A DNA stretch of 64,000 nucleotides from Bixzunavirus tonenili (taxonomy: Duplodnaviria > Heunggongvirae > Uroviricota > Caudoviricetes): IMG/VR virus record IMGVR_UViG_2706796412_000001, positions 1 to 64,000 of that record; one strand, written 5' to 3'. Of the stretch, positions 1 through 64,000 are shown one piece after another (within the stretch, counting starts at the first letter, position 1; every line of letters begins with the position of its first letter). The position numbers and the translations under genes were made by a program. Below the pieces are notes generated by a model. It made no database searches. It was not told the origin of the DNA and worked only from the letters and a program-made list of their open reading frames with translations.

Positions 1-17
1 GACGCGGAGTCACTGTC

Positions 18-269
18 ATGAACCACGAGTCGGTCCGTGTCGAGATCCCGAGCGACCTGCTGCCCCTGGTGTACCTGGTGGCCGAAGACCGCGATGTGTC
101 GCCTCACACCGTGGCTCTCGCCTGGATGATCACCGGCGCCGAAAAGGCTGTCACGGTCGACGACATCAAGGACATGGCCGCACGACAGGGTGAGCGGGTC
201 AGCGCCAGGTTCTTGAACTTCCTCAGCGAGCATGCCGCCACCTGCAAGAAGTGGTTCGGACGACGATGA
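18..269 (+). CDS. hypothetical protein (83 aa)
   Basis: ORF on coding strand; stop TGA overlaps next ATG (ATGA at 266-269). Confidence 0.4.
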   Translation: MNHESVRVEIPSDLLPLVYLVAEDRDVSPHTVALAWMITGAEKAVTVDDIKDMAARQGERVSARFLNFLSEHAATCKKWFGRR

Positions 270-463
270 CGACCTACCGGCAGAAGGCTCAGATCGCCTT
301 CGTCATTTCCATGTTCGCCGCCGTGATCAGCCTGGTCTCGTGGGGAATTGACAACCGCCTACAGGACGAAAAGAGTCCTCGGCCCTGCCATTCACCCGTC
401 GACTACAATTATCCTGATGGATCACTGTCACACACCTACACTCACACTGCAGGAGGACTATAG
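266..463 (+). CDS. small membrane protein (65 aa)
   Basis: ATGA overlap with upstream gene; hydrophobic segment AFVISMFAAVISLVSWGI. Confidence 0.35.
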   Translation: MTTYRQKAQIAFVISMFAAVISLVSWGIDNRLQDEKSPRPCHSPVDYNYPDGSLSHTYTHTAGGL

Positions 464-466
464 GTT

Positions 467-1318
467 ATGAGTGACAAGCCCGCGACAGAGGTTCTTGTCG
501 AGCCGGTCGCTGACGTCTTCAAGACCCCGCACTCTTCCCCACATCATCAGCAGATCGCTCTGGATGGGTTGATCTATCTCAGCGAGGTGGGCAGCACCCT
601 GCACGGGGTGAGCACCGACGCCACCAACGATGACATCGACGAGATGGGCGTCGCCATCGAGCCGCCCCGCTGTGTGATCGGCTTCGAGCAGTTCGACCTG
701 TACGAGTACCGGACCAAGCCGGTCGGTGTGTGCTCGCAGGCGGGCGATATCGATCGCACGATCTACAGCCTGCGCAAGTACGCCAGGATGTTGGCCGACG
801 GCAACCCGACCGTGCTCATGCCGATGTTCGCCCCGGCGGACAAGGTGCGCTACGTCCATCCGCTGGGCCAGGTGCTGCGTGACAACGTGGGGCATTTCCT
901 GAGCAGGCAGACCGGCTGGCGCTTCCTGGGCTACCTCAACCGTCAGCGCTCTCGCTACCTGGATCCCGAGCGCACCGACACCATCCACGGCGCCCGCCCG
1001 GAGCTGATCGAGGCCTATGGCTGGGACACCAAGACCGGGTATCACGCGCTGCGCCTGGCCATTCAGGGTGAGGAGATGATGACCTTCGGCACCATCACGC
1101 TGCCGATGGAAGAGCACAACCGCGAGTATCTGCTCGGCGTGCGCAATGGCACGTACACCAAGGAGCAGGTCACCAACGCGCTGGACACGTACTTCATTCC
1201 GATCCTCAAGGATGCGATCGAGAAGTCCACGCTGCCCGAGCATCCGAACCGGCGCTACATCAACCACCTCATGGTGCAGCTGCATCAGGAGTACTGGACC
1301 GACCACGGGTGGGTCTGA
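467..1318 (+). CDS. putative nucleotidyltransferase (PF10127/RlaP-like)
   Basis: 283 aa; motifs GSTLHGVSTDATNDDIDEMGVAIEPP, IGFEQFDLYEY, YSLRKYARMLADGNPTVLMPMF resemble predicted-nucleotidyltransferase family; antisense ORF 458-1306 rejected. Confidence 0.55.
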   Translation: MSDKPATEVLVEPVADVFKTPHSSPHHQQIALDGLIYLSEVGSTLHGVSTDATNDDIDEMGVAIEPPRCVIGFEQFDLYEYRTKPVGVCSQAGDIDRTIYSLRKYARMLADGNPTVLMPMFAPADKVRYVHPLGQVLRDNVGHFLSRQTGWRFLGYLNRQRSRYLDPERTDTIHGARPELIEAYGWDTKTGYHALRLAIQGEEMMTFGTITLPMEEHNREYLLGVRNGTYTKEQVTNALDTYFIPILKDAIEKSTLPEHPNRRYINHLMVQLHQEYWTDHGWV

Positions 1319-1327
1319 TGAAAGGGC

Positions 1328-1513
1328 ATGGACATGGATCTGTTCTGGACAGCTTCCGGCGTCGGCTTGGCGTTCTTCTTGGTGCTCTCGGGCCTGGGCG
1401 TTCAGTCCTGGATGGACTCAAGGGCCGCGCTGGCCAAGGCGCAGGCACTCAGGGAGCTGCGCGAGGCGGGGTATTCGGTGCCCGACGGGACGCAGTTCAA
1501 CTTCCCCCCGTGA
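1328..1513 (+). CDS. small membrane protein (61 aa)
   Basis: ORF with N-terminal TM helix, follows upstream gene by 10 nt. Confidence 0.35.
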   Translation: MDMDLFWTASGVGLAFFLVLSGLGVQSWMDSRAALAKAQALRELREAGYSVPDGTQFNFPP

Positions 1514-1544
1514 CGGGGTGGACCGACGGAGAGGAGCCGATCTG

Positions 1545-1820
1545 ATGGCCGACGTCAACGCCCGGGTCCCGCTGCTGCAGGGCTATCAGGAGTTGCATCA
1601 GGACGACCGCAAGTGGATCGAGTACATCCTCGACGCTCAACTGGGCGATCATGTCCGCTACGAAGAAACGATCGCGTCCCGGCTGGGTCCGTCCGTGATG
1701 CGCCCCAATCCCTACCCGATCGATCTGGAGGGCCTGAAGGGCGCCCTGGTCCAGTACTGCATGAACCTGCGCCTGGCCGTGGCCCAGTCGCCTGACAAGG
1801 AGGCCGAATCCCATGAGTGA
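1545..1820 (+). CDS. hypothetical protein (91 aa)
   Basis: internal ATG of ORF 1146-1820 with GGAG 8 nt upstream; protein-like composition. Confidence 0.4.
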   Translation: MADVNARVPLLQGYQELHQDDRKWIEYILDAQLGDHVRYEETIASRLGPSVMRPNPYPIDLEGLKGALVQYCMNLRLAVAQSPDKEAESHE

Positions 1821-2109
1821 TCGCGCACGTGCGGATTGGTGCACGAGATGCAGCACCGACGCCGGGACGTTCGTCCAGGAGAACGGCGAGTTGATGCATG
1901 CGACTGGGGCGGAGACCGCGTTCCATCCGGCAGAACGCCTTCCGGCGACGAAGGTGTTCCCTGTGGTTTCCGATGAGACCAAGCAGGCCCTGGCCATCCT
2001 GCTGGGCGTCAGCACGAACATGATCGAGGGCGTCTTTCTGCGCAAGGTCGACGTGGTGATCAAGACCAGTCCGTCGACCAAGGTCAAGCGCACGTTGGAC
2101 CTGGGCTGA
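1813..2109 (+). CDS. hypothetical protein (98 aa)
   Basis: ORF overlapping upstream stop by 8 nt, ATGA overlap with next gene. Confidence 0.4.
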   Translation: MSDRARADWCTRCSTDAGTFVQENGELMHATGAETAFHPAERLPATKVFPVVSDETKQALAILLGVSTNMIEGVFLRKVDVVIKTSPSTKVKRTLDLG

Positions 2110-2474
2110 TGAGCACTACACCCAGGATGGTCTCGTTCGCTGACCAGCAAGAGCTGGAGGACTACGTCGAGAAGATGAACCAGGCGGGCATCACGCCCGA
2201 TCTGGGCATCATCGACAGTCGGGGCAATCAGGTGCTGGCCTGCCGCATCGCGCCCGGCGGCGACGGTTACGCCTTTGTCTACTACGCGCCCGACACCGAC
2301 GACGGCATGATCCACTGCTGCGGCTGCGCCGAGTGCGACCGCGACTGCGAGTATGCCCATCGTCGCCGCGACTGGCGTCCGTTCTTCCCGGTCTGGGCCC
2401 TGGTGAGCTTCGACGTGGACGCGTGTGTCTGCAGGACCGATGGCGATCACGACGACTGCCCGGTGCATCCATGA
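2109..2474 (+). CDS. Cys-rich hypothetical protein (121 aa)
   Basis: IHCCGCAECDRDCEYAH and CVC motifs suggest metal binding. Confidence 0.4.
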   Translation: MSTTPRMVSFADQQELEDYVEKMNQAGITPDLGIIDSRGNQVLACRIAPGGDGYAFVYYAPDTDDGMIHCCGCAECDRDCEYAHRRRDWRPFFPVWALVSFDVDACVCRTDGDHDDCPVHP

Positions 2475-2782
2475 GAGCCGAGATCGTCCCCTTCCACGTC
2501 GAGGTGGACACCGACGCCGATGTGAGCATCCACGGCGATCGATTCATGGTCATCCCTGATCGAGACGAAGAGGTCGGGATCTGCGTCAAAGGCCAACCTG
2601 GCTATCTCTACATGCCGCCCGAGGCTCACCCGCAGCTCGACGAGGAGTCGGTCATCCTGCTGGCAGGCAACATCCAGGTCACCTGGTCGGTGCGCGAGTG
2701 GCAGGCCTTGACCGTCCGCATGGACGAATTGATCGCGGCAGGACGCCGTAGCCGTGAGGCCACATTCGGAGTGAAGTCATGA
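2471..2782 (+). CDS. hypothetical protein (103 aa)
   Basis: ATGA overlap with 2109-2474; start ATG 2471 within ORF 2333-2782. Confidence 0.4.
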   Translation: MRAEIVPFHVEVDTDADVSIHGDRFMVIPDRDEEVGICVKGQPGYLYMPPEAHPQLDEESVILLAGNIQVTWSVREWQALTVRMDELIAAGRRSREATFGVKS

Positions 2783-3000
2783 GCCCGTTCGAGGTCTACG
2801 TCATCATCGGCATCGTCATCGCCGTCATCACCTGGGGCGTCCTGGTCGTACACACAGCCCGTGAGTCCGACTTCTTCGAGACCATGATCTTTGGCGTGAT
2901 GGTCGGCGCGCTGATCGCAGGGGTAGTCGGCTTTGCCTGGCCGCTGTTCTTGATCGGCGCTGGGATCGGTGCCGGGGTCTACCTGGTGACGCAGCGATGA
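2779..3000 (+). CDS. small membrane protein (73 aa, 2 TM)
   Basis: hydrophobic ORF, ATGA overlaps both neighbours. Confidence 0.4.
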   Translation: MSPFEVYVIIGIVIAVITWGVLVVHTARESDFFETMIFGVMVGALIAGVVGFAWPLFLIGAGIGAGVYLVTQR

Positions 3001-3088
3001 GCCTGTTCGACACTCTGTGCGTGGCGCTGCTGGTCTTCGGCGTGCTGGTGCAGACCATGCACACCCTTGGCAAGTGGATGATGAAGCG

Positions 3089-3388
3089 ATGACCGACACC
3101 CTGCTGGCGCCGGACCTGGCCGACCTCGTCGACATGAAGTCCCAGCCTGCTTGTGAGTGCAAGAGCAGTCTCACCGACGAGGACGAGTGGGAAGAGTGCC
3201 CGCACGCGGCCACCTGGCGTGCTGTCAGCAGGTGCTGTGCGCTGACTCTGCTGATATGTGACGACCATCGACTCTGGTATCTGGACTACGTCGCGAAGAT
3301 GTCGGCGCGGAAGTCGTGGGTATTCATTTGCGGGCGGTGCCGGGCCACGATGCAGGGCAATCCGTTCGCTAGCCTGGAGCGCCTGTGA
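3089..3388 (+). CDS. Cys-rich zinc-finger-like protein (99 aa)
   Basis: CECK..CPH..CC..C..C..CGRC pattern; ATG 3089 overlaps stop of 31-aa membrane micro-ORF 2997-3092. Confidence 0.4.
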   Translation: MTDTLLAPDLADLVDMKSQPACECKSSLTDEDEWEECPHAATWRAVSRCCALTLLICDDHRLWYLDYVAKMSARKSWVFICGRCRATMQGNPFASLERL

Positions 3389-3591
3389 CCGTCGCGATCG
3401 TCGTCACCTACTTGGCGGGCGTCGTGGCCATGGCCGCGATCGTCCTGGCCACCGAGGTACTCGACGAGCCGGTCTATGCCGACATGAGCGAGACCAGAAA
3501 GCTCTACGCCCTGACCTGCATGGCGTTGGGCTGGCCGCTGGTCATCATGGCCGCGCTGGCCCTGATGCTGCTCTACTGGCTCAAGCGCTGA
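3385..3591 (+). CDS. small membrane protein (68 aa)
   Basis: two predicted TM helices; GTGA overlap. Confidence 0.4.
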   Translation: MTVAIVVTYLAGVVAMAAIVLATEVLDEPVYADMSETRKLYALTCMALGWPLVIMAALALMLLYWLKR

Positions 3592-3608
3592 AAAACACCG
3601 AGCGCGCA

Positions 3609-3643
3609 GGAATGAAATACCCTGTAGATGCGCTATAGTGGGA
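3609..3643 (+). promoter_or_regulatory. promoter-like motif GGAATGAAAT..GCTATAGTGGGAT with CACTCACC leader
   Basis: member of repeated GGAATGA(N17-19)TATAnT family, 38 nt upstream of gene 3681. Confidence 0.45.
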
Positions 3644-3680
3644 TAGACTGATCACGCACACACTCACCAAGGGAGACCAT

Positions 3681-4358
3681 ATGCCCAGACTCATCACGGA
3701 CAAGCGCGGCGCCAAGCTGGCCCGCGAGATCCTCACCCAGATCGAGGCCGAAGTGGAGGCCCAACTGGTACGCGAGTCGTCTACTTCTACTGAAGGCCCG
3801 GTGTGGAACCAGAGCGTGTGGGTCATGGTCGACCTCGACCTGCTTCCTCCGCGTTCATCGGTCGAGCTGATTGATCCCGCCACGATCACCGCCCGTCGAT
3901 CGCTTGACTATGTTCCGAACGGGCACGCCGTTCGGTCAGGCTTGGCGGCGGCGATCGACAGCGGGGTCGGTCCCTCCTGCGGCACGGCCCTGTGCTTTGC
4001 CGGGCATGCCTCGATCATGGCGGGCGACCGGTATGTCATCCCGGTGAGACCGGAGGTCGCCCAGAAGCTCAGGACCGGAAGGGTCCGGCGCAGTCTGCGG
4101 CACTTCGTGAACAACTATCGGCACAAGCTGCCTCCCTCCCTCTCCGACATCCTCGGTTCGACAGTGATCACGCCGGACAACGAGGTGACGACGGTCGAGA
4201 TCCGCGCGCGGGAACTGCTGGGCCTCACTGCAGGAGAGGCAGAAACGCTTTTCGCTGGCGGAAACACCCTCTCCGACCTGCGCAGGTACGTGGAGATGAT
4301 GGAGCAGGGCCTGCACCTGGTCACCGGCAGGCCAAAGCGTCGGAGGTGGGCTCGATGA
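3681..4358 (+). CDS. hypothetical protein (225 aa)
   Basis: ORF after promoter motif and AAGGGAG RBS. Confidence 0.5.
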   Translation: MPRLITDKRGAKLAREILTQIEAEVEAQLVRESSTSTEGPVWNQSVWVMVDLDLLPPRSSVELIDPATITARRSLDYVPNGHAVRSGLAAAIDSGVGPSCGTALCFAGHASIMAGDRYVIPVRPEVAQKLRTGRVRRSLRHFVNNYRHKLPPSLSDILGSTVITPDNEVTTVEIRARELLGLTAGEAETLFAGGNTLSDLRRYVEMMEQGLHLVTGRPKRRRWAR

Positions 4359-4516
4359 GCGGATTCTCCGGCTACGAGGCGAACAAGCTCGCCGACGCCA
4401 TGGAAAAGCTGGCCCGAATCTCGCGCGACCGTATCGAGGTCGAGCGCCGCAAGGCCGCCGCGCTGGAGCGCATCGCCGAGGCCATGGAGCAGCGCGACCG
4501 AGAGCCGAACACATGA
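4355..4516 (+). CDS. small coiled-coil protein (53 aa)
   Basis: ATGA overlap; internal start of ORF 3992-4516. Confidence 0.35.
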   Translation: MSGFSGYEANKLADAMEKLARISRDRIEVERRKAAALERIAEAMEQRDREPNT

Positions 4517-4962
4517 CCACCATCACCCTGCACCAGGTCTCTGACGACGAGGTGGTGCGTCCGGCCACCGTCAACATCCGGCATATCCGCACCACCCGGT
4601 GGAACAAGCAGACCAAGCTCACCGAGGTCGGGCTGGAGGCCGTGCTGCACAGCACCGCGCGCATCTGCGTGCTCGAACATCCTCGGCGCATCTCTCTGCT
4701 GATCAGGCGGGCCCACCAGGCCCAGGCTGTCAAGGAGAGCCTGAACAGGGTTGCGCGGACGCAGCCACAGTCAGGCGATACGCCGCTGCAGCGCAAGCTC
4801 AAGGAGGCCGTGACACAGGCTCAGGCGCCTCGCGACGACGCCGACACGGCCAGCTACGAGGCCTACGCCCAGGACATGGCCATGAGCAACCTGCTGGCCG
4901 AGGCCAAGAAGACCAACGGCCTGCTTGCCGAGATCGCCAAGAACCTGCCCAAGGAGGACTGA
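4513..4962 (+). CDS. hypothetical protein (149 aa)
   Basis: ORF with ATGA overlap upstream, TGATG overlap downstream. Confidence 0.45.
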   Translation: MTTITLHQVSDDEVVRPATVNIRHIRTTRWNKQTKLTEVGLEAVLHSTARICVLEHPRRISLLIRRAHQAQAVKESLNRVARTQPQSGDTPLQRKLKEAVTQAQAPRDDADTASYEAYAQDMAMSNLLAEAKKTNGLLAEIAKNLPKED

Positions 4963-5282
4963 TGAACACCGAAGAGCAGTTTGTCACTCTCGATCGCGAC
5001 GATGACGGCAAGAGTGTCCGCTTCGAGATGATCGAGGACGAGGACGGCGACGCCTTCTGGGCCTACGGCCACGTGCCCGGCGAGTCCATGGTGGCCGAGG
5101 TCAACCGCTGGCTGACCCACTGCGGGCTGGAAGCCGACGTCCTGGTGTCCTCGTCGGCGACCGTCGACCACGTGTGGGCCAGGTTCACCGACAACGAGCG
5201 TTTCAGCCTGGGAGAGCCGATCGGCAAGGAGACCGACGCCGAGCTGTTCCCCGTGACCCGTCTCTACTGGTTCGTGGCCTAG
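4962..5282 (+). CDS. hypothetical acidic protein (106 aa)
   Basis: ATG 4962 after AAGGAGG; internal start of ORF 4599-5282. Confidence 0.4.
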   Translation: MNTEEQFVTLDRDDDGKSVRFEMIEDEDGDAFWAYGHVPGESMVAEVNRWLTHCGLEADVLVSSSATVDHVWARFTDNERFSLGEPIGKETDAELFPVTRLYWFVA

Positions 5283-5284
5283 CG

Positions 5285-5548
5285 ATGTCGCAGTCGAGCG
5301 AGACCATCGTGACCACCCTCGGTGTGACGGCCATCCCGATCGGCAGTCCGTCGCGCGAAATCCTGCCGCGTCCGTACGGCTATGGCGCGCACGCCCAGTT
5401 CACCATGAGAATGACCGATCAGGGCTCTCAGTGGGCTCTGGTCGTGCGTGACCAGACCGACCTGGGCCGTCACCGCAAGCTCACTATGGTGTTTCGCACC
5501 GACGAGTACGAGCGTGCCGCCGATTCGGCTCGAAGCGAGGAAAAATGA
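5285..5548 (+). CDS. hypothetical protein (87 aa)
   Basis: ATG 5285 2 nt after upstream stop. Confidence 0.4.
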   Translation: MSQSSETIVTTLGVTAIPIGSPSREILPRPYGYGAHAQFTMRMTDQGSQWALVVRDQTDLGRHRKLTMVFRTDEYERAADSARSEEK

Positions 5549-5778
5549 CTTACGTTCTGTTTCTGTGGTTTGGGCCGCGCGCATACGGCGCGGAGTCGAA
5601 GTACGGCTGCTGGATGCCCACCGTTCCCCGCGTCGGCGACACCGTAGTGATACCGCGAGGGCAGCCCGACTACCGAGGCAACACCGATCCAGAGGACACC
5701 CAGCACATGGAAGTTCTGCGGGTGACATGGACGTGCGACGGTACGCCACACTGGCACGCCGAGGTTCAACTGCGGTAG
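5545..5778 (+). CDS. hypothetical protein (77 aa)
   Basis: ATGA overlap. Confidence 0.4.
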   Translation: MTYVLFLWFGPRAYGAESKYGCWMPTVPRVGDTVVIPRGQPDYRGNTDPEDTQHMEVLRVTWTCDGTPHWHAEVQLR

Positions 5779-5846
5779 CCCCGCAATCGAAGCTGAGGAA
5801 GCCGACCGGCGTGCTGCCCGATCGGCTCGAAGGAGTGAGACCTGAC

Positions 5847-6080
5847 ATGAGCATGCAACTGACCCTGCAGATCGACCGGGGCCGGATCGTCGAGGCCGAC
5901 GTCCGGCGCATCGTGTCCCGCTCGAACGGGATGCACGTCTACCGCTGGAGCTGCGGCGAACCCGAGGAGCATCGCCACCTGGGCGGCACCGTCGAACACT
6001 ACGAGCCCGACGGCGCGGTCGCGCTGGCCAAGAGGGTGCTCGATTCCTATCTCGACCAGGCGCAAGGGTTGCGACGATGA
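5847..6080 (+). CDS. hypothetical protein (77 aa)
   Basis: ATG 5847 preceded by AAGGAG; internal start of ORF 5448-6080. Confidence 0.4.
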   Translation: MSMQLTLQIDRGRIVEADVRRIVSRSNGMHVYRWSCGEPEEHRHLGGTVEHYEPDGAVALAKRVLDSYLDQAQGLRR

Positions 6081-6418
6081 TGAGCGACGAGTTGCGTGCT
6101 GTACTCACAGAAGCCCTCGTGGATGAGTTGTCCGGTTGGACCATCGGAGATGGCTATTACAAGTCGCAGGTGCCGTTTCACGAGGCCCGCGAAATGGCAG
6201 ACACCCTCGTCGGCATTCTGCTGTCTCTTCCGGGTGTGGCGGTAATCCAACTGCCCAAACCCGACGAACTGCGCTATGGATGGTGCTTGCAGGTCGAACC
6301 CAGCGGCATTATCCGCGACCTGGGGCCTATGGACTCATACACAGCGGAGGACGCACGCGGATTCGCAGGGGCACTGGTCGCTGCTGCTGCGGTTGTAGCC
6401 GAGGGGGAAGACAAGTGA
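6077..6418 (+). CDS. hypothetical protein (113 aa)
   Basis: ATGA overlap. Confidence 0.4.
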   Translation: MMSDELRAVLTEALVDELSGWTIGDGYYKSQVPFHEAREMADTLVGILLSLPGVAVIQLPKPDELRYGWCLQVEPSGIIRDLGPMDSYTAEDARGFAGALVAAAAVVAEGEDK

Positions 6419-6846
6419 GTGATGTTGTGGAGCGCGCGAAAGCAGCACTGGAAGCCCTGGGTGATAGAGGGCCGTGGACTATCGACTCCGAAGACGGCGA
6501 GCCGATTATTCACGAAGCTCATCACTACGACTCGATGGACGAATGGTACGACGTGAACGGGGCGAACGGCGGGTGGGTGGCGCACTGCGAAGACCTCCCG
6601 GTGGCCGAGTTCATTGCTTCTGCGCGTTCGTTGGTCCCCGAGTTGATCGCCGAAGTCGAGAAGTGGCGGGCCGCTGCGGTCTACGCCCATGACGACAACG
6701 GGGCACTCCAAGCGATGAAGGCTGAGCGGGACCATCTCGCCGAAATCGTTGAGCGGGTCGGTGAAGTCGTGGACAGCTACAAGCTCATCGAGGACGTACA
6801 GATCCTCGCCATCATCAACCCGAACGGGGGCCGCGATGAGGGGTGA
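6415..6846 (+). CDS. hypothetical acidic protein (143 aa)
   Basis: GTG 6415 overlapping upstream stop (GTGA). Confidence 0.4.
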   Translation: MSDVVERAKAALEALGDRGPWTIDSEDGEPIIHEAHHYDSMDEWYDVNGANGGWVAHCEDLPVAEFIASARSLVPELIAEVEKWRAAAVYAHDDNGALQAMKAERDHLAEIVERVGEVVDSYKLIEDVQILAIINPNGGRDEG

Positions 6847-6881
6847 GTTTGCTGCGGTTGTGGCTGCAGGGGAGGAACACC

Positions 6882-7316
6882 ATGGCTGACATCACTGCCC
6901 GAATCGCCGACATCCTCGAATCCCGAGGACTTGTGCAGCATGCTCAGATCCGCGCCGCCATCGCTGAAGCCCTCGTGGAGGAATTGGGCCTGGAAGTGGA
7001 GTGGCGGGCTGTCTGCCCCACAACCGTTTTTCCTGCCGAGGACCGTGCGGTGGCTCAGGGGTTGGTGGACATGTATCGGCGAGGGCGGGTCGAGTCTCGG
7101 ATTGTCGCGCAGTGGGCTGCAGGGGAAGGAAGCGCGGCTGGCGATCCGAGATCTGTGGCATTCGAAGCGTTAATGGGCGCTGCGGAAGACCGTGCCGTTC
7201 AATGTGTTCGCTGCGGTAACGCTGCCTCGCGGCACGGTGAGCGCCCACAGGATAGTCCACCCGGTTGCGGATGGACGTATTCAATGGTCGTCCGGGCTGC
7301 AGGGGAGGAAGCGTGA
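6882..7316 (+). CDS. hypothetical protein (144 aa)
   Basis: ATG 6882 after GGGGAGGA RBS. Confidence 0.4.
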   Translation: MADITARIADILESRGLVQHAQIRAAIAEALVEELGLEVEWRAVCPTTVFPAEDRAVAQGLVDMYRRGRVESRIVAQWAAGEGSAAGDPRSVAFEALMGAAEDRAVQCVRCGNAASRHGERPQDSPPGCGWTYSMVVRAAGEEA

Positions 7317-7645
7317 GCAGGGACTTCTGGTGGGGCATGTTCGTCATTCCCGCAGCTGCCCTCGCCGTTGCCGGTGTCCTGGTCGCGATCATGGCTGTCA
7401 TCTGGGCCTCGTCGAGGTGGGGAGGCGACGAGTACAAGCTGTGGCCGAAACAGTGGGGCCAGCGTGAGTCCATCGTGACCGTCGTCGCTACCGCCAAATC
7501 AGTGCGCTACCTGTGGATTCCCGGATGGCACATCGTCATCTGCCGAACAACAATGGCTACCCGAGAGAGTCGTCCGGAATGGCAGCGGCGACTGCGTGTC
7601 CAGCACGCCATCGGTGCCGCAATCAGGGCTGAGGAGACCGAGTGA
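7313..7645 (+). CDS. membrane-anchored hypothetical protein (110 aa)
   Basis: GTG 7313 after AGGGGAGGAA; N-terminal TM helix. Confidence 0.4.
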   Translation: MSRDFWWGMFVIPAAALAVAGVLVAIMAVIWASSRWGGDEYKLWPKQWGQRESIVTVVATAKSVRYLWIPGWHIVICRTTMATRESRPEWQRRLRVQHAIGAAIRAEETE

Positions 7646-8109
7646 TGTCTGATCCCACCTGCGTGTTCTGCCCGGACAACTGGGACAACCTCGACATCCT
7701 GCATGAGCACACGATCATCGAGAGCAGGACGCACAGCCGGGTGCCGAGTGTGCCCATCATCCAGTTCGTGCGTCCACTCAACCCGGTGACCGAGGGCCAC
7801 CTGCTGGTGATTCATCGCGAGCACACCGACAACGCCGCCGACGGGCTGAAGGGGCCGACATTCGCCAGCGAGTGCATGCACTTTGCCGCAGGCTATGTGC
7901 GCAAGAAGGGCATTCAGGCCAACATCATCACCAGCATCGGCCCGGCGGCCACCCAGACGGTGATGCATACCCATTTGCACATCGTGCCGCGCACCGAGGG
8001 CGACAAGCTGCTGCTGCCCTGGACGCTGCAGCAGCTGCGCGAGAATCGGCAGCGTCAGGCCAAAGAGTGGCTGAGGCAGTACGACGACTGGCCTGATGAG
8101 AACCTCTGA
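7642..8109 (+). CDS. HIT-family (histidine triad) nucleotide hydrolase
   Basis: 155 aa; histidine-triad motif HTHLHIVPR near C-terminus. Confidence 0.6.
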   Translation: MMSDPTCVFCPDNWDNLDILHEHTIIESRTHSRVPSVPIIQFVRPLNPVTEGHLLVIHREHTDNAADGLKGPTFASECMHFAAGYVRKKGIQANIITSIGPAATQTVMHTHLHIVPRTEGDKLLLPWTLQQLRENRQRQAKEWLRQYDDWPDENL

Positions 8110-8320
8110 CTTTCGGGACGATCCGAGGGCTGAGATCTACGGGCCGCTGTGGGAGGCCATGGCGGCTCAGGGCGTCGGTCCCCACATCGTGACCGCCAAG
8201 GATGGCCGAGCGGCGCTCTGCGGCGGTCCTGGGGCCTGTTACGTATGCGGCAAGGAGGCGTGATGGCCGCGACCGACTCACTGAAGGGGTGCGGGAGCTG
8301 AATTCCGACACGCCGAGGCA

Positions 8321-8357
8321 GGAATGAGCTAGTCCAACTGTAGGTTCACTACAGTAT
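8321..8357 (+). promoter_or_regulatory. promoter-like motif GGAATGAGCT..TACAGTATGAC
   Basis: variant of repeated motif; -10-like hexamer abuts ATG 8356, possible leaderless start (ATG 8356 or 8362). Confidence 0.35.
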
Positions 8358-8640
8358 GACTATGAGCTTGGACTTGAATTTTGTAGATCTGCCGGACAAG
8401 CAGGTGGGCGGTAGCCGCTCTGGTCCTCGTGCTCGTTTGAAAGCTCTTGCCGAAGCTCTGCGGGCCCAGCGCGGCAAGTGGGCCGAGTGGCCCTGGGCCA
8501 ACTCGTCGCCGTACGCGACCGGCAACCACATCAACCACGGGCGTTACGCCAGTCTGCCGCCGGAGGAATTCCAGGCCACGGTGCGCAACCGGGTGCTCTA
8601 CGTGCGCGCCCGCACCGAGGAAGAGATGAGGCAGTCATGA
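8356..8640 (+). CDS. hypothetical protein (94 aa)
   Basis: ORF immediately after promoter-like motif. Confidence 0.4.
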   Translation: MTMSLDLNFVDLPDKQVGGSRSGPRARLKALAEALRAQRGKWAEWPWANSSPYATGNHINHGRYASLPPEEFQATVRNRVLYVRARTEEEMRQS

Positions 8641-8876
8641 ACACCATCAGACTCCTGTTCCGAGGCATCATCGTCGGCCTATTCGGCATCGCGCTGGCCT
8701 TCAGCCTGCTCAGCATCTACGCCGCGCTGACCGACTACGATCTGCCGCGTCCCGGTGATTCTTCGGGCTCGGGCGTCGGCATCGTCCCCGGCGGCGGGCT
8801 CGGCATCGACATGGGCGGCGGCATCATGCTCGACCCGTCGTCCGGTCGGCTCACCCCGGGGGTTCCGCTGCCATGA
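8637..8876 (+). CDS. Gly-rich membrane protein (79 aa)
   Basis: ATGA overlap; TM helix then GxG repeats. Confidence 0.4.
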   Translation: MNTIRLLFRGIIVGLFGIALAFSLLSIYAALTDYDLPRPGDSSGSGVGIVPGGGLGIDMGGGIMLDPSSGRLTPGVPLP

Positions 8877-9052
8877 CCGCGTTGATCGCAGGCGTCGTCT
8901 TGATCGCGCTGGTGGCGGGCGCCCTCCTCGTCTTCACCTTTCGTGCCATGACCTTCGTCGAGTGGGCGACGGCCTGGGGCCTGTCTGTGCTGGGCACGGT
9001 GGTCATCGGCGTCGGCGCATTCCTGATCGGAAAAGGGATCGAACAGCTATGA
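8873..9052 (+). CDS. small membrane protein (59 aa)
   Basis: ATGA overlap; two hydrophobic segments. Confidence 0.3.
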   Translation: MTALIAGVVLIALVAGALLVFTFRAMTFVEWATAWGLSVLGTVVIGVGAFLIGKGIEQL

Positions 9053-9234
9053 ATCTCGACGACCTGGCCCCCACCGCCTACTGGACAAGTCAGACGCATG
9101 TCGGGAACGCCTCCGTCCCGATTCAGCGCGACTGCCCGCGCGCGTCCTGCGCGGCCATGGGCATCCAGTGCAAGGACCGTCGCGAGGGGCGCCCGTGCGA
9201 GCCCGGCTATCAGCCGCCCGACAAGAAGCCGTAG
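9049..9234 (+). CDS. hypothetical protein (61 aa)
   Basis: ATG overlapping upstream stop. Confidence 0.35.
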   Translation: MNLDDLAPTAYWTSQTHVGNASVPIQRDCPRASCAAMGIQCKDRREGRPCEPGYQPPDKKP

Positions 9235-9474
9235 TCATGGACGCCGACGAGCTGTGTCGTTTCCGGCGTCGACGCAGCAGCCACCACACCGCCTGGCAGC
9301 ATCCCCGCACCAGCTGGCGGCAGCCCGCCTGGCCGCCTCCTCGCCCACACGTTGACGAAAGCACGCCCCAAGAGGAAATAAAACAACCTATAGTATCGTT
9401 ACAGAAGGTGTAGTAAACTCCCAGGTATGGGGAGCAAAACACACCCACACACACCCACAGAAAGGCACACACAC

Positions 9475-9759
9475 ATGAAAAGCGCTTTGGTGGCCGTCGT
9501 GGCCGCACCCGTCATCACCATCTCCGGTCTGTTCTTCGCCGCCCCGGCGCTGGCCGGAGGCTTGCAGTCCGACGTGCTGTGTTCGTCGAACGTCGCCTAC
9601 CGCAACTCGCCCGCCCACGCCAAGGAGTGCAAGGACATCTCCATCGGTTCGCACGGCGGCGGCGGCGGCTGGGTCGATTCCGACGGCGACGGCATCGGCG
9701 ATAAGGTCGACCGGCATCCCGACGACGCTTCCAACGGTGGTGGTGACGGCGGCGAGTGA
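9475..9759 (+). CDS. secreted Gly/Asp-rich protein (94 aa)
   Basis: signal peptide MKSALVAVVAAPVITISGLFFAAPALA; AGAAAGG RBS. Confidence 0.45.
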   Translation: MKSALVAVVAAPVITISGLFFAAPALAGGLQSDVLCSSNVAYRNSPAHAKECKDISIGSHGGGGGWVDSDGDGIGDKVDRHPDDASNGGGDGGE

Positions 9760-9879
9760 ATTTGCTGGACTCGGGCCTGGATTGATTCCCGGCCCGAGCC
9801 CGTTGTCCAGCCACCTGCATCACGCGGCGGCATGACCACTGCGCATGTGTTTGCTGCGCGATCCACGAGAGGACCGGAT

Positions 9880-10275
9880 ATGGAACCATATGAACACTAC
9901 GTCGCCACCGAGGATCTGCTCGTCGAGGGCAGACGCGTGGTCGCCCAGATCAGCGACGTCAACGACGATCGCGCGATCACGCGCAAGCTGCTTGCCGAGG
10001 TCACGGCGGTGGACGGAGAGGGTGCCGAGAAGCTACAGCGCGAGGTCGCTCTCCTCACCGAGCGGATGGACGAGCTGGGCAAGAAGGCCATGGGTATCTG
10101 GGCTCAGGCCCAGGTGCACGCCGCGCTGGCCCGAGTTCCCTCTGATGTTGTCAGCCGCGCCCGGGTGTATCAGTACCGGCAGAGCCAGTACCAGCCCTCC
10201 CGAACGACCGCGCTCGACAAGACCGCCATCCCACGCTACGAGACCTTCAGTGTCGGCGAGGAGGACAGCAACTAG
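9880..10275 (+). CDS. hypothetical protein (131 aa)
   Basis: ATG 9880 after GAGAGGA. Confidence 0.45.
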   Translation: MEPYEHYVATEDLLVEGRRVVAQISDVNDDRAITRKLLAEVTAVDGEGAEKLQREVALLTERMDELGKKAMGIWAQAQVHAALARVPSDVVSRARVYQYRQSQYQPSRTTALDKTAIPRYETFSVGEEDSN

Positions 10276-10475
10276 TGAGCTGGCACCTGACTTCCAAGGG
10301 CATCAAGCGCGTTCGCACCAGCTGGCACGTCGTCGGCGCCGATCCGACCCCCGACGGCTACCGCGACCACCTGCTCTACCGGGGCACCTCGCGCTGGCAG
10401 GCCTTCAAGGCGGTGCGGGCCGCTCTCAAGGAGGACATGACCGTCACCATCACCCCTCATCTCGTCACCAAGTAG
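10275..10475 (+). CDS. hypothetical protein (66 aa)
   Basis: GTG overlapping upstream stop. Confidence 0.35.
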   Translation: MSWHLTSKGIKRVRTSWHVVGADPTPDGYRDHLLYRGTSRWQAFKAVRAALKEDMTVTITPHLVTK

Positions 10476-10504
10476 CACCCCTCCCTCTACAGAAAGAGAT
10501 CCCC

Positions 10505-11449
10505 ATGGCAATGCTTGCCACTGTCGTACTGGCCCTGCTGGCCCTTGTCGCCATCGGAGCCGTCATCATTCTGCTGCTCACCAACGACAAAGACACCTGG
10601 GCCGGTTCGTTTCTCACCGCCGCTGGCGCCCTGGTGCTGTTCCTGATCGTCGGCTTCTTCGCCACCTTCACCGTGGTCTCGACCCGCAACATCGGCGTGG
10701 TCACCACCTTCGGTCGTCCGGTCGGCACTTTGAGCAACGGCCCGCACTTTGTCTGGCCCTGGCAGAGCGTCGAGGAACTCGACGGCGCCATCCAGATCGA
10801 TTGGCACAAGGACAACGATCCCAACGGGGACAACCATGACGGCGCGATCGTGGTCCGCTTGGCCAACAACTCCAACGCCTGGGCCGACACCTCGGTGAGC
10901 TGGGAGATGAAGCAGGACAAGGCCGACGAGCTGTTCCTGCAGTACAAGACGTTTGACAACATCCGGACCAACCTGGTCACCCGCAACCTGCAGACCGCGA
11001 TGAACGAGGTCTTCGCCACCTATAACCCGCTGGGTCAGATCAAGACCGTTCAAACTCCTGAGGGCCCGAAGACCGAGATCGAGCCGGTGACCGAGTCGCA
11101 GCTGCCCAAGCTGGCCACCCAGGTCCGCGACATCATGCAGGACAAGGTCGGCGACTACGTCTCGATCAAGGAGGTCCAGATCCCCACCATCGCCTTCGAC
11201 GGCAACACCCAGCAGCGCATCGACGAACTCAACCAGCAGAAGGCCGCGACAGCGGTGGCCATCGAGAAGCAGGCCACGGCCAGCGCCGAGTCCGAGGCCA
11301 ACGCTCAGATCGCCGCCTCGATCAACAAGGACCCCAACGTCCTGGTCAACAAGTGCCTCGACATCGTGCGCGAGAAGGGCGGCAACGTGCTGGGCTGCTG
11401 GCCGGGCACCAACGTCGTGCCGACCGTCCCGGCCAACCCGCAGGGGTGA
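10505..11449 (+). CDS. SPFH/band-7 (stomatin/prohibitin-like) membrane protein
   Basis: 314 aa; N-terminal TM helices, SPFH core NIGVVTTFGRPVGTLSNGPHFVWPWQSVEELDG, C-terminal Ala/Gln coiled coil. Confidence 0.65.
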   Translation: MAMLATVVLALLALVAIGAVIILLLTNDKDTWAGSFLTAAGALVLFLIVGFFATFTVVSTRNIGVVTTFGRPVGTLSNGPHFVWPWQSVEELDGAIQIDWHKDNDPNGDNHDGAIVVRLANNSNAWADTSVSWEMKQDKADELFLQYKTFDNIRTNLVTRNLQTAMNEVFATYNPLGQIKTVQTPEGPKTEIEPVTESQLPKLATQVRDIMQDKVGDYVSIKEVQIPTIAFDGNTQQRIDELNQQKAATAVAIEKQATASAESEANAQIAASINKDPNVLVNKCLDIVREKGGNVLGCWPGTNVVPTVPANPQG

Positions 11450-11451
11450 TC

Positions 11452-11805
11452 ATGGGTATCTCCAGGGGTGCGGTCGTCCAGATCGATGGCGCGTTCAGTA
11501 TCGATCATCTGTCGGCTCTGGTGGCCCGGATGAAGATGTTGGGCGTCGGCACGACGACGCCGGTCGAACTCTGGGGTCAGGGCGATCAGTTAGTCCTGGT
11601 CCCGGCGTTCGTCGAGATGCATCTGCGTGAGCAGGGTTGGACGCTGTTGGTCGGCGTGCATGGTCCCGTCGGCGTCAGAGCTGCGGACCGGGCCAAGGCC
11701 AAAGCCAGGGACTCGAAGAAGGCCACGACCACGCGTCGTGGCCCGATCGGCTGGTTCCAGCGACACTGGAGCGGCGAGGCCTTCAAGGAGAAAGAGTCGT
11801 CATGA
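11452..11805 (+). CDS. hypothetical protein (117 aa)
   Basis: ATG 2 nt after SPFH stop. Confidence 0.4.
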   Translation: MGISRGAVVQIDGAFSIDHLSALVARMKMLGVGTTTPVELWGQGDQLVLVPAFVEMHLREQGWTLLVGVHGPVGVRAADRAKAKARDSKKATTTRRGPIGWFQRHWSGEAFKEKESS

Positions 11806-11933
11806 CCTGCCCGAACTGCGACACCGAGCTGACCGACACCACCGAGGACACCATCATCGACGGCCAGGAGGCCAAGATGCACGTCGTTGCCTGCCCCAAC
11901 GGCTGCTTCCGCAGCGCCACACCCGCCCAGTAG
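11802..11933 (+). CDS. zinc-ribbon small protein (43 aa)
   Basis: CPNC..x19..CPNGC; ATGA overlap. Confidence 0.35.
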   Translation: MTCPNCDTELTDTTEDTIIDGQEAKMHVVACPNGCFRSATPAQ

Positions 11934-12006
11934 CAAACAACCACCCGGACGAGGATGCCCAGGTCGCTGGGCAACTCGCTCCAGCCAAGGAAGAAGGACA
12001 GCTAAC

Positions 12007-12357
12007 ATGAGCACGCCCGCGCAGTACCGCAAGAAGCCCATCGTCGTCGAGGCGTTGCAGTGGACCGGCGACAACGCCGAGGACCTGGCCGAGTGGGCCA
12101 CGATGCCCTGCCACGGCGCCATCCCCGGCTCCGAGCTGATCTGCTTCGTGCCGATGGACGACGACGAGATCTTCGACACGATCGACTCGACGCGCTATGA
12201 CGAATTTCGCGCCGTGGGCGCCACGGCGGCACTGTGGGTCAACGCCAACCAGAGTTGGCTGCCGATCAAGGACGGGGAGTGGGTCATCAAGGACCGGCTG
12301 GGCTTCTATCCGATCGAGGACAGCATGTTCGCCGAGAACTACGAGCCGGTCCCGTGA
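12007..12357 (+). CDS. hypothetical protein (116 aa)
   Basis: ATG 12007 after GGAAGAAGGA. Confidence 0.45.
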   Translation: MSTPAQYRKKPIVVEALQWTGDNAEDLAEWATMPCHGAIPGSELICFVPMDDDEIFDTIDSTRYDEFRAVGATAALWVNANQSWLPIKDGEWVIKDRLGFYPIEDSMFAENYEPVP

Positions 12358-12821
12358 GCACCAAGCTCTACGTCTACCGCGTCCCCAAGAGCCAGTGGTG
12401 GGACTTCTACGCCGCCGTCCGTCGGGTCTATCTCGACGAACATCTGATCGCCAGGGCGGTACGCGGGCTGGCCGAAAGAAAGGCTCCGCACCGGGACGTC
12501 CGCCGGATCATCAACGAGTCGGTCCCCGAGTACGAGGTGGAGCTGCAGCTCTTCGACGACGGCGAGCACTGGATCGTCCGCCCGCTGGAGAGCGGTTGGT
12601 TCTTCACGAACCAGCACCACCGCTGGCTGGAGTTCGGCCTGGTCCCGGTCTTCTACGACGACCGCGCTGACGTCCCGCCCGAGCACGAGGCCAACAAGGT
12701 CGTCGCCGATTGGGTCGACAAGCAGATCGAGACGCATCGCTACCTGATGGCGCCGGTGCTCAACCGTGACGCCTTCTTCAGCATCTGGATCGATGCGCTT
12801 TATCCCAAAGCTCCGGAATGA
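12354..12821 (+). CDS. hypothetical protein (155 aa)
   Basis: GTGA overlap; stop codon is the TGA inside downstream GGAATGA promoter box. Confidence 0.45.
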   Translation: MSTKLYVYRVPKSQWWDFYAAVRRVYLDEHLIARAVRGLAERKAPHRDVRRIINESVPEYEVELQLFDDGEHWIVRPLESGWFFTNQHHRWLEFGLVPVFYDDRADVPPEHEANKVVADWVDKQIETHRYLMAPVLNRDAFFSIWIDALYPKAPE

Positions 12822-12849
12822 ATCCCCATCTCAGTGCGTTATACTGGGT
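12815..12849 (+). promoter_or_regulatory. promoter-like motif GGAATGAATCCCCAT..GTTATACTGGGT plus CACTCACCCAGGAG leader
   Basis: consensus copy of repeated motif 39 nt upstream of ATG 12888. Confidence 0.5.
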
Positions 12850-12887
12850 ATAGCACTCACGCAGAAACACTCACCCAGGAGTCCGAC

Positions 12888-13178
12888 ATGACCGCCACCG
12901 CCCCCTACAGCGTCATCTGGTTCGAAGGCACCCCGGATGCGCCGGTCAAGAAGACCCGCAATGGTTTCGCCACCTTCGACGCCGCCGAGGTCTGGGCGCA
13001 GACCCGCATCAACGGCACGACCCTCCCCAACGTCGACCTGGACCCGCACCGCAAGGAGTGGACCAACCAGCACGGCATGACCTTCACCCTGGTCGCCGGG
13101 AAGGTCTACGAGACCGGCGTCTTCGACGGCCCGAACCGCTTCGCCTTCATCGGCCTGGACAAGAAGGCGGTCTCCTGA
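12888..13178 (+). CDS. hypothetical protein (96 aa)
   Basis: first gene after consensus promoter and leader. Confidence 0.45.
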   Translation: MTATAPYSVIWFEGTPDAPVKKTRNGFATFDAAEVWAQTRINGTTLPNVDLDPHRKEWTNQHGMTFTLVAGKVYETGVFDGPNRFAFIGLDKKAVS

Positions 13179-13179
13179 C

Positions 13180-13341
13180 ATGCTGCCGCACATCGGAGAT
13201 TTCCCGCCCAACTGGTGGCCAGGCGCCGACCGGATGGACGAGGCTGCCAGCTGGACCTACAACCGGATCGGCTACGCCCTGACCGACGTCCGCAAGGACC
13301 TCAAGCGCTGGGACCAGACCGGCGAGTGGCTGGAGGACTGA
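13180..13341 (+). CDS. hypothetical protein (53 aa)
   Basis: short ORF, TGATG overlap downstream. Confidence 0.3.
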   Translation: MLPHIGDFPPNWWPGADRMDEAASWTYNRIGYALTDVRKDLKRWDQTGEWLED

Positions 13342-13559
13342 TGCCCCCGACATCCGACTTGCGTCCCGACTTGCGCATGGGACGGCCTCCCAAGGGCACC
13401 GTCAGCTCGGGCAAGACGTCCGCCCTGACTGTCCGTATCCCCGAGTCCGTTCGTGTGGAGATGAAGCGCCGCGTCCGGCTCGGACTGCACAAGTCGGAGT
13501 CTGAGCTGGTGCGGGTCGCACTCGTCGAATACTTCGAAAATCATCCGCTGGAGGATTGA
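13341..13559 (+). CDS. ribbon-helix-helix (CopG/Arc-like) DNA-binding protein
   Basis: 72 aa; SALTVRIPESVRVEMKRR beta-strand then helices, SESELVRVALVEYFE. Confidence 0.5.
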   Translation: MPPTSDLRPDLRMGRPPKGTVSSGKTSALTVRIPESVRVEMKRRVRLGLHKSESELVRVALVEYFENHPLED

Positions 13560-13720
13560 TGCCCCGGACACCCGACTTCCGCGACCTTGTGATCGCCGAC
13601 CTCTCCCAGTACCTGCGTGAGCGCTGTGGCATGAGCGAGGAGACGGCGCGGAAGGAGGCCAACCGGCTGCTCGACCGGGCCGTGAAAGATTTTGAGAAAT
13701 CTTTGGAATCCGGGGAATGA
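13559..13720 (+). CDS. hypothetical protein (53 aa), N-terminus similar to RHH gene
   Basis: MPRTPDFRDL versus MPPTSDLRPDL; stop inside downstream GGAATGA box. Confidence 0.3.
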   Translation: MPRTPDFRDLVIADLSQYLRERCGMSEETARKEANRLLDRAVKDFEKSLESGE

Positions 13721-13748
13721 TCTCTCATACCGCTCCGTTATACTAGGT
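13712..13748 (+). promoter_or_regulatory. promoter-like motif GGGGAATGATCTCTCAT..GTTATACTAGGT
   Basis: repeated motif and ACACTCACCCAAGGAG leader upstream of ATG 13785. Confidence 0.5.
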
Positions 13749-13784
13749 GTAAGACACAGACACACTCACCCAAGGAGCCCCGAA

Positions 13785-14114
13785 ATGAATGCCACCGCCA
13801 TCGCCCAGACCACCACCGAGCTGACCGTTGCCGACTTCGCCGAGTCGTTCATCAGCCCGCGCCGCACGCGGATCTACTTCGCCAACACCGCGCTGCGCTC
13901 GCGCTCGGAGGGCGGCAACGGTCGCTACCAGATCGAGCAGTTCGGTGCCCGGCTGTGGGTCCTGACCCACCACCAGGTGATCAAGGGCGGCGAGAGCAGC
14001 GTCGTGCGCCGGATCGGCCAGTTCCCCTCGAAGGCTGCGGCCATCCGCGAGGCCCAGCATGACGTGGCCGACCTGGAGGCCAACGTCCTGGATCACATCC
14101 TGCGGGCTCACTGA
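13785..14114 (+). CDS. hypothetical protein (109 aa)
   Basis: ORF after promoter motif. Confidence 0.45.
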   Translation: MNATAIAQTTTELTVADFAESFISPRRTRIYFANTALRSRSEGGNGRYQIEQFGARLWVLTHHQVIKGGESSVVRRIGQFPSKAAAIREAQHDVADLEANVLDHILRAH

Positions 14115-14117
14115 CCC

Positions 14118-14153
14118 GGGAATGAATCCCCATAACGCGCCGTTATACTGAGT
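14118..14153 (+). promoter_or_regulatory. promoter-like motif GGGAATGAATCCCCAT..GTTATACTGAGT
   Basis: consensus copy with CACTCACCCACACAGGAG leader, upstream of ATG 14187. Confidence 0.5.
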
Positions 14154-14186
14154 ACACCACCACCACTCACCCACACAGGAGCCGAA

Positions 14187-14450
14187 ATGTCCAAGGTCAT
14201 CGTCAACAAGGTCGCCATCGCCCGCTTCCTGCGCGAGCGCGGCATCCCGGCCCGCGAGGCCATCTTCGCCTCGGTCATCCTGGGCAACGCGGGCATCGAT
14301 CTGCCCGAGATCGCCGACGCCTTCGACGTCGCCGTCGAGAACCCTCCTCGCTTCCAGGCGGTCTACGACGCCCTGGAGGCCGCGCACGTCCAGTCCAAGT
14401 CCCCGACCGCGCTGGCCGACGAACTGGCGCTGAATCGAGTGGAGGCCTGA
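14187..14450 (+). CDS. hypothetical protein (87 aa)
   Basis: ORF after promoter motif. Confidence 0.45.
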   Translation: MSKVIVNKVAIARFLRERGIPAREAIFASVILGNAGIDLPEIADAFDVAVENPPRFQAVYDALEAAHVQSKSPTALADELALNRVEA

Positions 14451-14452
14451 TC

Positions 14453-14713
14453 ATGGAGATCACCTTCGCCGCCGAGTGGCGCAAGCCGCACGACTTCACC
14501 GACGACCTGGTCCTGGAGATCGGCCCCTACACCGCTCGGGTGCACTTCGCCGGAGACGTGTGGGAGTCCGAGGTCGAGGTCGACGACGGTCGCTCTGTCG
14601 GCATCCGGATTTGGGAACCCACCCGTGAGCAGGCCAAGGCCCGTGCCGAGGAGACCATCCGCAGGCATGTCGAAATCCGGAACGCCCGCGAGAAGGAGTC
14701 CAGCGATGCCTAA
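14453..14713 (+). CDS. hypothetical protein (86 aa)
   Basis: ORF 2 nt after upstream stop. Confidence 0.4.
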   Translation: MEITFAAEWRKPHDFTDDLVLEIGPYTARVHFAGDVWESEVEVDDGRSVGIRIWEPTREQAKARAEETIRRHVEIRNAREKESSDA

Positions 14714-14996
14714 CCAGCTCCTGCGCAACCGCATCGTCGTGGGCGGGCCAGGCCAGCTGCTCGGCGCTATCGACGTCTCGACCGCCGACGCCAACAAGAT
14801 GGTCTTCCGGCCTGAGACCTGCCTGTTCTGGGGCCTGGGTAGCTCCTTGGTCGTCGAACGGTATAACACCTGGGACGAGGCGATTTCCGGACATAGCCGC
14901 TGGTACAACAACCCGGCGCGCTGCGTCGAACGCATCCTGGCCTACAACGCCGAGCGTGACCGGGTCTACCAAGAGGAATACGGCAATGTCCAGTGA
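14706..14996 (+). CDS. hypothetical protein (96 aa)
   Basis: ATG 14706 overlapping upstream end by 8 nt. Confidence 0.4.
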   Translation: MPNQLLRNRIVVGGPGQLLGAIDVSTADANKMVFRPETCLFWGLGSSLVVERYNTWDEAISGHSRWYNNPARCVERILAYNAERDRVYQEEYGNVQ

Positions 14997-15234
14997 ATAC
15001 AGCTGTCTGGTGCCGGTGATGAACTTCGCCATCCGGTGCTCGGAAACGAACTCTTACGACGGCGAGGACGAGAACTGCGAGGCGTCCTGGTGCGCCGACC
15101 CGCCGGTGATTCGGCACGCCTCCAGCGAGGAAGCCATGGCCGAGGACCTGGAACGCGACGGCTGGCTGGTGCTGCGCGAGCGGCACGGCTGGAGCCTGAC
15201 TTGTCCGAACTGCCGCAAGCGAGAGGGATTGTGA
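14986..15234 (+). CDS. Cys-rich hypothetical protein (82 aa)
   Basis: CxxC..CxxC pattern (CSETNSYDGEDENCEASWC ... CPNC). Confidence 0.4.
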   Translation: MSSEYSCLVPVMNFAIRCSETNSYDGEDENCEASWCADPPVIRHASSEEAMAEDLERDGWLVLRERHGWSLTCPNCRKREGL

Positions 15235-15361
15235 TGGACAGGATGCACCGGCTCTGTCACCGGTTACTCCCTGACCACTCTGTCCGAAAGTCCGAGATGC
15301 ACTCCACTTGGACGGACTACTGGGGTGAGGCCGGGAGGAAGCTCTCCTTCTTCATCTGCAC

Positions 15362-15568
15362 GTGTGGGGCGGTGTGGCCGCGATGATGGACGGGATGCAT
15401 ATCGGGCGCAGCTGGGTCGACCACCCTGTGGAAGACGCCTGTCCATGCCCGAAGGCGCCGTGCGGCCTGGTCATCGCCAGCCAAGCTGTCTGCGATGAGC
15501 ACCGGCTCGACGGCGGCAAGACCATGCGTCAGGGCCACTCGGCCAACCGTTGCCCTGGGGAGGCCTGA
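15362..15568 (+). CDS. hypothetical protein (68 aa)
   Basis: ORF with TGATG overlap downstream; start uncertain (15362 or 15383). Confidence 0.3.
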   Translation: MWGGVAAMMDGMHIGRSWVDHPVEDACPCPKAPCGLVIASQAVCDEHRLDGGKTMRQGHSANRCPGEA

Positions 15569-15810
15569 TGTCCGATCCGGCAATCGAAGCGGTGGAGCGA
15601 TCGCTGCCGTACGAGTACGAGGCCGACGAGGTCATGGCCGACGTCGCGGTGCGTGTCGCCCGTGAGGCGTTGAAGCCGGTTCGCGAGTGGCACACGAAGA
15701 TGGCCGCAGCGTACGCGTTGGACGACCGTCCAGAGGGAGTGCTCGTAGAGGCGGTTCTTCAGGAACTCGCGAAGCTGATCTACACCACCGAGGAGCTTGG
15801 CAATGCCTGA
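15568..15810 (+). CDS. hypothetical protein (80 aa), paralog A
   Basis: C-terminus ...LAKLIYTTEELGNA; tandem paralog of next gene. Confidence 0.4.
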   Translation: MSDPAIEAVERSLPYEYEADEVMADVAVRVAREALKPVREWHTKMAAAYALDDRPEGVLVEAVLQELAKLIYTTEELGNA

Positions 15811-16036
15811 TCCAGCAGTAGAAGCCGCACACCGGGCGATGCCGGAACTTAGCAGTGCCGCTCCGACTGAGGACATGATCGCCGCTGCCCGTGAGATGGC
15901 CAAGCCGATACGCGCGGCGTACACGCGCTGGGAGAGCGCTTTCGGCGGACGCCGTGGAGATGTGCCGGAAATGGTTCAGGTCCTTCTGGAGGAACTTGCA
16001 CCACTGATCTACAGCACCGAGGAGCTGGACCGATGA
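15803..16036 (+). CDS. hypothetical protein (77 aa), paralog B
   Basis: GAGGAG RBS; C-terminus ...LAPLIYSTEELDR matches upstream gene. Confidence 0.4.
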   Translation: MPDPAVEAAHRAMPELSSAAPTEDMIAAAREMAKPIRAAYTRWESAFGGRRGDVPEMVQVLLEELAPLIYSTEELDR

Positions 16037-16419
16037 GCGACATTGTTGAGCGGACAAAGGCCGACCAGGCCCGCATCGACCGCATCAGTGAAATCCTGCA
16101 CAAGCATCAGTTCGACTGGAGCAACAGCGGTACCAGATGTATCGGGAGCGGTTGCGACTGGCGGGGCGGCTACCGTCCACAGCACCACGAACATGTGGCC
16201 GAGCTGATCGACGCTGCGTTGTATCCCTGCATCGAGACCGCTGAACAACTCGAAGCGCTGCCAGACGGTGCGGTCGTTGAGGTAGTCAAAGGTGTGCCCG
16301 AGGTCAAGTGGGATGGCTGCTGGTACGCGATGACGTCCGACGCATTCGAACCTGACCTTCCGGCCTGCGTGCTCTACACCCCGACCGGTGAGACGCGGAT
16401 CACACCGACGCGGGAATGA
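16033..16419 (+). CDS. hypothetical protein (128 aa)
   Basis: ATGA overlap; stop inside GGAATGA box. Confidence 0.4.
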   Translation: MSDIVERTKADQARIDRISEILHKHQFDWSNSGTRCIGSGCDWRGGYRPQHHEHVAELIDAALYPCIETAEQLEALPDGAVVEVVKGVPEVKWDGCWYAMTSDAFEPDLPACVLYTPTGETRITPTRE

Positions 16420-16440
16420 TCCTGGGGTATATCAGGTTGA
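16412..16440 (+). promoter_or_regulatory. promoter-like motif (variant) GGGAATGATCCTGGGGTATATCAGG
   Basis: GGGAATGA box plus TATAT element and ACACTCACCCAGGAG leader, upstream of ATG 16480. Confidence 0.4.
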
Positions 16441-16479
16441 AATGAGTGTAAGCGACACACACTCACCCAGGAGCCCGAA

Positions 16480-16908
16480 ATGTCCAGCATCCGCAAGGTC
16501 CAGGCCACCAATCCCCACACCGGCGTCGTCACCACCCGCACCAGCAAGAGCAAGGTCTACACCCACGCGCTGGTCGTGCATCATCCGGCCCAGGAGGCCT
16601 ACACCATTCCCGCTGGCACCTACGTCGTCCCGAAGAAGCGCATCCGGGGCCGCACCATCGCCTCCTACACCACCAACATCAGCTCCGACATCGTCTACGA
16701 GGCCCGCGAGGCCAGCTGGAGTCTGCTGAGCTTCCACACCAGCTACGACGCCGCCGCCAAGGCCGGACGCAGCGAGGTCTCGCTGGCCGTGACCCGAAAC
16801 GACGAGGACAAGGCTGTCTTCGGTGAGCACGTCGCGAACAGGACCCCCTTTGTCGACAACTTCGAGGTCGTCGAGGTCGAGGTCCTCGACGAGGGCTTCA
16901 ACGCCTGA
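16480..16908 (+). CDS. hypothetical protein (142 aa)
   Basis: ORF after promoter and leader. Confidence 0.5.
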   Translation: MSSIRKVQATNPHTGVVTTRTSKSKVYTHALVVHHPAQEAYTIPAGTYVVPKKRIRGRTIASYTTNISSDIVYEAREASWSLLSFHTSYDAAAKAGRSEVSLAVTRNDEDKAVFGEHVANRTPFVDNFEVVEVEVLDEGFNA

Positions 16909-16926
16909 GACGCGGATCACACGTCC

Positions 16927-16964
16927 CGGGGAATGAATCCCCATACCGCCGCGTTATACTCAGT
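16927..16964 (+). promoter_or_regulatory. promoter-like motif GGGGAATGAATCCCCAT..GTTATACTCAGT
   Basis: consensus copy, CACTCACTCACTCAGGAG leader, upstream of ATG 16997. Confidence 0.5.
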
Positions 16965-16996
16965 GTAAGACACACTCACTCACTCAGGAGTCCACG

Positions 16997-17278
16997 ATGA
17001 TCACTCTCGCCGCCGCCCCCACCAGCATCAACCTCTCCGACTACAACGAGGTCCGCCTCGTCGGCAACGTCCGCACCGGCGACGTCCTGAGCCGCGACGG
17101 TCACCTGCTGGTGGTCACCAAGGTGGTCCGCACCGCCAAGACCATCGAGATCCGCGCCGAGAACGCCAACGGCGAGGCCGGGTACGGCAAGCGCCTGTGG
17201 ACCAGCAAGCACCGCAGCTCCACCCCGGTCTCCCGGGCCCTCGGCGACACCACTCACATCTTCCGGAAGGCGGTCTGA
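16997..17278 (+). CDS. hypothetical protein (93 aa)
   Basis: ORF after promoter and leader. Confidence 0.45.
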   Translation: MITLAAAPTSINLSDYNEVRLVGNVRTGDVLSRDGHLLVVTKVVRTAKTIEIRAENANGEAGYGKRLWTSKHRSSTPVSRALGDTTHIFRKAV

Positions 17279-17280
17279 CC

Positions 17281-17487
17281 ATGGACGGCTTCCGCCTGAT
17301 CGGCCACCTCGAAGACGAGGTCCACCGCGTGACCAATCGCCAGGCCGTCATCGCCGATCGACTGGCCCGGCTCGCCGAGGCCCGCAGGGCCAAGACCGAG
17401 TCCACGCCCGAACGCAAGGCGCAACGCGCCAAAGAGAAGGCCGCCCGCCAGCAGACCAAACGACGCAGGAAGCAGGGACGACGATGA
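17281..17487 (+). CDS. hypothetical protein with Lys/Arg-rich tail (68 aa)
   Basis: ATG 17281 3 nt after upstream stop. Confidence 0.4.
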   Translation: MDGFRLIGHLEDEVHRVTNRQAVIADRLARLAEARRAKTESTPERKAQRAKEKAARQQTKRRRKQGRR

Positions 17488-17756
17488 GCACTATCAAGAC
17501 CGACACCGAACTGGCCCAGACGATCGACGCGTTCGCCGCGAACGCCGTCACGGCGTCCGACACTCTCGACAATGTCCTGGAGACCCTCGATGGCCTGCTC
17601 TATCAGGCCGAGTACGTCAGCGAGACCGGTTTGCCGATCAACCGCAACCAGGCTGCCGGTGCCGTCGTCGAGGTCCAGGAGAGCTTGATCCGGCTGCGCC
17701 AGGCGATGGAGCAGCTGCGCGGGGAGCTGCGGTCCCACCTCGGAGATCAGTCCTGA
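17484..17756 (+). CDS. hypothetical protein (90 aa)
   Basis: ATGA overlap. Confidence 0.4.
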   Translation: MSTIKTDTELAQTIDAFAANAVTASDTLDNVLETLDGLLYQAEYVSETGLPINRNQAAGAVVEVQESLIRLRQAMEQLRGELRSHLGDQS

Positions 17757-17935
17757 TGGCCCTCAAGAACCTCCAGCACTACAGTCCGGAGGAGTTGCGC
17801 CTGATTCTCGACGTACTCGTCGACGTCCACGAGTACGGCCAGCAGAATGACCGCGAGGAGATCATGGGCTACCTGACCCAGCGCAAGCGCACCGTGCGCA
17901 ACCGGCTCAAGACCGTAGGGAATCAACTGAGATAG
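17756..17935 (+). CDS. hypothetical protein (59 aa)
   Basis: TGATG overlap; 3' end overlaps next promoter motif. Confidence 0.3.
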   Translation: MALKNLQHYSPEELRLILDVLVDVHEYGQQNDREEIMGYLTQRKRTVRNRLKTVGNQLR

Positions 17936-17952
17936 CCTCGTGTTATACTCAG
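17917..17952 (+). promoter_or_regulatory. promoter-like motif GGGAATCAACTGAGAT..GTTATACTCAGT
   Basis: variant copy; leader CACACCACCACACAAACACCCACAGGAG. Confidence 0.45.
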
Positions 17953-17983
17953 TGCACACCACCACACAAACACCCACAGGAGA

Positions 17984-18229
17984 ATGACAATGGCTCTCCC
18001 CGCTCTTACCTGGCGCACCGAGACCAACGGGCGCAAGAAGGTCGCCACCACCCATCTGCGCACCACCTACACCCTGGAGAAGATCGACGGCACCTGGGTC
18101 GCCCGGGTGACCGTCCCCCAGACCCGCAACCGCATCGGTGGCGGCACCGAGACCCTGGTGTCCGGCGTGACCTTCGCCCAGGCCCGCGCCGCTGCCCTGG
18201 ACGACTACAAGCGCAACGGAGGTAACTGA
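17984..18229 (+). CDS. hypothetical protein (79-81 aa)
   Basis: ATG 17984 or 17990 after GGAGAA. Confidence 0.45.
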   Translation: MTMALPALTWRTETNGRKKVATTHLRTTYTLEKIDGTWVARVTVPQTRNRIGGGTETLVSGVTFAQARAAALDDYKRNGGN

Positions 18230-18230
18230 G

Positions 18231-18476
18231 ATGGCCACTGTCGTCGCGGCCTGGCGCCCCCTGAAGTTGAGTACCGGCTACATCCTGGAGACTCCGCGCG
18301 CGACGTTCTGGGTCGAGAAGATTAGCGCTCCCGGCGAGCGTTCCTTCTGGCAGATGAAGCTTCGCCGCAAGAACACGGACGACCGCACCGTCCTCGTGTG
18401 GCAGCACGATCTCACGGCCAGGTCCCTCAAGGCTGAGGCCGAACGACTGGACGCCGACTGGACCGAGGAGAACTGA
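18231..18476 (+). CDS. hypothetical protein (81 aa)
   Basis: ORF 2 nt after upstream stop. Confidence 0.4.
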   Translation: MATVVAAWRPLKLSTGYILETPRATFWVEKISAPGERSFWQMKLRRKNTDDRTVLVWQHDLTARSLKAEAERLDADWTEEN

Positions 18477-18477
18477 G

Positions 18478-18864
18478 ATGGGCAAGATCACCGAGAGCCC
18501 GCTGGGCATCTACCTCAAGCTTGGTGACACGACCGCCGAGGACGTCTTCTACCACGACCTGGGTCTGGCGATCCCACAGAAGCACGTCGGCAAGCCCAAG
18601 CACGACTGGGTCGAGGTGTCCCGGGGACACGTCTTCCGGCCTCGCATCGTCACAGCGCCCCGGGGCGAGGACTGGGTGTCGGTCGGCGGTGTCGAGCACA
18701 CCCGTGCCGATGTCACCATCACCACCGACGAGTTGGCCCGCCAGCTCCGCCGGGTGGCGTACGTCTTGATCGACGAGGCCGACCGCCAGCGCAAGGAGAA
18801 GGACTACTTCGCCGAACAGCTCGCGGCCAAGAGTTGCGAGGTCACCATGCCCGAGGAGAACTGA
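18478..18864 (+). CDS. hypothetical protein (128 aa)
   Basis: ORF 2 nt after upstream stop. Confidence 0.45.
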   Translation: MGKITESPLGIYLKLGDTTAEDVFYHDLGLAIPQKHVGKPKHDWVEVSRGHVFRPRIVTAPRGEDWVSVGGVEHTRADVTITTDELARQLRRVAYVLIDEADRQRKEKDYFAEQLAAKSCEVTMPEEN

Positions 18865-18865
18865 G

Positions 18866-19081
18866 ATGCCCAAGCTGTCCGAGCTGTCCAACAAATCGGT
18901 CTACCATGCCGCCGAGGTCGCGCTGAAGCAATACCGGCTGCTGACTGAGGAGGGATCTTCCTCGCCGCACCTCTGGGAGGCCTACCGCGTCAGCGCCGAG
19001 GAGTGGACCGCGCTGGCCCTGGAGCGGCTGCGCGCGGCCAAGGACGGCGGCACGATCGATCTACCCACCAAGGAGGCGTGA
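18866..19081 (+). CDS. hypothetical protein (71 aa)
   Basis: ORF 2 nt after upstream stop. Confidence 0.4.
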   Translation: MPKLSELSNKSVYHAAEVALKQYRLLTEEGSSSPHLWEAYRVSAEEWTALALERLRAAKDGGTIDLPTKEA

Positions 19082-19407
19082 TGCCCAACACCAAGATGAC
19101 CATGATGCGGGGTGGCAAGACCGTCTTCAGCTACTCGGTCAGCATTCCGGGCACCTGGGCTCGAACCGACGACCAGCTACGTGCGGCCTGGAACCGGGCC
19201 GCCGTCGCTCTCAACGAGCTGGCCACCCTGATCGACGAGCGCACCAATGACAAGCACCTGCCGCTGCCGGTGCACTATCGCGACAACGGCGAGCTGTGCG
19301 AGTACAGCGAGAGCCACGACATGGCCTCCGGCTGTCCGCGCGGCTGTGCGAGCGCCAGGACCCACTACGCCAACGATGGCCACCTGATGTGCGCCGAGGA
19401 GGACTGA
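19081..19407 (+). CDS. hypothetical protein (108 aa)
   Basis: TGATG overlap. Confidence 0.4.
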   Translation: MPNTKMTMMRGGKTVFSYSVSIPGTWARTDDQLRAAWNRAAVALNELATLIDERTNDKHLPLPVHYRDNGELCEYSESHDMASGCPRGCASARTHYANDGHLMCAEED

Positions 19408-19557
19408 TGCCGAGTTCCCGCATTTACGTCCGGGCGGTTGCAGTGATGAGGACCGCGACCTGCGGATGGTGACGAACCAGATGCTCCTCGACGCCCTGAA
19501 GGTCATCGAAGCGCCGATCTGCCAGCGGCTGGAGGACGAGTTCAACTCATAGCGTTC

Positions 19558-19580
19558 GGGAATGGATGCGGCTATAGTCT
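19558..19580 (+). promoter_or_regulatory. promoter-like motif (variant) GGGAATGGATGCGGCTATAGTCT
   Basis: GGGAATGGA box with CTATAGT element; leader CACCCACCACACACGCAGGAG upstream of ATG 19625. Confidence 0.4.
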
Positions 19581-19624
19581 CGTTACACATCACGTACCAC
19601 CCACCACACACGCAGGAGCACCCA

Positions 19625-19855
19625 ATGTTCGTTCTCTCCCTCACCCCGACCGGCACCGTCGACACCGAGCGCACCGAGCACCCCAACCTCGTCGAGGCCC
19701 GCCGGGCCCTGACCGAGTTCGCCCGGGCGCGCGGGCTGCGTCTCAACATCAACGACACCGGTGCCGGTGTGGGCCGGGGCTCGCTGAGCTACGCCCCCTC
19801 CGGCACCTTCCACCAGGCCACCCACACCTGGGTCATCGACGAGAAGGAGGCCTGA
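19625..19855 (+). CDS. hypothetical protein (76 aa)
   Basis: ORF after promoter and leader. Confidence 0.45.
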   Translation: MFVLSLTPTGTVDTERTEHPNLVEARRALTEFARARGLRLNINDTGAGVGRGSLSYAPSGTFHQATHTWVIDEKEA

Positions 19856-19858
19856 GCC

Positions 19859-20233
19859 ATGAAGTACCTGATCAAGCACGACTCCGACGTCCCGCGCGGC
19901 GACGTCGAGTTCCACGAGATTCCCAACGCCCAGCCGGATCTGTACAACCTGTACCGCTGGTCGGTGGATGTCTACAACAGCCAGTTCGATGTCATATTTG
20001 ACGGCAATCGTGCCGGGGAGGTGATCATCCGGACCACCGACGGGCGGATCTCGTCCACCAGCATCCCGAATCCGATCGACGACTCCGGCACCGCCCGCCG
20101 GTACGCCCTGGCTCTGCTGGCCGCTGCCGACCTCTGGGACGAGCTGTTCCCCGACGGCAAGGTGGACAGCGAGGTCCTCAATCGGATGGCTCGCGAGCAG
20201 CGCGAGCGGTTCGTCCCCGACGAGACCGCCTGA
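19859..20233 (+). CDS. hypothetical protein (124 aa)
   Basis: ORF 3 nt after upstream stop. Confidence 0.45.
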   Translation: MKYLIKHDSDVPRGDVEFHEIPNAQPDLYNLYRWSVDVYNSQFDVIFDGNRAGEVIIRTTDGRISSTSIPNPIDDSGTARRYALALLAAADLWDELFPDGKVDSEVLNRMAREQRERFVPDETA

Positions 20234-20262
20234 CCCCTCACCCACGAGAGAAGGAGAAACCC

Positions 20263-20565
20263 ATGGCCCGATCCAAGGTGGTGTCCATCCAGGCCGCCCC
20301 GCGCCGGTCCTACAAGTCCTCGACGGCCAAGATCCAGGCCGAGACCCTGCGCAAGGCCTCGCGCGCCGGGCTGCCCTGGGAGGACGACGAGGTCGCCCGC
20401 CTCGCTCAAGGCATCGCCGCTGACGAGACCAGCCGCGAGATCGCGCTGTCGCTCGGACGCACCTACTACGGCGTGATGGGTGCGCGCACCCACGTGCGGT
20501 TCGCCCTGGACCACTGGGATGCGCTGGCGCCGGTGGCCAAGGACGCCCGGAGGAAGGTGCGCTAG
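20263..20565 (+). CDS. hypothetical protein (100 aa)
   Basis: ORF after AGAAGGAGAAACCC RBS. Confidence 0.4.
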   Translation: MARSKVVSIQAAPRRSYKSSTAKIQAETLRKASRAGLPWEDDEVARLAQGIAADETSREIALSLGRTYYGVMGARTHVRFALDHWDALAPVAKDARRKVR

Positions 20566-20701
20566 TGGATCCCAACCAAACCCTCGGCGACCTGCGCGAC
20601 TGCATCGAAGGCGAGCGCTGGGATGAGGCTGCCGAGCACTTCCAGGCCCTCGACACCTGGCTGACTCAGGGCGGCTTTCTGCCGACAGATTGGGCGCGTC
20701 G

Positions 20702-20956
20702 ATGACCATCATCAATCCCAAGCATCAGTTTCGCCTGGTCTTCAAGACCTGGCTGGGTAACTACAAGGGCGAGCAGTCGTTCACCAGCGCGCCGCAACGC
20801 AACCTCGACGAGGTGATCGACCTGGTCCGCCAGACTCAGGCCAGCGCGCTGCATCCGCACATCCGCAGCTATGTCGTGCAGGAGAACCTCGCCGAGTCCT
20901 CCTTCGCCCCGTGCTGGAACACCCTGGATCCCTCAGATTGGATGGACCTGCTGTGA
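20702..20956 (+). CDS. hypothetical protein (84 aa)
   Basis: ATGA overlap. Confidence 0.4.
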   Translation: MTIINPKHQFRLVFKTWLGNYKGEQSFTSAPQRNLDEVIDLVRQTQASALHPHIRSYVVQENLAESSFAPCWNTLDPSDWMDLL

Positions 20957-21276
20957 GTGAAGCCCCACTTCGCTACATCACCGCCGACGGCGTCCTTTGG
21001 GACGCGGTTGGTGTCAAGCACGGCGGCTCGATGGCTTTCGTCCGGGTGAGTGATGACGCAGGTCTCGGGCCGGGTTACCTGTCGCTCAACGAGGTCCTTC
21101 GGCAACATGGCGCCCTGGAGATCTATGACCCGATCGTGCACACAGCGCGAATCCTGGTGGCCGCTGCCGAGGAGGTCGGTCGCGAGATGTCGCAGTCAAC
21201 TGCCGAGGATCTCGTCATAGGCCTGAAGACCCTGGGTCGGGAGATCGTCAAAGTGACCGACGACACGCCAGAGTAG
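20953..21276 (+). CDS. hypothetical protein (107 aa)
   Basis: GTGA overlap. Confidence 0.4.
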   Translation: MSEAPLRYITADGVLWDAVGVKHGGSMAFVRVSDDAGLGPGYLSLNEVLRQHGALEIYDPIVHTARILVAAAEEVGREMSQSTAEDLVIGLKTLGREIVKVTDDTPE

Positions 21277-21287
21277 GTCATGGCAGC

Positions 21288-21325
21288 GGGGAATGAATCC
21301 AGGTAAAGTGTGGTTGTAGAAGACG
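21288..21325 (+). promoter_or_regulatory. promoter-like motif (variant) GGGGAATGAATCCAGG..GTTGTAGAAG
   Basis: repeated box; leader ACACCCACACACAAGGAG upstream of ATG 21361. Confidence 0.4.
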
Positions 21326-21360
21326 TAAGGCACAAACACCCACACACAAGGAGCCCCGAA

Positions 21361-21768
21361 ATGACCGCCATTGCCACCACCGCCCCGGCCACCCACGACG
21401 AGTGGATCGCTCTGATGCTCAACTCGGTGTCGCCCTTCATGCGCACCGTAATCCGCGAGGAGTACATCATCGCGGCGGAGACCGGCGACTATATGGACCA
21501 GCTGTACCTGGCGGGCGAGGTGCAGATGTGGCTGCGCCTGGAGGCCAAGACCGACGGCCAGCTGGTCACCGAGCTCTCGGTGCTCGCCGAAGAGCGCCAG
21601 GCCTACTGGGACGAAGAGGACTCCAGCGAGATCACCTGGGAGGACACCGAGCAGTGGGACCACCAGATGTGGGCGATTCGTGAGCTGCAGGCCTACCGGG
21701 CCGCGCAGGCTCGGTACACCAACCAGCCTCCGCTGACCCACAGCCCGTTCGCGGCGCTGGCCACATGA
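21361..21768 (+). CDS. hypothetical acidic protein (135 aa)
   Basis: ORF after promoter and leader. Confidence 0.45.
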   Translation: MTAIATTAPATHDEWIALMLNSVSPFMRTVIREEYIIAAETGDYMDQLYLAGEVQMWLRLEAKTDGQLVTELSVLAEERQAYWDEEDSSEITWEDTEQWDHQMWAIRELQAYRAAQARYTNQPPLTHSPFAALAT

Positions 21769-21770
21769 TC

Positions 21771-21818
21771 TCCGCCTCCCCACCCCGGGTGATACGGCCC
21801 CGGGGCGGGGAGGTCACC
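21771..21818 (+). terminator. GC-rich imperfect hairpin (CTCCCCACCCCGGG..CCCCGGGGCGGGGAG)
   Basis: long inverted repeat immediately after stop of 21361-21768; no U-tract. Confidence 0.35.
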
Positions 21819-21858
21819 AACCTACCGAATACCCCACTCACACGAAGGAGCCACCACC

Positions 21859-22554
21859 ATGGGCGCACGAGCCAACTTCCTCCAGACCGTCCGGGTCTAC
21901 GGCTGGGAGCCCGACCCCCGCCAGACCGTCACGCGTAGCTGGTCGAACCGGGAGCGGGTGCAGGACCCGCATGCGTTCACCAAGCCCGCCGCCCACGGCG
22001 GCACCTGGCACATCTACCTGGACTACCGCAATCGGTCCAGTTACCACCAGAACTACGACGACACGCTGCGCAAGGTCGAGGTCCGTCACCGTGACGCCGA
22101 GGGCGAGATGGATGAGCGGTCAACGCTGGATCGTCCCGACACCTTCCGAACCTTCATTGCACTCTGGGAGGCCACTGCCGATCCGGCCAAGAAGAACGGC
22201 GGTACTCTGCGCGACCGGGCCACCCTGCTGGTGGCCGACGTCGACCTGGTGATGTGGCTGGCCGCCGAGATCACGCACAAGCATGCGCTGGAAATGAAGG
22301 CCGAGAGCGATCGCCGCGAGCAGGATCGCCGTGAGCGTGACCGTCCGCTGCCGCTGACGCCGGAAGGCCAGAAGAGCTGGTGGGAGGTCAAGCGCAGTCT
22401 GTACGACGCCGCCGACCACATCTACAAGTCCGACGGCAAGAGTGATCTGGCCGCGCTGATCGTGGCCGCGCGCCGGGCCCTGGCCCGCGTCGAGGACGCT
22501 GTCAACGCCGATGTGCAGGCGCAGATCGAGGCCCTGGAGGCGGTGACAGCATGA
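21859..22554 (+). CDS. hypothetical protein (231 aa)
   Basis: ORF after AAGGAG RBS; Arg/Glu-rich central region. Confidence 0.5.
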   Translation: MGARANFLQTVRVYGWEPDPRQTVTRSWSNRERVQDPHAFTKPAAHGGTWHIYLDYRNRSSYHQNYDDTLRKVEVRHRDAEGEMDERSTLDRPDTFRTFIALWEATADPAKKNGGTLRDRATLLVADVDLVMWLAAEITHKHALEMKAESDRREQDRRERDRPLPLTPEGQKSWWEVKRSLYDAADHIYKSDGKSDLAALIVAARRALARVEDAVNADVQAQIEALEAVTA

Positions 22555-22745
22555 CCGACTTCATCGCGTACTCCGAGGAGCCCCTGGGCTACGACGACAT
22601 CGTCGCCTACCAGTCCTTCGACCCGCCCACCGACCAGATCCCCGTGGTTTCCGAAGCGATGGTCGACGCCTACCTGGCACTGCCGTGGTGGCGGCGCCTG
22701 GCCGTCGACTTCGGCCTCGTCGACCCACTGACGCTGGTGACCTGA
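22551..22745 (+). CDS. hypothetical protein (64 aa)
   Basis: ATGA overlap. Confidence 0.35.
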   Translation: MTDFIAYSEEPLGYDDIVAYQSFDPPTDQIPVVSEAMVDAYLALPWWRRLAVDFGLVDPLTLVT

Positions 22746-23056
22746 TGGGCGCACAGCTGACCCCCGCCGAGCTGGCAGGCGCGGCGATGAGGCCGCGCTA
22801 TCAACAGCTGACGCCGGTCGTCGACTATCAGACCGCACTGCACCGGTTCCTCCTCGAAGAGCTGCCGCCGGACACTGTCTTCGACGTCGAGCACGTCAAT
22901 CTGGGACTGCAGCTGATTATCGAGTTCAACCGTGACATCTGGCCGCACCGAGTCCCGACCAACTGGGAGCTGGTGCTGGCCGATCGTGCCGGACGTCTCG
23001 AAGAACGCATCGCCGAGATCGAGGCCGAGTATCAACACAGCAAGGAGACACGATGA
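22745..23056 (+). CDS. hypothetical protein (103 aa)
   Basis: TGATG overlap. Confidence 0.4.
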   Translation: MGAQLTPAELAGAAMRPRYQQLTPVVDYQTALHRFLLEELPPDTVFDVEHVNLGLQLIIEFNRDIWPHRVPTNWELVLADRAGRLEERIAEIEAEYQHSKETR

Positions 23057-23259
23057 CAACCTCAGTTGTCTACAACCAGCTCCAGATGGAGCTGATCACC
23101 AAGGTGACCGAGGCCATGGAGCGCAACGGCTGGTCCCAGGGCGACTTGGAGCGTCGTTCGGGTGTGACTCAGCCCAACATCAGCAACCTGCTTGCCGGGA
23201 AGCGTCTGGGGACGCTGCACACCTGGAACAAGCTGCTGCGCGCGATCGAGGCGCCGTGA
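23053..23259 (+). CDS. helix-turn-helix (XRE-like) DNA-binding protein
   Basis: 68 aa; WSQGDLERRSGVTQPNISNLLAGKR HTH signature. Confidence 0.5.
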   Translation: MTTSVVYNQLQMELITKVTEAMERNGWSQGDLERRSGVTQPNISNLLAGKRLGTLHTWNKLLRAIEAP

Positions 23260-23564
23260 GCAAGCTGACGCCCACCCAGGAACTCATTCTGGAGGTGCTC
23301 GCCGCGCGCAGCCGTCTGGGCGAGCAGTTCTGGACCTTCCCGACCCGTACGGCACTCGTGCGGGCCGCCAGGAGCCTGGAGAACACCGGATTCGTCTGGT
23401 GTGACACCGCGCCGACGCCGCGCAGCTTTCGCGTCGGGCTTACCGAGCAAGGCCAGCTGGCCTGCATCGATCCCGGCTACACCCCACCTGTGGAGCGCAC
23501 CAGCACCGAGAGCGTCCGCAGGCGGATGCACGAGGCTGTCGATCGCGTCCTGGACGGCCTCTGA
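23256..23564 (+). CDS. winged-helix-like regulator (102 aa)
   Basis: GTGA overlap; LTPTQELILEVLAARS resembles MarR/PadR wHTH N-terminus. Confidence 0.4.
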   Translation: MSKLTPTQELILEVLAARSRLGEQFWTFPTRTALVRAARSLENTGFVWCDTAPTPRSFRVGLTEQGQLACIDPGYTPPVERTSTESVRRRMHEAVDRVLDGL

Positions 23565-23896
23565 TGGAGTTTGTCTTCTTCGACGAGTTGACCCCTCAAC
23601 AGCAGGAGGCGTGGCTGCAGGGGGACGCTCTGGACATGGCACACCGCTGGCTGCGGGGTCGGCGCCAGCGCGAGCTGCTGATCAAGATGTTCTACCACGA
23701 GAAGGTCTACGGCCCGCGTGGTTCGCGCTGGGGCTACAGCGCCGAGTCGCGCCGGATACTCGCCGCCCTGCTTCGGCACAGCCTGGTGATCAAGTGCGAC
23801 AGCGCGGTGCCGCCGGAGCGTCCGGGCAAGCAGCTGTGGCGTCTGAGCGACATGGGCCGACGGTGCGCCAAGATCATGATCGAAGAGAAGCTGTGA
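23564..23896 (+). CDS. hypothetical protein (110 aa)
   Basis: TGATG overlap. Confidence 0.4.
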   Translation: MEFVFFDELTPQQQEAWLQGDALDMAHRWLRGRRQRELLIKMFYHEKVYGPRGSRWGYSAESRRILAALLRHSLVIKCDSAVPPERPGKQLWRLSDMGRRCAKIMIEEKL

Positions 23897-23916
23897 CGCA
23901 GGACACATAACCCCAA

Positions 23917-23951
23917 GGAATGATTCGCCCTATAGCAAGGTTATAGTGGGT
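23917..23951 (+). promoter_or_regulatory. promoter-like motif GGAATGATTCGCCCTAT..GTTATAGTGGGT driving a long non-coding leader
   Basis: repeated motif, but next credible start codon is about 450 nt downstream (24404). Confidence 0.45.
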
Positions 23952-24403
23952 GTAGCACCGAACATCGACAACTCAAGAGAGCATCTGGACCACCGAGGCA
24001 CCGTGCAATTACCCCTGTGAAACATCCCCTGACGGCTAACGACCACGACCTCACCCCAGAGACCGGACCGAAAGGCCCCATCGCGATACACCCCAGCCAC
24101 GTGTGGCGGGGCCGGTGGGAACCAGCCCCAGAGAAGCCGGAGACGGGCGTGAGGCGACCCCTGAACGAAGGGATGCGGAGGGCGAAATCCGCCGCGAGAG
24201 AAGGTGAGGCCAAGAGCCATCGAGCGCGCCGACGGGCGCGGGAAGGATGGACGAGCGCCGCGTCAAACAGACAGGTCTAGTACCGATGGTAGCCGGGGAG
24301 TGCGCACGAACCGGGGAGACTAGGGAACGAAACCGGCTGGCCAGATGCTCCCTTGGGTTGTCGATGTCGGCACTCAACCGCCACCCACCGAAAGGAGGGC
24401 CGC
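23952..24403 (+). ncRNA. candidate structured ncRNA or long 5' leader (purine-rich, GC hairpins)
   Basis: about 450 nt without convincing CDS downstream of consensus promoter; multiple GC-rich stem-loops (GCGGAgggcgaaaTCCGC, GGCCCC..GGGGCC). Confidence 0.3.
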
Positions 24404-24637
24404 ATGGCCCACAATGATCTGGTCAAGCTCGCCAGCGAAGCCAACGAACGCGCGCTGTATCTGCGCGAGCAGATGGAGGCCTGGACCTACATGGCCCCGG
24501 CGGGCATCGTCGAGCTGCTGGCCGCTGTCGACGCTCTGACCGGCGCCGTGGTCGAGCTGGCCGCGACCGACGACGATGTCGCCGCCGAGCTTGAAGCGCT
24601 GCAGACCAAGTTCGATCGCCTGCGGACCTGTCGGTGA
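24404..24637 (+). CDS. hypothetical protein (77 aa)
   Basis: ATG after AAAGGAGGG RBS. Confidence 0.45.
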   Translation: MAHNDLVKLASEANERALYLREQMEAWTYMAPAGIVELLAAVDALTGAVVELAATDDDVAAELEALQTKFDRLRTCR

Positions 24638-24978
24638 GAGTCTTCTTCGGCGCCCGCGAGGTTACCGAGGAGGAGGCCAAGGCCCTCGAAGCCGAGGGCC
24701 GGGCCCACTTCTCCTACGTCGACGACGAGGGCAACTTCATCCTGGAGCGTGGGCCGGGCAACAAGTGGCTGGAGACCCAGCCGCCGCACGTGTTCGCCCT
24801 GCACATCTTCGGGCACACCGCCACCTGGGCCGGGATGGCCACGAAGTGGGCCACCACTTCCGCTGAAGGCGAAGACGCCGATGCCGTCGATGCCATGTTG
24901 ATGAGCGGCGTTGCCGCCGCCCTGGTCGTGCTCAACCGCAAGCTGGCCGTCGCCCACAAGAATCTGTCCCGGAGCTGA
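24634..24978 (+). CDS. hypothetical protein (114 aa)
   Basis: GTGA overlap. Confidence 0.4.
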   Translation: MRVFFGAREVTEEEAKALEAEGRAHFSYVDDEGNFILERGPGNKWLETQPPHVFALHIFGHTATWAGMATKWATTSAEGEDADAVDAMLMSGVAAALVVLNRKLAVAHKNLSRS

Positions 24979-24980
24979 TC

Positions 24981-25496
24981 ATGGCCTATACCGTCGTCGA
25001 CTACGGGGAGCAGACCCCGCAGACTCTAGACCGCTTCGGCACCGGGCAGGAGTATCTGGTCTGGGGACGCAACGGCGATCGGCATTTTCACCACCACGTC
25101 GTGCCGCAACGCAGCTCGTGGTCGCGGCGGGCGTTGAAGCGTCTGCAGCGTGCCGCCCGGCGTGAAGAGCATCGTTTCACCTGGGAAAGTACCAACGTCC
25201 CGGGCACAATGCTCTACCACGTCCGGCTCAACAGCGGTCGCGTGGTGACCATCACCGACAGCGCCGACGGACGCGTGGCCGTCCGAGTGGACCATCAGCA
25301 CGTTTATCGGGAAACCAATCGGATGCGCAACGGCCAGCGCGAGCGTGCCGTCATCCAACTGCAGTCACAGGAAGCTTTCGAGCGCGAGCTTGCTCAGGAG
25401 GCGCACAAGGAGGCCCTGCGGGCCAAGCTGGGCACCGACATCATTCACTCACCCACACAGGAGCATCATGACCAAGATCCTCGCCACGATCGCTAG
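24981..25496 (+). CDS. hypothetical protein (171 aa)
   Basis: ORF 2 nt after upstream stop; 3' end overlaps next gene by 29 nt, end may be misassigned. Confidence 0.4.
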   Translation: MAYTVVDYGEQTPQTLDRFGTGQEYLVWGRNGDRHFHHHVVPQRSSWSRRALKRLQRAARREEHRFTWESTNVPGTMLYHVRLNSGRVVTITDSADGRVAVRVDHQHVYRETNRMRNGQRERAVIQLQSQEAFERELAQEAHKEALRAKLGTDIIHSPTQEHHDQDPRHDR

Positions 25497-25671
25497 CGTG
25501 GCCGTTCTCTCCGCCTGCGCCGCTCAGGTGCCCGCCGCCCCGGAGGTCCCCGAGCACAAGGACCTGCCGTTCGTCTACCAGCTGATCGAAGACCTCAAGA
25601 ACCCGCCGACGACCACCGTGGTCCAGCCGACCACCATTGCCGACATGCTGCTGCCTCCGGAGGTGAAGTGA
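25468..25671 (+). CDS. putative lipoprotein (67 aa)
   Basis: leader CACTCACCCACACAGGAG; signal plus lipobox LSAC. Confidence 0.4.
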   Translation: MTKILATIASVAVLSACAAQVPAAPEVPEHKDLPFVYQLIEDLKNPPTTTVVQPTTIADMLLPPEVK

Positions 25672-25803
25672 GATGGCCAGACACGCGGCAGCTCCTACGC
25701 TGGGCGACATCGCGGACCAGCTGCGCGAGTGGAAAGACGTCGGGGTGACCCTGGAATCACTGCAGTGGGTCATCCGTGAGCAGGTCTACTTCGAGGAGTC
25801 CCG

Positions 25804-26100
25804 ATGAAGACCGTGCGGGTCACCACCCAACGGATCAAGCGCGACGTCTCGTTCGGCGCCCGGTATGTCGAAGAGATGGGCGCCGAAGGTCTGAAGAATC
25901 GGATGTACGACACGGCTATCGAAGACGACGACGCTCGCTGGCCCGGAGAGCAAGGCTGGCATGTCGACTCGGTAGAGGTTATCAGCCAGTACATCGATCC
26001 CAGACATCCCGGCGTGATCAGGGTCAACGCCTTGATCACCGAGAGCAAGACGATCCGCGTCCCTGAGACGACTGAGGAAGATCCAAACTACAAAGGTTGA
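25804..26100 (+). CDS. hypothetical protein (98 aa)
   Basis: ATGA overlap with 44-aa micro-ORF 25673-25807. Confidence 0.4.
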   Translation: MKTVRVTTQRIKRDVSFGARYVEEMGAEGLKNRMYDTAIEDDDARWPGEQGWHVDSVEVISQYIDPRHPGVIRVNALITESKTIRVPETTEEDPNYKG

Positions 26101-26209
26101 GTTCAGAAGAGAAACTTGCCTATAGCGGAATTAAAGTCTTAGAGTCTCGGTTGTACGGTTTGTACGACGCTCACCCAGAGCACCACCACCACCCACACAA
26201 GGAGTACCT

Positions 26210-27445
26210 ATGAGCACCATCACCAACCTCCCCGAGGTCCCCGCCCAGGTTCTGCGCAGCGCCGATCTGGCCGAGGCCGCCAAGGTCCTGCGGGCCCGTC
26301 GGGCCCAGAAGATCGACGTGGTCGTCCCGACCAACCAGCTCTCGCTGCAGAACGGCAACCTGCTCGTGCAGGGCCTGGACTCGGTCCAGGTGCCCGAGCA
26401 CACCGTGCTGCGCGAGGACGGCGTGGAGACCATCCCGGGCTTCACCTACAACCCGTCGGGCCTGTACCGCCCGACCTCGGTCGTCGACCAGCACATCGCC
26501 TCGCTGTTCGAGATCCCGGTCCGCTACATCCGCAAGCTGCGCGAGCAGGACGTCGAGCTGCTCGACATCAACGTCAACCGGCATGCCGCTCGGTCCGGCG
26601 GGTCGAACCTGGTTCGGCTGATCTGGGGCCAGACCCCCGGCGACGAGACCACCACCGGCATTGCTCGTGCGGTGCTCTCGGATCGCTACGCGATCATCGA
26701 TCACCTGGACACGGTGATGTCGATCCTGTCCGGTCTCGACGAACTGGGCATCTCCGGTGACAGCCTGATCCGCCTGGACCTCTCCGAGCGCAAGCTCTAC
26801 ATGGAGATCGACGCCCCGCAGATCGCGGTGCACGGTCGTGAGCTGGTGAAGAACTACCGCTCGCCGTTCACCGGTCAGACCGGTGACGAGCTGCCTCTGG
26901 TCAACGCGGGCATCAAGATCACCAACTCCGAGATCGGCCACGGCGCGTTCGAGGTCAAGCCGTTCGCCCGCTTCCAGGTCTGCATGAACGGCGCGACCAT
27001 CGACGCGGTCGGCAACAGCAAGGTCGGCCTGCGCAAGGTCCACGTCGGCAAGCAGCTTGACGAGGGGGTCATCAACTGGAGCCAGGACACCGTCCGGGCG
27101 GCCAACGAGCTGGTGCGCAACCAGGTCAAGGACGCTGTCGGTCAGTACCTGTCGGTGGACTTCCTGCAGCGCGCGGTCGACGAATGGCGCGAGCTGGCCG
27201 GAGTCGAGGTCAAGCGTCCCGCCGACACGATCAAGGTCGTCGCCGACGAGCTGTCGTGGACCGAGGGCGAGATGAACAACATCATCAACAAGTTCACCTC
27301 CGGCGGACACACCAGCGCGTTCGGTGTCGGTCAGGCGGTCACCGCCGCCGTCCAGGACATCGCGGATCCCGACCGGGCCCACGAGCTGGGCGAGCAGCAC
27401 CTCAAGGCTGCAACCATCGCCGCCCGCGAGGCTGCGAAGGCCTGA
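26210..27445 (+). CDS. DUF932-like phage/plasmid protein (411 aa)
   Basis: long ORF after leader CACCCAGAGCACCACCACCACCCACACAAGGAG; size and LSDRYAIIDHLD segment reminiscent of DUF932; family call tentative. Confidence 0.5.
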   Translation: MSTITNLPEVPAQVLRSADLAEAAKVLRARRAQKIDVVVPTNQLSLQNGNLLVQGLDSVQVPEHTVLREDGVETIPGFTYNPSGLYRPTSVVDQHIASLFEIPVRYIRKLREQDVELLDINVNRHAARSGGSNLVRLIWGQTPGDETTTGIARAVLSDRYAIIDHLDTVMSILSGLDELGISGDSLIRLDLSERKLYMEIDAPQIAVHGRELVKNYRSPFTGQTGDELPLVNAGIKITNSEIGHGAFEVKPFARFQVCMNGATIDAVGNSKVGLRKVHVGKQLDEGVINWSQDTVRAANELVRNQVKDAVGQYLSVDFLQRAVDEWRELAGVEVKRPADTIKVVADELSWTEGEMNNIINKFTSGGHTSAFGVGQAVTAAVQDIADPDRAHELGEQHLKAATIAAREAAKA

Positions 27446-27453
27446 GGCCTGAC

Positions 27454-27480
27454 GGGAGGACCGGAGACCCCGGTCCTCCC
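27454..27480 (+). terminator. perfect 11-bp hairpin GGGAGGACCGG-agacc-CCGGTCCTCCC
   Basis: inverted repeat 8 nt after stop of 26210-27445. Confidence 0.5.
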
Positions 27481-27514
27481 ACCACTCACCCATCTAGAAA
27501 TGGAAAGGTCAGCC

Positions 27515-28195
27515 ATGACCCTCAACACCCGCATTGCCGTACGCCTGCCCGGCGAGCACGGCCTCACCCCGCGCCAGGTCTTCGACGAACTGGTCAAGGC
27601 GCTGATCCACGCCGGTGGCCCCTGGTCCAGAGATCTCTCGGAGAACATCTTCGACCCCAATCCGACCCTGGCCCCGGCCAGCACCGAAATGCCGAAGACC
27701 GAGAAGTCCAAGGGCGAGGAGACCGGAAGTATCTACACCGCGCTCGGTCAGGGTTTTCACGGCATCACCGACATCGAATATCGTGTCGACGGCTCGCCGC
27801 TCTACCCCAAGGACGTAACCAACGGGGAGTTGTATCCGGAGGACTACGACCCGAACGATCCCGACGACGTCAGACACGCCCAGAACCTGGCCTATCCGGC
27901 CTGCTGGTATCTGCTCTCGGTTGACACCGCTTACGGCTATCGGCCCGATACGGGCCACATGCCCGGGGTGACCGGCTGCACCACCCTGCATGCGGCGGCG
28001 ATCGGCATCTTCAACCAGTGGGTGGTTGCCCAGGGCGGCTCGGTGATCTGGGAGAACGAGTACGCCGGGACCTGGCACACCATGGACGACGAGGAGGGCT
28101 GGGCCAACTTCGCCGGGAATGGCGCCGAGGCCATGAGCTGGTTCAAGAACACCATCCCTGTCGTCGTCGCCACATACGGATCCAGCAACAGCTGA
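27515..28195 (+). CDS. hypothetical protein (226 aa)
   Basis: ATG after GAAAGG; follows terminator and CCACTCACCCA leader. Confidence 0.5.
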   Translation: MTLNTRIAVRLPGEHGLTPRQVFDELVKALIHAGGPWSRDLSENIFDPNPTLAPASTEMPKTEKSKGEETGSIYTALGQGFHGITDIEYRVDGSPLYPKDVTNGELYPEDYDPNDPDDVRHAQNLAYPACWYLLSVDTAYGYRPDTGHMPGVTGCTTLHAAAIGIFNQWVVAQGGSVIWENEYAGTWHTMDDEEGWANFAGNGAEAMSWFKNTIPVVVATYGSSNS

Positions 28196-28230
28196 TCAAC
28201 CTCATTCACTCACCCACTCGAAGGAGAATC

Positions 28231-28506
28231 ATGAAGACCACACTGACCCTCGCCGTCCTCGGCACCGCCGTCACCCTCGCTCTTGCCCCCGTCGCTCAGG
28301 CCGCGCCCGCCTGGGTCGAAGACGAGAGCGCCAACATCTGCAACTCGTTGAACCTGGCGTCCAGCTACGACAGGTCCTGGGTCACCACGCAGATCTCGCT
28401 GCTGCAGTTGTCTCACGACATCGGTCGCGCCGAGGCTGTCGCGGGCATCCGTGCCGCCGCGATCGAGTACTGCCCCGAATACCTGTCCGTCGTCCCTGCG
28501 AAATAA
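28231..28506 (+). CDS. secreted protein (91 aa)
   Basis: leader CACTCACCCACTCGAAGGAG; signal peptide MKTTLTLAVLGTAVTLALAPVAQA. Confidence 0.45.
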   Translation: MKTTLTLAVLGTAVTLALAPVAQAAPAWVEDESANICNSLNLASSYDRSWVTTQISLLQLSHDIGRAEAVAGIRAAAIEYCPEYLSVVPAK

Positions 28507-28522
28507 CCCAAGGACTGATCAC

Positions 28523-29107
28523 GTGGTGGTGGTCACTGAGGAGGAGTCCCGGGACTACGGTTCCGGGGCTCCTTCGCCTTCCTTGGAGACGATGGCCACG
28601 ATGTGGCTGCAGGCTGACCGCCGGATGTATCAGGCGGTGCACGGCAAGTCCAACGGACCGGTTTTCGGCATCCTGCTGCCCGATCAGCTGCGGATGCGCT
28701 ATGAGCGCGAGGTCTACAACCGTAACGGCGTGGCCGATCCAGCGATCGAGTCCGGCATCTACCACCGCGCCTACAACCCTCAGGTCGGTCGTCGGCCCCG
28801 CCGTAAATTCGACCCACACAACGACGGTCCTGCCCACCACTACGACTCCCGTGTCGGTATGGAGGGCAATCATGTCGGCTGGTCAGAAGACCTGTGCGGT
28901 CCGCACCGCGATCCGGCCTGGTCGGATCCTCCCGGTCAGAACCGCTGGCATCATCTGGACCGAATGCAGCGCAGTCGCATTCGTGCGACGTTGCGCAAGC
29001 TGCCGCAAGAGCATCTGGCACTGCGCGACATCGTCCGGCGGCATCTGTCCGCGACCTACGGTGTGCCGGTGCATGTCATTGTCAGGGTGGAGCTGAGCGG
29101 CTTATAG
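28523..29107 (+). CDS. hypothetical protein (194 aa)
   Basis: GTG after AAGGA; alternative ATG 28592. Confidence 0.4.
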   Translation: MVVVTEEESRDYGSGAPSPSLETMATMWLQADRRMYQAVHGKSNGPVFGILLPDQLRMRYEREVYNRNGVADPAIESGIYHRAYNPQVGRRPRRKFDPHNDGPAHHYDSRVGMEGNHVGWSEDLCGPHRDPAWSDPPGQNRWHHLDRMQRSRIRATLRKLPQEHLALRDIVRRHLSATYGVPVHVIVRVELSGL

Positions 29108-29116
29108 TCTGGAGCC

Positions 29117-29482
29117 ATGGCCAGCAGCGGCATCGCGTTTCCCGCGACTCACCCGATCCACGAGAAGGTGCGGGCGTACCGGGAGGAACGCGAACGTCAG
29201 GAGCGCGCGCTGGATGAGGCCACCGGCGGCTACGACGCCGACAAGGCCGACTACTTCGCTCGGGGCGGCAAGCCGCTGATCACCTTCAAGGACTGGCTCA
29301 AGAGCACCAAGGCGTCCGACGCCGAGCAAGCCCAGCAGGCCGGGCCGGTGACCAACGAGGTGTACGCTCCTGACCCCGACGCCTGGGGGTCCGACGACGA
29401 CGTGCCCGCCTGGGCCAGGATGGCGCGACGTCGCTTTTCCATCCCGATTCGAGTCCTTCTGCCGAAACAAATCGGCCTGTAG
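29117..29482 (+). CDS. hypothetical protein (121 aa)
   Basis: ORF after GGAG. Confidence 0.4.
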   Translation: MASSGIAFPATHPIHEKVRAYREERERQERALDEATGGYDADKADYFARGGKPLITFKDWLKSTKASDAEQAQQAGPVTNEVYAPDPDAWGSDDDVPAWARMARRRFSIPIRVLLPKQIGL

Positions 29483-29529
29483 TACTGTTATAGTCAGCAC
29501 ACACACTCACCCACTCAGAGGAGATCGCC

Positions 29530-30264
29530 ATGGGACAGTATTACCGCCCGACCGTCGTCGACCAGCACAACAACGTCTTGTTCACCGCCTACAGCCACGA
29601 GTTCGACAGCGGACTCAAGCTTCTGGAACACAGCTGGATCGGCAACGACTTCGTCCAGGCCTTCGAAACCCTGCTCGTCGCCGACGGGCCGGTGCGCGTG
29701 GTGTGGGCCGGTGACTACGCCGACCCCGAGACCGACGCCGAGGGCAACCCGCTGAAGGTGACCGGCACAGATGGCAACGAGTACGACGCCAACCTGTACA
29801 CCCTCGCTGCACTCGCCGAGGACAAGCACTATCGCCCCGACGTCCCGGCCTGGAACCGTCAGTCGGTCTGCAACTGGACCTACGCCAACGGCAGGCGCCG
29901 CGAGAAGCCCAAGATCACCTACGTCCCGTACGACGAGGACCTCAAGCCCAACGCCTTTCCGGAGGTGCTGCCCACGACGACCAGCCACCCGTATCTGCTC
30001 AACCACGACAAGGGCCTGGCCGTCGACAAGCGCCGGGTCCCCAAGGATGCGACCGGCTGGCGCATTCATCCGTTGCCGCTGCTCACCGTGGAGGGTAACG
30101 GTCGTGGCGGCGGCGACTTCCATGTCGATCCGAGCTACTTTCGCACCGGTGGTAATCGGGGCAATTTCGACCTGATCGGCTCGTGGTCACGCGATCGGAT
30201 CTCGTTGTCCAAGACTCTGCCCAAGGGTTTTGAGCGGATCGACTTCGACTTGGTGGAAGGGTGA
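29530..30264 (+). CDS. hypothetical protein (244 aa)
   Basis: leader ACACACTCACCCACTCAGAGGAG 47 nt after TTATAGT element. Confidence 0.5.
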   Translation: MGQYYRPTVVDQHNNVLFTAYSHEFDSGLKLLEHSWIGNDFVQAFETLLVADGPVRVVWAGDYADPETDAEGNPLKVTGTDGNEYDANLYTLAALAEDKHYRPDVPAWNRQSVCNWTYANGRRREKPKITYVPYDEDLKPNAFPEVLPTTTSHPYLLNHDKGLAVDKRRVPKDATGWRIHPLPLLTVEGNGRGGGDFHVDPSYFRTGGNRGNFDLIGSWSRDRISLSKTLPKGFERIDFDLVEG

Positions 30265-30476
30265 TCATTGCCGGGCTGGCTTGGGCTGATTCTCAGTCCA
30301 AGCCGCCACTGTCCAATGTCATACCACTTCGTGAGGCTCCCATGCCCGGAGACGGAATTCAGTTACAAAGCGGGTCTGAGTTGCTCGTAATCCGTCGCAA
30401 ATTCCTGGAGTTACCTTCTGATCCCGCGCAGGCGTCCAATCATGTCGACTTGATCCTGACCGTAAGGGAGAAGTGA
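30261..30476 (+). CDS. hypothetical protein (71 aa)
   Basis: GTGA overlap; atypical composition. Confidence 0.3.
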   Translation: MIIAGLAWADSQSKPPLSNVIPLREAPMPGDGIQLQSGSELLVIRRKFLELPSDPAQASNHVDLILTVREK

Positions 30477-30478
30477 GA

Positions 30479-31042
30479 ATGTCTGACTTTGTCTTTGCGT
30501 GGGATGAGCGCGAAGAGGAGTGGCACGAGGAGCAGCTGGCGAAAGGACTGTGTCCGACGCTGCAGTCCCACCAGGTGTGTCGTGCTGCCGAAGAGATCAT
30601 GGACGAGGATGATCCGGCGCCGGACTGGCCCAAGGCCGACAAGTGCTTCTGGTGCGGCAAGAAGTGCGACGGCAACTGTCTGCGTGTCAACCACGAGTCC
30701 GGTCCCAGGCAGATGACCCCCGAGGACCCGGCCTACTGGATGCTCTCCAGTGGCAAAACCACCAGCACGACGGTTTCTGATCCGAGCTGCTATGTCTGCC
30801 AGGATCCAGAGTTTGCGCAAATGGGTTTGCCGTTGTGCAAGCCGTGTCCGGACTGCACCGCCAAGGAGGGCAGGGACGCGGGTCATGTGCCCGCCGACGA
30901 CGAGGAGTGCACCGTCTGCGGATTCAATCTGCGCGTCTACTACGAGTGCGGCAAGGACATGGATGCCTATCGCAAGCTCACGCAGGAAGAGGCTGGACCC
31001 TGCACACGAGAAGGAGCCGAATGGGAACCACCTACGCCCTGA
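30479..31042 (+). CDS. Cys-rich zinc-binding protein (187 aa)
   Basis: four CxxC pairs (CFWCGKKCDGNC, CYVC, CKPCPDC, CTVC) after AAGGGAG. Confidence 0.45.
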   Translation: MSDFVFAWDEREEEWHEEQLAKGLCPTLQSHQVCRAAEEIMDEDDPAPDWPKADKCFWCGKKCDGNCLRVNHESGPRQMTPEDPAYWMLSSGKTTSTTVSDPSCYVCQDPEFAQMGLPLCKPCPDCTAKEGRDAGHVPADDEECTVCGFNLRVYYECGKDMDAYRKLTQEEAGPCTREGAEWEPPTP

Positions 31043-31191
31043 TGCGCAACGGTCGCATCATCAACACCGTCACCACGGTGGCGTCGCAGGAGGAGGTCGA
31101 GAGAAGGTTCAAGACCTTCGACGTGAAGCCGATTGACGAGGTGCCGCTGTCTGTCCGGCAGGCCTACAAGTACTGGGACGAAAGGCCGTGA
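31021..31191 (+). CDS. hypothetical protein (56 aa)
   Basis: AAGGAG RBS; overlaps upstream gene. Confidence 0.35.
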   Translation: MGTTYALMRNGRIINTVTTVASQEEVERRFKTFDVKPIDEVPLSVRQAYKYWDERP

Positions 31192-31258
31192 CCTGATAGA
31201 CCCTGTCAACCCTTCCGGTGCTGCCTCGAATAGATGACGGGGCGAGGGAGGAGTTGTT

Positions 31259-31585
31259 GTGGACAACGACGACGACAAGGTCCGGGTCTGGATCCATCTG
31301 TACGGAGGCGAGCAGGACGGGTGGCGCCGCAAGATCGTGCTGGCCGACGCCGATCCGGAGAAGGCTCCGCAGATGTTCTACGTCTGCCGCATTCGTGACG
31401 AGGTCAAGATCTCCGAAGCGGCGTCGCCGACTGCCCGCATGACCCTGCAGAATCAGCTCTCACAGCTCGCCTACGAGCTGTACGCCGATGTTGTCATTCC
31501 ATGTGCGAGTGGCAAACCCGAACGCGAGTTGCGTTATCGACGGCTGGAGTCCGCCGACAAGGTGATGCCCAACGCAATGGGATAA
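31259..31585 (+). CDS. hypothetical protein (108 aa)
   Basis: GTG after GGGAGGAG. Confidence 0.4.
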   Translation: MDNDDDKVRVWIHLYGGEQDGWRRKIVLADADPEKAPQMFYVCRIRDEVKISEAASPTARMTLQNQLSQLAYELYADVVIPCASGKPERELRYRRLESADKVMPNAMG

Positions 31586-31594
31586 TCCCCTTTT

Positions 31595-31617
31595 CCTCCT
31601 CTAACAGATAGAGGAGG
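31595..31617 (+). promoter_or_regulatory. SD-sequestering hairpin CCTCCTCT-aacagat-AGAGGAGG
   Basis: 8-bp stem whose 3' arm is the GAGGAGG RBS 6 nt before ATG 31624. Confidence 0.45.
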
Positions 31618-31623
31618 TCACCT

Positions 31624-32355
31624 ATGTTTCGTTCCGCGTCGGCCATTGAGGCCGAAGCCGCTCAGCGCAAGCTGGACCAGTTGCGCGAAGACTGGCAACG
31701 CACGGCGAGCACCTGGTTTGACGGTACCGCCGAGTCGGTGGACCGCCGAATCGCTCAGCTCGATCGGGTGATCGCATTCGCCTCGCGTACCGCCCAGCGT
31801 GACGGAGATCCGGCAAAGTTCTGCCTGTCGGCACTGCCCACACTCAAGGCCAATCGCGAAGAGCTGACTGAACTGCGTCGCCAGCTGGTCGGCGGCTCCT
31901 GGTACACCGGTCCTGAGGATCACGGATTCGCCCTGAATCCCAACGACTACTCCAGCATGCGCGAGTGGATGGATGCGTCCAACATGAGCAGCTACATCCA
32001 GGACGCTCACGACAAGCACCCTCAGGACAACTGGGACCGCCACAAGGGCGACTACGCTGTCGACGAGAGCTGGATGGACCCGCATGCGCCCGCCGCATCG
32101 GGCCGCGACCTCATTCTCAATCACGCTGCTCTCGACTTCATCGCCGAGCAAGACACCACCGATCCCGGAGAACTCAAGATCCGGGCCCAGCGCCTCATCG
32201 CGGCGCGTACTTCCACATGGTCACGTGAAGCATCGGCCCGGGCAGTCCAGGCCTTTGTGAGGGCCGTGGAGGACAACAGTCCCCGACCGGTCCGGACAGC
32301 ATCGGCTCCAGTGCGGCACCTGCCCGGCTTCGAGGATTACCTCATGTTCAGTTGA
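31624..32355 (+). CDS. hypothetical protein (243 aa)
   Basis: ORF after hairpin-embedded RBS. Confidence 0.5.
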   Translation: MFRSASAIEAEAAQRKLDQLREDWQRTASTWFDGTAESVDRRIAQLDRVIAFASRTAQRDGDPAKFCLSALPTLKANREELTELRRQLVGGSWYTGPEDHGFALNPNDYSSMREWMDASNMSSYIQDAHDKHPQDNWDRHKGDYAVDESWMDPHAPAASGRDLILNHAALDFIAEQDTTDPGELKIRAQRLIAARTSTWSREASARAVQAFVRAVEDNSPRPVRTASAPVRHLPGFEDYLMFS

Positions 32356-32616
32356 GCACAGAGAGGCTGGTGGGTCCGATGATGTCACCAGAGGAAAAGT
32401 GGGAGATCAAGCAGCTGGTGCACCAGGAGCTGGCCGCGATCGAATACGAGATCGCGCACAACGCCGGGAGTTACCGGTACCTGTGTGCTTCGGGCGGAAT
32501 CACATTTTTTAGTCACACCCCCGTCGGGACGGTACTGCGAAGCATTCCGCCTCGAACGCACTTGCCGGTCAGTGTGTGACCGACCCAAGTGAGTGTCGTG
32601 ATAAGGAGAAACTGTA

Positions 32617-32910
32617 GTGGCGAGCTGGCGCAATCCGCTCCGAGACATCAGGCCGCTGACCGTCACGATGTTTCTGGTCACGGCGATGTGGGCGGTGTTC
32701 CAAGCAGTGGACCCCGCGCCGCCGCCGGTTCTGGACCAGATTCTTATCGCGATCTTCGGCGCCTGGCTTGCACGCGAGACGGTTGATCGGAAAAACGAGC
32801 GGGTAAATAGCGACGAGCCGGAGAAGGATGCCGCTGCACCCGCGTCAATAAGCGATGATGGGCAGAAGGGCAAGGTCGGGGACAAGACCGAAGAGGATGA
32901 GACAGGCTGA
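32617..32910 (+). CDS. membrane protein (97 aa)
   Basis: GTG start; two TM helices; acidic tail. Confidence 0.35.
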   Translation: MASWRNPLRDIRPLTVTMFLVTAMWAVFQAVDPAPPPVLDQILIAIFGAWLARETVDRKNERVNSDEPEKDAAAPASISDDGQKGKVGDKTEEDETG

Positions 32911-33045
32911 TGGGGGACCTGGTCGTGGATCTTCTGGGTGGGTTGTGGACGTGGCAGACGCCCGTTTCCTTCCTGGCCGGTATCGGCGCGACTCGGCTCT
33001 ACGACTTCTGCCTTGACACCTGCCGACGACGCTCCAAGAGAGAGA

Positions 33046-33540
33046 CACCCGATGTTCAGAAGGAAGAGTGACGGCACCTACGCGCTGTCTGCCCGGTTCT
33101 GGACCTACGCGATCATCTTCACACTGATCACGGTCTGGATCGGCATCCGGACCCAGCGCACGGCCAACCTGGTCGAGGACCAGGCCAAGAGCACCACGGC
33201 CTTCGCCGAGGCCACCAACAAATGCCTCAATCAGGTGATCGACGTGCTGACCACCCGTGTGGGGTACAACGACCAGATCGCCGATCTCGAACGTCGGTGG
33301 TCGGTGCTCGACGCCCGGCGTCAGGCCATCTGGGATCAGCTGGTTTTCGACCTGGCCCAGGCCAACAACTCCGACGGCCTCAACAAGCAGGCCCTCGACC
33401 GTTTCCTGACCTCCAACGCCCAGCTCAAGGACGAAATCGGCGCCGTCCGCAGCGAGCAGGCCAAGCTCGGCGATCGCCGCGAAGAGATCCAGTATCCCGA
33501 CTGCGCAGCGGCGCTGGCAGCCGACGGCCCCGGGAAGTAA
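33046..33540 (+). CDS. membrane-anchored coiled-coil protein (164 aa)
   Basis: N-terminal TM helix YAIIFTLITVWIGI. Confidence 0.4.
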   Translation, partial: HPMFRRKSDGTYALSARFWTYAIIFTLITVWIGIRTQRTANLVEDQAKSTTAFAEATNKCLNQVIDVLTTRVGYNDQIADLERRWSVLDARRQAIWDQLVFDLAQANNSDGLNKQALDRFLTSNAQLKDEIGAVRSEQAKLGDRREEIQYPDCAAALAADGPGK

Positions 33541-33542
33541 CG

Positions 33543-35798
33543 ATGTGCTACGGCTGCCAGCAGGTCCTTGCCGACCTGCAGGACTACCACGAGGGCGCAC
33601 GGATCACCGCCGCCGAGTACCAGGTCCCGCCGGAGTGGCAGCGCTACTACGACCACATGAGCGGTCAGCCGGATCGCTCGCAGGCCGCGCACCTGATGAT
33701 GCCGACCGAGCTGGTACACCACTACCGCGAGTACGACCGTGACCCCGCCGACCCGAACTACCAGGTGCTCAAGAAGGTCATCCGGGAGCACGGCAATCAG
33801 ATCCGTCAGCCGCTGGTGATCAACGCCGACGACACCCACGGCGTGCTGACCGAGGGCAATCACCGCGCGGCCATCGCGCGCGAGCTGGGCATCACTCATC
33901 TGCCAGTGCGGGTCCAGTACGGCCCTAAAGCCCAGGCCAACGAGGGCACCCCGGTGCCGCACCATCCTGCATTCAAGCAGTGGCTGGACGCGAACATGGG
34001 CACGTTGCGCACCGCCGGGGCCAACGGCGACCTTCCTGAGCTGCGCTACGAATACTCCATGGGCCCGAAGACCAAGCGTCACAGGCTCATGGCCTACGAC
34101 GACACTCTCCGCGTCGGCTGGCTCGACTGGACCCCGGGCGGAGAGGTCGAGAACATCGAAATTCATCCCGACTATCAGCGTCGAGGCATTGCCAGCGAGA
34201 TGTGGCGACGTGCTCAGGACATCGACCCCTACATCAGCCACTCGCGTGCTCAGACATCGGAGGGCAAGGCGTGGGCTGCTGCGGTTGGCGGACGTACCGC
34301 CAGCTTCCACGAGGGCGCACGGATCGCCGCCGCTGAGACCCCGTTCATCGCGCGCGGGATGTCCATCGGACTTCCCGACGATGACCACGACCTATTCCAT
34401 GCGATCAACGAGCACCGGGCCACCCCGGAGCACATGTATCGGCTGCTGACCCACACCGACGGGCGCGCGGGTGTGTGGTGGGGTACCTATCGCGACGACG
34501 AGCACCCCGACCCCAAGGCCTACGGCAGCTTCGAGGACTTCGTCGCGCATGCCGGAATGGGCGAGGAGTCGGTGGCCAAGTATCACGACTCTGGTGAGTA
34601 CCACGACCGCGTGCGCGCGGAAGGCGGCCAGGGCCCTGGTCAGATCTTCGCCGAGGTGCCGGTGGTCGCCGTCGGCACCCGACCCAAGCGCGGGGACGAG
34701 CTGTGGGACCCCGACAAGCACAACCCTGCCGACTCGCTGATGGGCAACTCCTATCTGGACGACAACGAGCCCATCGACCTGCACGAGGTGCACTACAACT
34801 CAGGCCGAGGCTGGGTGAAGGTGCCGATGAAGGGCTACCGTGTCCAGGCCGTGCGGACGGCGGGCGCCTATGACCCATATGTCCCGATTCGCCAGGATGA
34901 TCAGTTCGGCCAGTTCTACGCGCCGACGCAGACCGACGACCAGGGCCGTATTCGGGTACATCGAGGTCTAATCGTCCCGCACGGCACTCATCCCGATCAT
35001 GTTGCTGATGGCGGCGTCGGCCCACACTGGAGTGTCAACTCTCAGATCTCCGAATCATTCGCCGACCCGGACTATTACGGAGAGGGCGACGACGATATCG
35101 GCATGGTGCTGTCTGGTTGGCTCGATCCGACCCATGACACCAATATGGACTCCGACGACCTCACGGGCGGCAGCGGGTATCACAATGAGCAGGAGTTGAC
35201 CCTGCATCCAGGCACTCCTGTACATGTGGATCGGGTGCGGTGGAGACCGACGAATCATGACGGCCACTCCTGGAACGAGCACCCCTGGACTCCGCGCACC
35301 GTCACCGCCTTCTATCAGGCCGACGACTCGCTGATGGAGCCCGACCCGGCGCCATTCGGAGTTCCACGTCGATACGCTTCGATCCCTGATGGCTACAACA
35401 TCCATCTGGTCACCACCAACGGATACGGCGGTGGCACGGTGGCCGCATATCCGAAGACGGTGCGCAAGCCCGGCCCGAACAACTGGCATGCAGGCCTGCA
35501 GTGGGACAACTACGGCAAGATCACTCACGTCGACACCAAGGAACCGTATCGGGGCAAGGGACTGGCCAGGGCGCTCTACGAGCACGTCAAGCAGAACTAT
35601 CGTCCCGATCTCATGCATGACAGTGCGATCAGTGCTGACGGCAAGGCGTTCGCCGACGCCGTGGGTGGGCAGATGTTCGACGCCGACGAATATCAACGCC
35701 GACGCGATCAGCATGACCAGGAGAGGAAACTCCCCTACGAGCAACGCAGTCAGATGTGGAAAGAACGTGGCTGGCCAAGCTTCGGTGTGCTAGATTGA
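33543..35798 (+). CDS. polyvalent protein: ParB-like nuclease domain plus GNAT-like acetyltransferase motifs (752 aa)
   Basis: ParB/Srx motif QPLVINADDTHGVLTEGNHRAAIARELGITHLPV; GNAT-like IEIHPDYQRRGIASEMWRRA and YRGKGLARALYEHV; internal repeat HEGARI(T/A)AAE twice. Confidence 0.6.
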   Translation: MCYGCQQVLADLQDYHEGARITAAEYQVPPEWQRYYDHMSGQPDRSQAAHLMMPTELVHHYREYDRDPADPNYQVLKKVIREHGNQIRQPLVINADDTHGVLTEGNHRAAIARELGITHLPVRVQYGPKAQANEGTPVPHHPAFKQWLDANMGTLRTAGANGDLPELRYEYSMGPKTKRHRLMAYDDTLRVGWLDWTPGGEVENIEIHPDYQRRGIASEMWRRAQDIDPYISHSRAQTSEGKAWAAAVGGRTASFHEGARIAAAETPFIARGMSIGLPDDDHDLFHAINEHRATPEHMYRLLTHTDGRAGVWWGTYRDDEHPDPKAYGSFEDFVAHAGMGEESVAKYHDSGEYHDRVRAEGGQGPGQIFAEVPVVAVGTRPKRGDELWDPDKHNPADSLMGNSYLDDNEPIDLHEVHYNSGRGWVKVPMKGYRVQAVRTAGAYDPYVPIRQDDQFGQFYAPTQTDDQGRIRVHRGLIVPHGTHPDHVADGGVGPHWSVNSQISESFADPDYYGEGDDDIGMVLSGWLDPTHDTNMDSDDLTGGSGYHNEQELTLHPGTPVHVDRVRWRPTNHDGHSWNEHPWTPRTVTAFYQADDSLMEPDPAPFGVPRRYASIPDGYNIHLVTTNGYGGGTVAAYPKTVRKPGPNNWHAGLQWDNYGKITHVDTKEPYRGKGLARALYEHVKQNYRPDLMHDSAISADGKAFADAVGGQMFDADEYQRRRDQHDQERKLPYEQRSQMWKERGWPSFGVLD

Positions 35799-35848
35799 TC
35801 GACATGATCGCTTTCCGCCTGAGTTTGTCCTCATCGCTAGTTAGCTAG

Positions 35849-35869
35849 CGGAGGGCTCACTCCTCCGCG
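35849..35869 (+). terminator. hairpin GCGGAGG-gctcact-CCTCCGC
   Basis: 7-bp perfect stem 50 nt after stop of polyvalent gene, just before tRNA array. Confidence 0.35.
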
Positions 35870-35874
35870 TCTAA

Positions 35875-35957
35875 GGAGGGTGAGCATCAGGTGATGCAGC
35901 GAGATTGCTAATCCCGTACGGTAACCACCCCGTGAGGTTCGAATCCTCCTCCCTCCG
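35875..35957 (+). tRNA. tRNA-Ser(GCU)-like, class II (hand-folded)
   Basis: acceptor GGAGGGT/TCCCTCC, D-stem GCAT/ATGC, anticodon loop TTGCTAA with imperfect stem, long variable arm, T-arm GAGG-TTCGAAT-CCTC, G73. Confidence 0.4.
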
Positions 35958-36065
35958 CGTAGTACATCTATGGAGGATGAAGCAGCCGCGTAGTGCGGCG
36001 ACCGGATTCGAAACCCGGGTAGCGCGTCATGGCGCTTGGGGAGCGTGCCCTCCTTCCTCCGCTTG

Positions 36066-36149
36066 GGAGAAGAAACCGTCAAGGCTGACGGGACCGCTTG
36101 GAAAGCGGCTCGTGGGTAACACCATGAGGATCGTGCCCTCTCTTCTCCG
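36066..36149 (+). ncRNA. aberrant tRNA-like cloverleaf (8-bp acceptor, 6-bp D-stem with 4-nt loop, GGA anticodon-like loop, long variable arm, non-canonical T-loop)
   Basis: GGAGAAGA/TCTTCTCC closing stem; hairpins CCGTCA-aggc-TGACGG, CCGCTT-ggaa-AAGCGG, GAGG-atcgtgc-CCTC stacked on acceptor; G discriminator. Confidence 0.3.
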
Positions 36150-36150
36150 C

Positions 36151-36225
36151 GCTCCCGTAGCCCAATTGGCAGGAGGCACCAGATTCAGGATCTGGGCAGT
36201 GTGAGTTCGAATCTCACCGGGAGTA
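36151..36225 (+). tRNA. tRNA with Leu anticodon CAG but class-I architecture (75 nt)
   Basis: acceptor GCTCCCG/CGGGAGT, U8A9, anticodon stem CCAGA/TCTGG loop TTCAGGA, 5-nt variable loop GCAGT, T-arm GTGAG-TTCGAAT-CTCAC, A73. Confidence 0.5.
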
Positions 36226-36345
36226 CGTGTGTGTTCCATGTGGCGGATGTCCCGACTGCGGGCCGGTGTACGCGTGCGAACGTTGCGTCAAGGCAGCGTT
36301 CGACCGGGTGCTGGTCCGCTGGGCCTCTGTCCTGGAACGCCTCGC

Positions 36346-36419
36346 GTCTCTGTAGGCAAACCGGAAAAGCCGCCATCTTGAGGGGGTGGTGCGTGCGGGT
36401 TCGACTCCCGCCAGAGACA
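36346..36419 (+). tRNA. tRNA with Leu anticodon GAG but class-I architecture (74 nt)
   Basis: acceptor GTCTCTG/CAGAGAC, D-stem GGC/GCC with 11-nt loop, anticodon stem CCATC/GGTGG loop TTGAGGG, variable TGCGT, T-arm GCGGG-TTCGACT-CCCGC, A73. Confidence 0.5.
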
Positions 36420-36420
36420 C

Positions 36421-36493
36421 GCCGTGGTAGGCCATCTGGCGAGCCGCCGAATTCAAGTTTCGGTGTTTGCGGGTTCGAATCCCGCCCACGGTA
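36421..36493 (+). tRNA. tRNA with Leu anticodon CAA but class-I architecture (73 nt)
   Basis: acceptor GCCGTGG/CCACGGT, perfect anticodon stem CCGAA/TTCGG loop TTCAAGT, variable TGTTT, T-arm GCGGG-TTCGAAT-CCCGC, A73. Confidence 0.5.
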
Positions 36494-36563
36494 CAACCTG
36501 TAGAAAACCTACCGACCTGTTCTAACCAGTAGGAGCAACACCTTCTATCTGGCAGGAGCAGGG

Positions 36564-39500
36564 ATGAGTGACTTTGGTCTGTTCGAGGCGGCAGCTGACG
36601 CCGAACAGGAGCCGAGCCGTAAGCACCGGATCGCCGCGCGCAAGATGGCCGCAGCGCTGGCCGACGTGCACGCCAAGTTCGGGTCGTTCATGACCAACGC
36701 TGATGGCGTCGACAACTTTGAGGATCGATTCTCGATGAGTCGTCGTGACATCGCCAAGATCATGGTGGCCCACGGGGTGGGCGCCTATCCGGCGGTGATG
36801 CGTGAAGTCCACGGCAGCCTCAAGAGCGCCTGGTACGAGAAGCGCGCCGAGTTCGACGAGGATGCGGGCGACAGCGAGGAATCCAACTTCACCGACGGTG
36901 ACGACTCCGGCTCGGACAAGCCGGGCGACAAGGAGGCCCGCCGTAAGGTCGCTGAAGACCGTGACGCTCCGATTCAGGACATCCAGGAGACCTACGCGCC
37001 GTCGAGCGGCAACTTGATCCCCGAGGGCGACTTCGAGGGCTACCTCGACGACGTCGACCAGGGTGGTCCCGAGGCGGTCAGTGGCCACGACTTCACTCCC
37101 GGCGGCGATTCGGGCGCCGACGCGCCGCGACGCGAAGCTATGCAGCTCGTCGCCGATCTCTACACCGACTGGGCTCAGAGCAATGGTCTTCGTGTCGCGT
37201 CGATGAACACTCTCGACGTCTACGCGGCCAACGGCCTGCATGACGACGACTACTACCTGCTGGCCTCGCTGATCCACAAGGCTGAGTGCGAGTGTGACGA
37301 GGACAAGGACAAGTCCGACAGCGATGACTCGGACGACAAGTCCGATGACAGCGATTCGGGCAGCTCGGACAGCGACTCCGACACCGACACCGACACCGAT
37401 GGCCCCGAAGGTCCGGACACCGACACCGACGGCCCGCCTGCGGGTGCTGCCGAGAAGGGCGGCGAGACCTCCGACGAGGACGGATCCGAAGACGACTCCA
37501 ATCCGTTCGGCGGCGAGGGAGACACCGCCGAGAGCGGCGACGCCGAGGACGAGGCCCCTGAAGAGGGCGGCGAGGACTTCCCGGCAGACCCCAACGGCCT
37601 GGAGGACGCCGGTCCTCAGGACGCGCCCGTCGACGACGGCAGCGCTGGCGGTCAGGAGTTCACCGTCCCCGAGCAGGCCCCCGAGCTGCCACAGGACGAG
37701 ATGAGCCAGCTGCAGGACTCCGGCCCACAGAGCGTGCCGCCGGAGGTTATCGACGACATCCTGGGCCTGCCTCCGGGCACCCTGGAGCAGCTCATCGCCG
37801 AGGAACTCGGTCAGGCTGGCGGCGGCGCTCCGCCGCAAGGGCCGCCTCCGCAGTTGGCCCGCCGACGCCGTCAGGCGGCAGAGGACCCCACCGGGGCCGC
37901 TGAGTCTGCCGACCAGGGTGACGCAGCGGCGGCAGCAGCCCCGGCAGCCGCAGGCGCGGGCAGCGCTGGAGCCATCCCGCCGCCCGGATCGGCCTCGGTC
38001 GCTCCTCCGCCCGCCCCGGCGCCGCTGGAGAACCAGCCTGCCGAGGACGCGCTGCTGGACACCGCCGTGCAGTCGGTCACCCAGATGATCGACCGCGAGA
38101 CTCAGGAGTACCAGCAGATCATCGATCCGCTGACCCAGGCCCTGCAGGCGATCGAGTTCGCCCAGCAGGTTGAGCAGGCCGAGAACCCGCTGGATGTCAC
38201 CCCGCCGGAGGGCACCGTCGACGCCACTCCGGCAGCCGCCCCCGGTGGCGCCAACAGCCTGCAGCAGCAGGCTAGCCACGCGCGGCGCATGATGGCGCGC
38301 ACGGCAGGCATCGCCAAGCAGTTCGGTCTGACCAAGCGGGCCGAGGCCATGATGATCGACGCGATGAGCCGCAAGCACTACGAGCACGTGGCCGAGGCCA
38401 TCCGCATGGTGCCGCCGGAGATGCGCGGTCCGGTGGCCGAGCACATCGGCGCGATGTTCCGCGAGGACAACCCCCGGTTCAACCACGACCTGTGGATGCA
38501 GCACGTCGCCGGACGCACTGCGGGCCGCTGGAACACCCCGCCGGGCGGGACGCCGTGGCTGGATGCCACCCCAGCGAGCCGCCGCCCTTTCGTCGTTAGC
38601 CGGACTGCCGGGGAGACCTGGAAGAACACGCCCACCATGGACGCGTTCGAGTTCCCCGGCCACGGCGAGACGCCGGAGATCTCCGACAACATGAAGATCA
38701 ACGACCTGCCGAAGGCAAAGAGCGCCGCGCTCGACGTCGAGGCCAAGGGCGTGCTCGACATGTTCGACGACTTCACCAAGAAGCGCACCGAGAAGGGTCT
38801 GAACCTGGGCCCTGCGGCCAACGTCGAGACATTCAAGCAGGAGAAGGGCGACAAGGTCGGTCCCAAGGCTCTCGACAAACTGGAGAAGACCATCGAGGCC
38901 AACCGCAAGGCGGCGTCGTTCTTCACCCGCAAGGTGCCGGGCTGGCAATGGAACGACCATCTGGCCGGATACGTGAGCAAGGAGGCCCGCGCCTTCATCT
39001 GCTCGTGCGGCGCCGAGATCGAGACGCCGAGCTACACCATGTGCCACTGCGGCAAGATCTGGAACAGCTACGCGATCGGTGATGGCCACCATCTGGCCAG
39101 CGACTCTGCCGAGCAGTTCATCACCCGTGAGATCCCGGTCCGCAAGGATGTCGTGCTGGCCAACCGCCAGATGCAGGCCTGGACCTCTGACAGTGGCTGG
39201 ACCCCGCCGGACCAGCGCGACGTCGACTGGGTCGAGGACGAGGACCGCGAGGACGCCGACGCCCCGCACGCCCCGGGCAAGACCGCCGGTGCCTTCGGTA
39301 ACGATCACAAATTCCCCGGATGGGTGCAGAGTCTTCATCCCGAAGGACGGCACCCCGACGATATGGATGACAACGAGTACGCGGAGTGGAGTCACGCGTG
39401 GGCCACCGCAGGGGATGACTACCGGAATAAGTACCAGCCGCCTTCGGCGCCCGCACCGGGCAAGACCGCCGGTGCCTTCGACACCTACATGAACGGCCTG

Positions 39501-39851
39501 TCGCAGCTGCCGGAGTTCGACGAGTGGGCCATGGGCAGTGATCATGTCCCGGCGCCGGAATCCACACCTGCTCCTCCAGCACCAGCACCGGCTCCCTCGC
39601 TCAAGGACCGGGTCCGCCAGCATCTGATCGACCGGATGAACCGCACGGGTCCTCCTGGAGGTTTCGCCGGTGGCCGCTCGGCCAAGCTCAAGGACGAGGA
39701 CTACATCGTCAAGTACACCGACGATGAAGATCCGGCGCGTCGGTCCGGCCCAAAGAAGCCTCCGTCCACCACGATCAAGGGTGGAGATCAGAAGTGGCAC
39801 AGCCGCGCCGATGACGGCAAGTTCCAGTCCACCTCGCCGTTCGGGAAGTAG
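36564..39851 (+). CDS. giant acidic low-complexity protein (1095 aa) with poly-Asp/Ser/Thr tracts and C-terminal zinc ribbon
   Basis: uninterrupted ORF after GGAGCAGGG RBS; DSDDSDDKSDDSDSGSSDSDSDTDTDTD tract; Pro/Ala/Gly-rich linkers; CSCGAEIETPSYTMCHCG; antisense ORF 36522-39800 rejected. Confidence 0.6.
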   Translation: MSDFGLFEAAADAEQEPSRKHRIAARKMAAALADVHAKFGSFMTNADGVDNFEDRFSMSRRDIAKIMVAHGVGAYPAVMREVHGSLKSAWYEKRAEFDEDAGDSEESNFTDGDDSGSDKPGDKEARRKVAEDRDAPIQDIQETYAPSSGNLIPEGDFEGYLDDVDQGGPEAVSGHDFTPGGDSGADAPRREAMQLVADLYTDWAQSNGLRVASMNTLDVYAANGLHDDDYYLLASLIHKAECECDEDKDKSDSDDSDDKSDDSDSGSSDSDSDTDTDTDGPEGPDTDTDGPPAGAAEKGGETSDEDGSEDDSNPFGGEGDTAESGDAEDEAPEEGGEDFPADPNGLEDAGPQDAPVDDGSAGGQEFTVPEQAPELPQDEMSQLQDSGPQSVPPEVIDDILGLPPGTLEQLIAEELGQAGGGAPPQGPPPQLARRRRQAAEDPTGAAESADQGDAAAAAAPAAAGAGSAGAIPPPGSASVAPPPAPAPLENQPAEDALLDTAVQSVTQMIDRETQEYQQIIDPLTQALQAIEFAQQVEQAENPLDVTPPEGTVDATPAAAPGGANSLQQQASHARRMMARTAGIAKQFGLTKRAEAMMIDAMSRKHYEHVAEAIRMVPPEMRGPVAEHIGAMFREDNPRFNHDLWMQHVAGRTAGRWNTPPGGTPWLDATPASRRPFVVSRTAGETWKNTPTMDAFEFPGHGETPEISDNMKINDLPKAKSAALDVEAKGVLDMFDDFTKKRTEKGLNLGPAANVETFKQEKGDKVGPKALDKLEKTIEANRKAASFFTRKVPGWQWNDHLAGYVSKEARAFICSCGAEIETPSYTMCHCGKIWNSYAIGDGHHLASDSAEQFITREIPVRKDVVLANRQMQAWTSDSGWTPPDQRDVDWVEDEDREDADAPHAPGKTAGAFGNDHKFPGWVQSLHPEGRHPDDMDDNEYAEWSHAWATAGDDYRNKYQPPSAPAPGKTAGAFDTYMNGLSQLPEFDEWAMGSDHVPAPESTPAPPAPAPAPSLKDRVRQHLIDRMNRTGPPGGFAGGRSAKLKDEDYIVKYTDDEDPARRSGPKKPPSTTIKGGDQKWHSRADDGKFQSTSPFGK

Positions 39852-39862
39852 AGGGCAGTCCC

Positions 39863-40231
39863 GTGAGGGATTTGTGTTTCGGGTGCAAGACGTTCAAGGA
39901 GATCGTCCACACCGAGAGCGGGACGGGTCATCCGTACTGCCAGGAGTGTGCCCTGATGCAGCCGCCGACCTCCGACGAGTGGGCGTTGGTGTTGCTCAAC
40001 GCCCCCTGGTCGCCGTTTTCGGCCCCCTTCCGTCCGGGCGACAGGGTGGAGGCCCGCACGGCGGGTCAGATCTTCGACGGAGTCGGCGAAGTCGTCGACA
40101 TGTCCGTCTCGCTGGAGCACGGGGGAACTCCCGTGTATCCAACGTTCAAAGTGGTTCTCAGCGAAAAGGCACACGACCTGGCTCCTGACGAAGCCTGGTA
40201 CACGGAATGCTGCCTTCAACGAGTGGAGTGA
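39863..40231 (+). CDS. zinc-ribbon protein (122 aa)
   Basis: GTG after GAGGGCAG; CFGCK..x14..CQEC. Confidence 0.4.
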   Translation: MRDLCFGCKTFKEIVHTESGTGHPYCQECALMQPPTSDEWALVLLNAPWSPFSAPFRPGDRVEARTAGQIFDGVGEVVDMSVSLEHGGTPVYPTFKVVLSEKAHDLAPDEAWYTECCLQRVE

Positions 40232-40234
40232 TGC

Positions 40235-42874
40235 ATGAGTAGTCCCATCTACAAGGCCGGGTCCAACTGGTCGGCAGAAGTCAGCCGCCTGCGTAAGGCG
40301 GGCGTGAGCATGCCGAACAGCCCGGCTCTGGCTCGGGCTCAGGCTGCCGCATTCCAGAACACCGTGGACAACAAGCCGCTGATCGACTACTTCCAGGGGC
40401 GCCGTCGCGCCGCTGCGGCCAATCGGGCCCGGCTGGAGAGCTACCGGGGTCGAGGCATGGCTCGCGCGGCCAGCTTCGGTTCCAACATGCAGATCGCCAT
40501 GCCCAAGATCCGCCAGCCGTTGGGCACGCTGGCCGACAAGGGCATCCCGTTCAACGTCGAGGACGAAGAAGAGCTTCGGGTCATCAGACACTGGTGCCGC
40601 CTCTTCTATGCCACCCACGACCTCGTCCCGCTGCTCATCGACATCTACTCGAAGTTCCCGGTCGTGGGCATGGAGTTCGACTCCAAAGACCCACTGATCA
40701 AGACGTTCTACGAGGACCTGTTCTTCGGCGAAGACCTCAACTACCTGGAGTTCCTCCCCGACCAGTTCGGGCGCGAGTACTTCACCGTCGGCGAAGTGAC
40801 CTCGCTGGCGCACTTCAACGAGTCGCTCGGCGTCTGGTCGTCGGAAGAGATCCTCAACCCCGACATGCTGCGGGTGTCCCGGTCTGTTTTCCGCCGCCCC
40901 GAACGCGTCCAGCTCATGGTCAAGGATCTCGTCGACAGTCTGCGTCAAGGCCCGCAGTCGGCGGGCGGCAACATGTCGACCGTCGAGGAGACGCCCTCGG
41001 AACGGCTGCAGCGCATGCGCGAGTTCGAGGATCTGCAGCGCAACTACCCCGAGATCATTCAGGCCGCGATGCAGAACGACGGTCTCGACATTTCTGAGGC
41101 TCTGGTCAGCCGCGTGGTTAACCGGCCCACCCCGTGGGCCACCCGGGGCGCTCCGCACCTGTTGCGGTCGTTCCGAACTCTGATGGCCGAGGAGTCGCTC
41201 AACGCTGCCCAGGACGCCGTGGCCGATCGCCTCTACAGCCCGCTGGTGCTGGCCACCCTCGGTATCGAGGATATGGGCGACGGCGAGCCGTGGATCCCTG
41301 ACGCCTCGGAGCTGGACGAGGTGCGCGACGACATGCAGGCACTGCTGGCCGCCGACTTCCGGCTCATGGTGCACAACTTCGGTCTGAAGGTGGAGAACGT
41401 CTTTGGGCGCGAGAGCGTGCCCAACCTCGATACCGACTACGACCGCATCGAGCGCAAGCTGCTGCAGGCCTGGGGCATCGGTGAGGCCTTGATCTCCGGT
41501 GGCACCGGCGGCGCCTACGCGTCCAGCGCGCTCAACCGTGAGTTCGTCACCCAGATCATGACCGGCTTCCAGAACGCCCTCAAGCGTCACATCCGGCGCC
41601 GGTGCGAGGTGGTCGCCGAAGCCCAGGGCCACTACGACTACGACCTCAAGGGCGGGGTCCGTGTCCCGATCTATCGCGAGATTGTCGATTACGACGAGGA
41701 GACCGGCCAGGAGTACATCCGCAAGGTCCCCAAGCTGCTTATCCCAGAGATCAAATTCTCCACGCTCAACCTGCGTGACGAGGCCCAGGAGCGTGCCTTC
41801 ATCGCCCAGCTCAAGGGCATGGGCGTGCCGGTGTCGGACAAGACTCTGGCGGTCAACATCGACATGAAGTTCGACCAGGAGCTGGAACGTCAGGCCGACG
41901 AGACGGTGCAGAAGCTCATGGCCACCGCACAGGCCATGAAGAAGGTCCAGGACCTGTGCGACGCGCAGAACCTGCCTTACCCGCCGGAGCTGGCCCAGCA
42001 CCTGCAGTCCACCCTGGCCCTGCGTCAGGGCAAGACCCAGACCGAGCTGGGCGAGGCTCAGGCGGTCGCGGGCGAGGCCCAGGCCGAGCTGCAGACCAAG
42101 CAGATCGAGATGCAAGAGGTCATGCTGGACCAGCAGATGTCTGGCGGTGCGATGCCCGGTCAGCCGATGCTGCCACCGGGTGCTGCCGGTCCTCCTCCCG
42201 GCATGCCCGGCGATCCTGCCGCCGCCGAAGGCCCGCCCCCGCCCGCCGGTGGCCCGATGGGCGGTCCTCCGGTGGCCCCGGCGCCCGGCGTCGCCGGGCC
42301 GGGCAACGCTCCGGCGAGCTTCTACGCGGCCAGCCTGCGCACGGCGGACGCCATCAATGGCCCGACCGGCACCGGTCCCTCGGCGGACGGTCCGCTCGGC
42401 CCGACCGGACCCGAGTTGCCTCCCGGCGTGCCCGAGCCGACCGAGGTCCCGCGCAACCGGCAACGTCCGGCGGAGTCCGACGACAACCACCCGGGCGGCA
42501 ACCTCAAGCCCGCCAGCCGTCGCAAGCGGACTCGCAAAGGTGTCGAGGAGCCACGCGGCCTGAGCCGATTCGAGCGCGGACCGTCCAGCTACGGCAAGAG
42601 CAGGACAGCTTCCGAGGAGCATGTGATTGCTCAAATCCGCCGTCGTGAGGCGGTAGCCAACTGGGATTGGTCACAGTTCCGTAACGGTCCAAGAGTTGCT
42701 GATCTGGTTCATGATCCGCGCTTTTACCAGGCCACCAACATGCAGGCGTATCAGTCGCAGTTGCAGGCCGACTGGCCGGAGATCCAGGCCGGTGGCGCAG
42801 AGGACAGTCGCCGGATTCTGGACGATATGCTGAGCCAATTTCACGAGATCTTTGGTGTCGAACCGCAGTGGTGA
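40235..42874 (+). CDS. large virion protein, possible portal (879 aa) with Pro/Gly-rich C-terminal region
   Basis: position at start of head module; size; PPGAAGPPPGMPGDPAAAEGPPPPAGGPMGGPP low-complexity tail; functional call tentative. Confidence 0.5.
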   Translation: MSSPIYKAGSNWSAEVSRLRKAGVSMPNSPALARAQAAAFQNTVDNKPLIDYFQGRRRAAAANRARLESYRGRGMARAASFGSNMQIAMPKIRQPLGTLADKGIPFNVEDEEELRVIRHWCRLFYATHDLVPLLIDIYSKFPVVGMEFDSKDPLIKTFYEDLFFGEDLNYLEFLPDQFGREYFTVGEVTSLAHFNESLGVWSSEEILNPDMLRVSRSVFRRPERVQLMVKDLVDSLRQGPQSAGGNMSTVEETPSERLQRMREFEDLQRNYPEIIQAAMQNDGLDISEALVSRVVNRPTPWATRGAPHLLRSFRTLMAEESLNAAQDAVADRLYSPLVLATLGIEDMGDGEPWIPDASELDEVRDDMQALLAADFRLMVHNFGLKVENVFGRESVPNLDTDYDRIERKLLQAWGIGEALISGGTGGAYASSALNREFVTQIMTGFQNALKRHIRRRCEVVAEAQGHYDYDLKGGVRVPIYREIVDYDEETGQEYIRKVPKLLIPEIKFSTLNLRDEAQERAFIAQLKGMGVPVSDKTLAVNIDMKFDQELERQADETVQKLMATAQAMKKVQDLCDAQNLPYPPELAQHLQSTLALRQGKTQTELGEAQAVAGEAQAELQTKQIEMQEVMLDQQMSGGAMPGQPMLPPGAAGPPPGMPGDPAAAEGPPPPAGGPMGGPPVAPAPGVAGPGNAPASFYAASLRTADAINGPTGTGPSADGPLGPTGPELPPGVPEPTEVPRNRQRPAESDDNHPGGNLKPASRRKRTRKGVEEPRGLSRFERGPSSYGKSRTASEEHVIAQIRRREAVANWDWSQFRNGPRVADLVHDPRFYQATNMQAYQSQLQADWPEIQAGGAEDSRRILDDMLSQFHEIFGVEPQW

Positions 42875-42980
42875 CCACTTTCCTCAGCAATGAAACTTTG
42901 GGGTGACCAGGCCGGGAGAGAGTGCTATTCTCAACCTGTAGTCGAATCAAAGTGATCGACGGTCCGAGGGGTTCAGTTCA

Positions 42981-43340
42981 TTGCACGCAGACGCTGAAGT
43001 CACGTCCGAAATTGAGATAGGTCTCAAGTTGCCGGACGGCACACAGATTTTCCCACCAGAAACCTTTCACGGCAGCTCACTTGCCACCGCAGAGGACCGA
43101 CAGGCCATCCACGCGGCTTTGCTGGTTGCCGCCGCAAACATGGGTTACCCGCCCGACCGCATCCAGGAGGACTACTCCTGGATCCAGCGTGAGAACGAAG
43201 TGGTAACCATCAGAAGACCTGTAGCGATACAGGAGTTGCGGATCGACGATCCGCGCATCCTGTCAGCTTGTCTAGACAGCGTGTCTGTTGTTGACAACGA
43301 GAGTTCTGGACCGCCGGGCGCCGACGGCGATACCGGCTGA
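42981..43340 (+). CDS. hypothetical protein (119 aa)
   Basis: ORF with non-ATG (TTG) start; weak. Confidence 0.3.
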   Translation: MHADAEVTSEIEIGLKLPDGTQIFPPETFHGSSLATAEDRQAIHAALLVAAANMGYPPDRIQEDYSWIQRENEVVTIRRPVAIQELRIDDPRILSACLDSVSVVDNESSGPPGADGDTG

Positions 43341-43410
43341 GACCCTTCCAACAACCGCGCGAGCGGCTCGAATAGGTGTCCAATGTCCATCTATTTGAGA
43401 GGGCGACACC

Positions 43411-43566
43411 ATGCTCGTTCTTGGCATCATCCTTCTGGTTCTGGGCTACCTGCTCGGGATCCACGTTCTGTACGTCATCGGCGGCATTCTGGCAGCTGTC
43501 GGAGCTTTGCTGTTGCTCCTTGGCTCGGTGGGACGTCCGGTCGGTGGCCGACGCTACTGGTACTAG
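43411..43566 (+). CDS. small membrane peptide (51 aa)
   Basis: GAGAGGG RBS; two TM-like segments. Confidence 0.3.
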   Translation: MLVLGIILLVLGYLLGIHVLYVIGGILAAVGALLLLLGSVGRPVGGRRYWY

Positions 43567-43632
43567 CCATCTTTGACTCGGAAAAGTTTTCTGGGTCCTT
43601 CCACCCACTGCAAGTGAAGAAACGGGAGCAAA

Positions 43633-44340
43633 GTGCTCGATATTCAGTTCACCGATGAGATCGTCGTCGAGGTGCTCGACAGCAACTTCTCCGACAGCCG
43701 GGTCTGCGTCGCAGCCCGAACATCGACCGCTGGTGCTGGTGCCGACGACACCGAGCGCTACGGGCTGATCAACGCCCTGATGCGCGACCGTCACGGCACC
43801 CCGTTCGAGCACATGAACGCCACCTTCCGGGTCACCGCCCCGATCTTTGTCTGGCGCGAGCATCACCGTCACAGGTCGGGGTGGAGCTACAACGAGGAGA
43901 GTGGGCGCTACAAGCAGCTCGATCCGGTCTTCTACGTGTGCGGCAAGGACCGCCCGATCGCCAAGGTCGACGGCACCAAGAACATGGACTACGTCCTGCA
44001 GGAAGGTACCCGCGAACAGTACGCGTTGCTGGAAGAGCTGGATGTCGAAGAGTGCACCCTGTTGTACCAAAACTACCTGCGCAAGCTCGACGCCGGGATC
44101 GTGCGCGAAGTCGCGCGCAAAAACCTCCCGCTAAGCATCATGAGCACTTGCATCGTGACTTGCAACGCGCGATCACTGATGCACTTCCTGTCGTTGCGGC
44201 AGCGCCACGACGACGCCAAGTTCCCCAGCAAGCCTCAGTACGAAATCAACCTCGTTGCTGACGGGTACGAGCGGCTGCTGGCCGAAGATGCGCCACTGGT
44301 GCATCGCAGTTATGTCGAAAACGGGCGAGTTGCCCCGTAG
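43633..44340 (+). CDS. thyX: flavin-dependent thymidylate synthase ThyX
   Basis: 235 aa; ThyX signature RHRSGWSYNEESGRY (RHR..S..xS.RY) and N-terminal TPFEH region. Confidence 0.75.
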   Translation: MLDIQFTDEIVVEVLDSNFSDSRVCVAARTSTAGAGADDTERYGLINALMRDRHGTPFEHMNATFRVTAPIFVWREHHRHRSGWSYNEESGRYKQLDPVFYVCGKDRPIAKVDGTKNMDYVLQEGTREQYALLEELDVEECTLLYQNYLRKLDAGIVREVARKNLPLSIMSTCIVTCNARSLMHFLSLRQRHDDAKFPSKPQYEINLVADGYERLLAEDAPLVHRSYVENGRVAP

Positions 44341-44360
44341 CCGCCTTGGAGGACAAAGTC

Positions 44361-44609
44361 ATGCCGATCATCCGTAATATCAGCTATCACACCATCCAGA
44401 CTCATCACGCCGATGAAGCGGAGTCGCTGGCCTTCTACCTCAACGAGCATGGAGTTTGTGCTCAAGCCAAGGGTGACGCCATCGACGTTCCGGTGCCGGA
44501 CCGAGAGACCTTCGACAAAGTCGAGAAGCTCAAGGAGACCTGGGAGATGTTCTGGGAGACCTCGGACTCGGGCTTGTTCGGCCTGCCGATGTACGTCAAG
44601 GAGGGCTGA
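44361..44609 (+). CDS. hypothetical protein (82 aa)
   Basis: ATG after GGAGGA. Confidence 0.4.
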   Translation: MPIIRNISYHTIQTHHADEAESLAFYLNEHGVCAQAKGDAIDVPVPDRETFDKVEKLKETWEMFWETSDSGLFGLPMYVKEG

Positions 44610-45328
44610 TGCCCGATGTCATGCGGGGTGCGGGCAACCCTGCGTCGTTCCGGGAGAACGGCAGGGTTGTCAGGGCCAGAGTTCGCCATCTGGAAGAGTG
44701 CGTTGCGGCAGGTATTCCTGTGGTAGGTGACAAGATTCAGCGTCATAGCTACATGCGCGACCCGCACAGTGGCGCGGACAACTGCATCTGCGGTCGACAG
44801 GATGGGCACCTTCTGCACATGGGCACTCCGATCATCCGAAGCGCTGACGCCGAGCAGGCCAAGGCGACCGGCGGCATGGTCGCGCTCTACCCATCGACGG
44901 AGTCGGCGCAGAAGATCGTGGTGCCCGGCGGGGAACCGATCGACGACCTGCACCTGACGGTCACCTACTTCGGGCGGGACGTCACCGGGCAGGACCCGAC
45001 CGAGCTGGTCGACTTCCTGTACTACCTGGCCCCGCAGTTCCCGCCGATCGAGGCGAATATCTTCGGTTCGGCGGTGTTCAACTCGACCGGCGAGGATCCC
45101 TGCATCGTCTACCTGGTCGGCAACTCTCCGCACTTGACGCCGCTCTTCCAGCAACTCAAGCGGTTCGCGCTGGAACACTACCCCGGCGCTGCCGAGCAGC
45201 ACGACCCGTGGATCCCGCACGTCACGGCGGCCTACGGCGCCGGAGCCATGGTCGACTACGAAGGCCCGATCCTTTTCGACCGCATCGGCCTGCGCTGGCC
45301 TGGTGCTGATCAGGACTTCAACCTGTAG
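44609..45328 (+). CDS. 2H phosphoesterase (LigT/2',3'-cyclic phosphodiesterase-like) with N-terminal Cys/His segment
   Basis: 239 aa; two H-x-T-x motifs HLTVTYFG and HVTAAYG at the spacing typical of 2H superfamily. Confidence 0.6.
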   Translation: MPDVMRGAGNPASFRENGRVVRARVRHLEECVAAGIPVVGDKIQRHSYMRDPHSGADNCICGRQDGHLLHMGTPIIRSADAEQAKATGGMVALYPSTESAQKIVVPGGEPIDDLHLTVTYFGRDVTGQDPTELVDFLYYLAPQFPPIEANIFGSAVFNSTGEDPCIVYLVGNSPHLTPLFQQLKRFALEHYPGAAEQHDPWIPHVTAAYGAGAMVDYEGPILFDRIGLRWPGADQDFNL

Positions 45329-45338
45329 TAGACCCAAG

Positions 45339-45375
45339 TTCCTCCTCGAATGGTTAGGAGCCTTCGAGGAGGAAC
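45339..45375 (+). promoter_or_regulatory. SD-sequestering hairpin GTTCCTCCTCGAA-N11-TTCGAGGAGGAAC
   Basis: 13-bp perfect inverted repeat whose 3' arm contains RBS GAGGAGGAA 1 nt before ATG 45377. Confidence 0.5.
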
Positions 45376-45376
45376 A

Positions 45377-48300
45377 ATGGCGACGGTTTACACCGACTAC
45401 GGTCCGGGCGAGGTCATCGCATCGGAGACCGTGCGGGGCCGCACTCAGTACCAGGTTCGGGTGGCCGGTTACGGCGAGATGTGGCTGGACGCGACCAAGG
45501 TGGGCGCCATCCATGAGGCGTGGGCGCCGATGGACCACGACAACTCGGTCAGCCTCCCCTACGACCCAAAGCCGCAGTACCCGGCCCTGCCGGGCGATAC
45601 CGAGAGCACCATTCAGCCGATCCACGAGATCGACGCCGATGAGCGACTCTCCCCGGCGGACTCGATCACCTTCGAAGACCGCTCCGACGATGAGTCCATC
45701 ATCGACGGCCACAGCGACAACTTCGCCAAGAGTGCTGCCGTCCCCCTGCCGTACGGCGCCGGAGGCCTGGAGGGTGACCCGCACGAGCTGCATCGGCAGT
45801 GGATGGAAGAGACCGGCGAGCACCCCTCGCTGTCCCCGTACGCCGATGAGGTCGGTGCTCACGAGGATGACTTTCTCCCCGAAGAAGACTGGCATCCCAG
45901 CGACCAGTACGGCGACCTGAACAAGCCGTATCCGGCAGACACCTGGCGTTCCGATGTCGACCAGCGTTACCTCGGTTCGGCCAACCCTGATCTGCCTGGC
46001 CACATGACCAATGCGCACGAGGCCGCAGCCTTCCTCATCCCGCTCATGGGCGCCGGTGCGGCTGCCGGTGAGGCCGGACTCGGTGGCGCGGTGGCCGGAG
46101 GCCTGGCTCGTGGTGTCGGGATGGGCGCGGCCTCGGAGATGCTCGGCGGCGGCGGAGACCCGTCTCAGGGCGGCGGCGGAGTCGTCGACCAGGCCATTGA
46201 CGCCGCACAGCCCGGACCGGGCTGGGGAGAGCTGCAGCGCGGCGCCAGCCTGGATCAGTGGCTGTCCGGCCAGGATCAGGGCTCCGGGCGAGCTGCCGGT
46301 CTCGGCGACCGCTACATCGATCTCACCGCTGCGATCGACCCCAACGACCCGGTGACCATGTTCCGTCAGGATCCGGTTGCGTTCATCAATCGCACCGGCC
46401 ACGTTCATGACGAGCCGGTCAGTGAGCAGATGCAGCACTACGGGCATCTGATCGAGGCCAACCCGCAGATCCGCGAGGCCGCCTGGCGTGACGTCCGGGC
46501 CAAGGCGCTGCGACTGCGGCGCGAGGGCCGGGTGCACGTCAAAGATGTGGCGCCCGATCGCATCTACGCCAGCGTTGATGGCGACCACGGCACCTACGAC
46601 GTCATGATCGCCAAGGGCAGCGCCTTCGGTGGATTCGGCGGTGGCCACGCGATCAGCAACTGGCGCTGCGCGTGCGAGTGGGGCAAGTGGGCCTTCCAGC
46701 GTCGGATGACTTACGTCGGTCGGCTGTGCAGCCACGGCTACGCGGCCTACCTGACCATGCAGTCCGAGCACATGAAGGGCAAGCCGCGTCAGCGCCGGAT
46801 GCCTCAGGTCCGCAAGCGTGCCGACGCGCTGCAGAACACCCCGCAGCGTCTGGTGCCCGAGCTGGCCGTCAACGACTCCGACGACGCGCACACCTTCCTC
46901 GACGTCACCGAGGACGAGCGCAAGGACACCGGTCCCGACGACGTCATCACCGAGAAGGACATCGTCCACTTCTCCCGGCTGATGGCCAAGTGCGATGCCG
47001 AGCGTCTGCCTTACCCCCGGACCCTGGTGGCCTTCCTGGAGCGCTACGCCGACGACCAGACCCCCGAGGACTGGAAGATCGAGGACACCGGCAAGGCCGC
47101 TCCGGCTCTGGAAGAGCTGCGCGACTGGGCCGACACCTCGCAGGAGGACTACCTCGGCAACATGGAGGAGCGTGTCGAGGACATCCGCGACGCGGTCGAT
47201 ACCGCGCGCGAGTATGGCGTGGACGCCTCGCAGCTGACCGCCGGGGTGAACTTCCGCACCGCTGATCTCGACGACTACGTCCGCACCAACTCGGACGGAT
47301 CCAAGACGCAACGATCCAGGGGCACCACGACCACCACGACGCCCAGCGACGCGGCGGCAGACACCGAGGCCGACAATCAGGACGATCCGTCCTACGTGCC
47401 GGGCAGCGCGAGCAACGGCGCCGATCCGCGCTTCCGCAACCCCAACCAGCCTGCCGGGCTGCAGGGACCGGGCTTCAACGGCGACTACCCGGGCACCCAG
47501 ATCCAGGGTCCGGGTGTGCCGAGTGCCAATCAGCCGGGCCCGGGGGGCCAAGCGCCGGACTCGGCGGTCAACGGCGGCGCCGGTGCGGGCGGCAACTTCT
47601 ACAAGGACTGGTACGGCGGTCCCGGCGGCACCCAGAACACTCCGGGTAGCGGTTCCGCCTCGGGTGGCGGTTCGGGCAGCAGTGGCAATTCCTCCAGCGG
47701 CACCGGTGGTGGTGGAGGCGGCTGGGAGCGCAACACCGACACCAGCCCGATCTCTCAGGGCGAGTACCAGATCCAGTCTGGCGACACCCTGGCCGACATC
47801 GCGCAGCGGTCCGGTTACGGCGGCGACTACAACTCGCTGGCCCAGCAGAACAGCATCGCTGACCCCAACAAGATCAACGCGGGTGACACGATCAATATCG
47901 GCACCCCGGGCACCGGTGGCGGCGCTCCGGCCTCCAATCCGGCCCAGACCGGGTCGAATCCGGCCACCCCGTCGACCGGCGCACCGTCGACCACCCAGGT
48001 CGACACCTCGGCAGCGACTCAGAGCGGCGGAAGCGGGACCGGCAGCAGCACGGTGGACACCAGTGCGGCAGCCTCGACCCCGACCGACAACGCGGCCTCG
48101 CAGACGACCACCGAGACCAACAAGACCAGCCGTCGTCGGCGTCAGGCCGCGCCGTCGGGCAGCACCACCACCCCGGCGCAGAGCACCACGCCGGACTCCG
48201 AGGGTCTCGTCGACTCGATGGACAACCCGGCGGCGCCGACCGGCGGCACTCCGGCCAGCTCGTCGACGGCCATCGATCTGCCCGACAGCAACACCACGAC

Positions 48301-49180
48301 GCCAGGTAGCACCATCGACACCAGCGGCATGCCTGACGCCACCGGTGCAGGCAGCCAGGCCACCACGCCGGGCGGATTCGACCTGAGCCAGTTCAACGAC
48401 ACCATCAGCGGGGTCGGCGACGCCATCAATACCGGTGTGGGCATTGCCAGCGACATCGCGAGCGGAGTCGGCGATGTGGTCAGCGGCATCGGCAGCATCT
48501 TCAGCTCGCGTCAGGACTACGAGGAGTGGCACCGCTACGCCTACCCGGAGCCTGGCGACCACAAGCCGTTCGCCGGGTCGGGACCGGCAGGGCCGCTGGA
48601 GATCGGCCCGTCGACCGAGTACGCCGACAAGGCTCGCCGGAAGATGGACGACGTCACCGACCTGGACTACGACCACACCAAGCCGGTCAACCCTCGGCAG
48701 TCCTCGGCAGGCGGCGGCATCCAGCGTGCCGGTCGTGGCCCGCGTCGATCGGTGGAGCCGGTGGTGGTTCGTGAACAGCGCCCCGGACGTCCCGTGGTCG
48801 CCGCCGAGCAGCCTCATGTGCCCGACAACTTCGATCCGCTGGCGCCGCGCACGGCGGCCAGCTTCGACGATCCGTACGCCGACGATCAGGCCGCGATACA
48901 CATCGCGGCCAGCACTGACGACGACATCGTCGCAGCCTTCCAGCGTAGCGCTGGTGCCGAGGCCATCATGTCCAGTTCGGGCGGTGGCACCGACTACGAC
49001 GACTTCTCCTCGTCGCCTGCGGTGATCGCGGCCATGCAGCGCACCGCCGGACGGCAGTACTCGCCTGCCGAGCAGGCCGAGCTGATCCGCGAGGGCGACC
49101 GGGGCGGTGCGGGCAATCTCGACGCCCTGGATCTGCGCGGCACGCACTACGAGGCAGAGCACAGCATCGGCCTGTGGTGA
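45377..49180 (+). CDS. giant protein (1267 aa) with SWIM-type zinc finger and LysM peptidoglycan-binding domain
   Basis: CACEWGKWAFQRRMTYVGRLCSHGYAAYL (CxC..CxH); LysM YQIQSGDTLADIAQRSGYGGDYNSLAQQNSIADPNKINAGDTINIG; Gly/Ser/Thr linkers; antisense ORF 44462-49162 rejected. Confidence 0.6.
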   Translation: MATVYTDYGPGEVIASETVRGRTQYQVRVAGYGEMWLDATKVGAIHEAWAPMDHDNSVSLPYDPKPQYPALPGDTESTIQPIHEIDADERLSPADSITFEDRSDDESIIDGHSDNFAKSAAVPLPYGAGGLEGDPHELHRQWMEETGEHPSLSPYADEVGAHEDDFLPEEDWHPSDQYGDLNKPYPADTWRSDVDQRYLGSANPDLPGHMTNAHEAAAFLIPLMGAGAAAGEAGLGGAVAGGLARGVGMGAASEMLGGGGDPSQGGGGVVDQAIDAAQPGPGWGELQRGASLDQWLSGQDQGSGRAAGLGDRYIDLTAAIDPNDPVTMFRQDPVAFINRTGHVHDEPVSEQMQHYGHLIEANPQIREAAWRDVRAKALRLRREGRVHVKDVAPDRIYASVDGDHGTYDVMIAKGSAFGGFGGGHAISNWRCACEWGKWAFQRRMTYVGRLCSHGYAAYLTMQSEHMKGKPRQRRMPQVRKRADALQNTPQRLVPELAVNDSDDAHTFLDVTEDERKDTGPDDVITEKDIVHFSRLMAKCDAERLPYPRTLVAFLERYADDQTPEDWKIEDTGKAAPALEELRDWADTSQEDYLGNMEERVEDIRDAVDTAREYGVDASQLTAGVNFRTADLDDYVRTNSDGSKTQRSRGTTTTTTPSDAAADTEADNQDDPSYVPGSASNGADPRFRNPNQPAGLQGPGFNGDYPGTQIQGPGVPSANQPGPGGQAPDSAVNGGAGAGGNFYKDWYGGPGGTQNTPGSGSASGGGSGSSGNSSSGTGGGGGGWERNTDTSPISQGEYQIQSGDTLADIAQRSGYGGDYNSLAQQNSIADPNKINAGDTINIGTPGTGGGAPASNPAQTGSNPATPSTGAPSTTQVDTSAATQSGGSGTGSSTVDTSAAASTPTDNAASQTTTETNKTSRRRRQAAPSGSTTTPAQSTTPDSEGLVDSMDNPAAPTGGTPASSSTAIDLPDSNTTTPGSTIDTSGMPDATGAGSQATTPGGFDLSQFNDTISGVGDAINTGVGIASDIASGVGDVVSGIGSIFSSRQDYEEWHRYAYPEPGDHKPFAGSGPAGPLEIGPSTEYADKARRKMDDVTDLDYDHTKPVNPRQSSAGGGIQRAGRGPRRSVEPVVVREQRPGRPVVAAEQPHVPDNFDPLAPRTAASFDDPYADDQAAIHIAASTDDDIVAAFQRSAGAEAIMSSSGGGTDYDDFSSSPAVIAAMQRTAGRQYSPAEQAELIREGDRGGAGNLDALDLRGTHYEAEHSIGLW

Positions 49181-49215
49181 CCACGACGACCACCTAGAAG
49201 AAGAGAGGAGGTGTC

Positions 49216-52200
49216 GTGGCTACCAAGCACGTGCTGCATGCCGAACGACGGGACATCACCACCCGTCCTACGGACAGGGCCATCCGGCGCAAGCTGAAGC
49301 ATGCCGAGACTATCGGCGACTTCAAAATGCGTCCGGGTTACCTCTACACCGTGGTTCGGGCCATCTCGGCGCGAGTTAACCAGAACTACGACGGTTGGCC
49401 GTCCGAAGAGCTGAAGAAGGCCGCGCACACCTTCATCGGAAAGCCGGTCTTTGTCAACCACGAGAACTACGACCCGAAGAAGGCTAGGGGAGTTGTTGTC
49501 GCCGCTCGTTACGTCGAGAACGGCAACGACAAGTTCATCGAGGTCATTCAGGAAATCGACGCCAAGCGTTTCCCAAAGCTGGCCCGCGAGATCCGCACCG
49601 GCGGACTTGACTCTGTGTCGATGGGCGCCGAGGCCGGATTCACGATCTGCTCTTACTGCGGCAACAAGGCGACCGACGTCCCCGACTTCTGCGATCACGT
49701 CAAGTACCACAAGGGCGACCGTTTGCCACGGTGGAACGCTAAGACCGGCAAGGTCGAGGACGTTCTGGTCTACGAGTCCTGCCACAAGATCAGCTTCTTC
49801 GAGTTGAGCTATGTGTTCGACCCGGCGGACGAGACGGCGGTGGCCTCCAAGGTCATCATGGCCAACAACAAGACCGCTGCCGACTGCCCGCCCGGCCAGG
49901 ACTGCACGGTCGGCGGCAAGCCCGAGGACCAGATCACTCCGGACTCGGCCAACAACCCGGTCAACGGCGGCAGCAACGACAGCAGCAGCACCGGCGGCGG
50001 TGCTGGAGCGAGCGCGGCCACCACGGTTTCTGGCGGCGAGCTGGGCGAGCCTGGCGAGTCGGTGTCCGCCGGAGGAGGAGCCGGGGCCGACGGCATCATG
50101 GACGTCTCGCGCCCGCTCTACGACCAGCTCAAGACGATCGACCCGAACGCCGACATCGGCGGCTACCGCCCTGGCGGCGACGGCTACGACGAGCACAACA
50201 ACGGCGCGCTCGACTACATGACCACCGACCCGGCAGTGGCCGAACAGGTCAAGCAGAAGGCGTTCGAGAACGGCGCCCCGTACGTCATCTGGCAGCAGCA
50301 GCTGCACTATCCCGACGGCTCCACCAAAGCGATGGAGGACCGAGGCAGTCCGACGCAGAACCACATGGACCACGTGCACACGGGCCCGCTCACCGGACCG
50401 AAGGCTGCCCGGGTCGAGCACACGGTTCTGGTCACCGCCGGGTTCGTCGATCCGGCTGCCGACTGCACCGTATGCCGTCAGGCCCGGGTGGCCACCAAGT
50501 GCCACTACTGCGCCGGAGACGCCGAGGAGGGCTTCTCCTCGTGCGCCGCGCATCGGCCCATGGAAGAGAAGAAGTTCAGGGCCGCACAGCGAGAGGAGGC
50601 CGCGATGACGTTCGAGGCCCGCGTGATTCGTGAGTTCCTCGGTGGCCCGCCGCCACCGGCCCGCCCGATGACCGGCATCGAGCACCAGCCCGGCCTCAAC
50701 CCCGAGGACTATGTCGTGCCGTACAAGGGGCGCGGCTACAAGCCCGGCATGCCGGTCGACGTCTACCGCAACCTGCATTCGGAGAAGACCGGCACCGGCC
50801 TGTGGTCGGTCCGGCACAAGGGCCAGGTGGTCGGCCACGCCGATTTCATCCACATGCCCGACGGCAAGTTCTTCGTCGGCGAGGGCGGCAACCAGAAGGT
50901 CCAGGAGACCGGCCAGAAGAACGTGCACGCCGGAGCGCGCGGCGTGCTGGGCCCGGTGCCGCACGATCACGATCCGTCCCAGTACGTCGGCATCACCTAC
51001 AACCCCAAGGCCGGAGACACCAGCTTCTACCAGCGCGAGACCAAGGAGCCGGTCTGGGAGGCCGACCATGTGCACCTGGGTCCCGACGGCAAGGCCTACA
51101 CCCTCGGTCCGCGCAGCGGCATGGCCAGCGCCGACCAGAAGGTCTTCGAGGCCATGGTCCTGCAGGCCTACGGCGAGACCGAGGCGCCCACCCGTGTGGA
51201 CACCCTGCGTGAAGAGGGCTCGGCGCCCGAGGACGACAACAACGACTTCTACCACTACGTCGAGCCGCCCAAGGAGCTGCAGACCCCAGATCTGTCTGAG
51301 GCCGCACAGATCGACCGCGAGCAGGCCGAAAACATGGGCGGCAATGGTGCTGTCGACACCGACGGTGATCCCGGCCCGCACAGCGTGATGAACCAGCAGC
51401 CTGCCGCGCCGCAGCAGCAGTACATGACGCTGCAGATCCCGATCCCTCCGCAGGGTGCGGGCGTCCCGAGCGTGCCGATGCAGGCCTTCCAGCCTCAGCC
51501 CGGTCCCGCCCCGGCCCCGGCACAGCAGATCGCTGCCTCGACGCTCGACTACTTCGACCGCTACTTCGGGCGCCGTGTGGCCAACTGGCTCGACGCCGTC
51601 GAGGCCGGGCGCCCGTTCACCGCCGAAGAGGCTTCGGACTACAGGCGGCAAGCAATGAAGCTATCGACCCTGCAAAACGCGGCCTCAGCTTCAACAACAA
51701 GTAGGAACCCCAGGAAAGGAACCGCCAACATGGCACGCAGCACTCTCGCCTCGCGCAGCAAGGTGGTGACGGCTGGTCGTCGGCAGCACTTCGCCGAAGG
51801 TCCGTTGGTGGACTCCGGCGACCAGAGCCGCAACGACCAGGGAGAGCAGGAAGAGGCCTTCATCTCGACCACGCCTCCCGAGGAGCCGGTGGTGGCTCCG
51901 ACCGATGACACCCCGAACATCTCCAACACCGAGCAGAACCTCGTTGCTCGGGTGCAGCGGGGCCGCGCCCAGCTCATGGCCGACGCGCAGAAGCTGGCTC
52001 AGCTTCAGGCCGCCCGCAAGCGCCGGACGGCCAACGAGGCCGGAGGCCCGGTGGCCACCGAGGTCAACCCGACCGTCAACTCCGGCCCGGGCGCCGAGGA
52101 GCTGACCGGGGACGACTTCGAGTCGGCCAACCCCAACGACGGCGTTGTCGAGACTCAGCCCAAGGATGCGAGCCTCCACGCGTTCCGCACCTTCGACTCG

Positions 52201-52926
52201 TGGCTGAAGCGCAAGACGGGCAAGTCGAGCCGGTACCACACTCACGCGACGATTCGTCGCGCGGCGGACGACTTCAGCCGTCAGTCCGGAGTTTCCGTCC
52301 AGGCCCTGTTCCCGGCCCTGGGAATCGTGCTGCGAGAAGCACGAAAGAACGAAAAGGCAGCAGCCAACACCAAGGGAGCCAACATGCGCAAGCGCGCCGA
52401 CGAGAAGCTGGAAGTCGCAGCTCCGGATGGACGTGTTGACGTCGAGGCCCCGACCCGAGGAACGACTGACGCAGAGGCTCAGGCCTCTCAGTTCGACCTC
52501 AACGACTTCGGCAACAACGCCGGAGACGATATCGCCGATCCGGATCTGAGCACTGATCAGAACTGGGCCCCCGGCGAGGCCACCAAGACCAGCAGGGTCA
52601 AGACGGCAGGTGGCGTTCTCGCCTTCCGTCTGGCGGAAGCCATGATCGCTGCTGGTATCGAGCCGAACACCGCCGAGCGGAAGTATGCGCTGGCGGCAGA
52701 GTTCGAAAACATGAGCCGTGGTGCGGTCCAGGACCGTATCGCGCTGTGCGAGCGCTTCGTGCCGGTTCTGGCCGCAGCTCGCCGTCAGGTCGCCAGCGGT
52801 AGTACTCGCGGGGCCGCACTGAAGTCCCCCATCCCTTCGGGTCTGGCACAGGGCGCGCAGCGCACCGCCGGTCGCGCAGTGGTGGCGGCAAACGACCCCC
52901 GTAATGACTCTTCGCTCTTCATCTGA
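49216..52926 (+). CDS. giant protein (1236 aa) with HK97-type (S78) prohead protease-like N-terminal region
   Basis: GTG after AGAGGAGG; N-terminal KPVFVNHENYDPKKARGVVVAARYVENGN resembles S78 protease His-region; immediately upstream of capsid genes; rest Pro/Ala/Gln-rich. Confidence 0.55.
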   Translation: MATKHVLHAERRDITTRPTDRAIRRKLKHAETIGDFKMRPGYLYTVVRAISARVNQNYDGWPSEELKKAAHTFIGKPVFVNHENYDPKKARGVVVAARYVENGNDKFIEVIQEIDAKRFPKLAREIRTGGLDSVSMGAEAGFTICSYCGNKATDVPDFCDHVKYHKGDRLPRWNAKTGKVEDVLVYESCHKISFFELSYVFDPADETAVASKVIMANNKTAADCPPGQDCTVGGKPEDQITPDSANNPVNGGSNDSSSTGGGAGASAATTVSGGELGEPGESVSAGGGAGADGIMDVSRPLYDQLKTIDPNADIGGYRPGGDGYDEHNNGALDYMTTDPAVAEQVKQKAFENGAPYVIWQQQLHYPDGSTKAMEDRGSPTQNHMDHVHTGPLTGPKAARVEHTVLVTAGFVDPAADCTVCRQARVATKCHYCAGDAEEGFSSCAAHRPMEEKKFRAAQREEAAMTFEARVIREFLGGPPPPARPMTGIEHQPGLNPEDYVVPYKGRGYKPGMPVDVYRNLHSEKTGTGLWSVRHKGQVVGHADFIHMPDGKFFVGEGGNQKVQETGQKNVHAGARGVLGPVPHDHDPSQYVGITYNPKAGDTSFYQRETKEPVWEADHVHLGPDGKAYTLGPRSGMASADQKVFEAMVLQAYGETEAPTRVDTLREEGSAPEDDNNDFYHYVEPPKELQTPDLSEAAQIDREQAENMGGNGAVDTDGDPGPHSVMNQQPAAPQQQYMTLQIPIPPQGAGVPSVPMQAFQPQPGPAPAPAQQIAASTLDYFDRYFGRRVANWLDAVEAGRPFTAEEASDYRRQAMKLSTLQNAASASTTSRNPRKGTANMARSTLASRSKVVTAGRRQHFAEGPLVDSGDQSRNDQGEQEEAFISTTPPEEPVVAPTDDTPNISNTEQNLVARVQRGRAQLMADAQKLAQLQAARKRRTANEAGGPVATEVNPTVNSGPGAEELTGDDFESANPNDGVVETQPKDASLHAFRTFDSWLKRKTGKSSRYHTHATIRRAADDFSRQSGVSVQALFPALGIVLREARKNEKAAANTKGANMRKRADEKLEVAAPDGRVDVEAPTRGTTDAEAQASQFDLNDFGNNAGDDIADPDLSTDQNWAPGEATKTSRVKTAGGVLAFRLAEAMIAAGIEPNTAERKYALAAEFENMSRGAVQDRIALCERFVPVLAAARRQVASGSTRGAALKSPIPSGLAQGAQRTAGRAVVAANDPRNDSSLFI

Positions 52927-52957
52927 CGCGAAGTAAGGACTCAGGAGGACCACGGAA

Positions 52958-53500
52958 ATGACTTTCCGTCCACCGGCGTCCAATCCGGCTCAGAAGCGGA
53001 CGCTGGTTCCGCGTTACGCCAACACCCAGGCCACCCCCTGGGCGGGCTTCCTCGATCCGGATCTGGACATCGATTTCGACATCCTGCCCGGCACCGTGAT
53101 GCAGCGGCTGTACGGCGACGTGTTCGCTCCGTACACCGGCGCAGCGGGCACCGTGCCCTTCGGCCTGTCGGCCCTGTTCGTCGCCCCACGTCTGGGCGTC
53201 AGCGAGGTCTCCAGCTCGGGCACCGGCCTGTTCACCGTGTGGGTGGGCGACAGCCAGGCCGTCTTCGACGTGCTGGCACCGGCATTCGACGTGGATGCTG
53301 ACTGGCCCGCCGCTGGCGCGACCGGACCGCATCGCGTCATGTTGACGGCGAACGCGAAGGGTCGGCTGACTCCCGAGGGTGTGACCCCGGAGAACGTCAT
53401 CGCCGAGCTGATCGACATCCCGTCGACCGACAAGATCACGATCCGCCTGAACCGCCTCGACCTCGCGGCGACCGGTGGCGGACTGGCGGGAGGCAGCTAA
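52958..53500 (+). CDS. head-associated protein (180 aa; scaffold or decoration candidate)
   Basis: AGGAGGA RBS; sits between protease-like gene and major capsid gene. Confidence 0.45.
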   Translation: MTFRPPASNPAQKRTLVPRYANTQATPWAGFLDPDLDIDFDILPGTVMQRLYGDVFAPYTGAAGTVPFGLSALFVAPRLGVSEVSSSGTGLFTVWVGDSQAVFDVLAPAFDVDADWPAAGATGPHRVMLTANAKGRLTPEGVTPENVIAELIDIPSTDKITIRLNRLDLAATGGGLAGGS

Positions 53501-53503
53501 GCC

Positions 53504-54505
53504 ATGACTCTTCCAGTTGCAGTCGGAAGCGGCCTGGGCCGCTTCGCCAAGGCGTCCGACGACTACGTGGCCGACATCGTCGAGGCCAAGCAGCGTATGG
53601 GCAATCGCAAGCTCAGCGCTCGCGAGAAGCAGGCCAAGCTCGCTCACATCCTGAGCGACAAGGTCGGCGGCATCCAGCGTCTGGGCCAGTCGATGATCGG
53701 CCCGATCCAGCTCCAGCTGCGTTACCAGGGCATCCTGCGTAACGTCCTGCTGGAGGACACGCTGACCCCCGGCGTGCCGATCCAGTACGACGTCCTGGAC
53801 GACCTCGGCCAGGCCTACATGCTGCACGGCAACGAGGGCGAGATCCGCATCACCCCCTTCGAGGGCAAGCGTATCGAGGTCCAGCTGTTCCGCATCGCGA
53901 GCTTCCCGCAGATCAAGAAGGAAGACCTGTACTACCTCCGCAGCAACATCGTGGAGTACACGCAGGACATGACCAAGCAGGCCATCATGCGCCAGGAGGA
54001 CTCGCGCCTCGTGACGCTGCTGGAGGCTGCAGCGGTCAGCTACCGCGTCGTGGACAGCTCGGCTCAGCCGGGCGTCGGCGCACTGCCCAACGAGATCACC
54101 ATCGCCGGTTCACACCTGATGCCGGATGATCTCTACACGGCGGTGACCTACACCGACCAGCGTCAGCTGGACAGCTCGCGCCTGCTGGCGAACCCGCAGG
54201 AGTACCGCGACCTGTACCGGTGGGACATCAACACGACCGGTTGGGCCTTCAAGGACTCGGTGGTCGCTGGTGAGCGCATCGTCCAGTTCGGCGAGTTCCA
54301 GATCGGCAAGTCGATCATCATCCCGCGTGGCACCGTCTACCTGACCCCGGAGCCCGAGTTCCTCGGCGTCTTCCCGGTCATGTACTCCCTCGATGTCGAG
54401 GAGGACAACAAGGTGGAGCGGTTCAACAAGGGCTGGGTGATGGACGAGCTGGTCGGCATGGCCGTGCTCAACCCGAGGGGCATCGTCATCCTCAGGAAAG
54501 CCTGA
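53504..54505 (+). CDS. major capsid protein (HK97-fold candidate, 333 aa)
   Basis: size, position after protease/scaffold genes, strong terminator downstream. Confidence 0.6.
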   Translation: MTLPVAVGSGLGRFAKASDDYVADIVEAKQRMGNRKLSAREKQAKLAHILSDKVGGIQRLGQSMIGPIQLQLRYQGILRNVLLEDTLTPGVPIQYDVLDDLGQAYMLHGNEGEIRITPFEGKRIEVQLFRIASFPQIKKEDLYYLRSNIVEYTQDMTKQAIMRQEDSRLVTLLEAAAVSYRVVDSSAQPGVGALPNEITIAGSHLMPDDLYTAVTYTDQRQLDSSRLLANPQEYRDLYRWDINTTGWAFKDSVVAGERIVQFGEFQIGKSIIIPRGTVYLTPEPEFLGVFPVMYSLDVEEDNKVERFNKGWVMDELVGMAVLNPRGIVILRKA

Positions 54506-54537
54506 CAAGGTCGTCCTTAGGACAATCCTGCAGTAGG

Positions 54538-54578
54538 ACCCCGCTACCTGCAAAGGTGGCGGGGTTCCTGCTTTCTCT
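54538..54578 (+). terminator. rho-independent terminator ACCCCGC-[ACCT gcaa AGGT]-GCGGGGT plus T-rich tail
   Basis: 7-bp stem with nested GNRA hairpin then TTCCTGCTTTCTCT, 33 nt after capsid gene stop. Confidence 0.6.
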
Positions 54579-54766
54579 GATTGACGTCAAGGGCTGGTTG
54601 CGTCCAGAGTCCGAGGTCAAGTGCCGCGAGGCTGGTGTCCGATTGATCACCAAAGCCGACCTGCTGCGTCTGGAATCTGGCGACAGTCTGGACGCCCACC
54701 GCATGCTGCTGTGGAACCCTGTGACGGCCTCGTGATCTGACTCAAATAGGTGAAGGGAGGTCTGTC

Positions 54767-55144
54767 ATGCGCCGCATCGTCACCGCACGTGAGCAGGCTG
54801 AGATGCTGCTGCCGTGGCGCACGGCGATGCCCTGGTATGGCGTTCCTGATGAGCACAGGGGTGTGCCGATGTACCACAGCTCCCCGTCATACAACCGCGA
54901 CTCCATCCAGAGTCAGGGGCTGACAACTGGGTTTTCTGACGACGAGGGGATTGAGCCAGGCATCTATATGACGCCGATCAAGCACGACTACCTCGATGCC
55001 GATCATGACGTGTGGCAAATTGATACTTCAGGTCTGGAACACCTAGAGCCTGATGGAGGATATGACCACCCCACAACCGGCAAACATCTGCCTGCGTACT
55101 GGACTCGAAATAACATTCCACCTCATGCCTTGAAGCGACTGTAG
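54767..55144 (+). CDS. protein with N-terminal RIVTAREQAEMLLPW motif (125 aa)
   Basis: GGGAGG RBS; N-terminal motif shared with 57084 and 58675 genes. Confidence 0.5.
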   Translation: MRRIVTAREQAEMLLPWRTAMPWYGVPDEHRGVPMYHSSPSYNRDSIQSQGLTTGFSDDEGIEPGIYMTPIKHDYLDADHDVWQIDTSGLEHLEPDGGYDHPTTGKHLPAYWTRNNIPPHALKRL

Positions 55145-55193
55145 CGGCATTGTCATCCTCCGGAAGGCATAACCCCAGGTCAAGCAACGAGAA

Positions 55194-55222
55194 GGCCCCC
55201 TCTTCGGAGGGGGTTTTCTTGT
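55194..55222 (+). terminator. rho-independent terminator CCCCCTC-TTCG-GAGGGGG plus TTTTCTT
   Basis: 7-bp GC stem with UUCG tetraloop and U-tract after 54767-55144. Confidence 0.65.
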
Positions 55223-55248
55223 GTCTGCCGGAAAAACTTCGCGGGCCG

Positions 55249-55284
55249 GGAATGAATGCCCATGCCGGTCTGTTATACTGAGTA
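55249..55284 (+). promoter_or_regulatory. promoter-like motif GGGAATGAATGCCCAT..GTTATACTGAGT
   Basis: consensus copy; leader ACGCACTCACACGAAAGG upstream of ATG 55317. Confidence 0.5.
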
Positions 55285-55316
55285 CACGACACGCACTCAC
55301 ACGAAAGGTCAGATCC

Positions 55317-55949
55317 ATGAGCATCTACCCCGCATCCGACGCCCAGATCCGCTTCATCAACACCCTGCTTGCCGAGCGTGACGTCCCGCAGGCCTCCCGC
55401 GATTACGTCGAGCAGCTGCTGACCACCGGCATCAGCAGCAAGCGTGCCAGCGACGCCATCACCCACCTGAAGGGCTTCGTCAAGATCCAGGTCCAGCAGG
55501 AGCTGGCCGTCGCGGCCATCGCCCGCCCCCGGCCCACCGAGCCCGGCTTCTACCTGGTCGACGGCGAGGTCTTCAAGGTCGTCGAGACCCGTGACGGCGA
55601 GCGGCTCTACGCCAAGAAGACCACCGCCCACGGCCTGGAGTACGTCCCCGGCGCCATGACCCGGATCTTCGCCGATCAGAAGCTCTCGCCCGAGCAGATC
55701 GCCGAGCAGGGCTTGACTCAGGGCTTCTGCATCGTGTGCTCCTCGGAGTTCGAGGACCCGACCTCCAAGCACATCGGCATCGGCCCGACCTGCGGTCCCA
55801 AGACCCTGGGCAAGGACGTCTACAAGGAGCTGCGGCTGAGCGTGGCCGATCGCCCCGACGTTGTCGCCTTCGAGGCCGCGAAGAAGGCCCGGGCCAAGGA
55901 GGCCCGCGAGGCCAAGAAGCGCCAGGGCGAGCAGCTCGCGCTGGTGTGA
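55317..55949 (+). CDS. hypothetical protein (210 aa) in self-contained promoter-gene-terminator cassette
   Basis: flanked by consensus promoter and two copies of the same UUCG-tetraloop terminator. Confidence 0.55.
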   Translation: MSIYPASDAQIRFINTLLAERDVPQASRDYVEQLLTTGISSKRASDAITHLKGFVKIQVQQELAVAAIARPRPTEPGFYLVDGEVFKVVETRDGERLYAKKTTAHGLEYVPGAMTRIFADQKLSPEQIAEQGLTQGFCIVCSSEFEDPTSKHIGIGPTCGPKTLGKDVYKELRLSVADRPDVVAFEAAKKARAKEAREAKKRQGEQLALV

Positions 55950-55963
55950 CCCGCCAGCCAAGA

Positions 55964-55995
55964 GGCCCCCTCTTCGGAGGGGGTCTCTTCGTTTG
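55964..55995 (+). terminator. rho-independent terminator CCCCCTC-TTCG-GAGGGGG plus TCTCTTCGTTTG
   Basis: second copy of the hairpin found at 55194. Confidence 0.65.
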
Positions 55996-56030
55996 CCCGA
56001 GGGCCATGAATAGATGAGGAGGACTTCCCC

Positions 56031-56570
56031 ATGACTCTGCCTGGACCCCCGAACACTCCGCCCGGCGCCGATTCTCCGGCCTGGCCTCCGGTCGTCTCTG
56101 CCAACGGCTACGTGCCGCCCGAGAGCATTCCGACCCGTACCACGGTGACCTCGGTCGAGGGTCGGTCCGGTGATGTCGACGTCACCATGGGCGACATCGA
56201 GGGCCTGCAGGAAGCGCTGGACGAAGCGAGCGCCCCGGCGACGTGGGACACCCTATCCGGCAAGCCTGCCGTGATCGCTGCCGGGGCCACCCAGGCCGCC
56301 GCTCGGTCGGCCATCGGCGCGGGCACTTCCAGCCTGGCCCTGGGCACCACGGCCTCCACCGCACTGGCGGGCAACACCGCGCTGGTGCCGCCCACGCGCA
56401 CCGTCAACGGCAAGGCCCTCAGTGCCAACGTGACGCTCGGTGGTGGTGATGTGGCACTGACCGGCTACGCCGCCGGGACCGCCGAACCGGTGGCCGCCAC
56501 CGACACGGTCAACGCGGCCATCGCCAAGCTGGAGGCGAGGATCGCCGCCCTGGAGGCCGGACAGCCGTAA
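56031..56570 (+). CDS. tail fibre-like protein with LPGPPNTPP N-terminus (179 aa)
   Basis: Ala/Thr/Gly-rich repeats (ALSANVTLGGGDVALTG), C-terminal coiled coil AKLEARIAALEAGQ. Confidence 0.45.
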   Translation: MTLPGPPNTPPGADSPAWPPVVSANGYVPPESIPTRTTVTSVEGRSGDVDVTMGDIEGLQEALDEASAPATWDTLSGKPAVIAAGATQAAARSAIGAGTSSLALGTTASTALAGNTALVPPTRTVNGKALSANVTLGGGDVALTGYAAGTAEPVAATDTVNAAIAKLEARIAALEAGQP

Positions 56571-56573
56571 GTG

Positions 56574-56609
56574 GGGAATGAATCCCCATATCTCTGTGTT
56601 ATACTAGGT
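56574..56609 (+). promoter_or_regulatory. promoter-like motif GGGGAATGAATCCCCAT..GTTATACTAGGT
   Basis: consensus copy; leader CATTCACCCACACACAGAGGAG upstream of ATG 56642. Confidence 0.5.
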
Positions 56610-56641
56610 GCACATTCACCCACACACAGAGGAGTTCCGGC

Positions 56642-56860
56642 ATGATCATCGACGACCTCAACGGAGAACTGGTCGACATCGAGGACGGCGGCGTCTCGAA
56701 CGAGAAGCTCGTCCAGATAGAGCGTGAGTACTTCTCGCTTCTGATCGATCCGGGCACCGAGCGCTACTGGGGGCGGGACTACCTGCGCCACTTGGGCCAG
56801 GACTACGACTCGATCGTCGAGGAGATCGGCTACCGTCGACGCGATCGGGAATGGGTGTGA
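56642..56860 (+). CDS. hypothetical protein (72 aa)
   Basis: ORF after promoter and leader. Confidence 0.4.
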   Translation: MIIDDLNGELVDIEDGGVSNEKLVQIEREYFSLLIDPGTERYWGRDYLRHLGQDYDSIVEEIGYRRRDREWV

Positions 56861-56875
56861 GGAGGTGACCATGAG

Positions 56876-57040
56876 ATGGAGCGCTACCTGTTCGCCGGAA
56901 GCGAGTTGACCCGCGACGAACTGGAGAAGGCTTTGGCTCCAGAGCTGGACGAACTCAACGCCGCCCAGGGCACCAAGATCGGCTTCGACGAATACCTGGC
57001 CGCAGCTCTGAACACCGGCACCATCACCGAGATCCTGTAA
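56876..57040 (+). CDS. hypothetical protein (54 aa)
   Basis: GAGGAGG RBS. Confidence 0.3.
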   Translation: MERYLFAGSELTRDELEKALAPELDELNAAQGTKIGFDEYLAAALNTGTITEIL

Positions 57041-57052
57041 GGCGGGGCGGGA

Positions 57053-57074
57053 CCTCCTCTAATAGGTGAGGAGG
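57053..57074 (+). promoter_or_regulatory. SD-sequestering hairpin CCTCCTC-taataggt-GAGGAGG
   Basis: 7-bp stem whose 3' arm is the RBS of gene 57084; same architecture as hairpin at 31595. Confidence 0.45.
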
Positions 57075-57083
57075 CCTGTCCTG

Positions 57084-58682
57084 ATGCGAATCACCACTGC
57101 TCGCGAGCAGTTCGAAATGCTCTTGCCCTGGCGAGAGGCCGACGTCGCTATTCGCCCAGACGCCGTTCCGCCAGGAGTTCCTGGTGCTGGCAATCAGCCT
57201 CAGATCCCGGCCCGAGAGAAGAACATCGGCGAAAACACGCCATGGTCGCAGGTCGACTGGCGTACCGCCGACGATTACGGGGCGCATCGGTCCACCAGTC
57301 GACCACCGATGTCTTCCGACATCCCGCACCCGACCGAGCTGCTCGATCCCCGCAAGGCCGGTCATCGTGCACGCCTGGAGCGTGCGATGGCCAGCGAAGA
57401 CCCGGTGAACGATCCATGGAACGTCCTCGGCGGCACACCCTGGACATTCGAAGACCTGGTCCAGAACCACATGAGCCACCACCAGAACATGAATCCCGAG
57501 CAGGAGTTTCAGGGGCGTGTCTGGTACCCAGCGGCCCATGACTCCACCAAGGACGTGGCCCAGCGGACCATCGGTGACCACGAGCGCACGGTGGCCGTCG
57601 ATTCGGCGCTGTCGCCGGTCAAGGACTGGGACCTCAACAACGAGCAGATGATCCACTACCTGACCAACTACGAGGGTCAGGAGGGATACAAGTCTCCGAC
57701 GAAGAACTGGAAGGGATTCAGCCGCGACGCGCCCGAGCGCGACCCTGAGAACCGGTTCCGGGTCAAGGCGCCCGACGATCAGAACGAGAAGGCTCATCGG
57801 CTGATGGACGCCCCGGCAGGATCGCTGGGGCGAGAGGACTACCTCAACATCCTGTCCGGCCCCAAGACCAGCTCCTTCTTCAACAACATCCTCGACGAGA
57901 CCCCGCTGCGCGAACCGCGCTCAGGCGTGCCGGACGACGAGGGGTTCTACGAGCACCAGATCAATCCGAACACCGGCAAGCCGGACTGGCGCTACGGCGA
58001 TCAGGACGTCACCGTGGACACCCATCACGCTCGGGTTCAGACGATCCCGCACGGCGCCGATCTCAGCCAGGTGGGGTACGTGGTGCCCGACCACTTCGGC
58101 GAGAAGCTCACAGTCAACAAGAAGGCCTACCACCCCGGTTATGACCTGCACGCTCGTGCGTCGGCGGAAGCAACCCGTCGGCTCAACGCCATGCAGGAGG
58201 ACGACCTGCGGACCTTGAAGCCCAAGCAGGCTCAGGCCGGTCCGTGGGTCAAGTTCAAGAAGGACGTCGTCGACGCCGGTGTGTCGCCGAACATGCCCGA
58301 GCCCGGCCAGATGCCCAAGTCTTTCAATCCCGACAAGCCGACCCAGCTGAGGGGCCCGTATCCGAACACTCCGGACCAGCCTCGTTACCAGCGTGACGTT
58401 GGCGACTTCTGGGTACATCCAGACCGTCCGGACCCGGACTTGCGCCGGGCTCCGAACTGGAACAACCGCACGCCCAGCTGGCGTAGCGAGAAGAATCGTC
58501 GGCAGTCGTCGGTGCGGGTGGGCTTCGTCGAGGAATGGATCGCTCAGCACTTCCCGCATCGGGCTTCTGGCGTTCCCGAAGACGGCAGCGTCCAGCAGGT
58601 GGTTCAGGCCAGCTTCGACGACGGATCTCGGCTGACTGCTGAGACTCTCGCCTTCGCCGATGAGGTGCTCAAGAATGTGTAA
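57084..58682 (+). CDS. large protein (532 aa) with N-terminal RITTAREQFEMLLPW motif
   Basis: shared N-terminal motif; Pro/Asp-rich; downstream of capsid genes. Confidence 0.55.
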   Translation: MRITTAREQFEMLLPWREADVAIRPDAVPPGVPGAGNQPQIPAREKNIGENTPWSQVDWRTADDYGAHRSTSRPPMSSDIPHPTELLDPRKAGHRARLERAMASEDPVNDPWNVLGGTPWTFEDLVQNHMSHHQNMNPEQEFQGRVWYPAAHDSTKDVAQRTIGDHERTVAVDSALSPVKDWDLNNEQMIHYLTNYEGQEGYKSPTKNWKGFSRDAPERDPENRFRVKAPDDQNEKAHRLMDAPAGSLGREDYLNILSGPKTSSFFNNILDETPLREPRSGVPDDEGFYEHQINPNTGKPDWRYGDQDVTVDTHHARVQTIPHGADLSQVGYVVPDHFGEKLTVNKKAYHPGYDLHARASAEATRRLNAMQEDDLRTLKPKQAQAGPWVKFKKDVVDAGVSPNMPEPGQMPKSFNPDKPTQLRGPYPNTPDQPRYQRDVGDFWVHPDRPDPDLRRAPNWNNRTPSWRSEKNRRQSSVRVGFVEEWIAQHFPHRASGVPEDGSVQQVVQASFDDGSRLTAETLAFADEVLKNV

Positions 58683-59976
58683 CCACCGTCGCATCGTCAC
58701 CGCCCGCGAGCAGTTCGAGATGCTGCAACCCTGGCACCGCGAAGCGGCTGCGCACCCGGAGGCTCACCCGGATCTGCACCACAGCTTCGCCACGCACGGC
58801 TCGGTGCACACCACCGGTGGCCGCGTGCTGCCGCAGCGCACCGCCAACTCGCCGACCTTCCAGGATCCGGCGGGATGGACCTTCCACAAGTCCTTCGAGC
58901 CCAGCCAGCACGCATTGCAGGGCGCACGGGCCTACGCCTCGCTGGTCGGCCTGCCGGACCCACACTCCGGTCATGTGGACTACCTCAACGCCCGCCGGAC
59001 GCCCGACAGCGTGGCCAAGGTGGCCAAGGCCTACGACAGCCTGCCGGACATGGACCGCAGTGCCATCCCGCACTTCCAGGCGATGGCCGACGAGGTGGCC
59101 AAGCAGCACGACTTCATGACCAATCGTCTGGGCATCAAGACCCAGTCGGTGGACTACGACCCGTACACCGACGTGCACGAGATGCTGCACGACATCAACC
59201 ACAACAAGACCCTCAAGGTGATGGGCACCCATGTCACCGGCGGGCATCCCTTGTTCAGCAACAAGCAGAACGACATGTTCCGCGCTGTGCACGACTTCTT
59301 CGGTCATGCCGCGACCGGGCGCAGCTTTGACCGACATGGCGAGCAGGCTGCATACCTGGCGCACGCGCAGATGTTCTCTCCGCACGCGCTGCCCGCGCTG
59401 GCCAGCGAGACCAAGGGTCAGAACAGCTCGCTGATCTACAACGGCCAGTTCGGTCCGCAGAAGATCGGCATCATGTCGCCGGAGCACTACACCGACGGCC
59501 TGGCGCTGCACCGACCGCGTATGTCATCCTATAGAACAGCTGTAGGAGATCCACAGTGGCAGAACGAGGTAGAGAAGGCCGTGCGCGAGACGGGCGGGTA
59601 CACCTTCCGCGATCGTCCTGGTGACGGCCCGCAGAGCGGATTCATGGTGGCCCTGCCGGGCGCCGAGAAGATCGTTCCGCGTGACGAGTTCTCCGGAGAG
59701 GATGCCGCCCGCTATCGCCAGGAGTGGGACGACAGGATCCGGGAGGATCCCGATCGCTATCAGGGTGGCTGGGACGACGTCGAGTCGGGCAACTTCTACC
59801 ACGACGTGGCCAAGCACTACGACGACCTCTGGGAGTCGGGTGTGGCCGGACGCGCCGAGAACGACGAAGATGCCCAGCACGGTATCTACCATCTCGACTC
59901 CGACACCACGTTCAGCCCTCTGGAGGTCAACTACGGCGGCACGCCGGGATACATGATGGCCAGGAGGGAAGACTGA
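58675..59976 (+). CDS. large protein (433 aa) with N-terminal RIVTAREQFEMLQPW motif
   Basis: ATG overlaps upstream stop; shared N-terminal motif; His-rich central segment HDFFGHAATG. Confidence 0.55.
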   Translation: MCNHRRIVTAREQFEMLQPWHREAAAHPEAHPDLHHSFATHGSVHTTGGRVLPQRTANSPTFQDPAGWTFHKSFEPSQHALQGARAYASLVGLPDPHSGHVDYLNARRTPDSVAKVAKAYDSLPDMDRSAIPHFQAMADEVAKQHDFMTNRLGIKTQSVDYDPYTDVHEMLHDINHNKTLKVMGTHVTGGHPLFSNKQNDMFRAVHDFFGHAATGRSFDRHGEQAAYLAHAQMFSPHALPALASETKGQNSSLIYNGQFGPQKIGIMSPEHYTDGLALHRPRMSSYRTAVGDPQWQNEVEKAVRETGGYTFRDRPGDGPQSGFMVALPGAEKIVPRDEFSGEDAARYRQEWDDRIREDPDRYQGGWDDVESGNFYHDVAKHYDDLWESGVAGRAENDEDAQHGIYHLDSDTTFSPLEVNYGGTPGYMMARRED

Positions 59977-60188
59977 TGGCGCTGGATATGGAGAAGCTGC
60001 GCGCGTTCGCCAGCGAGGTGGGTTACTGGCCTGCCACCGACGATGACGATGAGCTGGAGGCCCGGCGCCAGGCGCACGCTGCCGACACCGGCTCGCTGGA
60101 GCACACTCACGCCAAGTACGGCCACCTGCGTGAACACAAGCGTCAGGTCGAGGCCGAGGCTGCCGCGCGGCGCGATCTCAAGGACTGA
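59976..60188 (+). CDS. hypothetical protein (70 aa)
   Basis: TGATG overlap. Confidence 0.35.
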   Translation: MALDMEKLRAFASEVGYWPATDDDDELEARRQAHAADTGSLEHTHAKYGHLREHKRQVEAEAAARRDLKD

Positions 60189-60190
60189 CC

Positions 60191-60562
60191 ATGACGATGC
60201 CCACCGAGGAAAGCGGCAAGCCGGGTCTGTTCGACCGGTTTGCCGACCTCATCAACCAGTTCACCTCGCGCGCGTGGTTCTTCCTCGCCTGCGTTTTGCT
60301 CGTGCTGATATGGGCACCCAGCTTTCTGGTGGTGGGCAACATCGACACCTGGCAGCTGCTGATCAACACCCCGACCACGGTGATCACATTCCTGCTGGTG
60401 GCCCTGCAGGCCAACACCTCGAAGCGGTCCGACGCCTCGACGCAGACCAAGCTCAATGCCGTCGCCGACGGCATGGCCGACCTGATGGAGCACTTCGGGG
60501 TCACCAAGCATGCCCACGAACTACGAGAGGCCGTGGGACTGGAAGAAAAGGAGTCCACCTGA
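60191..60562 (+). CDS. DUF1003-like integral membrane protein (123 aa)
   Basis: two TM helices; LLINTPTTVITFLLVALQANTSKRSDASTQTKL resembles DUF1003 small membrane proteins. Confidence 0.45.
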   Translation: MTMPTEESGKPGLFDRFADLINQFTSRAWFFLACVLLVLIWAPSFLVVGNIDTWQLLINTPTTVITFLLVALQANTSKRSDASTQTKLNAVADGMADLMEHFGVTKHAHELREAVGLEEKEST

Positions 60563-60807
60563 TGCCGAACGAGACCGACACCGTTCGGGGTATCCAGGGG
60601 CATCCGGACCTGCCGGGTCCGCCCAACACCCCGCCGACGACCCAGATGCCGCCGGAGTACTGGCGCAAGAATCCTGCCGGTGATCCCGACCACGGCCAGT
60701 ACCAGACCGTGGAGAGGGGACGCGACGACGTCGTGAAGGTCCCTGTCGAACCCGGCTGGGACAATCCGGTGCACTTCGGGCCGGAAGGCGACGGGAACGA
60801 TGCCTGA
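60562..60807 (+). CDS. hypothetical protein (81 aa) with DLPGPPNTPPT motif
   Basis: TGATG overlap; paralog of next gene. Confidence 0.4.
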   Translation: MPNETDTVRGIQGHPDLPGPPNTPPTTQMPPEYWRKNPAGDPDHGQYQTVERGRDDVVKVPVEPGWDNPVHFGPEGDGNDA

Positions 60808-61021
60808 GTACGATCACGTGCGTGGCATTGAAGGTCGCACCGATCTGCCGGGCCCGCCGTACGATCCGCCGACCCACACCTGGGCGGTGCCGGTCAACGA
60901 CGTCGTTCGGACGCCCAAGGGCGATCCCGGTGCCAAGCGCAAGCAGTACATCGAGATCCGAGGACCGCAGTTGGAGTTCATCGAGACGCGTGACGACGCG
61001 CCCGAGAGTGATGAAAACTGA
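60800..61021 (+). CDS. hypothetical protein (73 aa) with DLPGPPYDPPT motif
   Basis: overlaps upstream by 8 nt; paralog. Confidence 0.4.
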   Translation: MPEYDHVRGIEGRTDLPGPPYDPPTHTWAVPVNDVVRTPKGDPGAKRKQYIEIRGPQLEFIETRDDAPESDEN

Positions 61022-61139
61022 CACCCGCCGACACCGGCGTTACACTTGTTTCTGAGGCGCTCCTTGCGAGTGCAAAATTCTTCTCAGTGGGTGAGAAGTG
61101 GTGGAGAGCAAAGGGATTCGTTTCCCCGTCAGCTCCCCG

Positions 61140-61190
61140 GAGGACCTGTGCTTGCTCGGGCGTGCCAGCACAGGTCCTCTTCCATTTTGT
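61140..61190 (+). terminator. rho-independent terminator: 13-bp stem GAGGACCTGTGCT..AGCACAGGTCCTC plus TTCCATTTTGTGT
   Basis: long perfect inverted repeat followed by T-rich tract. Confidence 0.65.
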
Positions 61191-61298
61191 GTCGTTCGAC
61201 ACCAGCGACTTTGGCTTCCTTGCCTTTCTCCCGCAAACAAATCACAATGAGTTATAGACCACCTACAGGAGCACTGACCCCCGATGGGAGGACGACGG

Positions 61299-61550
61299 AT
61301 GAACACCTATCTCGTCCGCCTGGCCGACCGCCACACCGGCGAGGGCCAGCGGATTCTTGTGCAGGATCGTAACCCGAGCGCCGACCCCGCCACGGCACTC
61401 GATGATATGCAGCACTGGGTGGACTCCCACAAGGGTCTGTTCGATCCGCCACTGGCCATCGACGATCCGGTGGTCATCGACATGCACCTGCTCAAGATAA
61501 AGCGTCCGGCGCGCACGGTCCTGCCGACCGCGACTCGAGCAGGTGTATGA
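61299..61550 (+). CDS. hypothetical protein (83 aa)
   Basis: GGGAGGACGACGG RBS after terminator and TTATAG element. Confidence 0.4.
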   Translation: MNTYLVRLADRHTGEGQRILVQDRNPSADPATALDDMQHWVDSHKGLFDPPLAIDDPVVIDMHLLKIKRPARTVLPTATRAGV

Positions 61551-61567
61551 CGGTCATCACATAGCGG

Positions 61568-61603
61568 GGCGGAATGATCCTCCGCCGGGTTGGGTTGTAC
61601 AGA
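61568..61603 (+). promoter_or_regulatory. promoter-like motif (variant) GGCGGAATGATCCTCC..GTTGTACAGAGT
   Basis: repeated box; leader CACTCACACACTCACCCCGGAGGAAG upstream of ATG 61640. Confidence 0.4.
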
Positions 61604-61639
61604 GTGTTCGACACTCACACACTCACCCCGGAGGAAGCC

Positions 61640-61762
61640 ATGAATCCCAAGGCCCAGATGATGTCCGCCACCGGATACGTCAAGCGCCCCAACAAGGCCA
61701 CCCGCGCCAAGGAGAACCGCGCCTGGAAGCGTGATCAGGAGGTCTCCCGCTACTACCGCTGA
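61640..61762 (+). CDS. small basic protein (40 aa)
   Basis: short ORF after promoter and leader; Lys/Arg-rich. Confidence 0.3.
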   Translation: MNPKAQMMSATGYVKRPNKATRAKENRAWKRDQEVSRYYR

Positions 61763-61769
61763 CACTGTC

Positions 61770-61816
61770 GAAGACCCCTTCAGCCACTCGAATCAATGAG
61801 TGGAAGGAGGGGTCTT
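61770..61816 (+). terminator. compound hairpin GAAGACCCCT..[CCACTC-gaatcaat-GAGTGG]..AGGGGTCTTC overlapping downstream RBS
   Basis: 10-bp outer stem with nested 6-bp hairpin; 3' arm contains GGAAGGAGGGG RBS of gene 61821. Confidence 0.45.
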
Positions 61817-61820
61817 CGTC

Positions 61821-62315
61821 GTGTCTGACCAGCAGCAGATTATCGAGGTCGAACTCGATCCGATCGGGTATGTGCCGCGTCCCGACCTCTTCGTGCGCAA
61901 CCTGTCGCCGCAAACGATCACCTTCAACATGGGCAAGATCCGGTGGACCCTGCCGCCCTTCCCCAACCCGGACTACGAGCAGCCGCTGCCCTGGACTGTC
62001 GCGCGCTCGTCGGGATTCGGTCGTCTGTGGTCGCGACAGCAAGTCCTCGTCGCCGCCGACGAAGAATTCACCACCATCGTCACCGACCTCCCTGAGGGTG
62101 GGTCACTCTTCCGGCCCTTCGTTCATCGGCAGGAGATCGCGCAGTCGGTGGTCGACATCGACCACGACTTGAACCGCGATGGCCCCGTGATGATCTCGGT
62201 GTTCAGTCTCGACGGTCAGACCGAGTACTTCAACTTTCGCACCGAGATGCTCACCAAGAACCGGTGCCGCGTCTCGTTCGATGACCCGATCTCGTTCGTG
62301 GCGACCATTTTCTAA
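61821..62315 (+). CDS. hypothetical protein, possible tail/baseplate component (164 aa)
   Basis: GTG start; precedes tail-fibre genes. Confidence 0.45.
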   Translation: MSDQQQIIEVELDPIGYVPRPDLFVRNLSPQTITFNMGKIRWTLPPFPNPDYEQPLPWTVARSSGFGRLWSRQQVLVAADEEFTTIVTDLPEGGSLFRPFVHRQEIAQSVVDIDHDLNRDGPVMISVFSLDGQTEYFNFRTEMLTKNRCRVSFDDPISFVATIF

Positions 62316-62332
62316 GAGGGAGATGCCCAAGC

Positions 62333-63238
62333 ATGACTGCACGCAGGTCCGCTTCTCAGCTGGACATGAACAGCAAGAAGATCATCGAGGTCGGTGCACC
62401 TTCTGCTCCCAATGACGCCGCGCGCAAGGCCGACGTCGACACCTCCTACAACAACGCGATCTCGCGTGCCAACCACACCGGCACGCAGACCGCGTCGACC
62501 ATCAGCAACTTCGACACCCAGGTCCGGGCCAACCGGCTCGACCAGATGAGCGCGCCGACGGCGCCGGTGTCGATGAACAGCCAGCGGGTGACCTCGGTGG
62601 CCGCGCCCACCGTCGACGGCGACGCGGCCAACAAGAAGTACGTCGACGACGCGCTGGCCGGACTGGTCTCGGGCATGGAGCGCAAGGGTGGCGTGAAGGT
62701 GGCCGTGGGCACCGACGTCAACATCGCCAACCCGGGCACCTCCACACTTGACGGCGTCGCGCTGAACAACGGTGACGTGGTGCTGCTCTACGGCCAGAGC
62801 ACCGGCAGCCAGAACGGCCCGTACGTCTTCAACGGCGCTGGGGTGGGCATGACCCGCAGCCCGAACTGGGACACTGCCGGTGAAGCTGTCATCGGGTCGT
62901 TCTGGATCGTGGCGCAAGGGTCCAAGGCCGACCATTTCGCGCTGATGACCAACGACACTTTCGTGCTGGGTACCGACACCATGACGGTGCAGTTCGTCGG
63001 TGTGGCTCCGGCGGCCAATGTGCCGTTTGAGGCCGACCTCGGCGACGGCTCGGCGACGGTCTTCAACTGCGATCACAACTTCAACACCCGCGCGGTGCAC
63101 GTGACCGTCTACCGCAATGCCAGCCCGTACGACGAGCCGCTGGTCTACATCGCCCACCCGACAGTCAACCGGGTGACCATCGAGCCTGACGACGTCTGGT
63201 CCAGCGGCCAGTACCACGTGGTGATTTCTCGCGCGTGA
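62333..63238 (+). CDS. tail fibre protein (301 aa)
   Basis: N-terminal LDMNSKKIIEVGAPSAPNDAARKADVD tail-fibre signature and repeated A-P-T-x-D-x-A-N-K-x-Y-V-D units. Confidence 0.6.
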   Translation: MTARRSASQLDMNSKKIIEVGAPSAPNDAARKADVDTSYNNAISRANHTGTQTASTISNFDTQVRANRLDQMSAPTAPVSMNSQRVTSVAAPTVDGDAANKKYVDDALAGLVSGMERKGGVKVAVGTDVNIANPGTSTLDGVALNNGDVVLLYGQSTGSQNGPYVFNGAGVGMTRSPNWDTAGEAVIGSFWIVAQGSKADHFALMTNDTFVLGTDTMTVQFVGVAPAANVPFEADLGDGSATVFNCDHNFNTRAVHVTVYRNASPYDEPLVYIAHPTVNRVTIEPDDVWSSGQYHVVISRA

Positions 63239-63269
63239 CCTGGGCAAATAGAGCGAAAGTAGGCTCTTC

Positions 63270-64000
63270 ATGACAACTCGCGCCAGTGCGTCGCGGCTCT
63301 CGGTCACCCACGCCCCCGTCAACCCCGAAGACGTCGCCAACAAGGGCTACGTCGACAGCGCGATCGCCGCCGTGCTGGCCAACGACGGCATCACCATGAG
63401 CGCCATCGACGGCCTCGAAGAGGCGCTCAACACCAAGATGGACAAGTCGTTGGTCGACGCCAAGGGTGACCTGGTCATCGGCACGGCCAACAACTCTCCG
63501 GGCATCCTGCCGGTCGGCGCCGACCGGACGTTCCTGACGCCCAAGGCGGCCAATGCGACCGGCTTGGAGTGGACGACCATTCAGGCTTCTGACATCTCCG
63601 GCCTGACCGAGCTGCTGGCGCTGCGTGCCCCGATCAACAACCCGACGTTCACCGGCACCGTCTCGGGCATCACCAAGGCCATGGTGGGTCTGGGCAACGT
63701 CGACAACACCTCCGACGCGACGAAGAATTCGGCGGCGGTCACTCTGACCAACAAGCGGATCACCAAGCGGGTCCAGGACCAGAACGGCCCGGGCGTCACG
63801 CCCACGCTGGCCTGGGACTCCTACGACATGATCATCCTGCGCAACATCGGCGCGGCCATCACCTCGCTGTCTTCGGGCATCACCGGCACCCCCACTCAGG
63901 GTCAGCCCTGGCTGTTGCGGTTCAAGGACAACGGGACCGCGCGTGCGCTCACCTGGGGCGCGGCCTACCGGGCGATCGGCGTCACCCTGCCCACCACCAC
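63270..64000 (+). CDS. tail fibre protein (partial, runs off window end)
   Basis: GAAAGTAGG RBS; motifs NKGYVDSAIAAV and LGNVDNTSDATK typical of phage tail fibres; no stop within window. Confidence 0.6.
   Translation, partial: MTTRASASRLSVTHAPVNPEDVANKGYVDSAIAAVLANDGITMSAIDGLEEALNTKMDKSLVDAKGDLVIGTANNSPGILPVGADRTFLTPKAANATGLEWTTIQASDISGLTELLALRAPINNPTFTGTVSGITKAMVGLGNVDNTSDATKNSAAVTLTNKRITKRVQDQNGPGVTPTLAWDSYDMIILRNIGAAITSLSSGITGTPTQGQPWLLRFKDNGTARALTWGAAYRAIGVTLPTT

Follow-up and report, generated by a model that had tools for sequence, protein, structure and literature searches.

Why should a phage bury the consensus Shine–Dalgarno (SD) sequence of selected genes inside a strong RNA hairpin? 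The question is raised by the window analysed here, the stretch comprising bases 1–64,000 of Mycobacterium phage Tonenili (Bixzunavirus, cluster C), whose genome is 161 kb. Tonenili is an actinobacteriophage of 64% GC. An earlier note on this DNA described four genes with the SD built into the 3′ arm of a hairpin, and all four hairpins are there on the plus strand. Site 1 (31595–31617) pairs CCTCCTCTA (31595–31603) with TAGAGGAGG (31609–31617) across the loop ACAGA. This gives a 9-bp stem with a 5-nt loop, and the SD, AGGAGG (31612–31617), lies within the 3′ arm, upstream of ATG 31624 (gp092). Site 2 (45338–45375) is formed by GTTCCTCCTCGAA (45338–45350) and TTCGAGGAGGAAC (45363–45375), with the SD in the 3′ arm and the start at ATG 45377. 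Its stem is a perfect 13 bp, as had been noted, and its loop is 12 nt, one more than the 11 first counted. The gene at 45377 encodes a 1267-aa protein for which the LysM assignment holds; the SWIM domain also proposed for it is not found by Pfam at E ≤ 1e-3.

Sites 3 and 4 are more elaborate. Site 3 (57043–57083) has outer arms CGGGGCGGG and CCTGTCCTG and inner arms CCTCCTC (57053–57059) and GAGGAGG (57068–57074), which enclose the loop TAATAGGT. The result is a 16-bp helix with one bulge, and its 3′ arm reaches ATG 57084 (gp240, DUF7178). Site 4 (61769–61818) is a two-tier hairpin. Its 13-bp outer stem, CGAAGACCCCTTC (61769–61781) with GGAGGGGTCTTCG (61806–61818), takes in the SD and encloses an inner hairpin of 6 bp, CCACTC-GAATCAAT-GAGTGG. 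The GAAGACCCCT/AGGGGTCTTC pairing is a portion of this two-tier helix. The start codon is GTG 61821 (gp232), and a head decoration gene follows 17 nt further on.

Folding energies, which the earlier note had asked for, bear out the strength of the four structures. The minimum free energies (MFE) of sites 1 to 4 are -14.3, -28.7, -30.7, and -39.0 kcal/mol; measured against dinucleotide shuffles, the z-scores run from -2.8 to -6.2. Sites 2–4 form helices of 16–19 bp with bulges or internal loops, and site 1 one of 9 bp. A bare 7-bp stem alone is unremarkable in this window, where the plus strand holds 102 perfect stems of at least 7 bp versus 65 ± 7.5 in shuffles. We therefore turned from the stems to the cost of opening the SD, calculated for the 80 Tonenili genes with an upstream gap of at least 15 nt and a recognisable SD. 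The cost is 13.4 kcal/mol at site 1 (6.9 in shuffles), 19.9 at site 2 (6.2), the highest among the genes tested, 14.5 at site 3 (5.0), and 13.2 at site 4 (5.4). These are the four highest values among the 80 genes, and when the upstream sequence is shuffled 60 times, each is matched no more than once. Helices this stable should block 30S binding unless they are relieved. Translational gating is therefore the reasonable reading of them. At the gathering score, Rfam covariance models found only three tRNAs in the 64-kb window; the hairpins match no family.

Four genes proved too few. Sites 1–4 are the strongest of a larger set covering at least 10 late genes, including lysin A, and the earlier note overlooked this larger family and the loop motif that it shares. 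Further hairpins with the SD in the 3′ arm precede the genes at 31259, 36564, 49216, 56031, 56642, and 64792 and, beyond the window, those at 141395 and 147835 (lysin A). The structure before GTG 31259 (31208–31255, plus strand) is weaker and carries CCTCGAATAGATGA at its apex; its Bxz1 ortholog is much stronger, with a 79-nt upstream segment that folds at -43.5 kcal/mol. A two-tier hairpin (36516–36562, plus strand; SD opening cost 8.8) pairs CCTGTTCT with the SD region AGGAGCAGG before ATG 36564 and contains CTAACCAGTAGGAG in its loop region. This gene is the first after a tRNA cluster and heads the portal block. The hairpin at 49181–49219 (plus strand) lies before and across GTG 49216, so that SD and start codon are both paired; it is kept in Bxz1 and Myrna, with the outermost pair changed from C-G to U-A. 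The hairpin at 56591–56632 (plus strand), CTCTGTGT...ACACAGAG(GAG), precedes ATG 56642, and its SD opening cost of 7.8 (3.3 in shuffles) is reached by 0 of 60 shuffles. A host-type -10 box, TATACT (56600), lies inside its loop, and RNAs from this promoter would be without the 5′ arm. Another TATACT box lies inside an SD-pairing hairpin at 13785. The lysin A stem is only 7–8 bp. Most simple-hairpin members have in common the stem CCTCCTC/GAGGAGG, which is forced by SD complementarity. With late genes assigned to their class from gene position only, the opening cost for late genes as a class lies above that of their shuffles (5.5 versus 4.0 kcal/mol), and that for early genes does not (3.4 versus 3.3).

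Occlusion on this scale could simply hold output low. Helices of this kind might fix a low translation rate, stabilise the mRNA by protecting processed ends, or do both, with no switch involved. The distribution of open SDs fits this: the tail sheath gene (70803), which encodes an abundant protein, has an opening cost of 0.8, gene 83628 displays its SD in a loop at a cost of 0.0, and the occluded SDs belong to genes of uncharacterised, possibly low-copy, products. However, with costs of 13–20 kcal/mol and helices of -29 to -39 kcal/mol, initiation should be abolished, not tuned, an expectation that work by de Smit and van Duin is reported to support. Low output could be had more simply from a weak SD, yet a perfect AGGAGG is kept at conserved spacing. 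Site 2, moreover, heads the block that holds the capsid gene, and site 4 precedes the head decoration gene. We consider constitutive attenuation or stabilisation distinctly unlikely.

For covariation, cluster C1 genomes offer little: they show 98–100% identity in the head region or make up one lineage at 89% against Tonenili. The informative comparisons are confined to Tonenili, the remainder of C1, Myrna, Pupper, Skog, and a small number of metagenomic contigs. IMG/VR yielded two loci and a metagenome scan seven, three of them new and informative (L012, L016, and L017). Among orthologs of sites 1–4 in Bxz1, Myrna, the Gordonia phages Pupper and Skog, and uncultured relatives, the SD is paired at most, with opening costs of 8–22 kcal/mol, most of them above the orthologs' own shuffles. 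Since MFE folds of single sequences pair Watson–Crick by construction, the shuffle control is the informative test. Relatives with a paired SD reach down to 31–47% protein identity. One exception is site 3, where SD occlusion is absent from the orthologs in Myrna and E3.

The earlier note had made conservation a test of its proposal; occlusion is kept at most orthologs, and the stems themselves differ in sequence. At site 1 they vary by lineage (CCTCCTCT, CTCTTCGCCCC, AGACCTC). Aligning the site 4 orthologs with MAFFT gave no structure-consistent result, and these sequences were therefore compared pairwise, position by position from the GGAGG core, using per-sequence MFE folds. The Tonenili stem GAAGACCCC/GGGGTCTTC corresponds to GAAGGCCCC/GGGGCCTTC in Bxz1, which includes a compensatory swap from A-U to G-C, a change of the kind that had been sought; Myrna differs from Tonenili by several changes on both sides of the stem. 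Because occlusion is kept at most orthologs with different stems, the SD-occluding structure is, as judged from these comparisons, selected across genera.

Could the hairpins be terminators or insulators that overlap the SD incidentally, or chance inverted repeats? They are intergenic and GC-rich, and chance short stems are plentiful in the window. However, none of the four has a T tract, and the terminator scan calls none of them. Canonical terminators lie elsewhere in the region: one at 54536–54567 (plus strand), with a 14-bp stem and a T-rich tail, follows the major capsid gene, and similar ones lie at 55198–55213, 55968–55983, and 61139–61180. For these two reasons the hairpins are not intrinsic terminators. 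Czyz et al. are reported to have found in 2014 that mycobacterial RNA polymerase needs a U tract. SD pairing that beats shuffles and persists across genera with altered stems also argues against chance, and we regard this explanation as very improbable.

The canonical terminators appear instead to delimit late transcription units whose 5′ ends hold a hairpin and a motif. The gene at 45377 (site 2) heads a block that runs through protease-like and major capsid genes and ends at terminator 54536. The 54767 unit ends at terminator 55198, the 56031 unit follows terminator 55968, and the 57084 unit (site 3) ends at 61139. Upstream of the hairpins the picture differs. Early-type promoter and leader cassettes (56642 and 61640) lie directly upstream of sites 3 and 4, with timing classes of upstream genes assigned from motifs and gene function. 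The terminator scan found no terminator-like site between these cassettes and sites 3 and 4, and none between the ThyX and RNA ligase genes and site 2. Against such a pattern of early genes running into late ones, the lysin A and 49216 hairpins come after late genes.

Close spacing to the upstream gene suggests a further possibility, that ribosomes ending the upstream open reading frame (ORF) melt the helix and pass to the occluded SD. The four stems start 9, 9, 2, and 6 nt past the upstream stop (sites 1–4), and the Myrna counterpart of the site 1 stem overlaps the stop codon. A terminating ribosome reaches about 6–9 nt past the stop. At sites 3 and 4 only the outer 1–5 pairs fall within this reach; the SD-pairing cores begin at least 10–12 nt past the stop and lie outside. 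Stop-to-stem distance is also unconserved, with orthologs showing anything between 0 and about 30 nt, and at two sites the upstream gene is a tRNA gene, not an ORF. The hairpins begin too far from the upstream stops, and therefore do not fit simple ribosome coupling, which we consider improbable.

We tentatively propose that the hairpins silence late genes on read-through RNA and that late RNAs are made without the 5′ arm, a reading we hold to be plausible if still short of probable. It follows the logic of phage T4, in which late transcripts of e, soc, 49, and I-TevI start inside the SD-occluding structure (PMC3014915). The hairpins would be cis-acting mRNA structures that hold the consensus AGGAGG of selected late genes in a helix, and in any transcript containing the 5′ arm the cistron would not be translatable. 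They seem to sit where early-type or non-structural genes run co-directionally into a late block, with no terminator ahead of its first gene. The upstream units would comprise small genes with host-type -10 boxes, ThyX and RNA ligase genes, and tRNA clusters. Location at such early-to-late junctions lacking a terminator suggests that the hairpins may act as translational insulators, keeping read-through transcripts from yielding virion and lysis proteins too early. Late in infection, expression would come from RNAs missing the 5′ arm. These would most likely be initiated at the motif CTCGAATAGGTGA, with cutting at the motif as the other route. We infer from sequence the block to translation in vivo, the early status of the upstream units, and the start of late RNAs inside the hairpin.

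The motif CTCGAATAGGTGA is specific to the late region and is sited between the 5′ arm and the SD. The top late-intergenic motif by EM is CCTcgAATAG, and the best copy is CCTCTAATAGGTGA (57056–57069, plus strand), at site 3. Other copies in the window start at 31224, 31598, 43366, 45344, 54740, 56004, and 61786. All window copies are on the plus strand, 23–45 nt 5′ of a start codon. A loose position weight matrix of the motif also matches coding CCTCGAAGAG (Leu-Glu-Glu), so statistics were confined to the AATAG/TCGAAT core. AATAG occurs 10 times on the plus strand of the 161-kb genome, 8 times in late and 0 times in early intergenic sequence of equal GC. For TCGAAT the counts are 8 late intergenic versus 0 early intergenic, and each count beats 500 of 500 dinucleotide shuffles. 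CTGTAG, found upstream of several hairpins, was also considered as a signal and rejected, because many copies are the Leu-stop codons of the upstream gene or their remnants and the strand counts (29 versus 30) show no bias.

The geometry of the motif is compatible with transcription initiation. CTCGAATAGGTGA contains a core, nnGAAT, that resembles a -10 box. At five sites, the position 7 nt past the last T of this core is no more than 2 nt from the first base of the AGGAGG or GGAGG SD. In a modelled transcript starting 7 nt past the hexamer, the SD opening cost falls from 13–19 to 0–3 kcal/mol at sites 1–4. In Myrna and Pupper, TAGAATAG lies 6–7 nt before ATGs that have no SD, which is leaderless geometry, and nnGAAT therefore plausibly acts as a -10 box. 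Other features sit less easily with this. The predicted start would place the SD at the extreme 5′ end of the mRNA at five sites, which is unusual, and inspection of the sequences upstream of the hexamer revealed no shared -35-like element. The motif is also missing from some orthologs that retain the hairpin. The hexamer mostly lacks the A at -11 found in host SigA promoters, so that initiation at CTCGAATAGGTGA should require a phage factor. The sole sigma region-4-like match, a weak one, is in gp148 (126607–127473), outside the window.

A phage factor may enter in either of two ways. CTCGAATAGGTGA, carried on arbitrary stems, might be the recognition site of a putative phage-encoded late factor, a suggestion that we make with considerable doubt. 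Candidates would be an RNA-binding activator of translation or a polymerase specificity factor, sigma-like or N4-like, that reads the promoter in hairpin or melted form. If so, one such factor would activate every late operon in the lineage of Bixzunavirus, Myrnavirus, Puppervirus, and Skogvirus together, and one compact element would couple the late transcription start to SD release, with mRNAs beginning exactly at the SD. Alternatively, the conserved loop on variable stems might be an operator at which an RNA-binding protein, as activator or as repressor, would open the helix or lock it, or which a polymerase or sigma-like factor reads as an extruded DNA hairpin. Comparable operators are bound by Com of phage Mu on mom mRNA and by gp43 and RegA of T4, and phage N4 has a promoter that is read as an extruded DNA hairpin. 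At least six Tonenili sites carry C-GAAUAGGU-G-type loops of 7–9 nt on unrelated stems (CCTCCTC/GAGGAGG, CCACTC/GAGTGG, and GGGTCTC/GAGACCC), and AATAGGT-type loops are kept in the relatives at 31–47% protein identity. However, the motif lies in the 5′ arm at 42981, 43411, and 45377 and in the 3′ arm at 56031 and 54767, and fixed presentation in a loop is therefore not required. Some orthologs keep the hairpin without the motif, such as Bxz1 site 2, with the loop GAAGAAGAGAGAAGCCCC, and Skog site 1, with CCCCCAAGGGG; Myrna site 4 has CCAGAA in place of the motif. No candidate protein was found. The product gp246, annotated as a zinc finger, was considered as a Com-like activator and set aside, having a single Cys and no significant domain. 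An operator for a trans-acting factor of this kind seems unlikely.

The earlier note had raised processing, for example by RNase III, as a way of relieving the block. A cut by this enzyme or by another endoribonuclease would remove or destabilise the 5′ arm, which would free the SD and stabilise the upstream mRNA. Activation by processing is known at the T7 R-sites and in the lambda N leader, and phage RNase III sites are comparable in size to the bulged or looped 16–19 bp helices of sites 2–4. The sites lie between cistrons and have no T tract, and cleavage could be signalled by the conserved single-stranded loop motif. On the other hand, RNase III needs more than the 7–9 bp offered by the hairpins of site 1 (9 bp) and lysin A, cleavage in the loop only would leave a stable intermolecular duplex, and copies of the motif at 54767 and 63270 have no long helix around them. 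No sequence feature separates RNase III from internal initiation or favours it over other routes. We rate processing as a low-probability explanation. Of the translational control first proposed, selected SD occlusion in a specific subset of structural-region genes stands, and RNase III as its activator gains no specific support. The junction context and the location of the motif between the 5′ arm and the SD favour another route of relief, in keeping with late RNAs that would lack the 5′ arm.

More than 200 cluster C mycobacteriophages have been sequenced, and they are widely used in teaching and as mycobacterial tools. To our knowledge, no late promoter or post-transcriptional control has been described for them; literature searches on promoters, transcriptomes, and sigma factors of cluster C and Bxz1 returned nothing relevant. 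SD-occluding hairpins of the T4 e/soc type have not been previously described for this phage group. The analysis yields testable conserved elements: about a dozen hairpins, one motif, and 5′ ends predicted to a few bases. These could pin down the signal for late regulation in the lineage and account for the silence of late and lysis genes embedded among early-type cassettes, and would extend the T4 e/soc strategy to a distant high-GC phage group. The hairpins could also serve as strong natural "off" translational insulators in mycobacterial synthetic biology. Should the mechanism of relief prove ordinary, this would be a solid but unsurprising case of SD occlusion.

Several known systems share parts of this arrangement. 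The RNase III sites of T7 early and late mRNA and of the lambda N leader are likewise intercistronic imperfect helices in polycistronic phage RNA, where cleavage can alter translation of the downstream cistron. In contrast to these, two Tonenili hairpins are too short, and the SD is an integral arm in every Tonenili case. In Mu com-mom, the signals for starting translation of a late gene are likewise tied up in a hairpin that must be relieved; that system has one site and a dedicated zinc-finger protein, Com, of which no counterpart was found in Tonenili. MS2 and bacterial operons with translational coupling resemble Tonenili in pairing the SD of the downstream cistron in an intercistronic helix. 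They differ in that the Tonenili 5′ arms are outside the upstream ORF, mostly past the terminating ribosome, with unconserved spacing.

Among mycobacteriophages, the SAS and ESAS elements of cluster K are motifs upstream of start codons whose function is unknown (PMC3203893). SAS is a 13-bp motif, GGGATAGGAGCCC, lying 3–8 bp upstream of start codons (PMC3203893). Like the Tonenili elements, SAS is a short, mycobacteriophage-specific and orientation-specific motif close upstream of the starts of a subset of genes, overlaps the SD, is conserved by gene family, and is often accompanied by inverted repeats with 4–13-nt spacers. SAS is not enriched in Tonenili (19 matches with up to 3 mismatches versus 22.9 expected), and none lies at the hairpin genes save a 3-mismatch overlap in the site 2 loop. 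The ESAS repeats are conserved in sequence and lie upstream of SAS, whereas the Tonenili stems vary and the SD is one of their arms.

The closest likeness is to T4 e and soc. Tonenili belongs to an unrelated lineage with an unrelated host, its motif CTCGAATAGGTGA is unlike TATAAATA, it has at least 10 sites per genome versus a handful, and its internal start is predicted from sequence. In both phages, however, the SD of late genes is covered by a strong helix, these genes follow same-strand genes that are expressed earlier in T4 and would be in Tonenili, and a short late-specific motif overlaps the part that encodes the 5′ strand and the loop. The structure varies among related phages but is retained, and the endolysin gene is among those covered, lysin A here and lysozyme in T4 (PMC3014915).

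The four hairpins that an earlier note had read from the sequence alone, each with the Shine-Dalgarno sequence (SD) in its 3' arm, are present as it described them. They precede ATG 31624 (site 1), ATG 45377 (site 2), ATG 57084 (site 3) and GTG 61821 (site 4). The folding check that it had proposed gives -14.3, -28.7, -30.7 and -39.0 kcal/mol for sites 1-4, with z-scores of -2.8 to -6.2. At site 2 the spacer is 12 nt, not 11 nt as first counted, and Pfam finds the LysM assigned to its 1267-aa protein and no SWIM domain. Sites 3 and 4 are bigger than first described. At site 3 (57043-57083, + strand) the helix has 16 bp with a bulge and runs up to the ATG, and site 4 (61769-61818, + strand) has a 13-bp outer stem carrying the SD and an inner 6-bp hairpin. 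The + strand carries all annotated genes of the window. The GenBank record lists no regulatory features at the four sites, and the hairpins match no Rfam family.

In the window, the + strand holds 102 perfect stems of at least 7 bp, where dinucleotide shuffles give 65 +/- 7.5. Just three of the 102, sites 1-3, have the SD in a 3' arm that immediately precedes an annotated start. Megablast gives 100% identity between window positions 30000-46000 and those positions of Mycobacterium phage Tonenili (NC_031080.1, 160,985 bp), a Bixzunavirus and cluster C myovirus of M. smegmatis, and the assembled copy agrees with the record over 26000-64000. The window thus corresponds to bases 1-64000 of this genome in unchanged coordinates, and for statistical power we added the remainder of the genome. 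The free energy needed to unpair the SD core (SD opening cost) was computed on RNA from -55 to +12 for the 80 Tonenili genes that have a recognisable SD and at least 15 nt of upstream gap. As controls, each gene had 60 versions with dinucleotide shuffling confined to the sequence 5' of the SD. The four sites rank first to fourth, at 19.9, 14.5, 13.4 and 13.2 kcal/mol; their shuffled means are 5-7 kcal/mol, and at most 1 of 60 shuffles reaches the real value at each. With classes assigned by gene position, motifs and function, the structural and lysis region genes cost 5.5 against 4.0 shuffled, whereas early genes show no excess (3.4 against 3.3). The real cost is reached by at most 1 of 60 shuffles in 7/40 late genes versus 2/40 early genes. 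Sites 1-4 are very probably SD-occluding structures under selection. At the tail sheath gene the SD is open (cost 0.8). At baseplate gene 83628, outside the window, the design is the opposite of the occluded sites, with the SD GAGGAGG exposed in the loop of a TCTGT/ACAGA hairpin at a cost of 0.0.

Cluster C1 genomes, almost identical among themselves, say little about conservation, so a more diverse set was compared. The set comprised Bxz1, Myrna (Myrnavirus), the Gordonia phages Pupper and Skog (separate genera), Rhodococcus phage E3, one IMG/VR contig and metagenomic contigs, with orthologs assigned by tblastn. The AGGAGG core keeps its spacing to the start codon in orthologs of all four genes. 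Most lineages bury it in a helix again, with a different partner strand and different flanking pairs. The 5' arm of site 1 is CCTCCTCT in Tonenili and Bxz1, GCCTCCTC twice in tandem in Pupper, CTCTTCGCCCC in Skog and AGACCTC in Myrna. At site 2, Bxz1 has the stem of Tonenili with a wholly different loop; Myrna has CTGTTCgCCcCGGAAG, Pupper CCCCTCTGA and Skog CTCTTCTGA, where C to U changes preserve G-U pairs. Site 3 reads CCTCCTCT...AGAGGAGG enclosing an inner hairpin in Pupper, CTCTCTGGCG/CGCCAGAGGAG in Skog, GCCTTCT/AGGAGGC in a contig with 37-41% protein identity, CCCCTTCTCCTCCC/GGGGAGGGAAAGGGG in a contig with 47% identity and GGGCCTCCTC-aataggtagaac-GAGGAGGCCC in contigs with 31-35% identity. 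The compensatory changes that the earlier note had suggested looking for appear at site 4, where Bxz1 (GAAGGCCCC/GGGGCCTTC) and Tonenili (GAAGACCCC/GGGGTCTTC) differ by a clean A-U to G-C double change; in Myrna both tiers are rebuilt with several both-sided changes. Ortholog SD opening costs are 8-22 kcal/mol and most exceed their own shuffles, the site 3 orthologs of Myrna and E3 being exceptions to occlusion. Because ortholog SDs are paired again by differing stems at costs mostly above shuffles, occlusion is, on this comparative evidence, under selection in no fewer than four genera of phages and two of hosts. Upstream of the Pupper ortholog of site 1 (sequence L008, 2735-2775), the tandem anti-SD copies (GCCTCCTC GCCTCCTC) compete for one SD, which suggests alternative pairings. 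At Pupper 12190-12226, CCTCT likewise has two possible partners, AGAGG in the loop region and the true SD.

Could the hairpins serve another purpose? Intrinsic terminators were rejected, since a T tract is absent at all four while canonical hairpin-plus-T terminators occur in the region; that the stems are terminators or chance pairings is extremely improbable. Coupling, in which the upstream ribosome unwinds the stem, is very unlikely. A terminating ribosome covers 6-9 nt past the stop codon. The stems begin 9, 9, 2 and 6 nt past the upstream stop codon, and their SD-pairing cores are out of its reach. The stop-to-stem distance ranges from 0 to ~30 nt among orthologs, and two family members, at 36564 and 99591, follow tRNA clusters. 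At its gathering threshold Rfam does not report the annotated tRNA-Ser(gct) at 35875-35958, although it does report the three tRNA-Leu genes next to it.

Other SD-pairing hairpins precede 31259, 36564, 49216, 56031, 56642 and 64792 and, outside the window, 141395 and 147835 (lysin A; CCTCCTC-GAATAACT-GAGGAGG). We consider it unlikely that RNase III or another processing step frees the SD; this is plausible at sites 2-4, though not where the stem is just 7-9 bp. A perfect 11-bp hairpin of reversed polarity, GGGAGGACCGG-agacc-CCGGTCCTCCC, lies at 27454-27480, 8 nt past the gp083 stop codon; its 5' arm is SD-like, its 3' arm anti-SD-like, and it has no T tract.

The hairpin loops have sequence in common. 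AATAG occurs 10 times on the + strand genome-wide, 8 times in late intergenic regions and never in early ones; all four AATAGGT are late intergenic, and TCGAAT counts 8 late versus 0 early. GC content is equal (0.57 late, 0.56 early), and the counts exceed all 500 dinucleotide shuffles. Expectation maximization on late intergenic sequence returns CCTcgAATAG (fuller consensus CTCGAATAGGTGA), 23-45 nt before the start codon. This late motif lies in the loop before 31624, 57084, 61821, 99591, 141395 and 147835, in the 5' arm before 42981, 43411 and 45377, and in the 3' arm or weak structure before 56031 and 54767. It is therefore not simply a loop, and in every case it sits between the 5' arm and the SD. 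Distant metagenomic relatives keep AATAGGT-like loops; Bxz1 site 2, Skog site 1 and Myrna site 4 keep the hairpin and lose the motif. A conserved loop might be the operator of a trans-acting factor, Com-like or N4-like, but this too is unlikely; no candidate protein emerged, and gp246 is not a zinc finger. At 43367-43398, before gene 43411, the motif (CTCGAATAGGTG) pairs with its own inverted copy (CATCTATTTGAG); in Bxz1 a G to A change turns a G-U pair into A-U.

Run on early regions, expectation maximization finds a CA-rich leader that is unrelated to the late motif, ACACACTCAC, at a fixed 22-31 nt from the start codon at ~20 sites in the window and ~28 genome-wide (for example 3658-3667, 13760-13769, 16457-16466 and 16970-16979). 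A -10-like box (GTTATACT/TATAGT) usually lies upstream, and together they look like an early promoter-plus-leader cassette of Tonenili. Such host-type boxes and leaders also head small genes among the head structural genes (starts 29530, 55317, 56642, 61299 and 61640; cassettes at 29489, 55274, 56600, 61253 and 61595), a mosaic arrangement that mixes timing classes within the late region. Cassettes 56642-57040 and 61640-61762 lie immediately upstream of sites 3 and 4. Upstream of site 2 are the ThyX and RNA ligase genes, in a synteny kept in Bxz1, Myrna, Pupper and Skog, and glycosyltransferase genes precede 141395.

Units that begin with hairpin and motif run to canonical terminators: 45377 to 54536-54567 (after the major capsid gene), 54767 to 55198-55213 and 57084 to 61139-61180. 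Unit 56031 begins after terminator 55968-55983. We found no convincing + strand terminator between 26 and 45.5 kb. The terminators at 55198-55213 and 55968-55983 are a repeated cassette, identical hairpins CCCTCTTCGGAGGGGG with T-rich tails on either side of gene 55317-55949. That at 61139-61180, missed by a simple terminator scan, has a 14-bp stem, (G)GAGGACCTGTGCT...AGCACAGGTCCTC(C), then TTCCATTTTGT, in the 277-nt gap after 61021, and is probably the terminator of unit 57084-61021. Terminator 54536-54567 overlaps the annotated GTG start of a 'zinc finger binding domain' ORF (CDS 54556-54735). Its product of 59 aa contains a single Cys and gives no significant Pfam match, and both start and annotation look doubtful.

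Helices costing 13-20 kcal/mol to open should abolish 30S binding. Relief must exist, because the genes are conserved and head blocks with capsid and decoration genes. Constitutive attenuation or stabilisation by the hairpins is quite unlikely. We tentatively favour a T4-type, two-transcript mechanism, possible by analogy. The order 5' arm, late-specific motif, SD arm, at terminator-free junctions with earlier-type genes, would let long upstream transcripts fold over the SD, and late transcripts starting within the structure would be translated. Three observations support this mechanism: host-type TATACT boxes lie inside the SD-pairing hairpins at 56642 and 13785, lysin A has this hairpin too, as T4 lysozyme does, and in Myrna and Pupper TAGAATAG stands 6-7 nt before ATG codons without an SD. 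This last is leaderless-mRNA geometry and makes nnGAAT plausible as a -10 element. With a computed start 7 nt past the hexamer, the SD opening cost falls from 13-19 to 0-3 kcal/mol at sites 1-4. The two-transcript mechanism has weaknesses: the predicted start is at most 2 nt from the first SD base at five sites, the motif is missing from some orthologs, and in most copies the hexamer has no A at -11 as SigA promoters do, so a phage factor would be needed. The only hint of one is a candidate late transcription factor, judged by similarity, gp148 (Tonenili 126607-127473; 13708-14574 of sequence L004, outside the window). It has a weak, sub-threshold Sigma70 region-4 match (E=1e-3) and is syntenic with E3 gp160 (sequence L009, 10762-11184), which carries a sigma-70 region 4 annotation (E=2e-5). 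Near-identical cassettes in Myrna (sequence L007; TTCTAGCnTGCTAGAATAGAATCATG, 28010-28038 and 32681-32709) and Pupper (L008; TAGAATAGCAAGCATG, 27985-28009) have a TAGAAT box 6-7 nt upstream of an ATG without an SD, and are probably leaderless genes within the structural region.

We found no description of these hairpins or of the late motif in the literature on cluster C phages. They offer precise, testable predictions about the signal behind late regulation in this large and well-sampled group. The closest described mycobacteriophage elements are the start-associated sequences and inverted repeats of cluster K, whose function is unknown (PMC3203893). The Tonenili hairpins do not match the cluster K motif; they carry another one, and here the SD itself is a helix arm. 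The closest known system in function is the T4 e/soc class. For T4 genes e, soc, 49 and I-TevI, the SD is folded away in the long early transcripts, and translation comes from late ones that start inside the structure (PMC3014915). The Tonenili hairpins have the layout of these genes, and lysin A bears this hairpin type, like T4 lysozyme.

Follow-up and report, generated by a model that had tools for sequence, protein, structure and literature searches.

The window analyzed here, a 64,000-nt stretch of DNA, corresponds to bases 1–64000 of Mycobacterium phage Tonenili. The open reading frame at 33543–35798 (+ strand, as are all features described below) is Tonenili gp97, with the same coordinates as gp097 (YP_009287961.1) in NC_031080.1. 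Its public annotation is “hypothetical”, and UniProt and some GenBank records name it a “ParB-like nuclease domain protein”. The first-pass annotation described a 752-aa protein. The frame does hold 752 codons, but these include the TGA stop, so that the CDS encodes 751 aa; we annotated its product as a modular polyvalent protein. The gp96 stop lies 2 nt before the gp97 ATG, a GGGAAG ribosome-binding site stands ahead of the ATG, and MCYGC is the N-terminus in every gp97 ortholog. These data indicate that the ATG at 33543 is the correct start. We observed dN/dS values of 0.09–0.26 for the modules in common with Cane17, Bxz1 and Rabinovish, and these modules are under purifying selection. GC content along gp97 ranged from 0.58 to 0.69 and a clear foreign island was not seen. 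Scanning 31–37 kb for promoters and terminators returned nothing informative.

About 95 small genes of the early-region type precede gp97. The gene had been described as sitting immediately before a tRNA array, and four tRNAs do come next: tRNA-Ser(gct) and three tRNA-Leu (cag, gag, caa) at 35875–36494. We judged this adjacency to be incidental and the tRNAs to be neighbors without a functional link, because the homolog in a divergent metagenomic relative (L009) lies only 70 nt from the gp258 homolog, judged by this spacing too close for a tRNA array.

Enzyme-like modules of gp97

We observed that gp97 opens with a 13-aa leader, followed in order by a ParB/sulfiredoxin (Srx) module of the nucleotide-binding or nuclease type, a mini-GNAT, module C, module D, and another mini-GNAT that ends in a basic tail. 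The protein thus combines five enzyme-like modules: ParB/Srx, two mini-GNATs, an ADP-ribosyltransferase (ART) and a probable degenerate ART relative. The domains named in the first-pass annotation were right, and modules C and D, 45% of gp97, had been left unexplained. Single-sequence AlphaFold modeling of the whole 751 aa gave a pLDDT of 37 and was unusable.

The ParB/sulfiredoxin-type N-terminal domain spans aa 26–155 (33618–34007). Profile A7, from the family of this module, matched the solved ParB N-domain 7bnk_A (E = 1.2e-7), as well as Spo0J, Noc and sulfiredoxin, and thus supports the ParB call made earlier from a string that we place at aa 93–124. The ParB profile gave our strongest single match to solved structures. 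Within that string, EGNHR occupies aa 104–108, and GNHR pairs with GERR, the G-x-x-R box of solved ParB/Srx proteins. Residues Y61, E63, R66, E104-G105-N106 and R108 are invariant across the family. PHROG ParB-like families also matched the module (1e-5 to 1e-3). PF02195 did not match gp97 or its isolated ParB module, even at E ≤ 10; the family member P0019 exceeds the gathering score of this model (30.1 vs 26.3 bits). The module covers ~130 of the 751 residues and ends at a junction, and its PDB alignments span the N-domain only. It has neither the helix-turn-helix nor the C-terminal dimerization domain of partition ParB proteins, and no ParA match was found among the subset of window proteins scanned with Pfam or PHROGs. 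Some relatives have no ParB module at all (e.g. P0004, P0008, P0009 and P0010). We also considered membership in a DdrB-like ParB clade. The gp97 module showed no detectable relation to P1 DdrB, the prototype of this clade among polyvalent proteins (hhalign of A7 against P1 DdrB, 0.75% probability, a weak test with a single sequence on one side), and the idea was not supported.

The two mini-GNAT modules lie at aa 160–250 (34020–34292) and aa 613–709 (35379–35669). Full-length gp97 scored 37.4 bits against PF00583, above the gathering cut-off of 20.7 bits; taken alone, module 1 scored above this cut-off (24.6 bits) and module 2 below it (19.3 bits). The acetyltransferase-like strings HPDYQRRGIASEMWRRAQ (aa 208–225) and YRGKGLARALYEHVKQNY (aa 668–685) hold the acetyl-CoA loops QRRGIA (aa 212–217) and RGKGLA (aa 670–675), respectively. 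The family profile A8 matched 82 solved GNAT sequences, including 7wx5 (8e-7), MshD (2e-5), RibT and RimI. With the Pfam threshold passed and many solved GNATs matched, the proposal of two GNAT-like motifs held. Module 2 was also matched by phrog_2579 (E = 1.8e-22) and phrog_30890. Both modules are small, ~90 aa compared to ~150 aa for a complete GNAT, and helix alpha-3 and the beta-strands preceding motif A are all that the matches cover. A basic, helical C-terminal tail follows at aa 710–751 (35670–35795); it lies within the phrog_2579 match and is kept in two relatives (P0003 and P0004).

Module D (aa 442–590; 34866–35312) is predicted to be a canonical R-S-E ADP-ribosyltransferase. It was found to have the ART fold, and the catalytic Arg, Ser and Glu-x-Glu are all present (R474, S497 and E549-Q-E551). 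In a 23-sequence alignment of the module D family, G56, W59 and E114 were invariant and R37, H58 and E112 nearly so, with the S-T-S motif shortened to H-W-S/T. No Pfam ART model matched any isolated gp97 module. Searches of module D against PDB sequences (phmmer and hmmsearch) gave only non-significant matches, with Vis and XopAI at E 0.2–0.3. Foldseek searches of the module D model against the PDB ranked ARTs at the top, not significantly (E about 0.1). Module D was modeled alone, and a combined C and D alignment (A5) was dropped because MAFFT placed D-family fragments over C. Compared to the R-S-E toxins (pertussis toxin S1, E. coli LT, PltA, Scabin and Vis), module D showed 9–18% identity. 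Unlike these toxins, it has no Pfam ART match, carries H-W-S for S-T-S, is ~150 aa long and lies inside a chain. This ART was found in no sequenced phage other than Tonenili.

Module C (aa 266–437; 34338–34853) was aligned across 26 sequences (A4), which share the motifs IARG, GxWWG, KRP, WDPExHNP and LMGNSYL. Neither Pfam nor PDB searches (phmmer and hmmsearch) gave a meaningful match for it. Aligned by hhalign with the module D family (78% probability, E = 1.8e-5), module C showed a gap opposite the E-x-E of module D. These data suggest that module C is a probable degenerate ART-like fold and a relative of module D. The two mini-GNATs and the distant C/D relation are the true internal paralogy of gp97.

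Recombination scars, junction motif and leaders

The HEGARI segment occurs at aa 16 and aa 256, 240 aa apart, and had been read as an internal duplication. The repeat is real, given that an exact 6-mer repeat arose in 1.4% of gp97 shuffles and that 28 of 30 bases are shared between the copies at the DNA level. A duplicated domain was not found; the DNA comparisons below indicate that the copies are 11-aa linker remnants, two recombination scars. Scar 1, DYHEGARITAAE (33582–33617), with the first copy, is the end of a “W” module that gp97 otherwise lacks. This module, ~125 aa long and starting with NKSAHPPLSQLW, is closed by DYDFHEGARITAAE in Bxz1 gp83 and Rabinovish gp80, and nt 40–75 of gp97 share 92% DNA identity with Bxz1 nt 1360–1395. 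The second copy lies in scar 2, FHEGARIAAAE, which together with the junction RTAS occupies aa 251–265 (34293–34337; DNA breakpoint at aa 254). From aa 254 onward, gp97 is 96.8% identical to the W-end plus C segment of Bxz1. Scar 3, YQADDSLMEPDPAPFGVPRRYA (aa 591–612; 35313–35378), is a remnant of another module, and the relative P0009 has a longer form of it, FYQADDPYGVDYETQGYGDHIYQTDIDDSLMEPDPAP.

We mapped five DNA breakpoints in gp97 (aa 152, 186, 254, 442 and 611), and the mini-GNAT 2 segment showed 96% DNA identity to the 3′ end of Rabinovish gp80. The gp97 gene is thus a DNA mosaic, and the HEGARI repeats are traces of module exchange. Behind one and the same leader, phages that are ~90% identical elsewhere carry at least six module orders. 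Relatives of gp97 reach 3620 aa, with up to 14 modules mapped in one and many repeats of one domain in some. One relative (P0023) carries an SprT-like peptidase (PF10263) and another (P0164) the string HEIAH; Pfam gave nothing for the modules that occur in gp97 relatives. Modules confined to relatives include W, V, Z, Y and an Arr-like one. Word-index homolog searches from the alignments returned just 8 and 4 proteins.

Three of the five breakpoints adjoin a short junction motif, [RKH]-T-A-[GAMS], found at aa 156, 251 and 438. Besides RTAS, these are RTAG at aa 156–159 (34008–34019; breakpoint at aa 152) and RTAG at aa 438–441 (34854–34865; breakpoint at aa 442). Among 159 of the 571 family representatives the motif occurred 274 times, compared to 23 expected (12-fold), and its density was 17 times higher outside module cores than within. 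It flags module starts and closes the leaders of single-module relatives. A DNA-level repeat as its source was ruled out, since the motif codons vary synonymously; this variation, the excess and the location outside cores point to a protein-level signal. Adherence to the motif is loose. LQRQAG stands at the ParB junction of the most common C1 allele, and the strict form lies near just 20–40% of module ends. The counts are inflated because many copies sit in TAGANGDLP, the conserved N-terminus of the mini-GNATs. In addition, the final beta-strand of the module D model is made of RTVTA, and the motif may therefore have a partly structural role instead of being freely open to cleavage.

The gp97 leader (type 1, 13 aa, MCYGCQQVLADLQ; 33543–33581) is shared unchanged by the orthologs in Bxz1, Rabinovish, Cane17 and Alice. 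MCYGC opens 13 of the 159 representatives, with differing cargo modules, and about 45–65 of the 159 open with one of four short leaders (12–22 aa), each ending in the motif. Their cargo is interchangeable and includes single-module proteins. Leader type 2, and not the type 1 of gp97, stands at the start of gp245, gp240 and gp239, three genes of the Tonenili head module; among sequenced phages it is confined to about the same 214 records as the gp97 family. We found nothing on the leader sequences in the literature searched.

The head-gene block and related systems

Just downstream of the tRNAs lies a conserved partner, gp258 (1095 aa; 36564–39851), with three RTAG and two KTAG sites. About three of these five sites are kept in the L006 ortholog (60% identical), and gp258 would form part of the proposed head-protein set. 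The Tonenili portal gene starts at 40235. L006 and L009, both divergent metagenomic relatives, preserve the order gp97-type gene, gp258-like gene, DUF7245 and portal, and a further gp97 relative (P0012, on L010) is located among sheath genes. The head-module genes with leader type 2 are gp245 (125 aa, leader plus motif MRRIVTAREQAEMLLPWRTAMP; 54767–55144), gp240 (532 aa, MRITTAREQFEMLLPWREAD; 57084–58682) and gp239 (433 aa, MCNHRRIVTAREQFEMLQPWHREAA; 58675–59976).

We observed that “RTA” occurred 22 times in the genes of the 31.6–64 kb interval (3.9 expected) and twice in the 91 upstream genes (4.6 expected). gp257 and the portal were dropped as motif carriers because their L006 orthologs (79–80% identical) do not keep the motif, and the late-gene enrichment may for this reason be partly due to chance. 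The major capsid protein has no junction motif.

No HExxH and no Pfam peptidase model was found in gp97. A candidate processing enzyme in the same genome is gp249 (49216–52926), which carries a predicted head-maturation protease domain at aa 61–213 (phrog_18299, E = 2.7e-19). KTAA follows this domain at aa 219, and about 1000 residues come after it. Read by eye, gp249 contains the HK97-type catalytic-looking strings VNH and SVSMG. It is set apart in this from T4 gp21, which cleaves after L/I-x-E. In a prophage relative, genes for an ADP-ribosylglycohydrolase and a deacetylase lie close by. Virion proteomics of the Bxz1, I3 or Catera group, and N-terminal sequence or expression data for gp97 orthologs, were not found in the literature searched.

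Polyvalent proteins and head-packaged ARTs have been described before (PMC5512222; PMC9503650). Like the polyvalent proteins of Iyer et al. 2017 (PMC5512222), gp97 joins disparate domains (ART, GNAT and ParB) in one polypeptide, and its gene lies beside virion genes and is extremely variable in architecture. A zincin-like (MPTase/SprT-like) or other processing peptidase is frequent, not universal, in polyvalent proteins (PMC5512222); some gp97 family members have an SprT-like zincin, whereas gp97 itself has no peptidase. The short leaders and the [RKH]-T-A-[GAMS] motif are absent from the main text of that study, where the sole mycobacteriophage example is a solo GNAT, Alice gp113 (PMC5512222). 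The Alice ortholog of gp97 is a distinct gene, gp75.

In T4, the capsid-targeting sequence sits on diverse internal proteins (PMC3012670). gp97 resembles the T4 internal proteins and Alt in mechanism, not homology: a conserved N-terminal peptide stands on unrelated cargo, an ART included (PMC3012670; PMC5512222), the locus is hypervariable among close relatives, and the leader end could be a maturation-protease site. Unlike T4, where the cargo comes from separate genes, gp97 is one chain, and the two systems show no sequence similarity. For T4, both targeting and cleavage have been demonstrated, whereas for gp97 we infer them. In P1, DdrB has a ParB-type domain and undergoes proteolytic processing before packaging (PMC5512222). 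gp97 is likewise large and encoded beside head genes; the head-packaged anti-restriction proteins DarB and DdrB of P1, in contrast, bear methylase, helicase and metallopeptidase domains in place of ART and GNAT.

Proposed role of gp97

The best explanation of these data is that, in Bixzunavirus-like phages, the head-gene block is bordered upstream by a hypervariable effector gene, of which gp97 is the Tonenili allele. We consider it reasonably likely that gp97 is a head-block polyvalent effector, possibly capsid-targeted and cut at its junctions. The polyvalent-protein reading, proposed at first from the ParB module and gene position, has been strengthened by an ART and a probable degenerate second ART, by huge modular relatives and one SprT-like relative, and by the position kept next to gp258-like, DUF7245 and portal genes. 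gp97 would be synthesized together with the head proteins, and its leader would steer it into the prohead, as the T4 capsid-targeting sequence does for internal proteins and Alt. The gp249 N-terminus or another protease may split the chain at the junction motifs, releasing the enzymes separately, and gp97 would enter the host along with the DNA. Host macromolecules would be ADP-ribosylated by the ART, probably on protein arginines in view of its E-x-E, and acylated by the GNATs; NTP binding or hydrolysis, or DNA nicking, would fall to the ParB domain. An arms race, with hosts or with rival elements, would then explain the module shuffling.

More tentatively, the four types of leader (12–22 aa) and the [RKH]-T-A-[GAMS] site may be a head-loading code of Bixzunavirus-like actinophages, open to any small enzyme module. 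gp97-type proteins would then have arisen by end-to-end joining of “site + module” units, and the chain would be separated again into ART, GNAT and ParB effectors by a virion protease. Such a code would work like the T4 capsid-targeting sequence, independently evolved and acting on polyproteins. Taken jointly, this set of leaders plus site, polyprotein origin, protease cutting and independent T4-like evolution is a somewhat doubtful proposal.

It is unlikely, in our assessment, that gp97 is an unpackaged multi-enzyme polypeptide made and acting in the infected cell for takeover or anti-defense, with the motif and leaders as linkers and recombination joints. Breakpoints at the motif are explicable by recombination and selection for in-frame joints alone, and no packaging data for any ortholog came up in the literature searched. 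The ~95 early-type small genes upstream, the tRNA cluster that parts gp97 from the head genes, the lack of a peptidase in cis and the partly structural motif in module D also agree with this reading. A linker role, however, fails to explain why single-module relatives keep a 12–22-aa leader ending in the motif. Leader type 2 on three genes inside the head module, the L009 gene abutting gp258-like, DUF7245 and portal without a tRNA cluster, the L010 gene among sheath genes, and the enrichment of “RTA” in the late half of the window only all argue against this reading as well.

Two other readings were weighed. Inter-phage competition could drive the reshuffling if gp97 were an anti-competitor weapon, built like a polymorphic toxin, with ART and GNAT modules that poison other phages in the same cell or cells that lack immunity. 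Its constant N-terminus and hypervariable internal and C-terminal modules are like those of polymorphic toxins, and the ADP-ribosylglycohydrolase and deacetylase genes of the prophage relative could be antidotes. We regard this as improbable: Tonenili gp97 has no adjacent immunity gene, the tRNA cluster coming next, no secretion apparatus is annotated in Tonenili or sequenced relatives, and head genes, not toxin-export genes, adjoin. The public name and the strength of the ParB profile match would suit a ParB-type DNA-handling protein (partition, packaging or nucleoid remodeling) whose remaining segments are accessory or decayed. We give this very little credence, as ParB accounts for so few of the residues and has no helix-turn-helix or dimerization parts, the other modules retain catalytic residues under purifying selection, and some relatives have no ParB module.

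Cluster C mycobacteriophages are widely used, and this gene is labeled “hypothetical” or “ParB-like nuclease” in >200 genomes. Our analysis provides concrete candidates for mycobacterial takeover or disarming in the form of reshuffled, predicted host-modifying enzymes. The leader and junction pattern makes the targeting and separation of polyvalent proteins testable: it points to residues for mutagenesis and to a candidate protease encoded by Tonenili itself. Should the leaders prove to be genuine targeting tags, foreign proteins could be loaded into mycobacteriophage capsids with their help.

gp97 is a modular chain

The window spans positions 1-64000 of the Mycobacterium phage Tonenili genome (genus Bixzunavirus; NC_031080.1), and its 10-kb region around the polyvalent-protein gene gp97 matched that genome at 100%. 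The gene (gp097; 33543-35798, + strand) was deposited as 'hypothetical protein' and is named 'ParB-like nuclease domain protein' in UniProt. Position 33543 is the correct start: it lies 2 nt past the gp96 stop with GGGAAG ahead of it, and MCYGC opens every ortholog. The open reading frame reported by the first-pass annotation was present, with a product of 751 aa plus a TGA stop rather than 752 aa. The strings it quoted were also found: EGNHR (aa 104-108), QRRGIA (212-217), RGKGLA (670-675) and, twice, HEGARI (aa 16 and aa 256).

We observed that gp97 is a chain of ParB, GNAT, ART-like, ADP-ribosyltransferase (ART) and GNAT modules under selection. A leader (residues 1-13) and a short leftover of an absent module (scar 1, 14-25) precede the ParB/Srx domain (26-155), an RTAG junction (156-159) and mini-GNAT 1 (160-250). 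An RTAS junction plus scar 2 (251-265), module C (266-437), a second RTAG junction (438-441) and module D (442-590) follow, and scar 3 (591-612), mini-GNAT 2 (613-709) and a basic tail (710-751) complete the protein.

No Pfam ParB model matched gp97, even at E ≤ 10, and PHROG ParB families matched weakly. A profile built from 20 family fragments bore out the ParB assignment, matching solved ParB N-terminal domains (E = 1.2e-7), then Spo0J, Noc and sulfiredoxin. In this alignment GNHR pairs with the GERR box; R108 shows no variation. The module is the N-terminal ParB/Srx domain alone, without the helix-turn-helix or dimerisation part. Unlike the known polyvalent-protein type it is not detectably DdrB-like; comparison with P1 DdrB detected no relation.

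The GNAT assignment also held. PF00583 scored 37.4 bits for whole gp97, 24.6 for module 1 alone and 19.3 for module 2 alone (cut-off 20.7), and a 24-sequence family profile matched 82 solved GNAT sequences (best 8e-7), including mycothiol synthase, RibT and RimI. We use the name mini-GNAT because the modules are only ~90 aa and the matches are partial, taking in helix alpha-3 and the strands that precede motif A.

For module D, the ART, tblastn over 50,697 phage records gave no match besides Tonenili itself. Its closest relative was a 180-aa metagenomic protein bearing a leader (55% identity in the module D alignment), and the N-terminal module of Bxz1 gp83 is a diverged paralog (pairwise E = 4e-7). 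Module C belongs to a well-conserved family of >30 representatives that had no match in Pfam or PDB sequence searches. Profile-profile comparison aligned it with the D family across the C-terminal half (78% probability, E = 1.8e-5), a gap in C facing the E-x-E of D. By this comparison, module C is probably a degenerate ART-like fold.

An exhaustive HMMER search returned 571 cluster representatives of the gp97 family at E ≤ 1e-3, reaching 3620 aa with up to 11 matched stretches. Module-HMM mapping gave one protein with 13 mini-GNATs and an ART, and another with five ARTs, two ParBs and a GNAT. One member has an SprT-like zincin peptidase, a kind of processing peptidase described in polyvalent proteins (PMC5512222). 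Because of these many-module chains and this peptidase, classification as a polyvalent protein is well supported at the family level; the accompanying claim of capsid packaging would still be an inference.

Further unannotated modules (W, V, Z and Y), with no Pfam match, occurred in Bxz1 gp83 (L002:3407-5716), Rabinovish gp80 (L003:3956-5665), Cane17 gp71 (L012:3001-4515) and the family proteins P0008 and P0012. W starts with NKSAHPPLSQLW, V contains LVHFT..YSFFTT, Z contains LYHAT..SYWTHD and Y starts with EDRWDHPAEG. A further module of P0008 and P0012 looks by eye like rifampin ADP-ribosyltransferase Arr (WFHVS..VWLAPNY..IYEVKP), and a glutaredoxin domain (PF00462) ends P0008 and P0013.

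A mosaic gene at a reshuffled locus

DNA comparison showed that gp97 is closest to Cane17 gp71 at nt 1-458 (97%), Rabinovish gp80 at nt 456-559 (99%) and nt 1833-2256 (96%), and Bxz1 gp83 at nt 762-1328 (97%); nt 560-761 and nt 1329-1832 (module D) were unique to Tonenili. Three of the five breakpoints (aa 152, 186, 254, 442 and 611) adjoin junction motifs, at aa 156, 251 and 438. Modules shared with relatives had dN/dS values of 0.09-0.26, indicating purifying selection. At least six module orders (Tonenili, Bxz1/Dandelion, Rabinovish, Lukilu, JPickles/Alice and Cane17) follow one identical 13-aa leader among close phages that are ~90% identical across aligned flanks covering 77-80% of the 10-kb query. 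The locus is hypervariable and has been reshuffled, several of the breakpoints coinciding with a conserved junction motif.

The repeated HEGARI segment had been read as an internal duplication, which comparison with Bxz1 and Rabinovish did not uphold. DYDFHEGARITAAE closes a ~125-aa module in Bxz1 gp83 and Rabinovish gp80 that is missing from Tonenili; gp97 retains its last residues twice, behind the leader (as in Cane17 gp71) and before module C (as in Bxz1).

The short stretch from this gene to gp258 also differs among close relatives. It carries an HNH endonuclease gene in Rabinovish (L003:5802-6251), two tRNA-Ser plus three tRNA-Leu in Alice (L011:3314-3721), an annotated tRNA pseudogene plus two tRNA-Leu in Bxz1 (L002:5987-6333), and one Ser plus three Leu tRNAs in Tonenili.

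Junction motif and leaders

[RKH]-T-A-[GAMS] occurred 274 times in 159 family proteins compared to 23 expected from composition, although many counts stem from the conserved mini-GNAT start TAGANGDLP. Its density outside module cores was 17 times that inside; RTVTA is the last beta-strand in the predicted module D model. RQAG replaces the motif at one junction in the commonest C1 allele. The motif is selected at the protein level, because its codons vary synonymously.

The motif also terminates short N-terminal leaders of four types: MCYGC.., M.RRIVTAREQ.EML.PW[RK]TA (the second type), MS.WGLHTAA and MKIQ.Q.ETF.YR[VI]AA. Of the 159 representatives, 44 fitted the leader patterns, and ~20 more were recognisable by eye. 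They head interchangeable cargo, and many carriers are single-module proteins. Because a one-domain protein would have no use for a linker at its N-terminus, the leaders look like signals.

The second type opens three Tonenili head-module genes, gp245 (54767-55144; leading directly into RTAMP), gp240 (57084-58682) and gp239 (58675-59976). Among sequenced phages it was present in 214 records, at 2-3 places per genome, in essentially the same lineage as gp97-family holders. Across the 34 genes lying at 31.6-64 kb of the window, 'RTA' was counted 22 times where 3.9 are expected, and in the 91 small upstream genes (1-31600) twice where 4.6 are expected; one relative does not preserve the motif copies of gp257 and the portal.

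RTA is carried by, among others, gp92 (three copies), gp258, gp250 and gp249. The other 100 aa of gp245 resemble by eye a small H-Y-E ART-like module (MYHSS..GIYMT), and HEMLH occurs in gp239 at aa 168.

Head-gene neighbourhood and proposed mechanism

gp97 resides at the edge of the head-gene block, upstream of four tRNAs (35875-36494) and of the portal gene, which begins at 40235. Its siting beside the tRNAs and the head module had been taken as fitting a capsid-packaged protein. In two divergent metagenomic relatives the gp97 homolog lies directly upstream of a gp258-like protein, DUF7245 and the portal; in one of the two, the gap to the gp258 homolog is just 70 nt, too short to hold a tRNA array. 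Proximity to the tRNAs is therefore incidental; proximity to head genes is conserved. A further relative sits among sheath genes, and another in a prophage-like region of Mycolicibacter.

gp258 (36564-39851; 1095 aa), which always separates the polyvalent gene from DUF7245 and the portal, has a conserved N-terminus (MSDFGLFEAAAD) similar to leader type 3 (MSDLWGLHTAAD). The protein lacks a family annotation (phrog_2922 being a family of unassigned function) and includes long acidic tracts of low complexity, rich in D, S and E, as well as a Cys-rich segment (CSCG..CHCG). gp257 (DUF7245; 39863-40231) begins VRDLCFGCKTF...CQEC, a zinc-ribbon-like CxxC pair whose first member resembles the MCYGC start of gp97, which may be coincidence. 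Within the head-gene block of a relative, a Bixzunavirus-like contig from a metagenome, a small gene (L006:19921-20139) sits between the portal and a LysM protein; it encodes an Acb2/Tad1-hairpin domain, of the anti-CBASS/Thoeris sponge family.

The family protein P0011, in the prophage-like region of Mycolicibacter kumamotonensis, is flanked by ADP-ribosylglycohydrolase (PF03747; L008:2718-3113) and histone-deacetylase-family (PF00850; L008:13273-14181) genes. These are possible self-protection partners of ART/GNAT effectors, because such enzymes could reverse ADP-ribosylation and acetylation.

Residues 61-213 of gp249 (49216-52926) form a head-maturation protease domain, which is fused to ~1000 more residues; KTAA stands at aa 219. 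The domain has VNH and SVSMG strings and a Cys-rich insert; the remainder includes a Phage_L5_gp82 domain and lysin/tape-measure-like matches. Its length varies (1511 aa in Alice compared to 1236 aa in Tonenili).

Polyvalent proteins and head-associated ARTs were already known (PMC5512222, PMC9503650). Compared to the 2017 set, gp97 adds an R-S-E ART (catalytic Arg, Ser and Glu), reported there as not seen (PMC5512222). The mini-GNAT arrays are also distinct here, as is the leader and junction system, which that paper's main text does not mention. The single mycobacteriophage gene it gives as an example, Alice gp113, is not the Alice ortholog of gp97, which is gp75.

We did not find virion proteomics or expression data in the literature on this phage group, and packaging and cleavage are thus treated as hypotheses. 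In T4, diverse internal proteins have only a capsid-targeting sequence in common (PMC3012670), and Alt, which is an ART, is injected (PMC5512222). The scheme we propose would resemble these in mechanism only, with no homology. gp97 would be synthesised along with head proteins, loaded into the prohead in a leader-dependent manner and cut at its junctions by the gp249 protease or another enzyme. It would then be delivered together with the DNA, and its products may modify host targets.

Follow-up and report, generated by a model that had tools for sequence, protein, structure and literature searches.

An unannotated, probably functional (8/4) tRNA-Ser(GGA) gene in the serine/leucine tRNA array of Mycobacterium phage Tonenili

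The window analyzed in this study is a stretch of 64,000 nucleotides from Bixzunavirus tonenili (positions 1 to 64,000 of IMG/VR record IMGVR_UViG_2706796412_000001). For comparison, we made use of the annotation of NC_031080 (Mycobacterium phage Tonenili; Bixzunavirus, cluster C), to positions 1–64,000 of which the window is 100% identical. The plus strand carries an array of tRNA genes in the order Ser-GCU, Ser-CGA, Ser-GGA, Leu-CAG, Leu-GAG and Leu-CAA, which are listed here with the evidence for each of them, R1 being a covariance model that was built in this analysis from 14 seed sequences:

35875 to about 35958, plus strand: tRNA-Ser(GCU), annotated (ARAGORN, annotation, R1 45.6 bits)
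35972–36061, plus strand: Ser-type gene with anticodon CGA, 8/4, unannotated (sequence, R1 45.6 bits, aligned from 35975)
36066–36149, plus strand: predicted (8/4) tRNA-Ser(GGA) gene, unannotated (sequence, fold, covariance model, covariation)
36151–36226, plus strand: tRNA-Leu(CAG) (ARAGORN, Rfam 54.8 bits)
36346–36420, plus strand: tRNA-Leu(GAG) (ARAGORN, Rfam)
36421–36494, plus strand: tRNA-Leu(CAA) (ARAGORN, Rfam)

The array is tightly packed and presumably co-transcribed. Ser(GGA) begins 4 nt after Ser(CGA), and a single nucleotide separates its end from tRNA-Leu(CAG). In NC_031080, it is contained in a 192-nt unannotated stretch between tRNA-Ser(gct) and tRNA-Leu(cag), and this gap likewise has no annotation in Cali or in any of the records listed among the approximately 95 near-identical cluster C1 genomes. 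The parts of the Ser(GGA) gene are as follows:

36066–36073 with 36141–36148, plus strand: acceptor stem, 8 bp, GGAGAAGA paired with TCTTCTCC (sequence)
between acceptor and D-arm, plus strand: linker AA
36076–36091, plus strand: D-arm CCGTCA-AGGC-TGACGG, 6-bp stem and 4-nt loop (sequence)
36094–36108, plus strand: anticodon arm CCGC-TTGGAAA-GCGG, with the anticodon GGA at 36100–36102 (sequence)
36109–36125, plus strand: variable region, 17 nt, including a 4-bp stem GUGG/CCAU
36126–36140, plus strand: T-arm GAGG-ATCGTGC-CCTC, 4-bp stem, loop at 36130–36136
36149, plus strand: discriminator G73

The tRNA-like cloverleaf described for this interval by the initial annotation is thus present in the sequence with every helix that had been listed, and the reading of its structure (a Sec-like 8-bp acceptor, a 6-bp D-stem closed by a tetraloop, a GGA serine anticodon and a 17-nt variable region) was right. 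Pairing is perfect in both the 8-bp acceptor and the 6-bp D-stem, the T-arm directly adjoins the 3' strand of the acceptor, and the anticodon is exposed in a 7-nt loop UUGGAAA with U33, on a stem of 4 bp and an A-C mismatch at the top pair 27:43. CCA is not encoded at the 3' end of the gene. Position 8 is paired, unlike U8 of canonical tRNA, and a 7/5 reading of the same sequence would require a U-U pair in the T-stem together with a 3-nt linker. Furthermore, the gene possesses G1-C72, G2-C71, A3-U70, C11-G24, G73 and a long variable arm, a combination which we take, from work in E. coli and not in mycobacteria, to be the identity set of seryl-tRNA synthetase.

The two upstream Ser-type genes share the 8/4 layout. 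Ser(GCU) has the acceptor GGAGGGTG/CTCCCTCC and the T-arm GAGG-TTCGAAT-CCTC with a canonical T-loop; it obtains 39.5 bits with the Rfam tRNA-Sec model, which is below threshold, and does not match the tRNA model at the gathering score. In Ser(CGA), the acceptor GGAGGATG/CTTCCTCC contains a U-U mismatch at pair 7, an extra AAGCA linker is located 5' of the D-stem, the T-arm reads GGGG-AGCGTGC-CCTC, and G73 is found at 36061. Its tRNA-Sec score (22.5 bits) is likewise below threshold, and folding by itself does not reach significance for this gene (z = -0.7 to -1.4). The AAGCA-linker subtype is also encountered in other loci (L039, L057, L094 and L099). The tRNA-Leu genes of the array are class-I-like and have lost the long variable arm.

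In the likely coding ORFs of Tonenili, serine is encoded by TCG (33%), AGC (30%), TCC (20%), AGT (7%), TCT (6%) and TCA (4%), so that the anticodons CGA, GCU and GGA together cover about 96% of the Ser codons; about 98% of the Leu codons are read by the CAG, GAG and CAA tRNAs. A second tRNA region at 95.7–102.4 kb comprises 26 tRNAs and a tmRNA. No Ser or Leu gene is annotated in this region, R1 does not match there (64–113 kb), and neither the annotation nor R1 points to a tRNA-Ser in Tonenili beyond the GCU, CGA and GGA trio.

Folding of 36066–36149 yields a minimum free energy (MFE) of -39.5 kcal/mol, compared to -25.6 ± 3.1 kcal/mol for shuffled sequences (z = -4.5; none of 200 shuffles was as good). 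In the MFE structure, the variable helix is lengthened by CUC:GAG pairs and the T-stem is lost; the best structure retaining the T-stem has -39.2 kcal/mol, which is 0.3 kcal/mol above the MFE, and the ensemble probability of the T-stem pairs is approximately 0.33. The initial annotation had held that a preference of RNAfold for another structure would speak against the cloverleaf. Since the cloverleaf with T-stem is within 0.3 kcal/mol of the MFE, such a preference is not really observed: the interval is strongly folded, although the MFE structure itself exchanges the T-stem for a longer variable helix. A scanner for the loose layout returned 8 matches in five shuffled 64-kb windows, that is about 1.6 per window by chance, which means that the bare cloverleaf layout alone is not unique and proves nothing.

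ARAGORN makes no call at 36066–36149, and neither Rfam RF00005 (tRNA, gathering threshold 29 bits) nor RF01852 (tRNA-Sec, 47 bits) matches over this interval, even at E ≤ 10. The covariance model R1 scores the gene at 88.2 bits (E about 1e-18), and within the 64-kb window it matches only Ser(GGA) and its two upstream Ser-type neighbours.

Covariation among relatives, which had been proposed as a check, strongly supports the modelled structure. Both partners have changed in 20 of the 28 pairs of the 14-sequence seed alignment, and 94.9% of its cells are paired, compared to 42–50% in slid controls. Over 85 distinct R1 matches, the corresponding percentages are 92.6% and 42–54%, with double changes in all 28 pairs and a covariation score of 0.79 versus about 0.1; the observed values were attained by none of 500 shuffles. 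An alignment of this type is fitted to the modelled structure and its pairing is therefore somewhat inflated, but not to a degree that could account for the distance from the slid controls. Acceptor pair 8 is GC in 30, AU in 21, UA in 16, CG in 8 and GU in 6 of the 85 sequences, and acceptor pairs 7 and 8 covary, as do all four pairs of the T-stem, which argues for an 8/4 and not a 7/5 organization. In the same sequences, the six pairs of the D-stem have all changed on both sides and the variable stem covaries (91.6% paired). Pair 27:43 is unpaired in 33 of 84 family sequences, and its mismatch in Tonenili is a feature of the class. The viral contigs among these relatives were picked by a T-arm pattern, which accounts for part of the T-arm conservation; the D, anticodon and variable stems played no role in this choice, and they pair with quite different sequences in these loci.

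Closer relatives display the same behaviour. The positional ortholog in Bigswole has an identical anticodon arm, a D-stem CCAGGC/GCCTGG instead of CCGTCA/TGACGG, a T-stem GGGC/GCTC, a re-paired variable stem and a canonical T-loop TTCGACT, and it differs from the Tonenili gene by a 1-nt indel and paired substitutions. In cluster M (Rey, MrMagoo, Nanosmite, PegLeg and Reindeer), a Ser(GCU) gene carries the AUCGUGC loop on a T-stem GUGG/CCAC, together with a D-stem CCCACC/GGUGGG. Genes for 8/4 Ser tRNAs with canonical T-loop are found in Gizmo-type C1 phages, Myrna, Phabba, Rey, REQ2 and Streptomyces phage Stella. The Ser(GGA) sequence is 100% identical in nearly all of the approximately 95 Cali-type genomes; Gizmo-type C1 phages are without a GGA copy, and about half of the C1 phages lack the gene, which is accordingly dispensable in evolution.

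Transfer RNAs with 8/4 and 9/3 branches were described by Mukai et al. (2017; PMC5389517). In that article, (8/4) tRNA-Ser genes are found in bacteriophages, proteobacteria and rumen Clostridia, also within phage tRNA clusters, and are characterized by a Sec-like D-arm, a long variable arm and G73 or U73; 8/4 and 9/3 tRNAs were serylated and took part in translation in E. coli (PMC5389517; PMC7609411). The Tonenili gene resembles the class in its 8+4 bp branch, long variable arm, G73, Ser anticodon, long D-stem, tetraloop with a pyrimidine (Y20) after GG, and location in a phage tRNA cluster, and all sequence-level traits of (8/4) tRNA-Ser are found in it. The alphaproteobacterial and Bacteroidota phage homologs described below also match the habitats named in the accessible text (PMC5389517), which contains no mention of actinobacteriophages, mycobacteriophages or an A54-type T-loop. 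Because the architecture matches that of the (8/4) tRNA-Ser already known from phages (PMC5389517), the locus does not represent a new RNA class, and the novel structured RNA entertained by the initial annotation can be set aside.

Ser(GGA) is like allo-tRNAs in having a 12-bp branch divided into 8/4, a D-arm of Sec type, a long variable arm and the G73 Ser identity, and the linker of Ser(CGA) is reminiscent of the 'extra loop' by which acceptor and D-stem are separated in irregular 8/4 tRNAs (PMC7609411). Allo-tRNAs mostly have non-Ser anticodons and longer anticodon stems, and are shown or proposed to act as missense or nonsense suppressors or as regulators. In contrast, Ser(GGA) has a cognate Ser anticodon and an anticodon stem of 4 bp plus mismatch, and a miscoding allo-tRNA was rejected on both grounds. 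Bacterial tRNA-Sec (RF01852) is similar in its 8-bp acceptor, its D-stem of 6 bp with a 4-nt loop and its long variable arm. However, its branch has 13 bp (8/5), its anticodon is UCA and its anticodon stem comprises 6 bp, and tRNA-Sec is ruled out here by the GGA anticodon, the 8+4 = 12 bp branch, the short anticodon stem (4 bp and the A-C mismatch) and the absence of a match to its model over the interval. Similarly, the gene does not have the properties of a canonical 7/5 elongator tRNA, given the silence of RF00005 and ARAGORN at the locus, the paired position 8 and the T-loop AUCGUGC. 'Selenocysteine' tRNAs have been reported in cluster C arrays (Morgado and Vicente, 2018). The sub-threshold tRNA-Sec matches of Ser(GCU) and Ser(CGA) probably explain these reports, and the genes concerned are plausibly 8/4 Ser genes that were mis-typed.

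The T-loop divides the family. Of the 123 unique sequences in the family, an A54-type T-loop is found in 58 and a canonical UUC-type one in another 58. The A-type loop is AUCGUGC in 48 of its 58 carriers, the remainder being AGCGUGC, AUCGUGA, AUCAAGA and similar. All 57 A-type members that could be parsed carry Ser anticodons (GCU 27, UGA 15, CGA 12, GGA 3), G73 is present in 58 of 58, and 55 of 58 start with GGA at the 5' end. Across the relatives, the anticodons are almost exclusively GCT, TGA, CGA, GGA or AGA, and GG is kept in the D-loops. The exchange of A and T between positions 54 and 58 noted by the initial annotation is correct for the Tonenili copy; as a rule for the family it does not hold, since A-type loops have in common A54, U55 (sometimes G), C56, R57 and G59, with position 58 being U or A. 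A strict 54/58 swap is ruled out as a class rule by MD18 and MrMagoo, which combine A58 with A54.

Where A-type and canonical-loop genes are found in one array (for example in L126, L125, L077, L134 and MD18), they have different Ser anticodons, with one gene for each. In Phaeobacter phage MD18, for instance, GCU is accompanied by the T-loop AUCGUGA, GGA by AUCGAGA, UGA by UUCGAUU and CGA by AUCAAGA. This one-gene-per-anticodon pattern is what is expected of working isoacceptors, and not of decoys or decaying duplicates.

Among the other tRNAs of Tonenili, 28 of 29 have a 7/5 body with UUC-type loops, and the annotated tRNA-Gly(gcc) has the loop AUCGUAA (A54/U58) on an otherwise canonical body, indicating that A54 T-loops are tolerated in conventionally recognised phage tRNAs. 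The T-loop AUCGUGC keeps U55, C56 and G57 and thereby remains able to form G18:U55 and G19:C56, the elbow contacts with the D-loop AGGC; both contacts are seen with a D tetraloop in an allo-tRNA derivative whose structure was determined by cryo-EM (PMC9561287). Tonenili itself, with a canonical loop in GCU and A-type loops in CGA and GGA, suggested that the A-type loop could mark anticodons targeted by VapC toxins. This idea was rejected because the CGA genes of Gizmo, Myrna and Rey have canonical loops and the cluster M GCU gene has an A-type loop. No anticodon, D-loop or linker feature clearly tracks the T-loop type in the 123 family sequences, and a search of the full-text literature for the motif string returned nothing relevant.

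In eukaryotic initiator tRNAs, A54 and A60 are part of the exclusion from elongation, which would be in line with the non-decoding RNA discussed below. Like these molecules, Ser(GGA) has A54 in place of T54 and keeps U55-C56-R57, and the MD18 loops AUCGAGA and AUCAAGA are almost identical to the initiator loop AUCGAAA. By analogy, such initiator-like loops show that an A54 T-loop would be compatible with an L-shaped tRNA. Ser(GGA), unlike the eukaryotic initiator, is of elongator type, is phage-borne and has U58 and C60, and no link to initiation is suggested.

With regard to distribution, scans of IMG/VR and of bacterial-genome contigs with the T-arm pattern (GGATCGTGCCCNCNNNNNNCCG) returned mostly chance matches. 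In IMG/VR, the T-arm plus ...CCG occurs in at least 119 loci, and in approximately 48 of the 119 it forms the 3' end of a full 8/4 cloverleaf. Among the matches listed for bacterial contigs, the real ones are L221 (of 100 loci; a Planctomycetota MAG) and L292 (of a further 20), both of which are tRNA arrays, and the enrichment of the A-type T-arm in viruses over bacteria among the matches listed is indicative only. The AGCGTGC variant is confined to mycobacteriophage-like contigs. R1 confirmed A-type genes in the Cellulophaga phages phi10:1 and phi4:1 (Bacteroidota) and in Phaeobacter phage MD18, and BLAST revealed homologs in Cellulophaga phage phi17:2, Sulfitobacter phage phiCB2047-B, DSS3_MAL1 and two uncultured phages of more than 600 kb. 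In these named and BLAST-found phages, the A-type genes are either unannotated or lie beneath a 'hypothetical protein'. Overall, the T-arm G[G/A/U]GG-AUCGUGC-CC[U/A]C is kept across phages ranging from GC-poor marine ones to actinophages and is seldom found in the sampled bacterial contigs, which makes it a convenient search handle as well as a structural feature deserving biochemical study.

Taken together, these results argue with considerable assurance that 36066–36149 is a real gene belonging to the (8/4) tRNA-Ser class, and it is probable that this unannotated tRNA-Ser(GGA) is functional. The most serious alternative would be that a tRNA-like RNA is made and does not decode, acting instead as a decoy or sponge for toxins (VapC28/30, MenT3) or for modifying enzymes, with the A54 T-loop and the 8/4 body excluding it from normal translation. 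Host toxins do act on Ser tRNAs, as VapC28 and VapC30 cleave tRNA-Ser(TGA) and tRNA-Ser(CGA) (PMC5175351) and MenT3 prefers Ser tRNAs (PMC10435456); the T-loop of Ser(GGA) is non-canonical, and some allo-tRNA-like species were inactive in E. coli (PMC7609411). However, binding of the host Ser(GGA) by VapC30 is non-productive (PMC5175351), so that GGA is not a demonstrated target. A decoy would, moreover, have no need of a cognate Ser anticodon, yet such an anticodon is found in all A-type members along with G73; the A-type genes fill isoacceptor slots that are otherwise empty in the array, giving non-redundant sets; CGA, GCU and GGA match the three commonest Ser codons; and the elbow residues U55, C56 and R57 are kept together with the GG of the D-loop. 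We therefore regard the decoy, which the initial annotation had offered as one of its readings, as improbable.

A degenerate pseudogene, also put forward initially, would be a decaying duplicate of a phage tRNA-Ser which still folds by chance. This would be in line with the failure of standard detectors to find Ser(GGA), with the A27-C43 mismatch, the short variable stem and the T-stem rivalled by an alternative helix, and with the loss of the gene from about half of the C1 phages. Decay is nevertheless difficult to reconcile with the perfect acceptor and D-stem, the identity across nearly all of the Cali-type genomes, the retention of the T-arm in unrelated phages that differ in phylum and GC content, or the compensatory changes relative to Bigswole and cluster M, by which every helix is preserved; variation across the 85 relatives maintains structure in all five helices, the 27:43 mismatch belongs to the class as a whole, and the genome has no functional GGA copy elsewhere that would make this one redundant. 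A pseudogene is thus very improbable. That there is no RNA gene at all, and that the interval consists of chance inverted repeats, a minus-strand terminator or a protein-coding ORF, is hardly credible. A terminator scan does list the D-arm as a minus-strand hairpin (36091–36076, tail TTTCTTCTCC), mechanical ORFs span the locus at 35905–36204 (plus strand) and 36027–36239 (minus strand), and the chance rate of cloverleaf-like layouts given above applies here as well. However, the number of terminator-like sites (2) is close to that in shuffles (0.9 ± 1.1), the flanking genes are on the plus strand, there is no minus-strand gene upstream of the hairpin, and the hairpin is better explained as a covarying D-arm. 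The spanning ORFs also overlap annotated tRNAs, the 1-nt indel and paired substitutions in Bigswole are not a coding pattern, and the E-value obtained with R1 speaks against chance; covariation effectively refutes this reading.

For the favoured (8/4) tRNA-Ser(GGA), a model can be proposed in which the RNA would be transcribed with its Ser and Leu neighbours as one array and excised by RNase P and 3' processing enzymes, with CCA being added post-transcriptionally. The 8-bp acceptor would stack on the 4-bp T-stem to give the usual 12-bp branch, and the host seryl-tRNA synthetase could charge the product via G73, the acceptor pairs, C11-G24 and the long variable arm, so that UCC and UCU decoding might be provided during infection. 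That Ser(GGA) is charged and used in translation is a prediction to which the codon match and the complementary isoacceptor sets lend indirect support, and we hold this with less confidence than its status as a gene.

The host Ser tRNAs are presumably canonical 7/5 molecules, and the A54/G59 T-loop on the 8/4 body may conceivably be an adaptive, almost phage-only signature that weakens recognition by host enzymes acting on the elbow or T-arm, a suggestion that we make tentatively and consider rather unlikely. If it were true, candidates for what is escaped would be m1A58 methylation, which is impossible on U58, and tRNA-Ser-directed toxins (VapC28/30, MenT3); serine decoding would persist once host tRNA-Ser is inactivated in infection, and the class-I-like tRNA-Leu genes would be a parallel solution for leucine. 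VapC11 cleaves host Leu(CAG), whereas host Ser(GGA) is bound by VapC30 and not cleaved (PMC5175351). The Ser and Leu(CAG) tRNAs of Tonenili correspond to the host species that are cut by VapC28/30 and VapC11.

These findings bear on a published claim. From the cleavage of anticodons at GA by VapCs, van den Berg et al. (2023; eLife, PMC10264068) concluded that C1 phages avoid tRNA-Ser(gga/tga/cga/aga), carrying only Ser(gct) as a compensation, and no phage-encoded Ser tRNA with GGA or CGA is listed in their table. Cali/Tonenili-type C1 phages do encode both CGA and GGA, and Gizmo-type phages encode CGA. As these genes are present and had gone undetected, the apparent avoidance of tRNA-Ser in C1 phages is at least partly a detection artefact, and whether the unusual Ser tRNA bodies are resistant to VapC or MenT becomes a testable question.

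The underlying blind spot is one of annotation. ARAGORN detects the 8/4 Ser class inconsistently, and the Rfam tRNA model misses Ser(GGA). As a consequence, the tRNA arrays of phages give the impression of being poor in serine, and these loci receive spurious 'hypothetical protein' CDSs or 'SeC' calls. The present analysis adds two unannotated Ser tRNA genes (CGA and GGA) to Tonenili and to the approximately 95 near-identical cluster C1 records. Similarly, MrMagoo and Nanosmite of cluster M have no annotated tRNA-Ser, and R1 detects CGA and GCU genes in both of them, so cluster M arrays do encode tRNA-Ser.

The annotated tRNA-Ser(gct) gene and the other elements around the Ser(GGA) candidate in Tonenili, together with two tRNAs of the second tRNA region of this phage, are located as follows.

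Window 35848-35868, +: hairpin GCGGAGGG-CUCAC-UCCUCCGC (z = -2.4)
Window 35875-35957, +: annotated tRNA-Ser(gct) with an 8/4 body (8-bp acceptor, 4-bp T-stem)
Window 35972-36061, +: Ser-type gene with an 8/4 body and anticodon CGA, the second without annotation
Window 36151-36226, 36346-36420 and 36421-36494, +: three tRNA-Leu genes
Window 36227-36355, +: Cys-rich ORF of 42 aa, VCVPCGGCPDCGPVYACERC...
Genome 97314-97385 (L305:33314-33385): tRNA with anticodon CTA, annotated as 'tRNA-Stop(cta)'
Genome 100844-100917 (L305:36844-36917): annotated tRNA-Gly(gcc)

The annotated tRNA-Ser(gct) scores below the Rfam tRNA gathering score and matches tRNA-Sec at 39.5 bits; a U-U mismatch is seen at acceptor pair 7. 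A 'selenocysteine tRNA' has been reported for cluster C arrays (PMC5966550), and this 8/4 tRNA-Ser(gct) is a likely source of that report.

Annotations of 8/4 Ser genes were also examined at other phage loci, where the genes were found with the covariance model. At five of these, CDS annotated as 'hypothetical protein' overlap 8/4 tRNA-Ser genes:

L008:2887-3180: Rey gp113 and gp114
L004:2647-2793: MrMagoo gp110
L005:2824-2964: Nanosmite gp103
L308:2483-2584: Cellulophaga phage phi4:1 gp076
L307:2319-2522: Phaeobacter phage MD18 QJA42961

These CDSs are probably mis-called or have their start set too early. In MD18, the four 8/4 Ser genes (L307: 1790-1878, 1889-1972, 2501-2584 and 3599-3682) comprise all four UCN/AGY anticodon types (CGA, UGA, GCU and GGA); none of the four is annotated in the record, and ARAGORN called two of them, with shifted ends.

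Among the matches listed (~120 motif matches), genuine A-type 8/4 Ser genes (A54 in the T-loop) in cellular-genome contigs were restricted to two loci, each carrying three Ser-type genes within a tRNA array:

L221:6662-7008: Planctomycetota MAG contig DASXUX010000004.1
L292:116-825: cellular-genome contig

Both may be prophages or phage contigs that were mis-binned.

Within the Tonenili array, the Ser(CGA) gene carries an additional AAGCA linker between acceptor and D-stem, and its T-loop, AGCGTGC, has G55 in place of U55. The linker subtype was seen again in unrelated viral contigs (L057, L094 and L099) and in the cluster M phages Nanosmite and MrMagoo. All three tRNA-Leu are class-I-like (74-76 nt, variable loop of ~5 nt, A73) and lack the long variable arm that is the norm in bacterial tRNA-Leu. 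Short Leu tRNAs likewise adjoin 8/4 Ser genes at L221 and three further loci (L071, L134 and L126). The Leu tRNAs of Bigswole, Myrna, Phabba and MD18 measure 82-86 nt.

The predicted Cys-rich ORF occupies the interval between tRNA-Leu(cag) and tRNA-Leu(gag); in cluster M phages, a different predicted mini-ORF (CxxC...CP) lies directly 3' of the A-type Ser(GCU) gene (L008:3064-3180). The hairpin stands directly upstream of the first Ser gene, with arms similar to the Ser-gene acceptor ends (GGAGG.../...CCUCCG), and another hairpin, GAGGGC-GCUU-GCCCUC, is found at the equivalent position in Gizmo, Myrna and Bigswole. The Tonenili hairpin could serve as a signal for processing or termination, or it could be a remnant.

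In the second tRNA region, the CTA-anticodon tRNA, whose type is given elsewhere as Pyl or Sup, adjoins a peptidyl-tRNA hydrolase gene and may be an amber suppressor. The tRNA-Gly(gcc) combines an A54/U58 T-loop (ATCGTAA) with an otherwise canonical 7/5 body, and an identical sequence is listed for 114 C1 phages (eLife 2023 supplement, PMC10264068).
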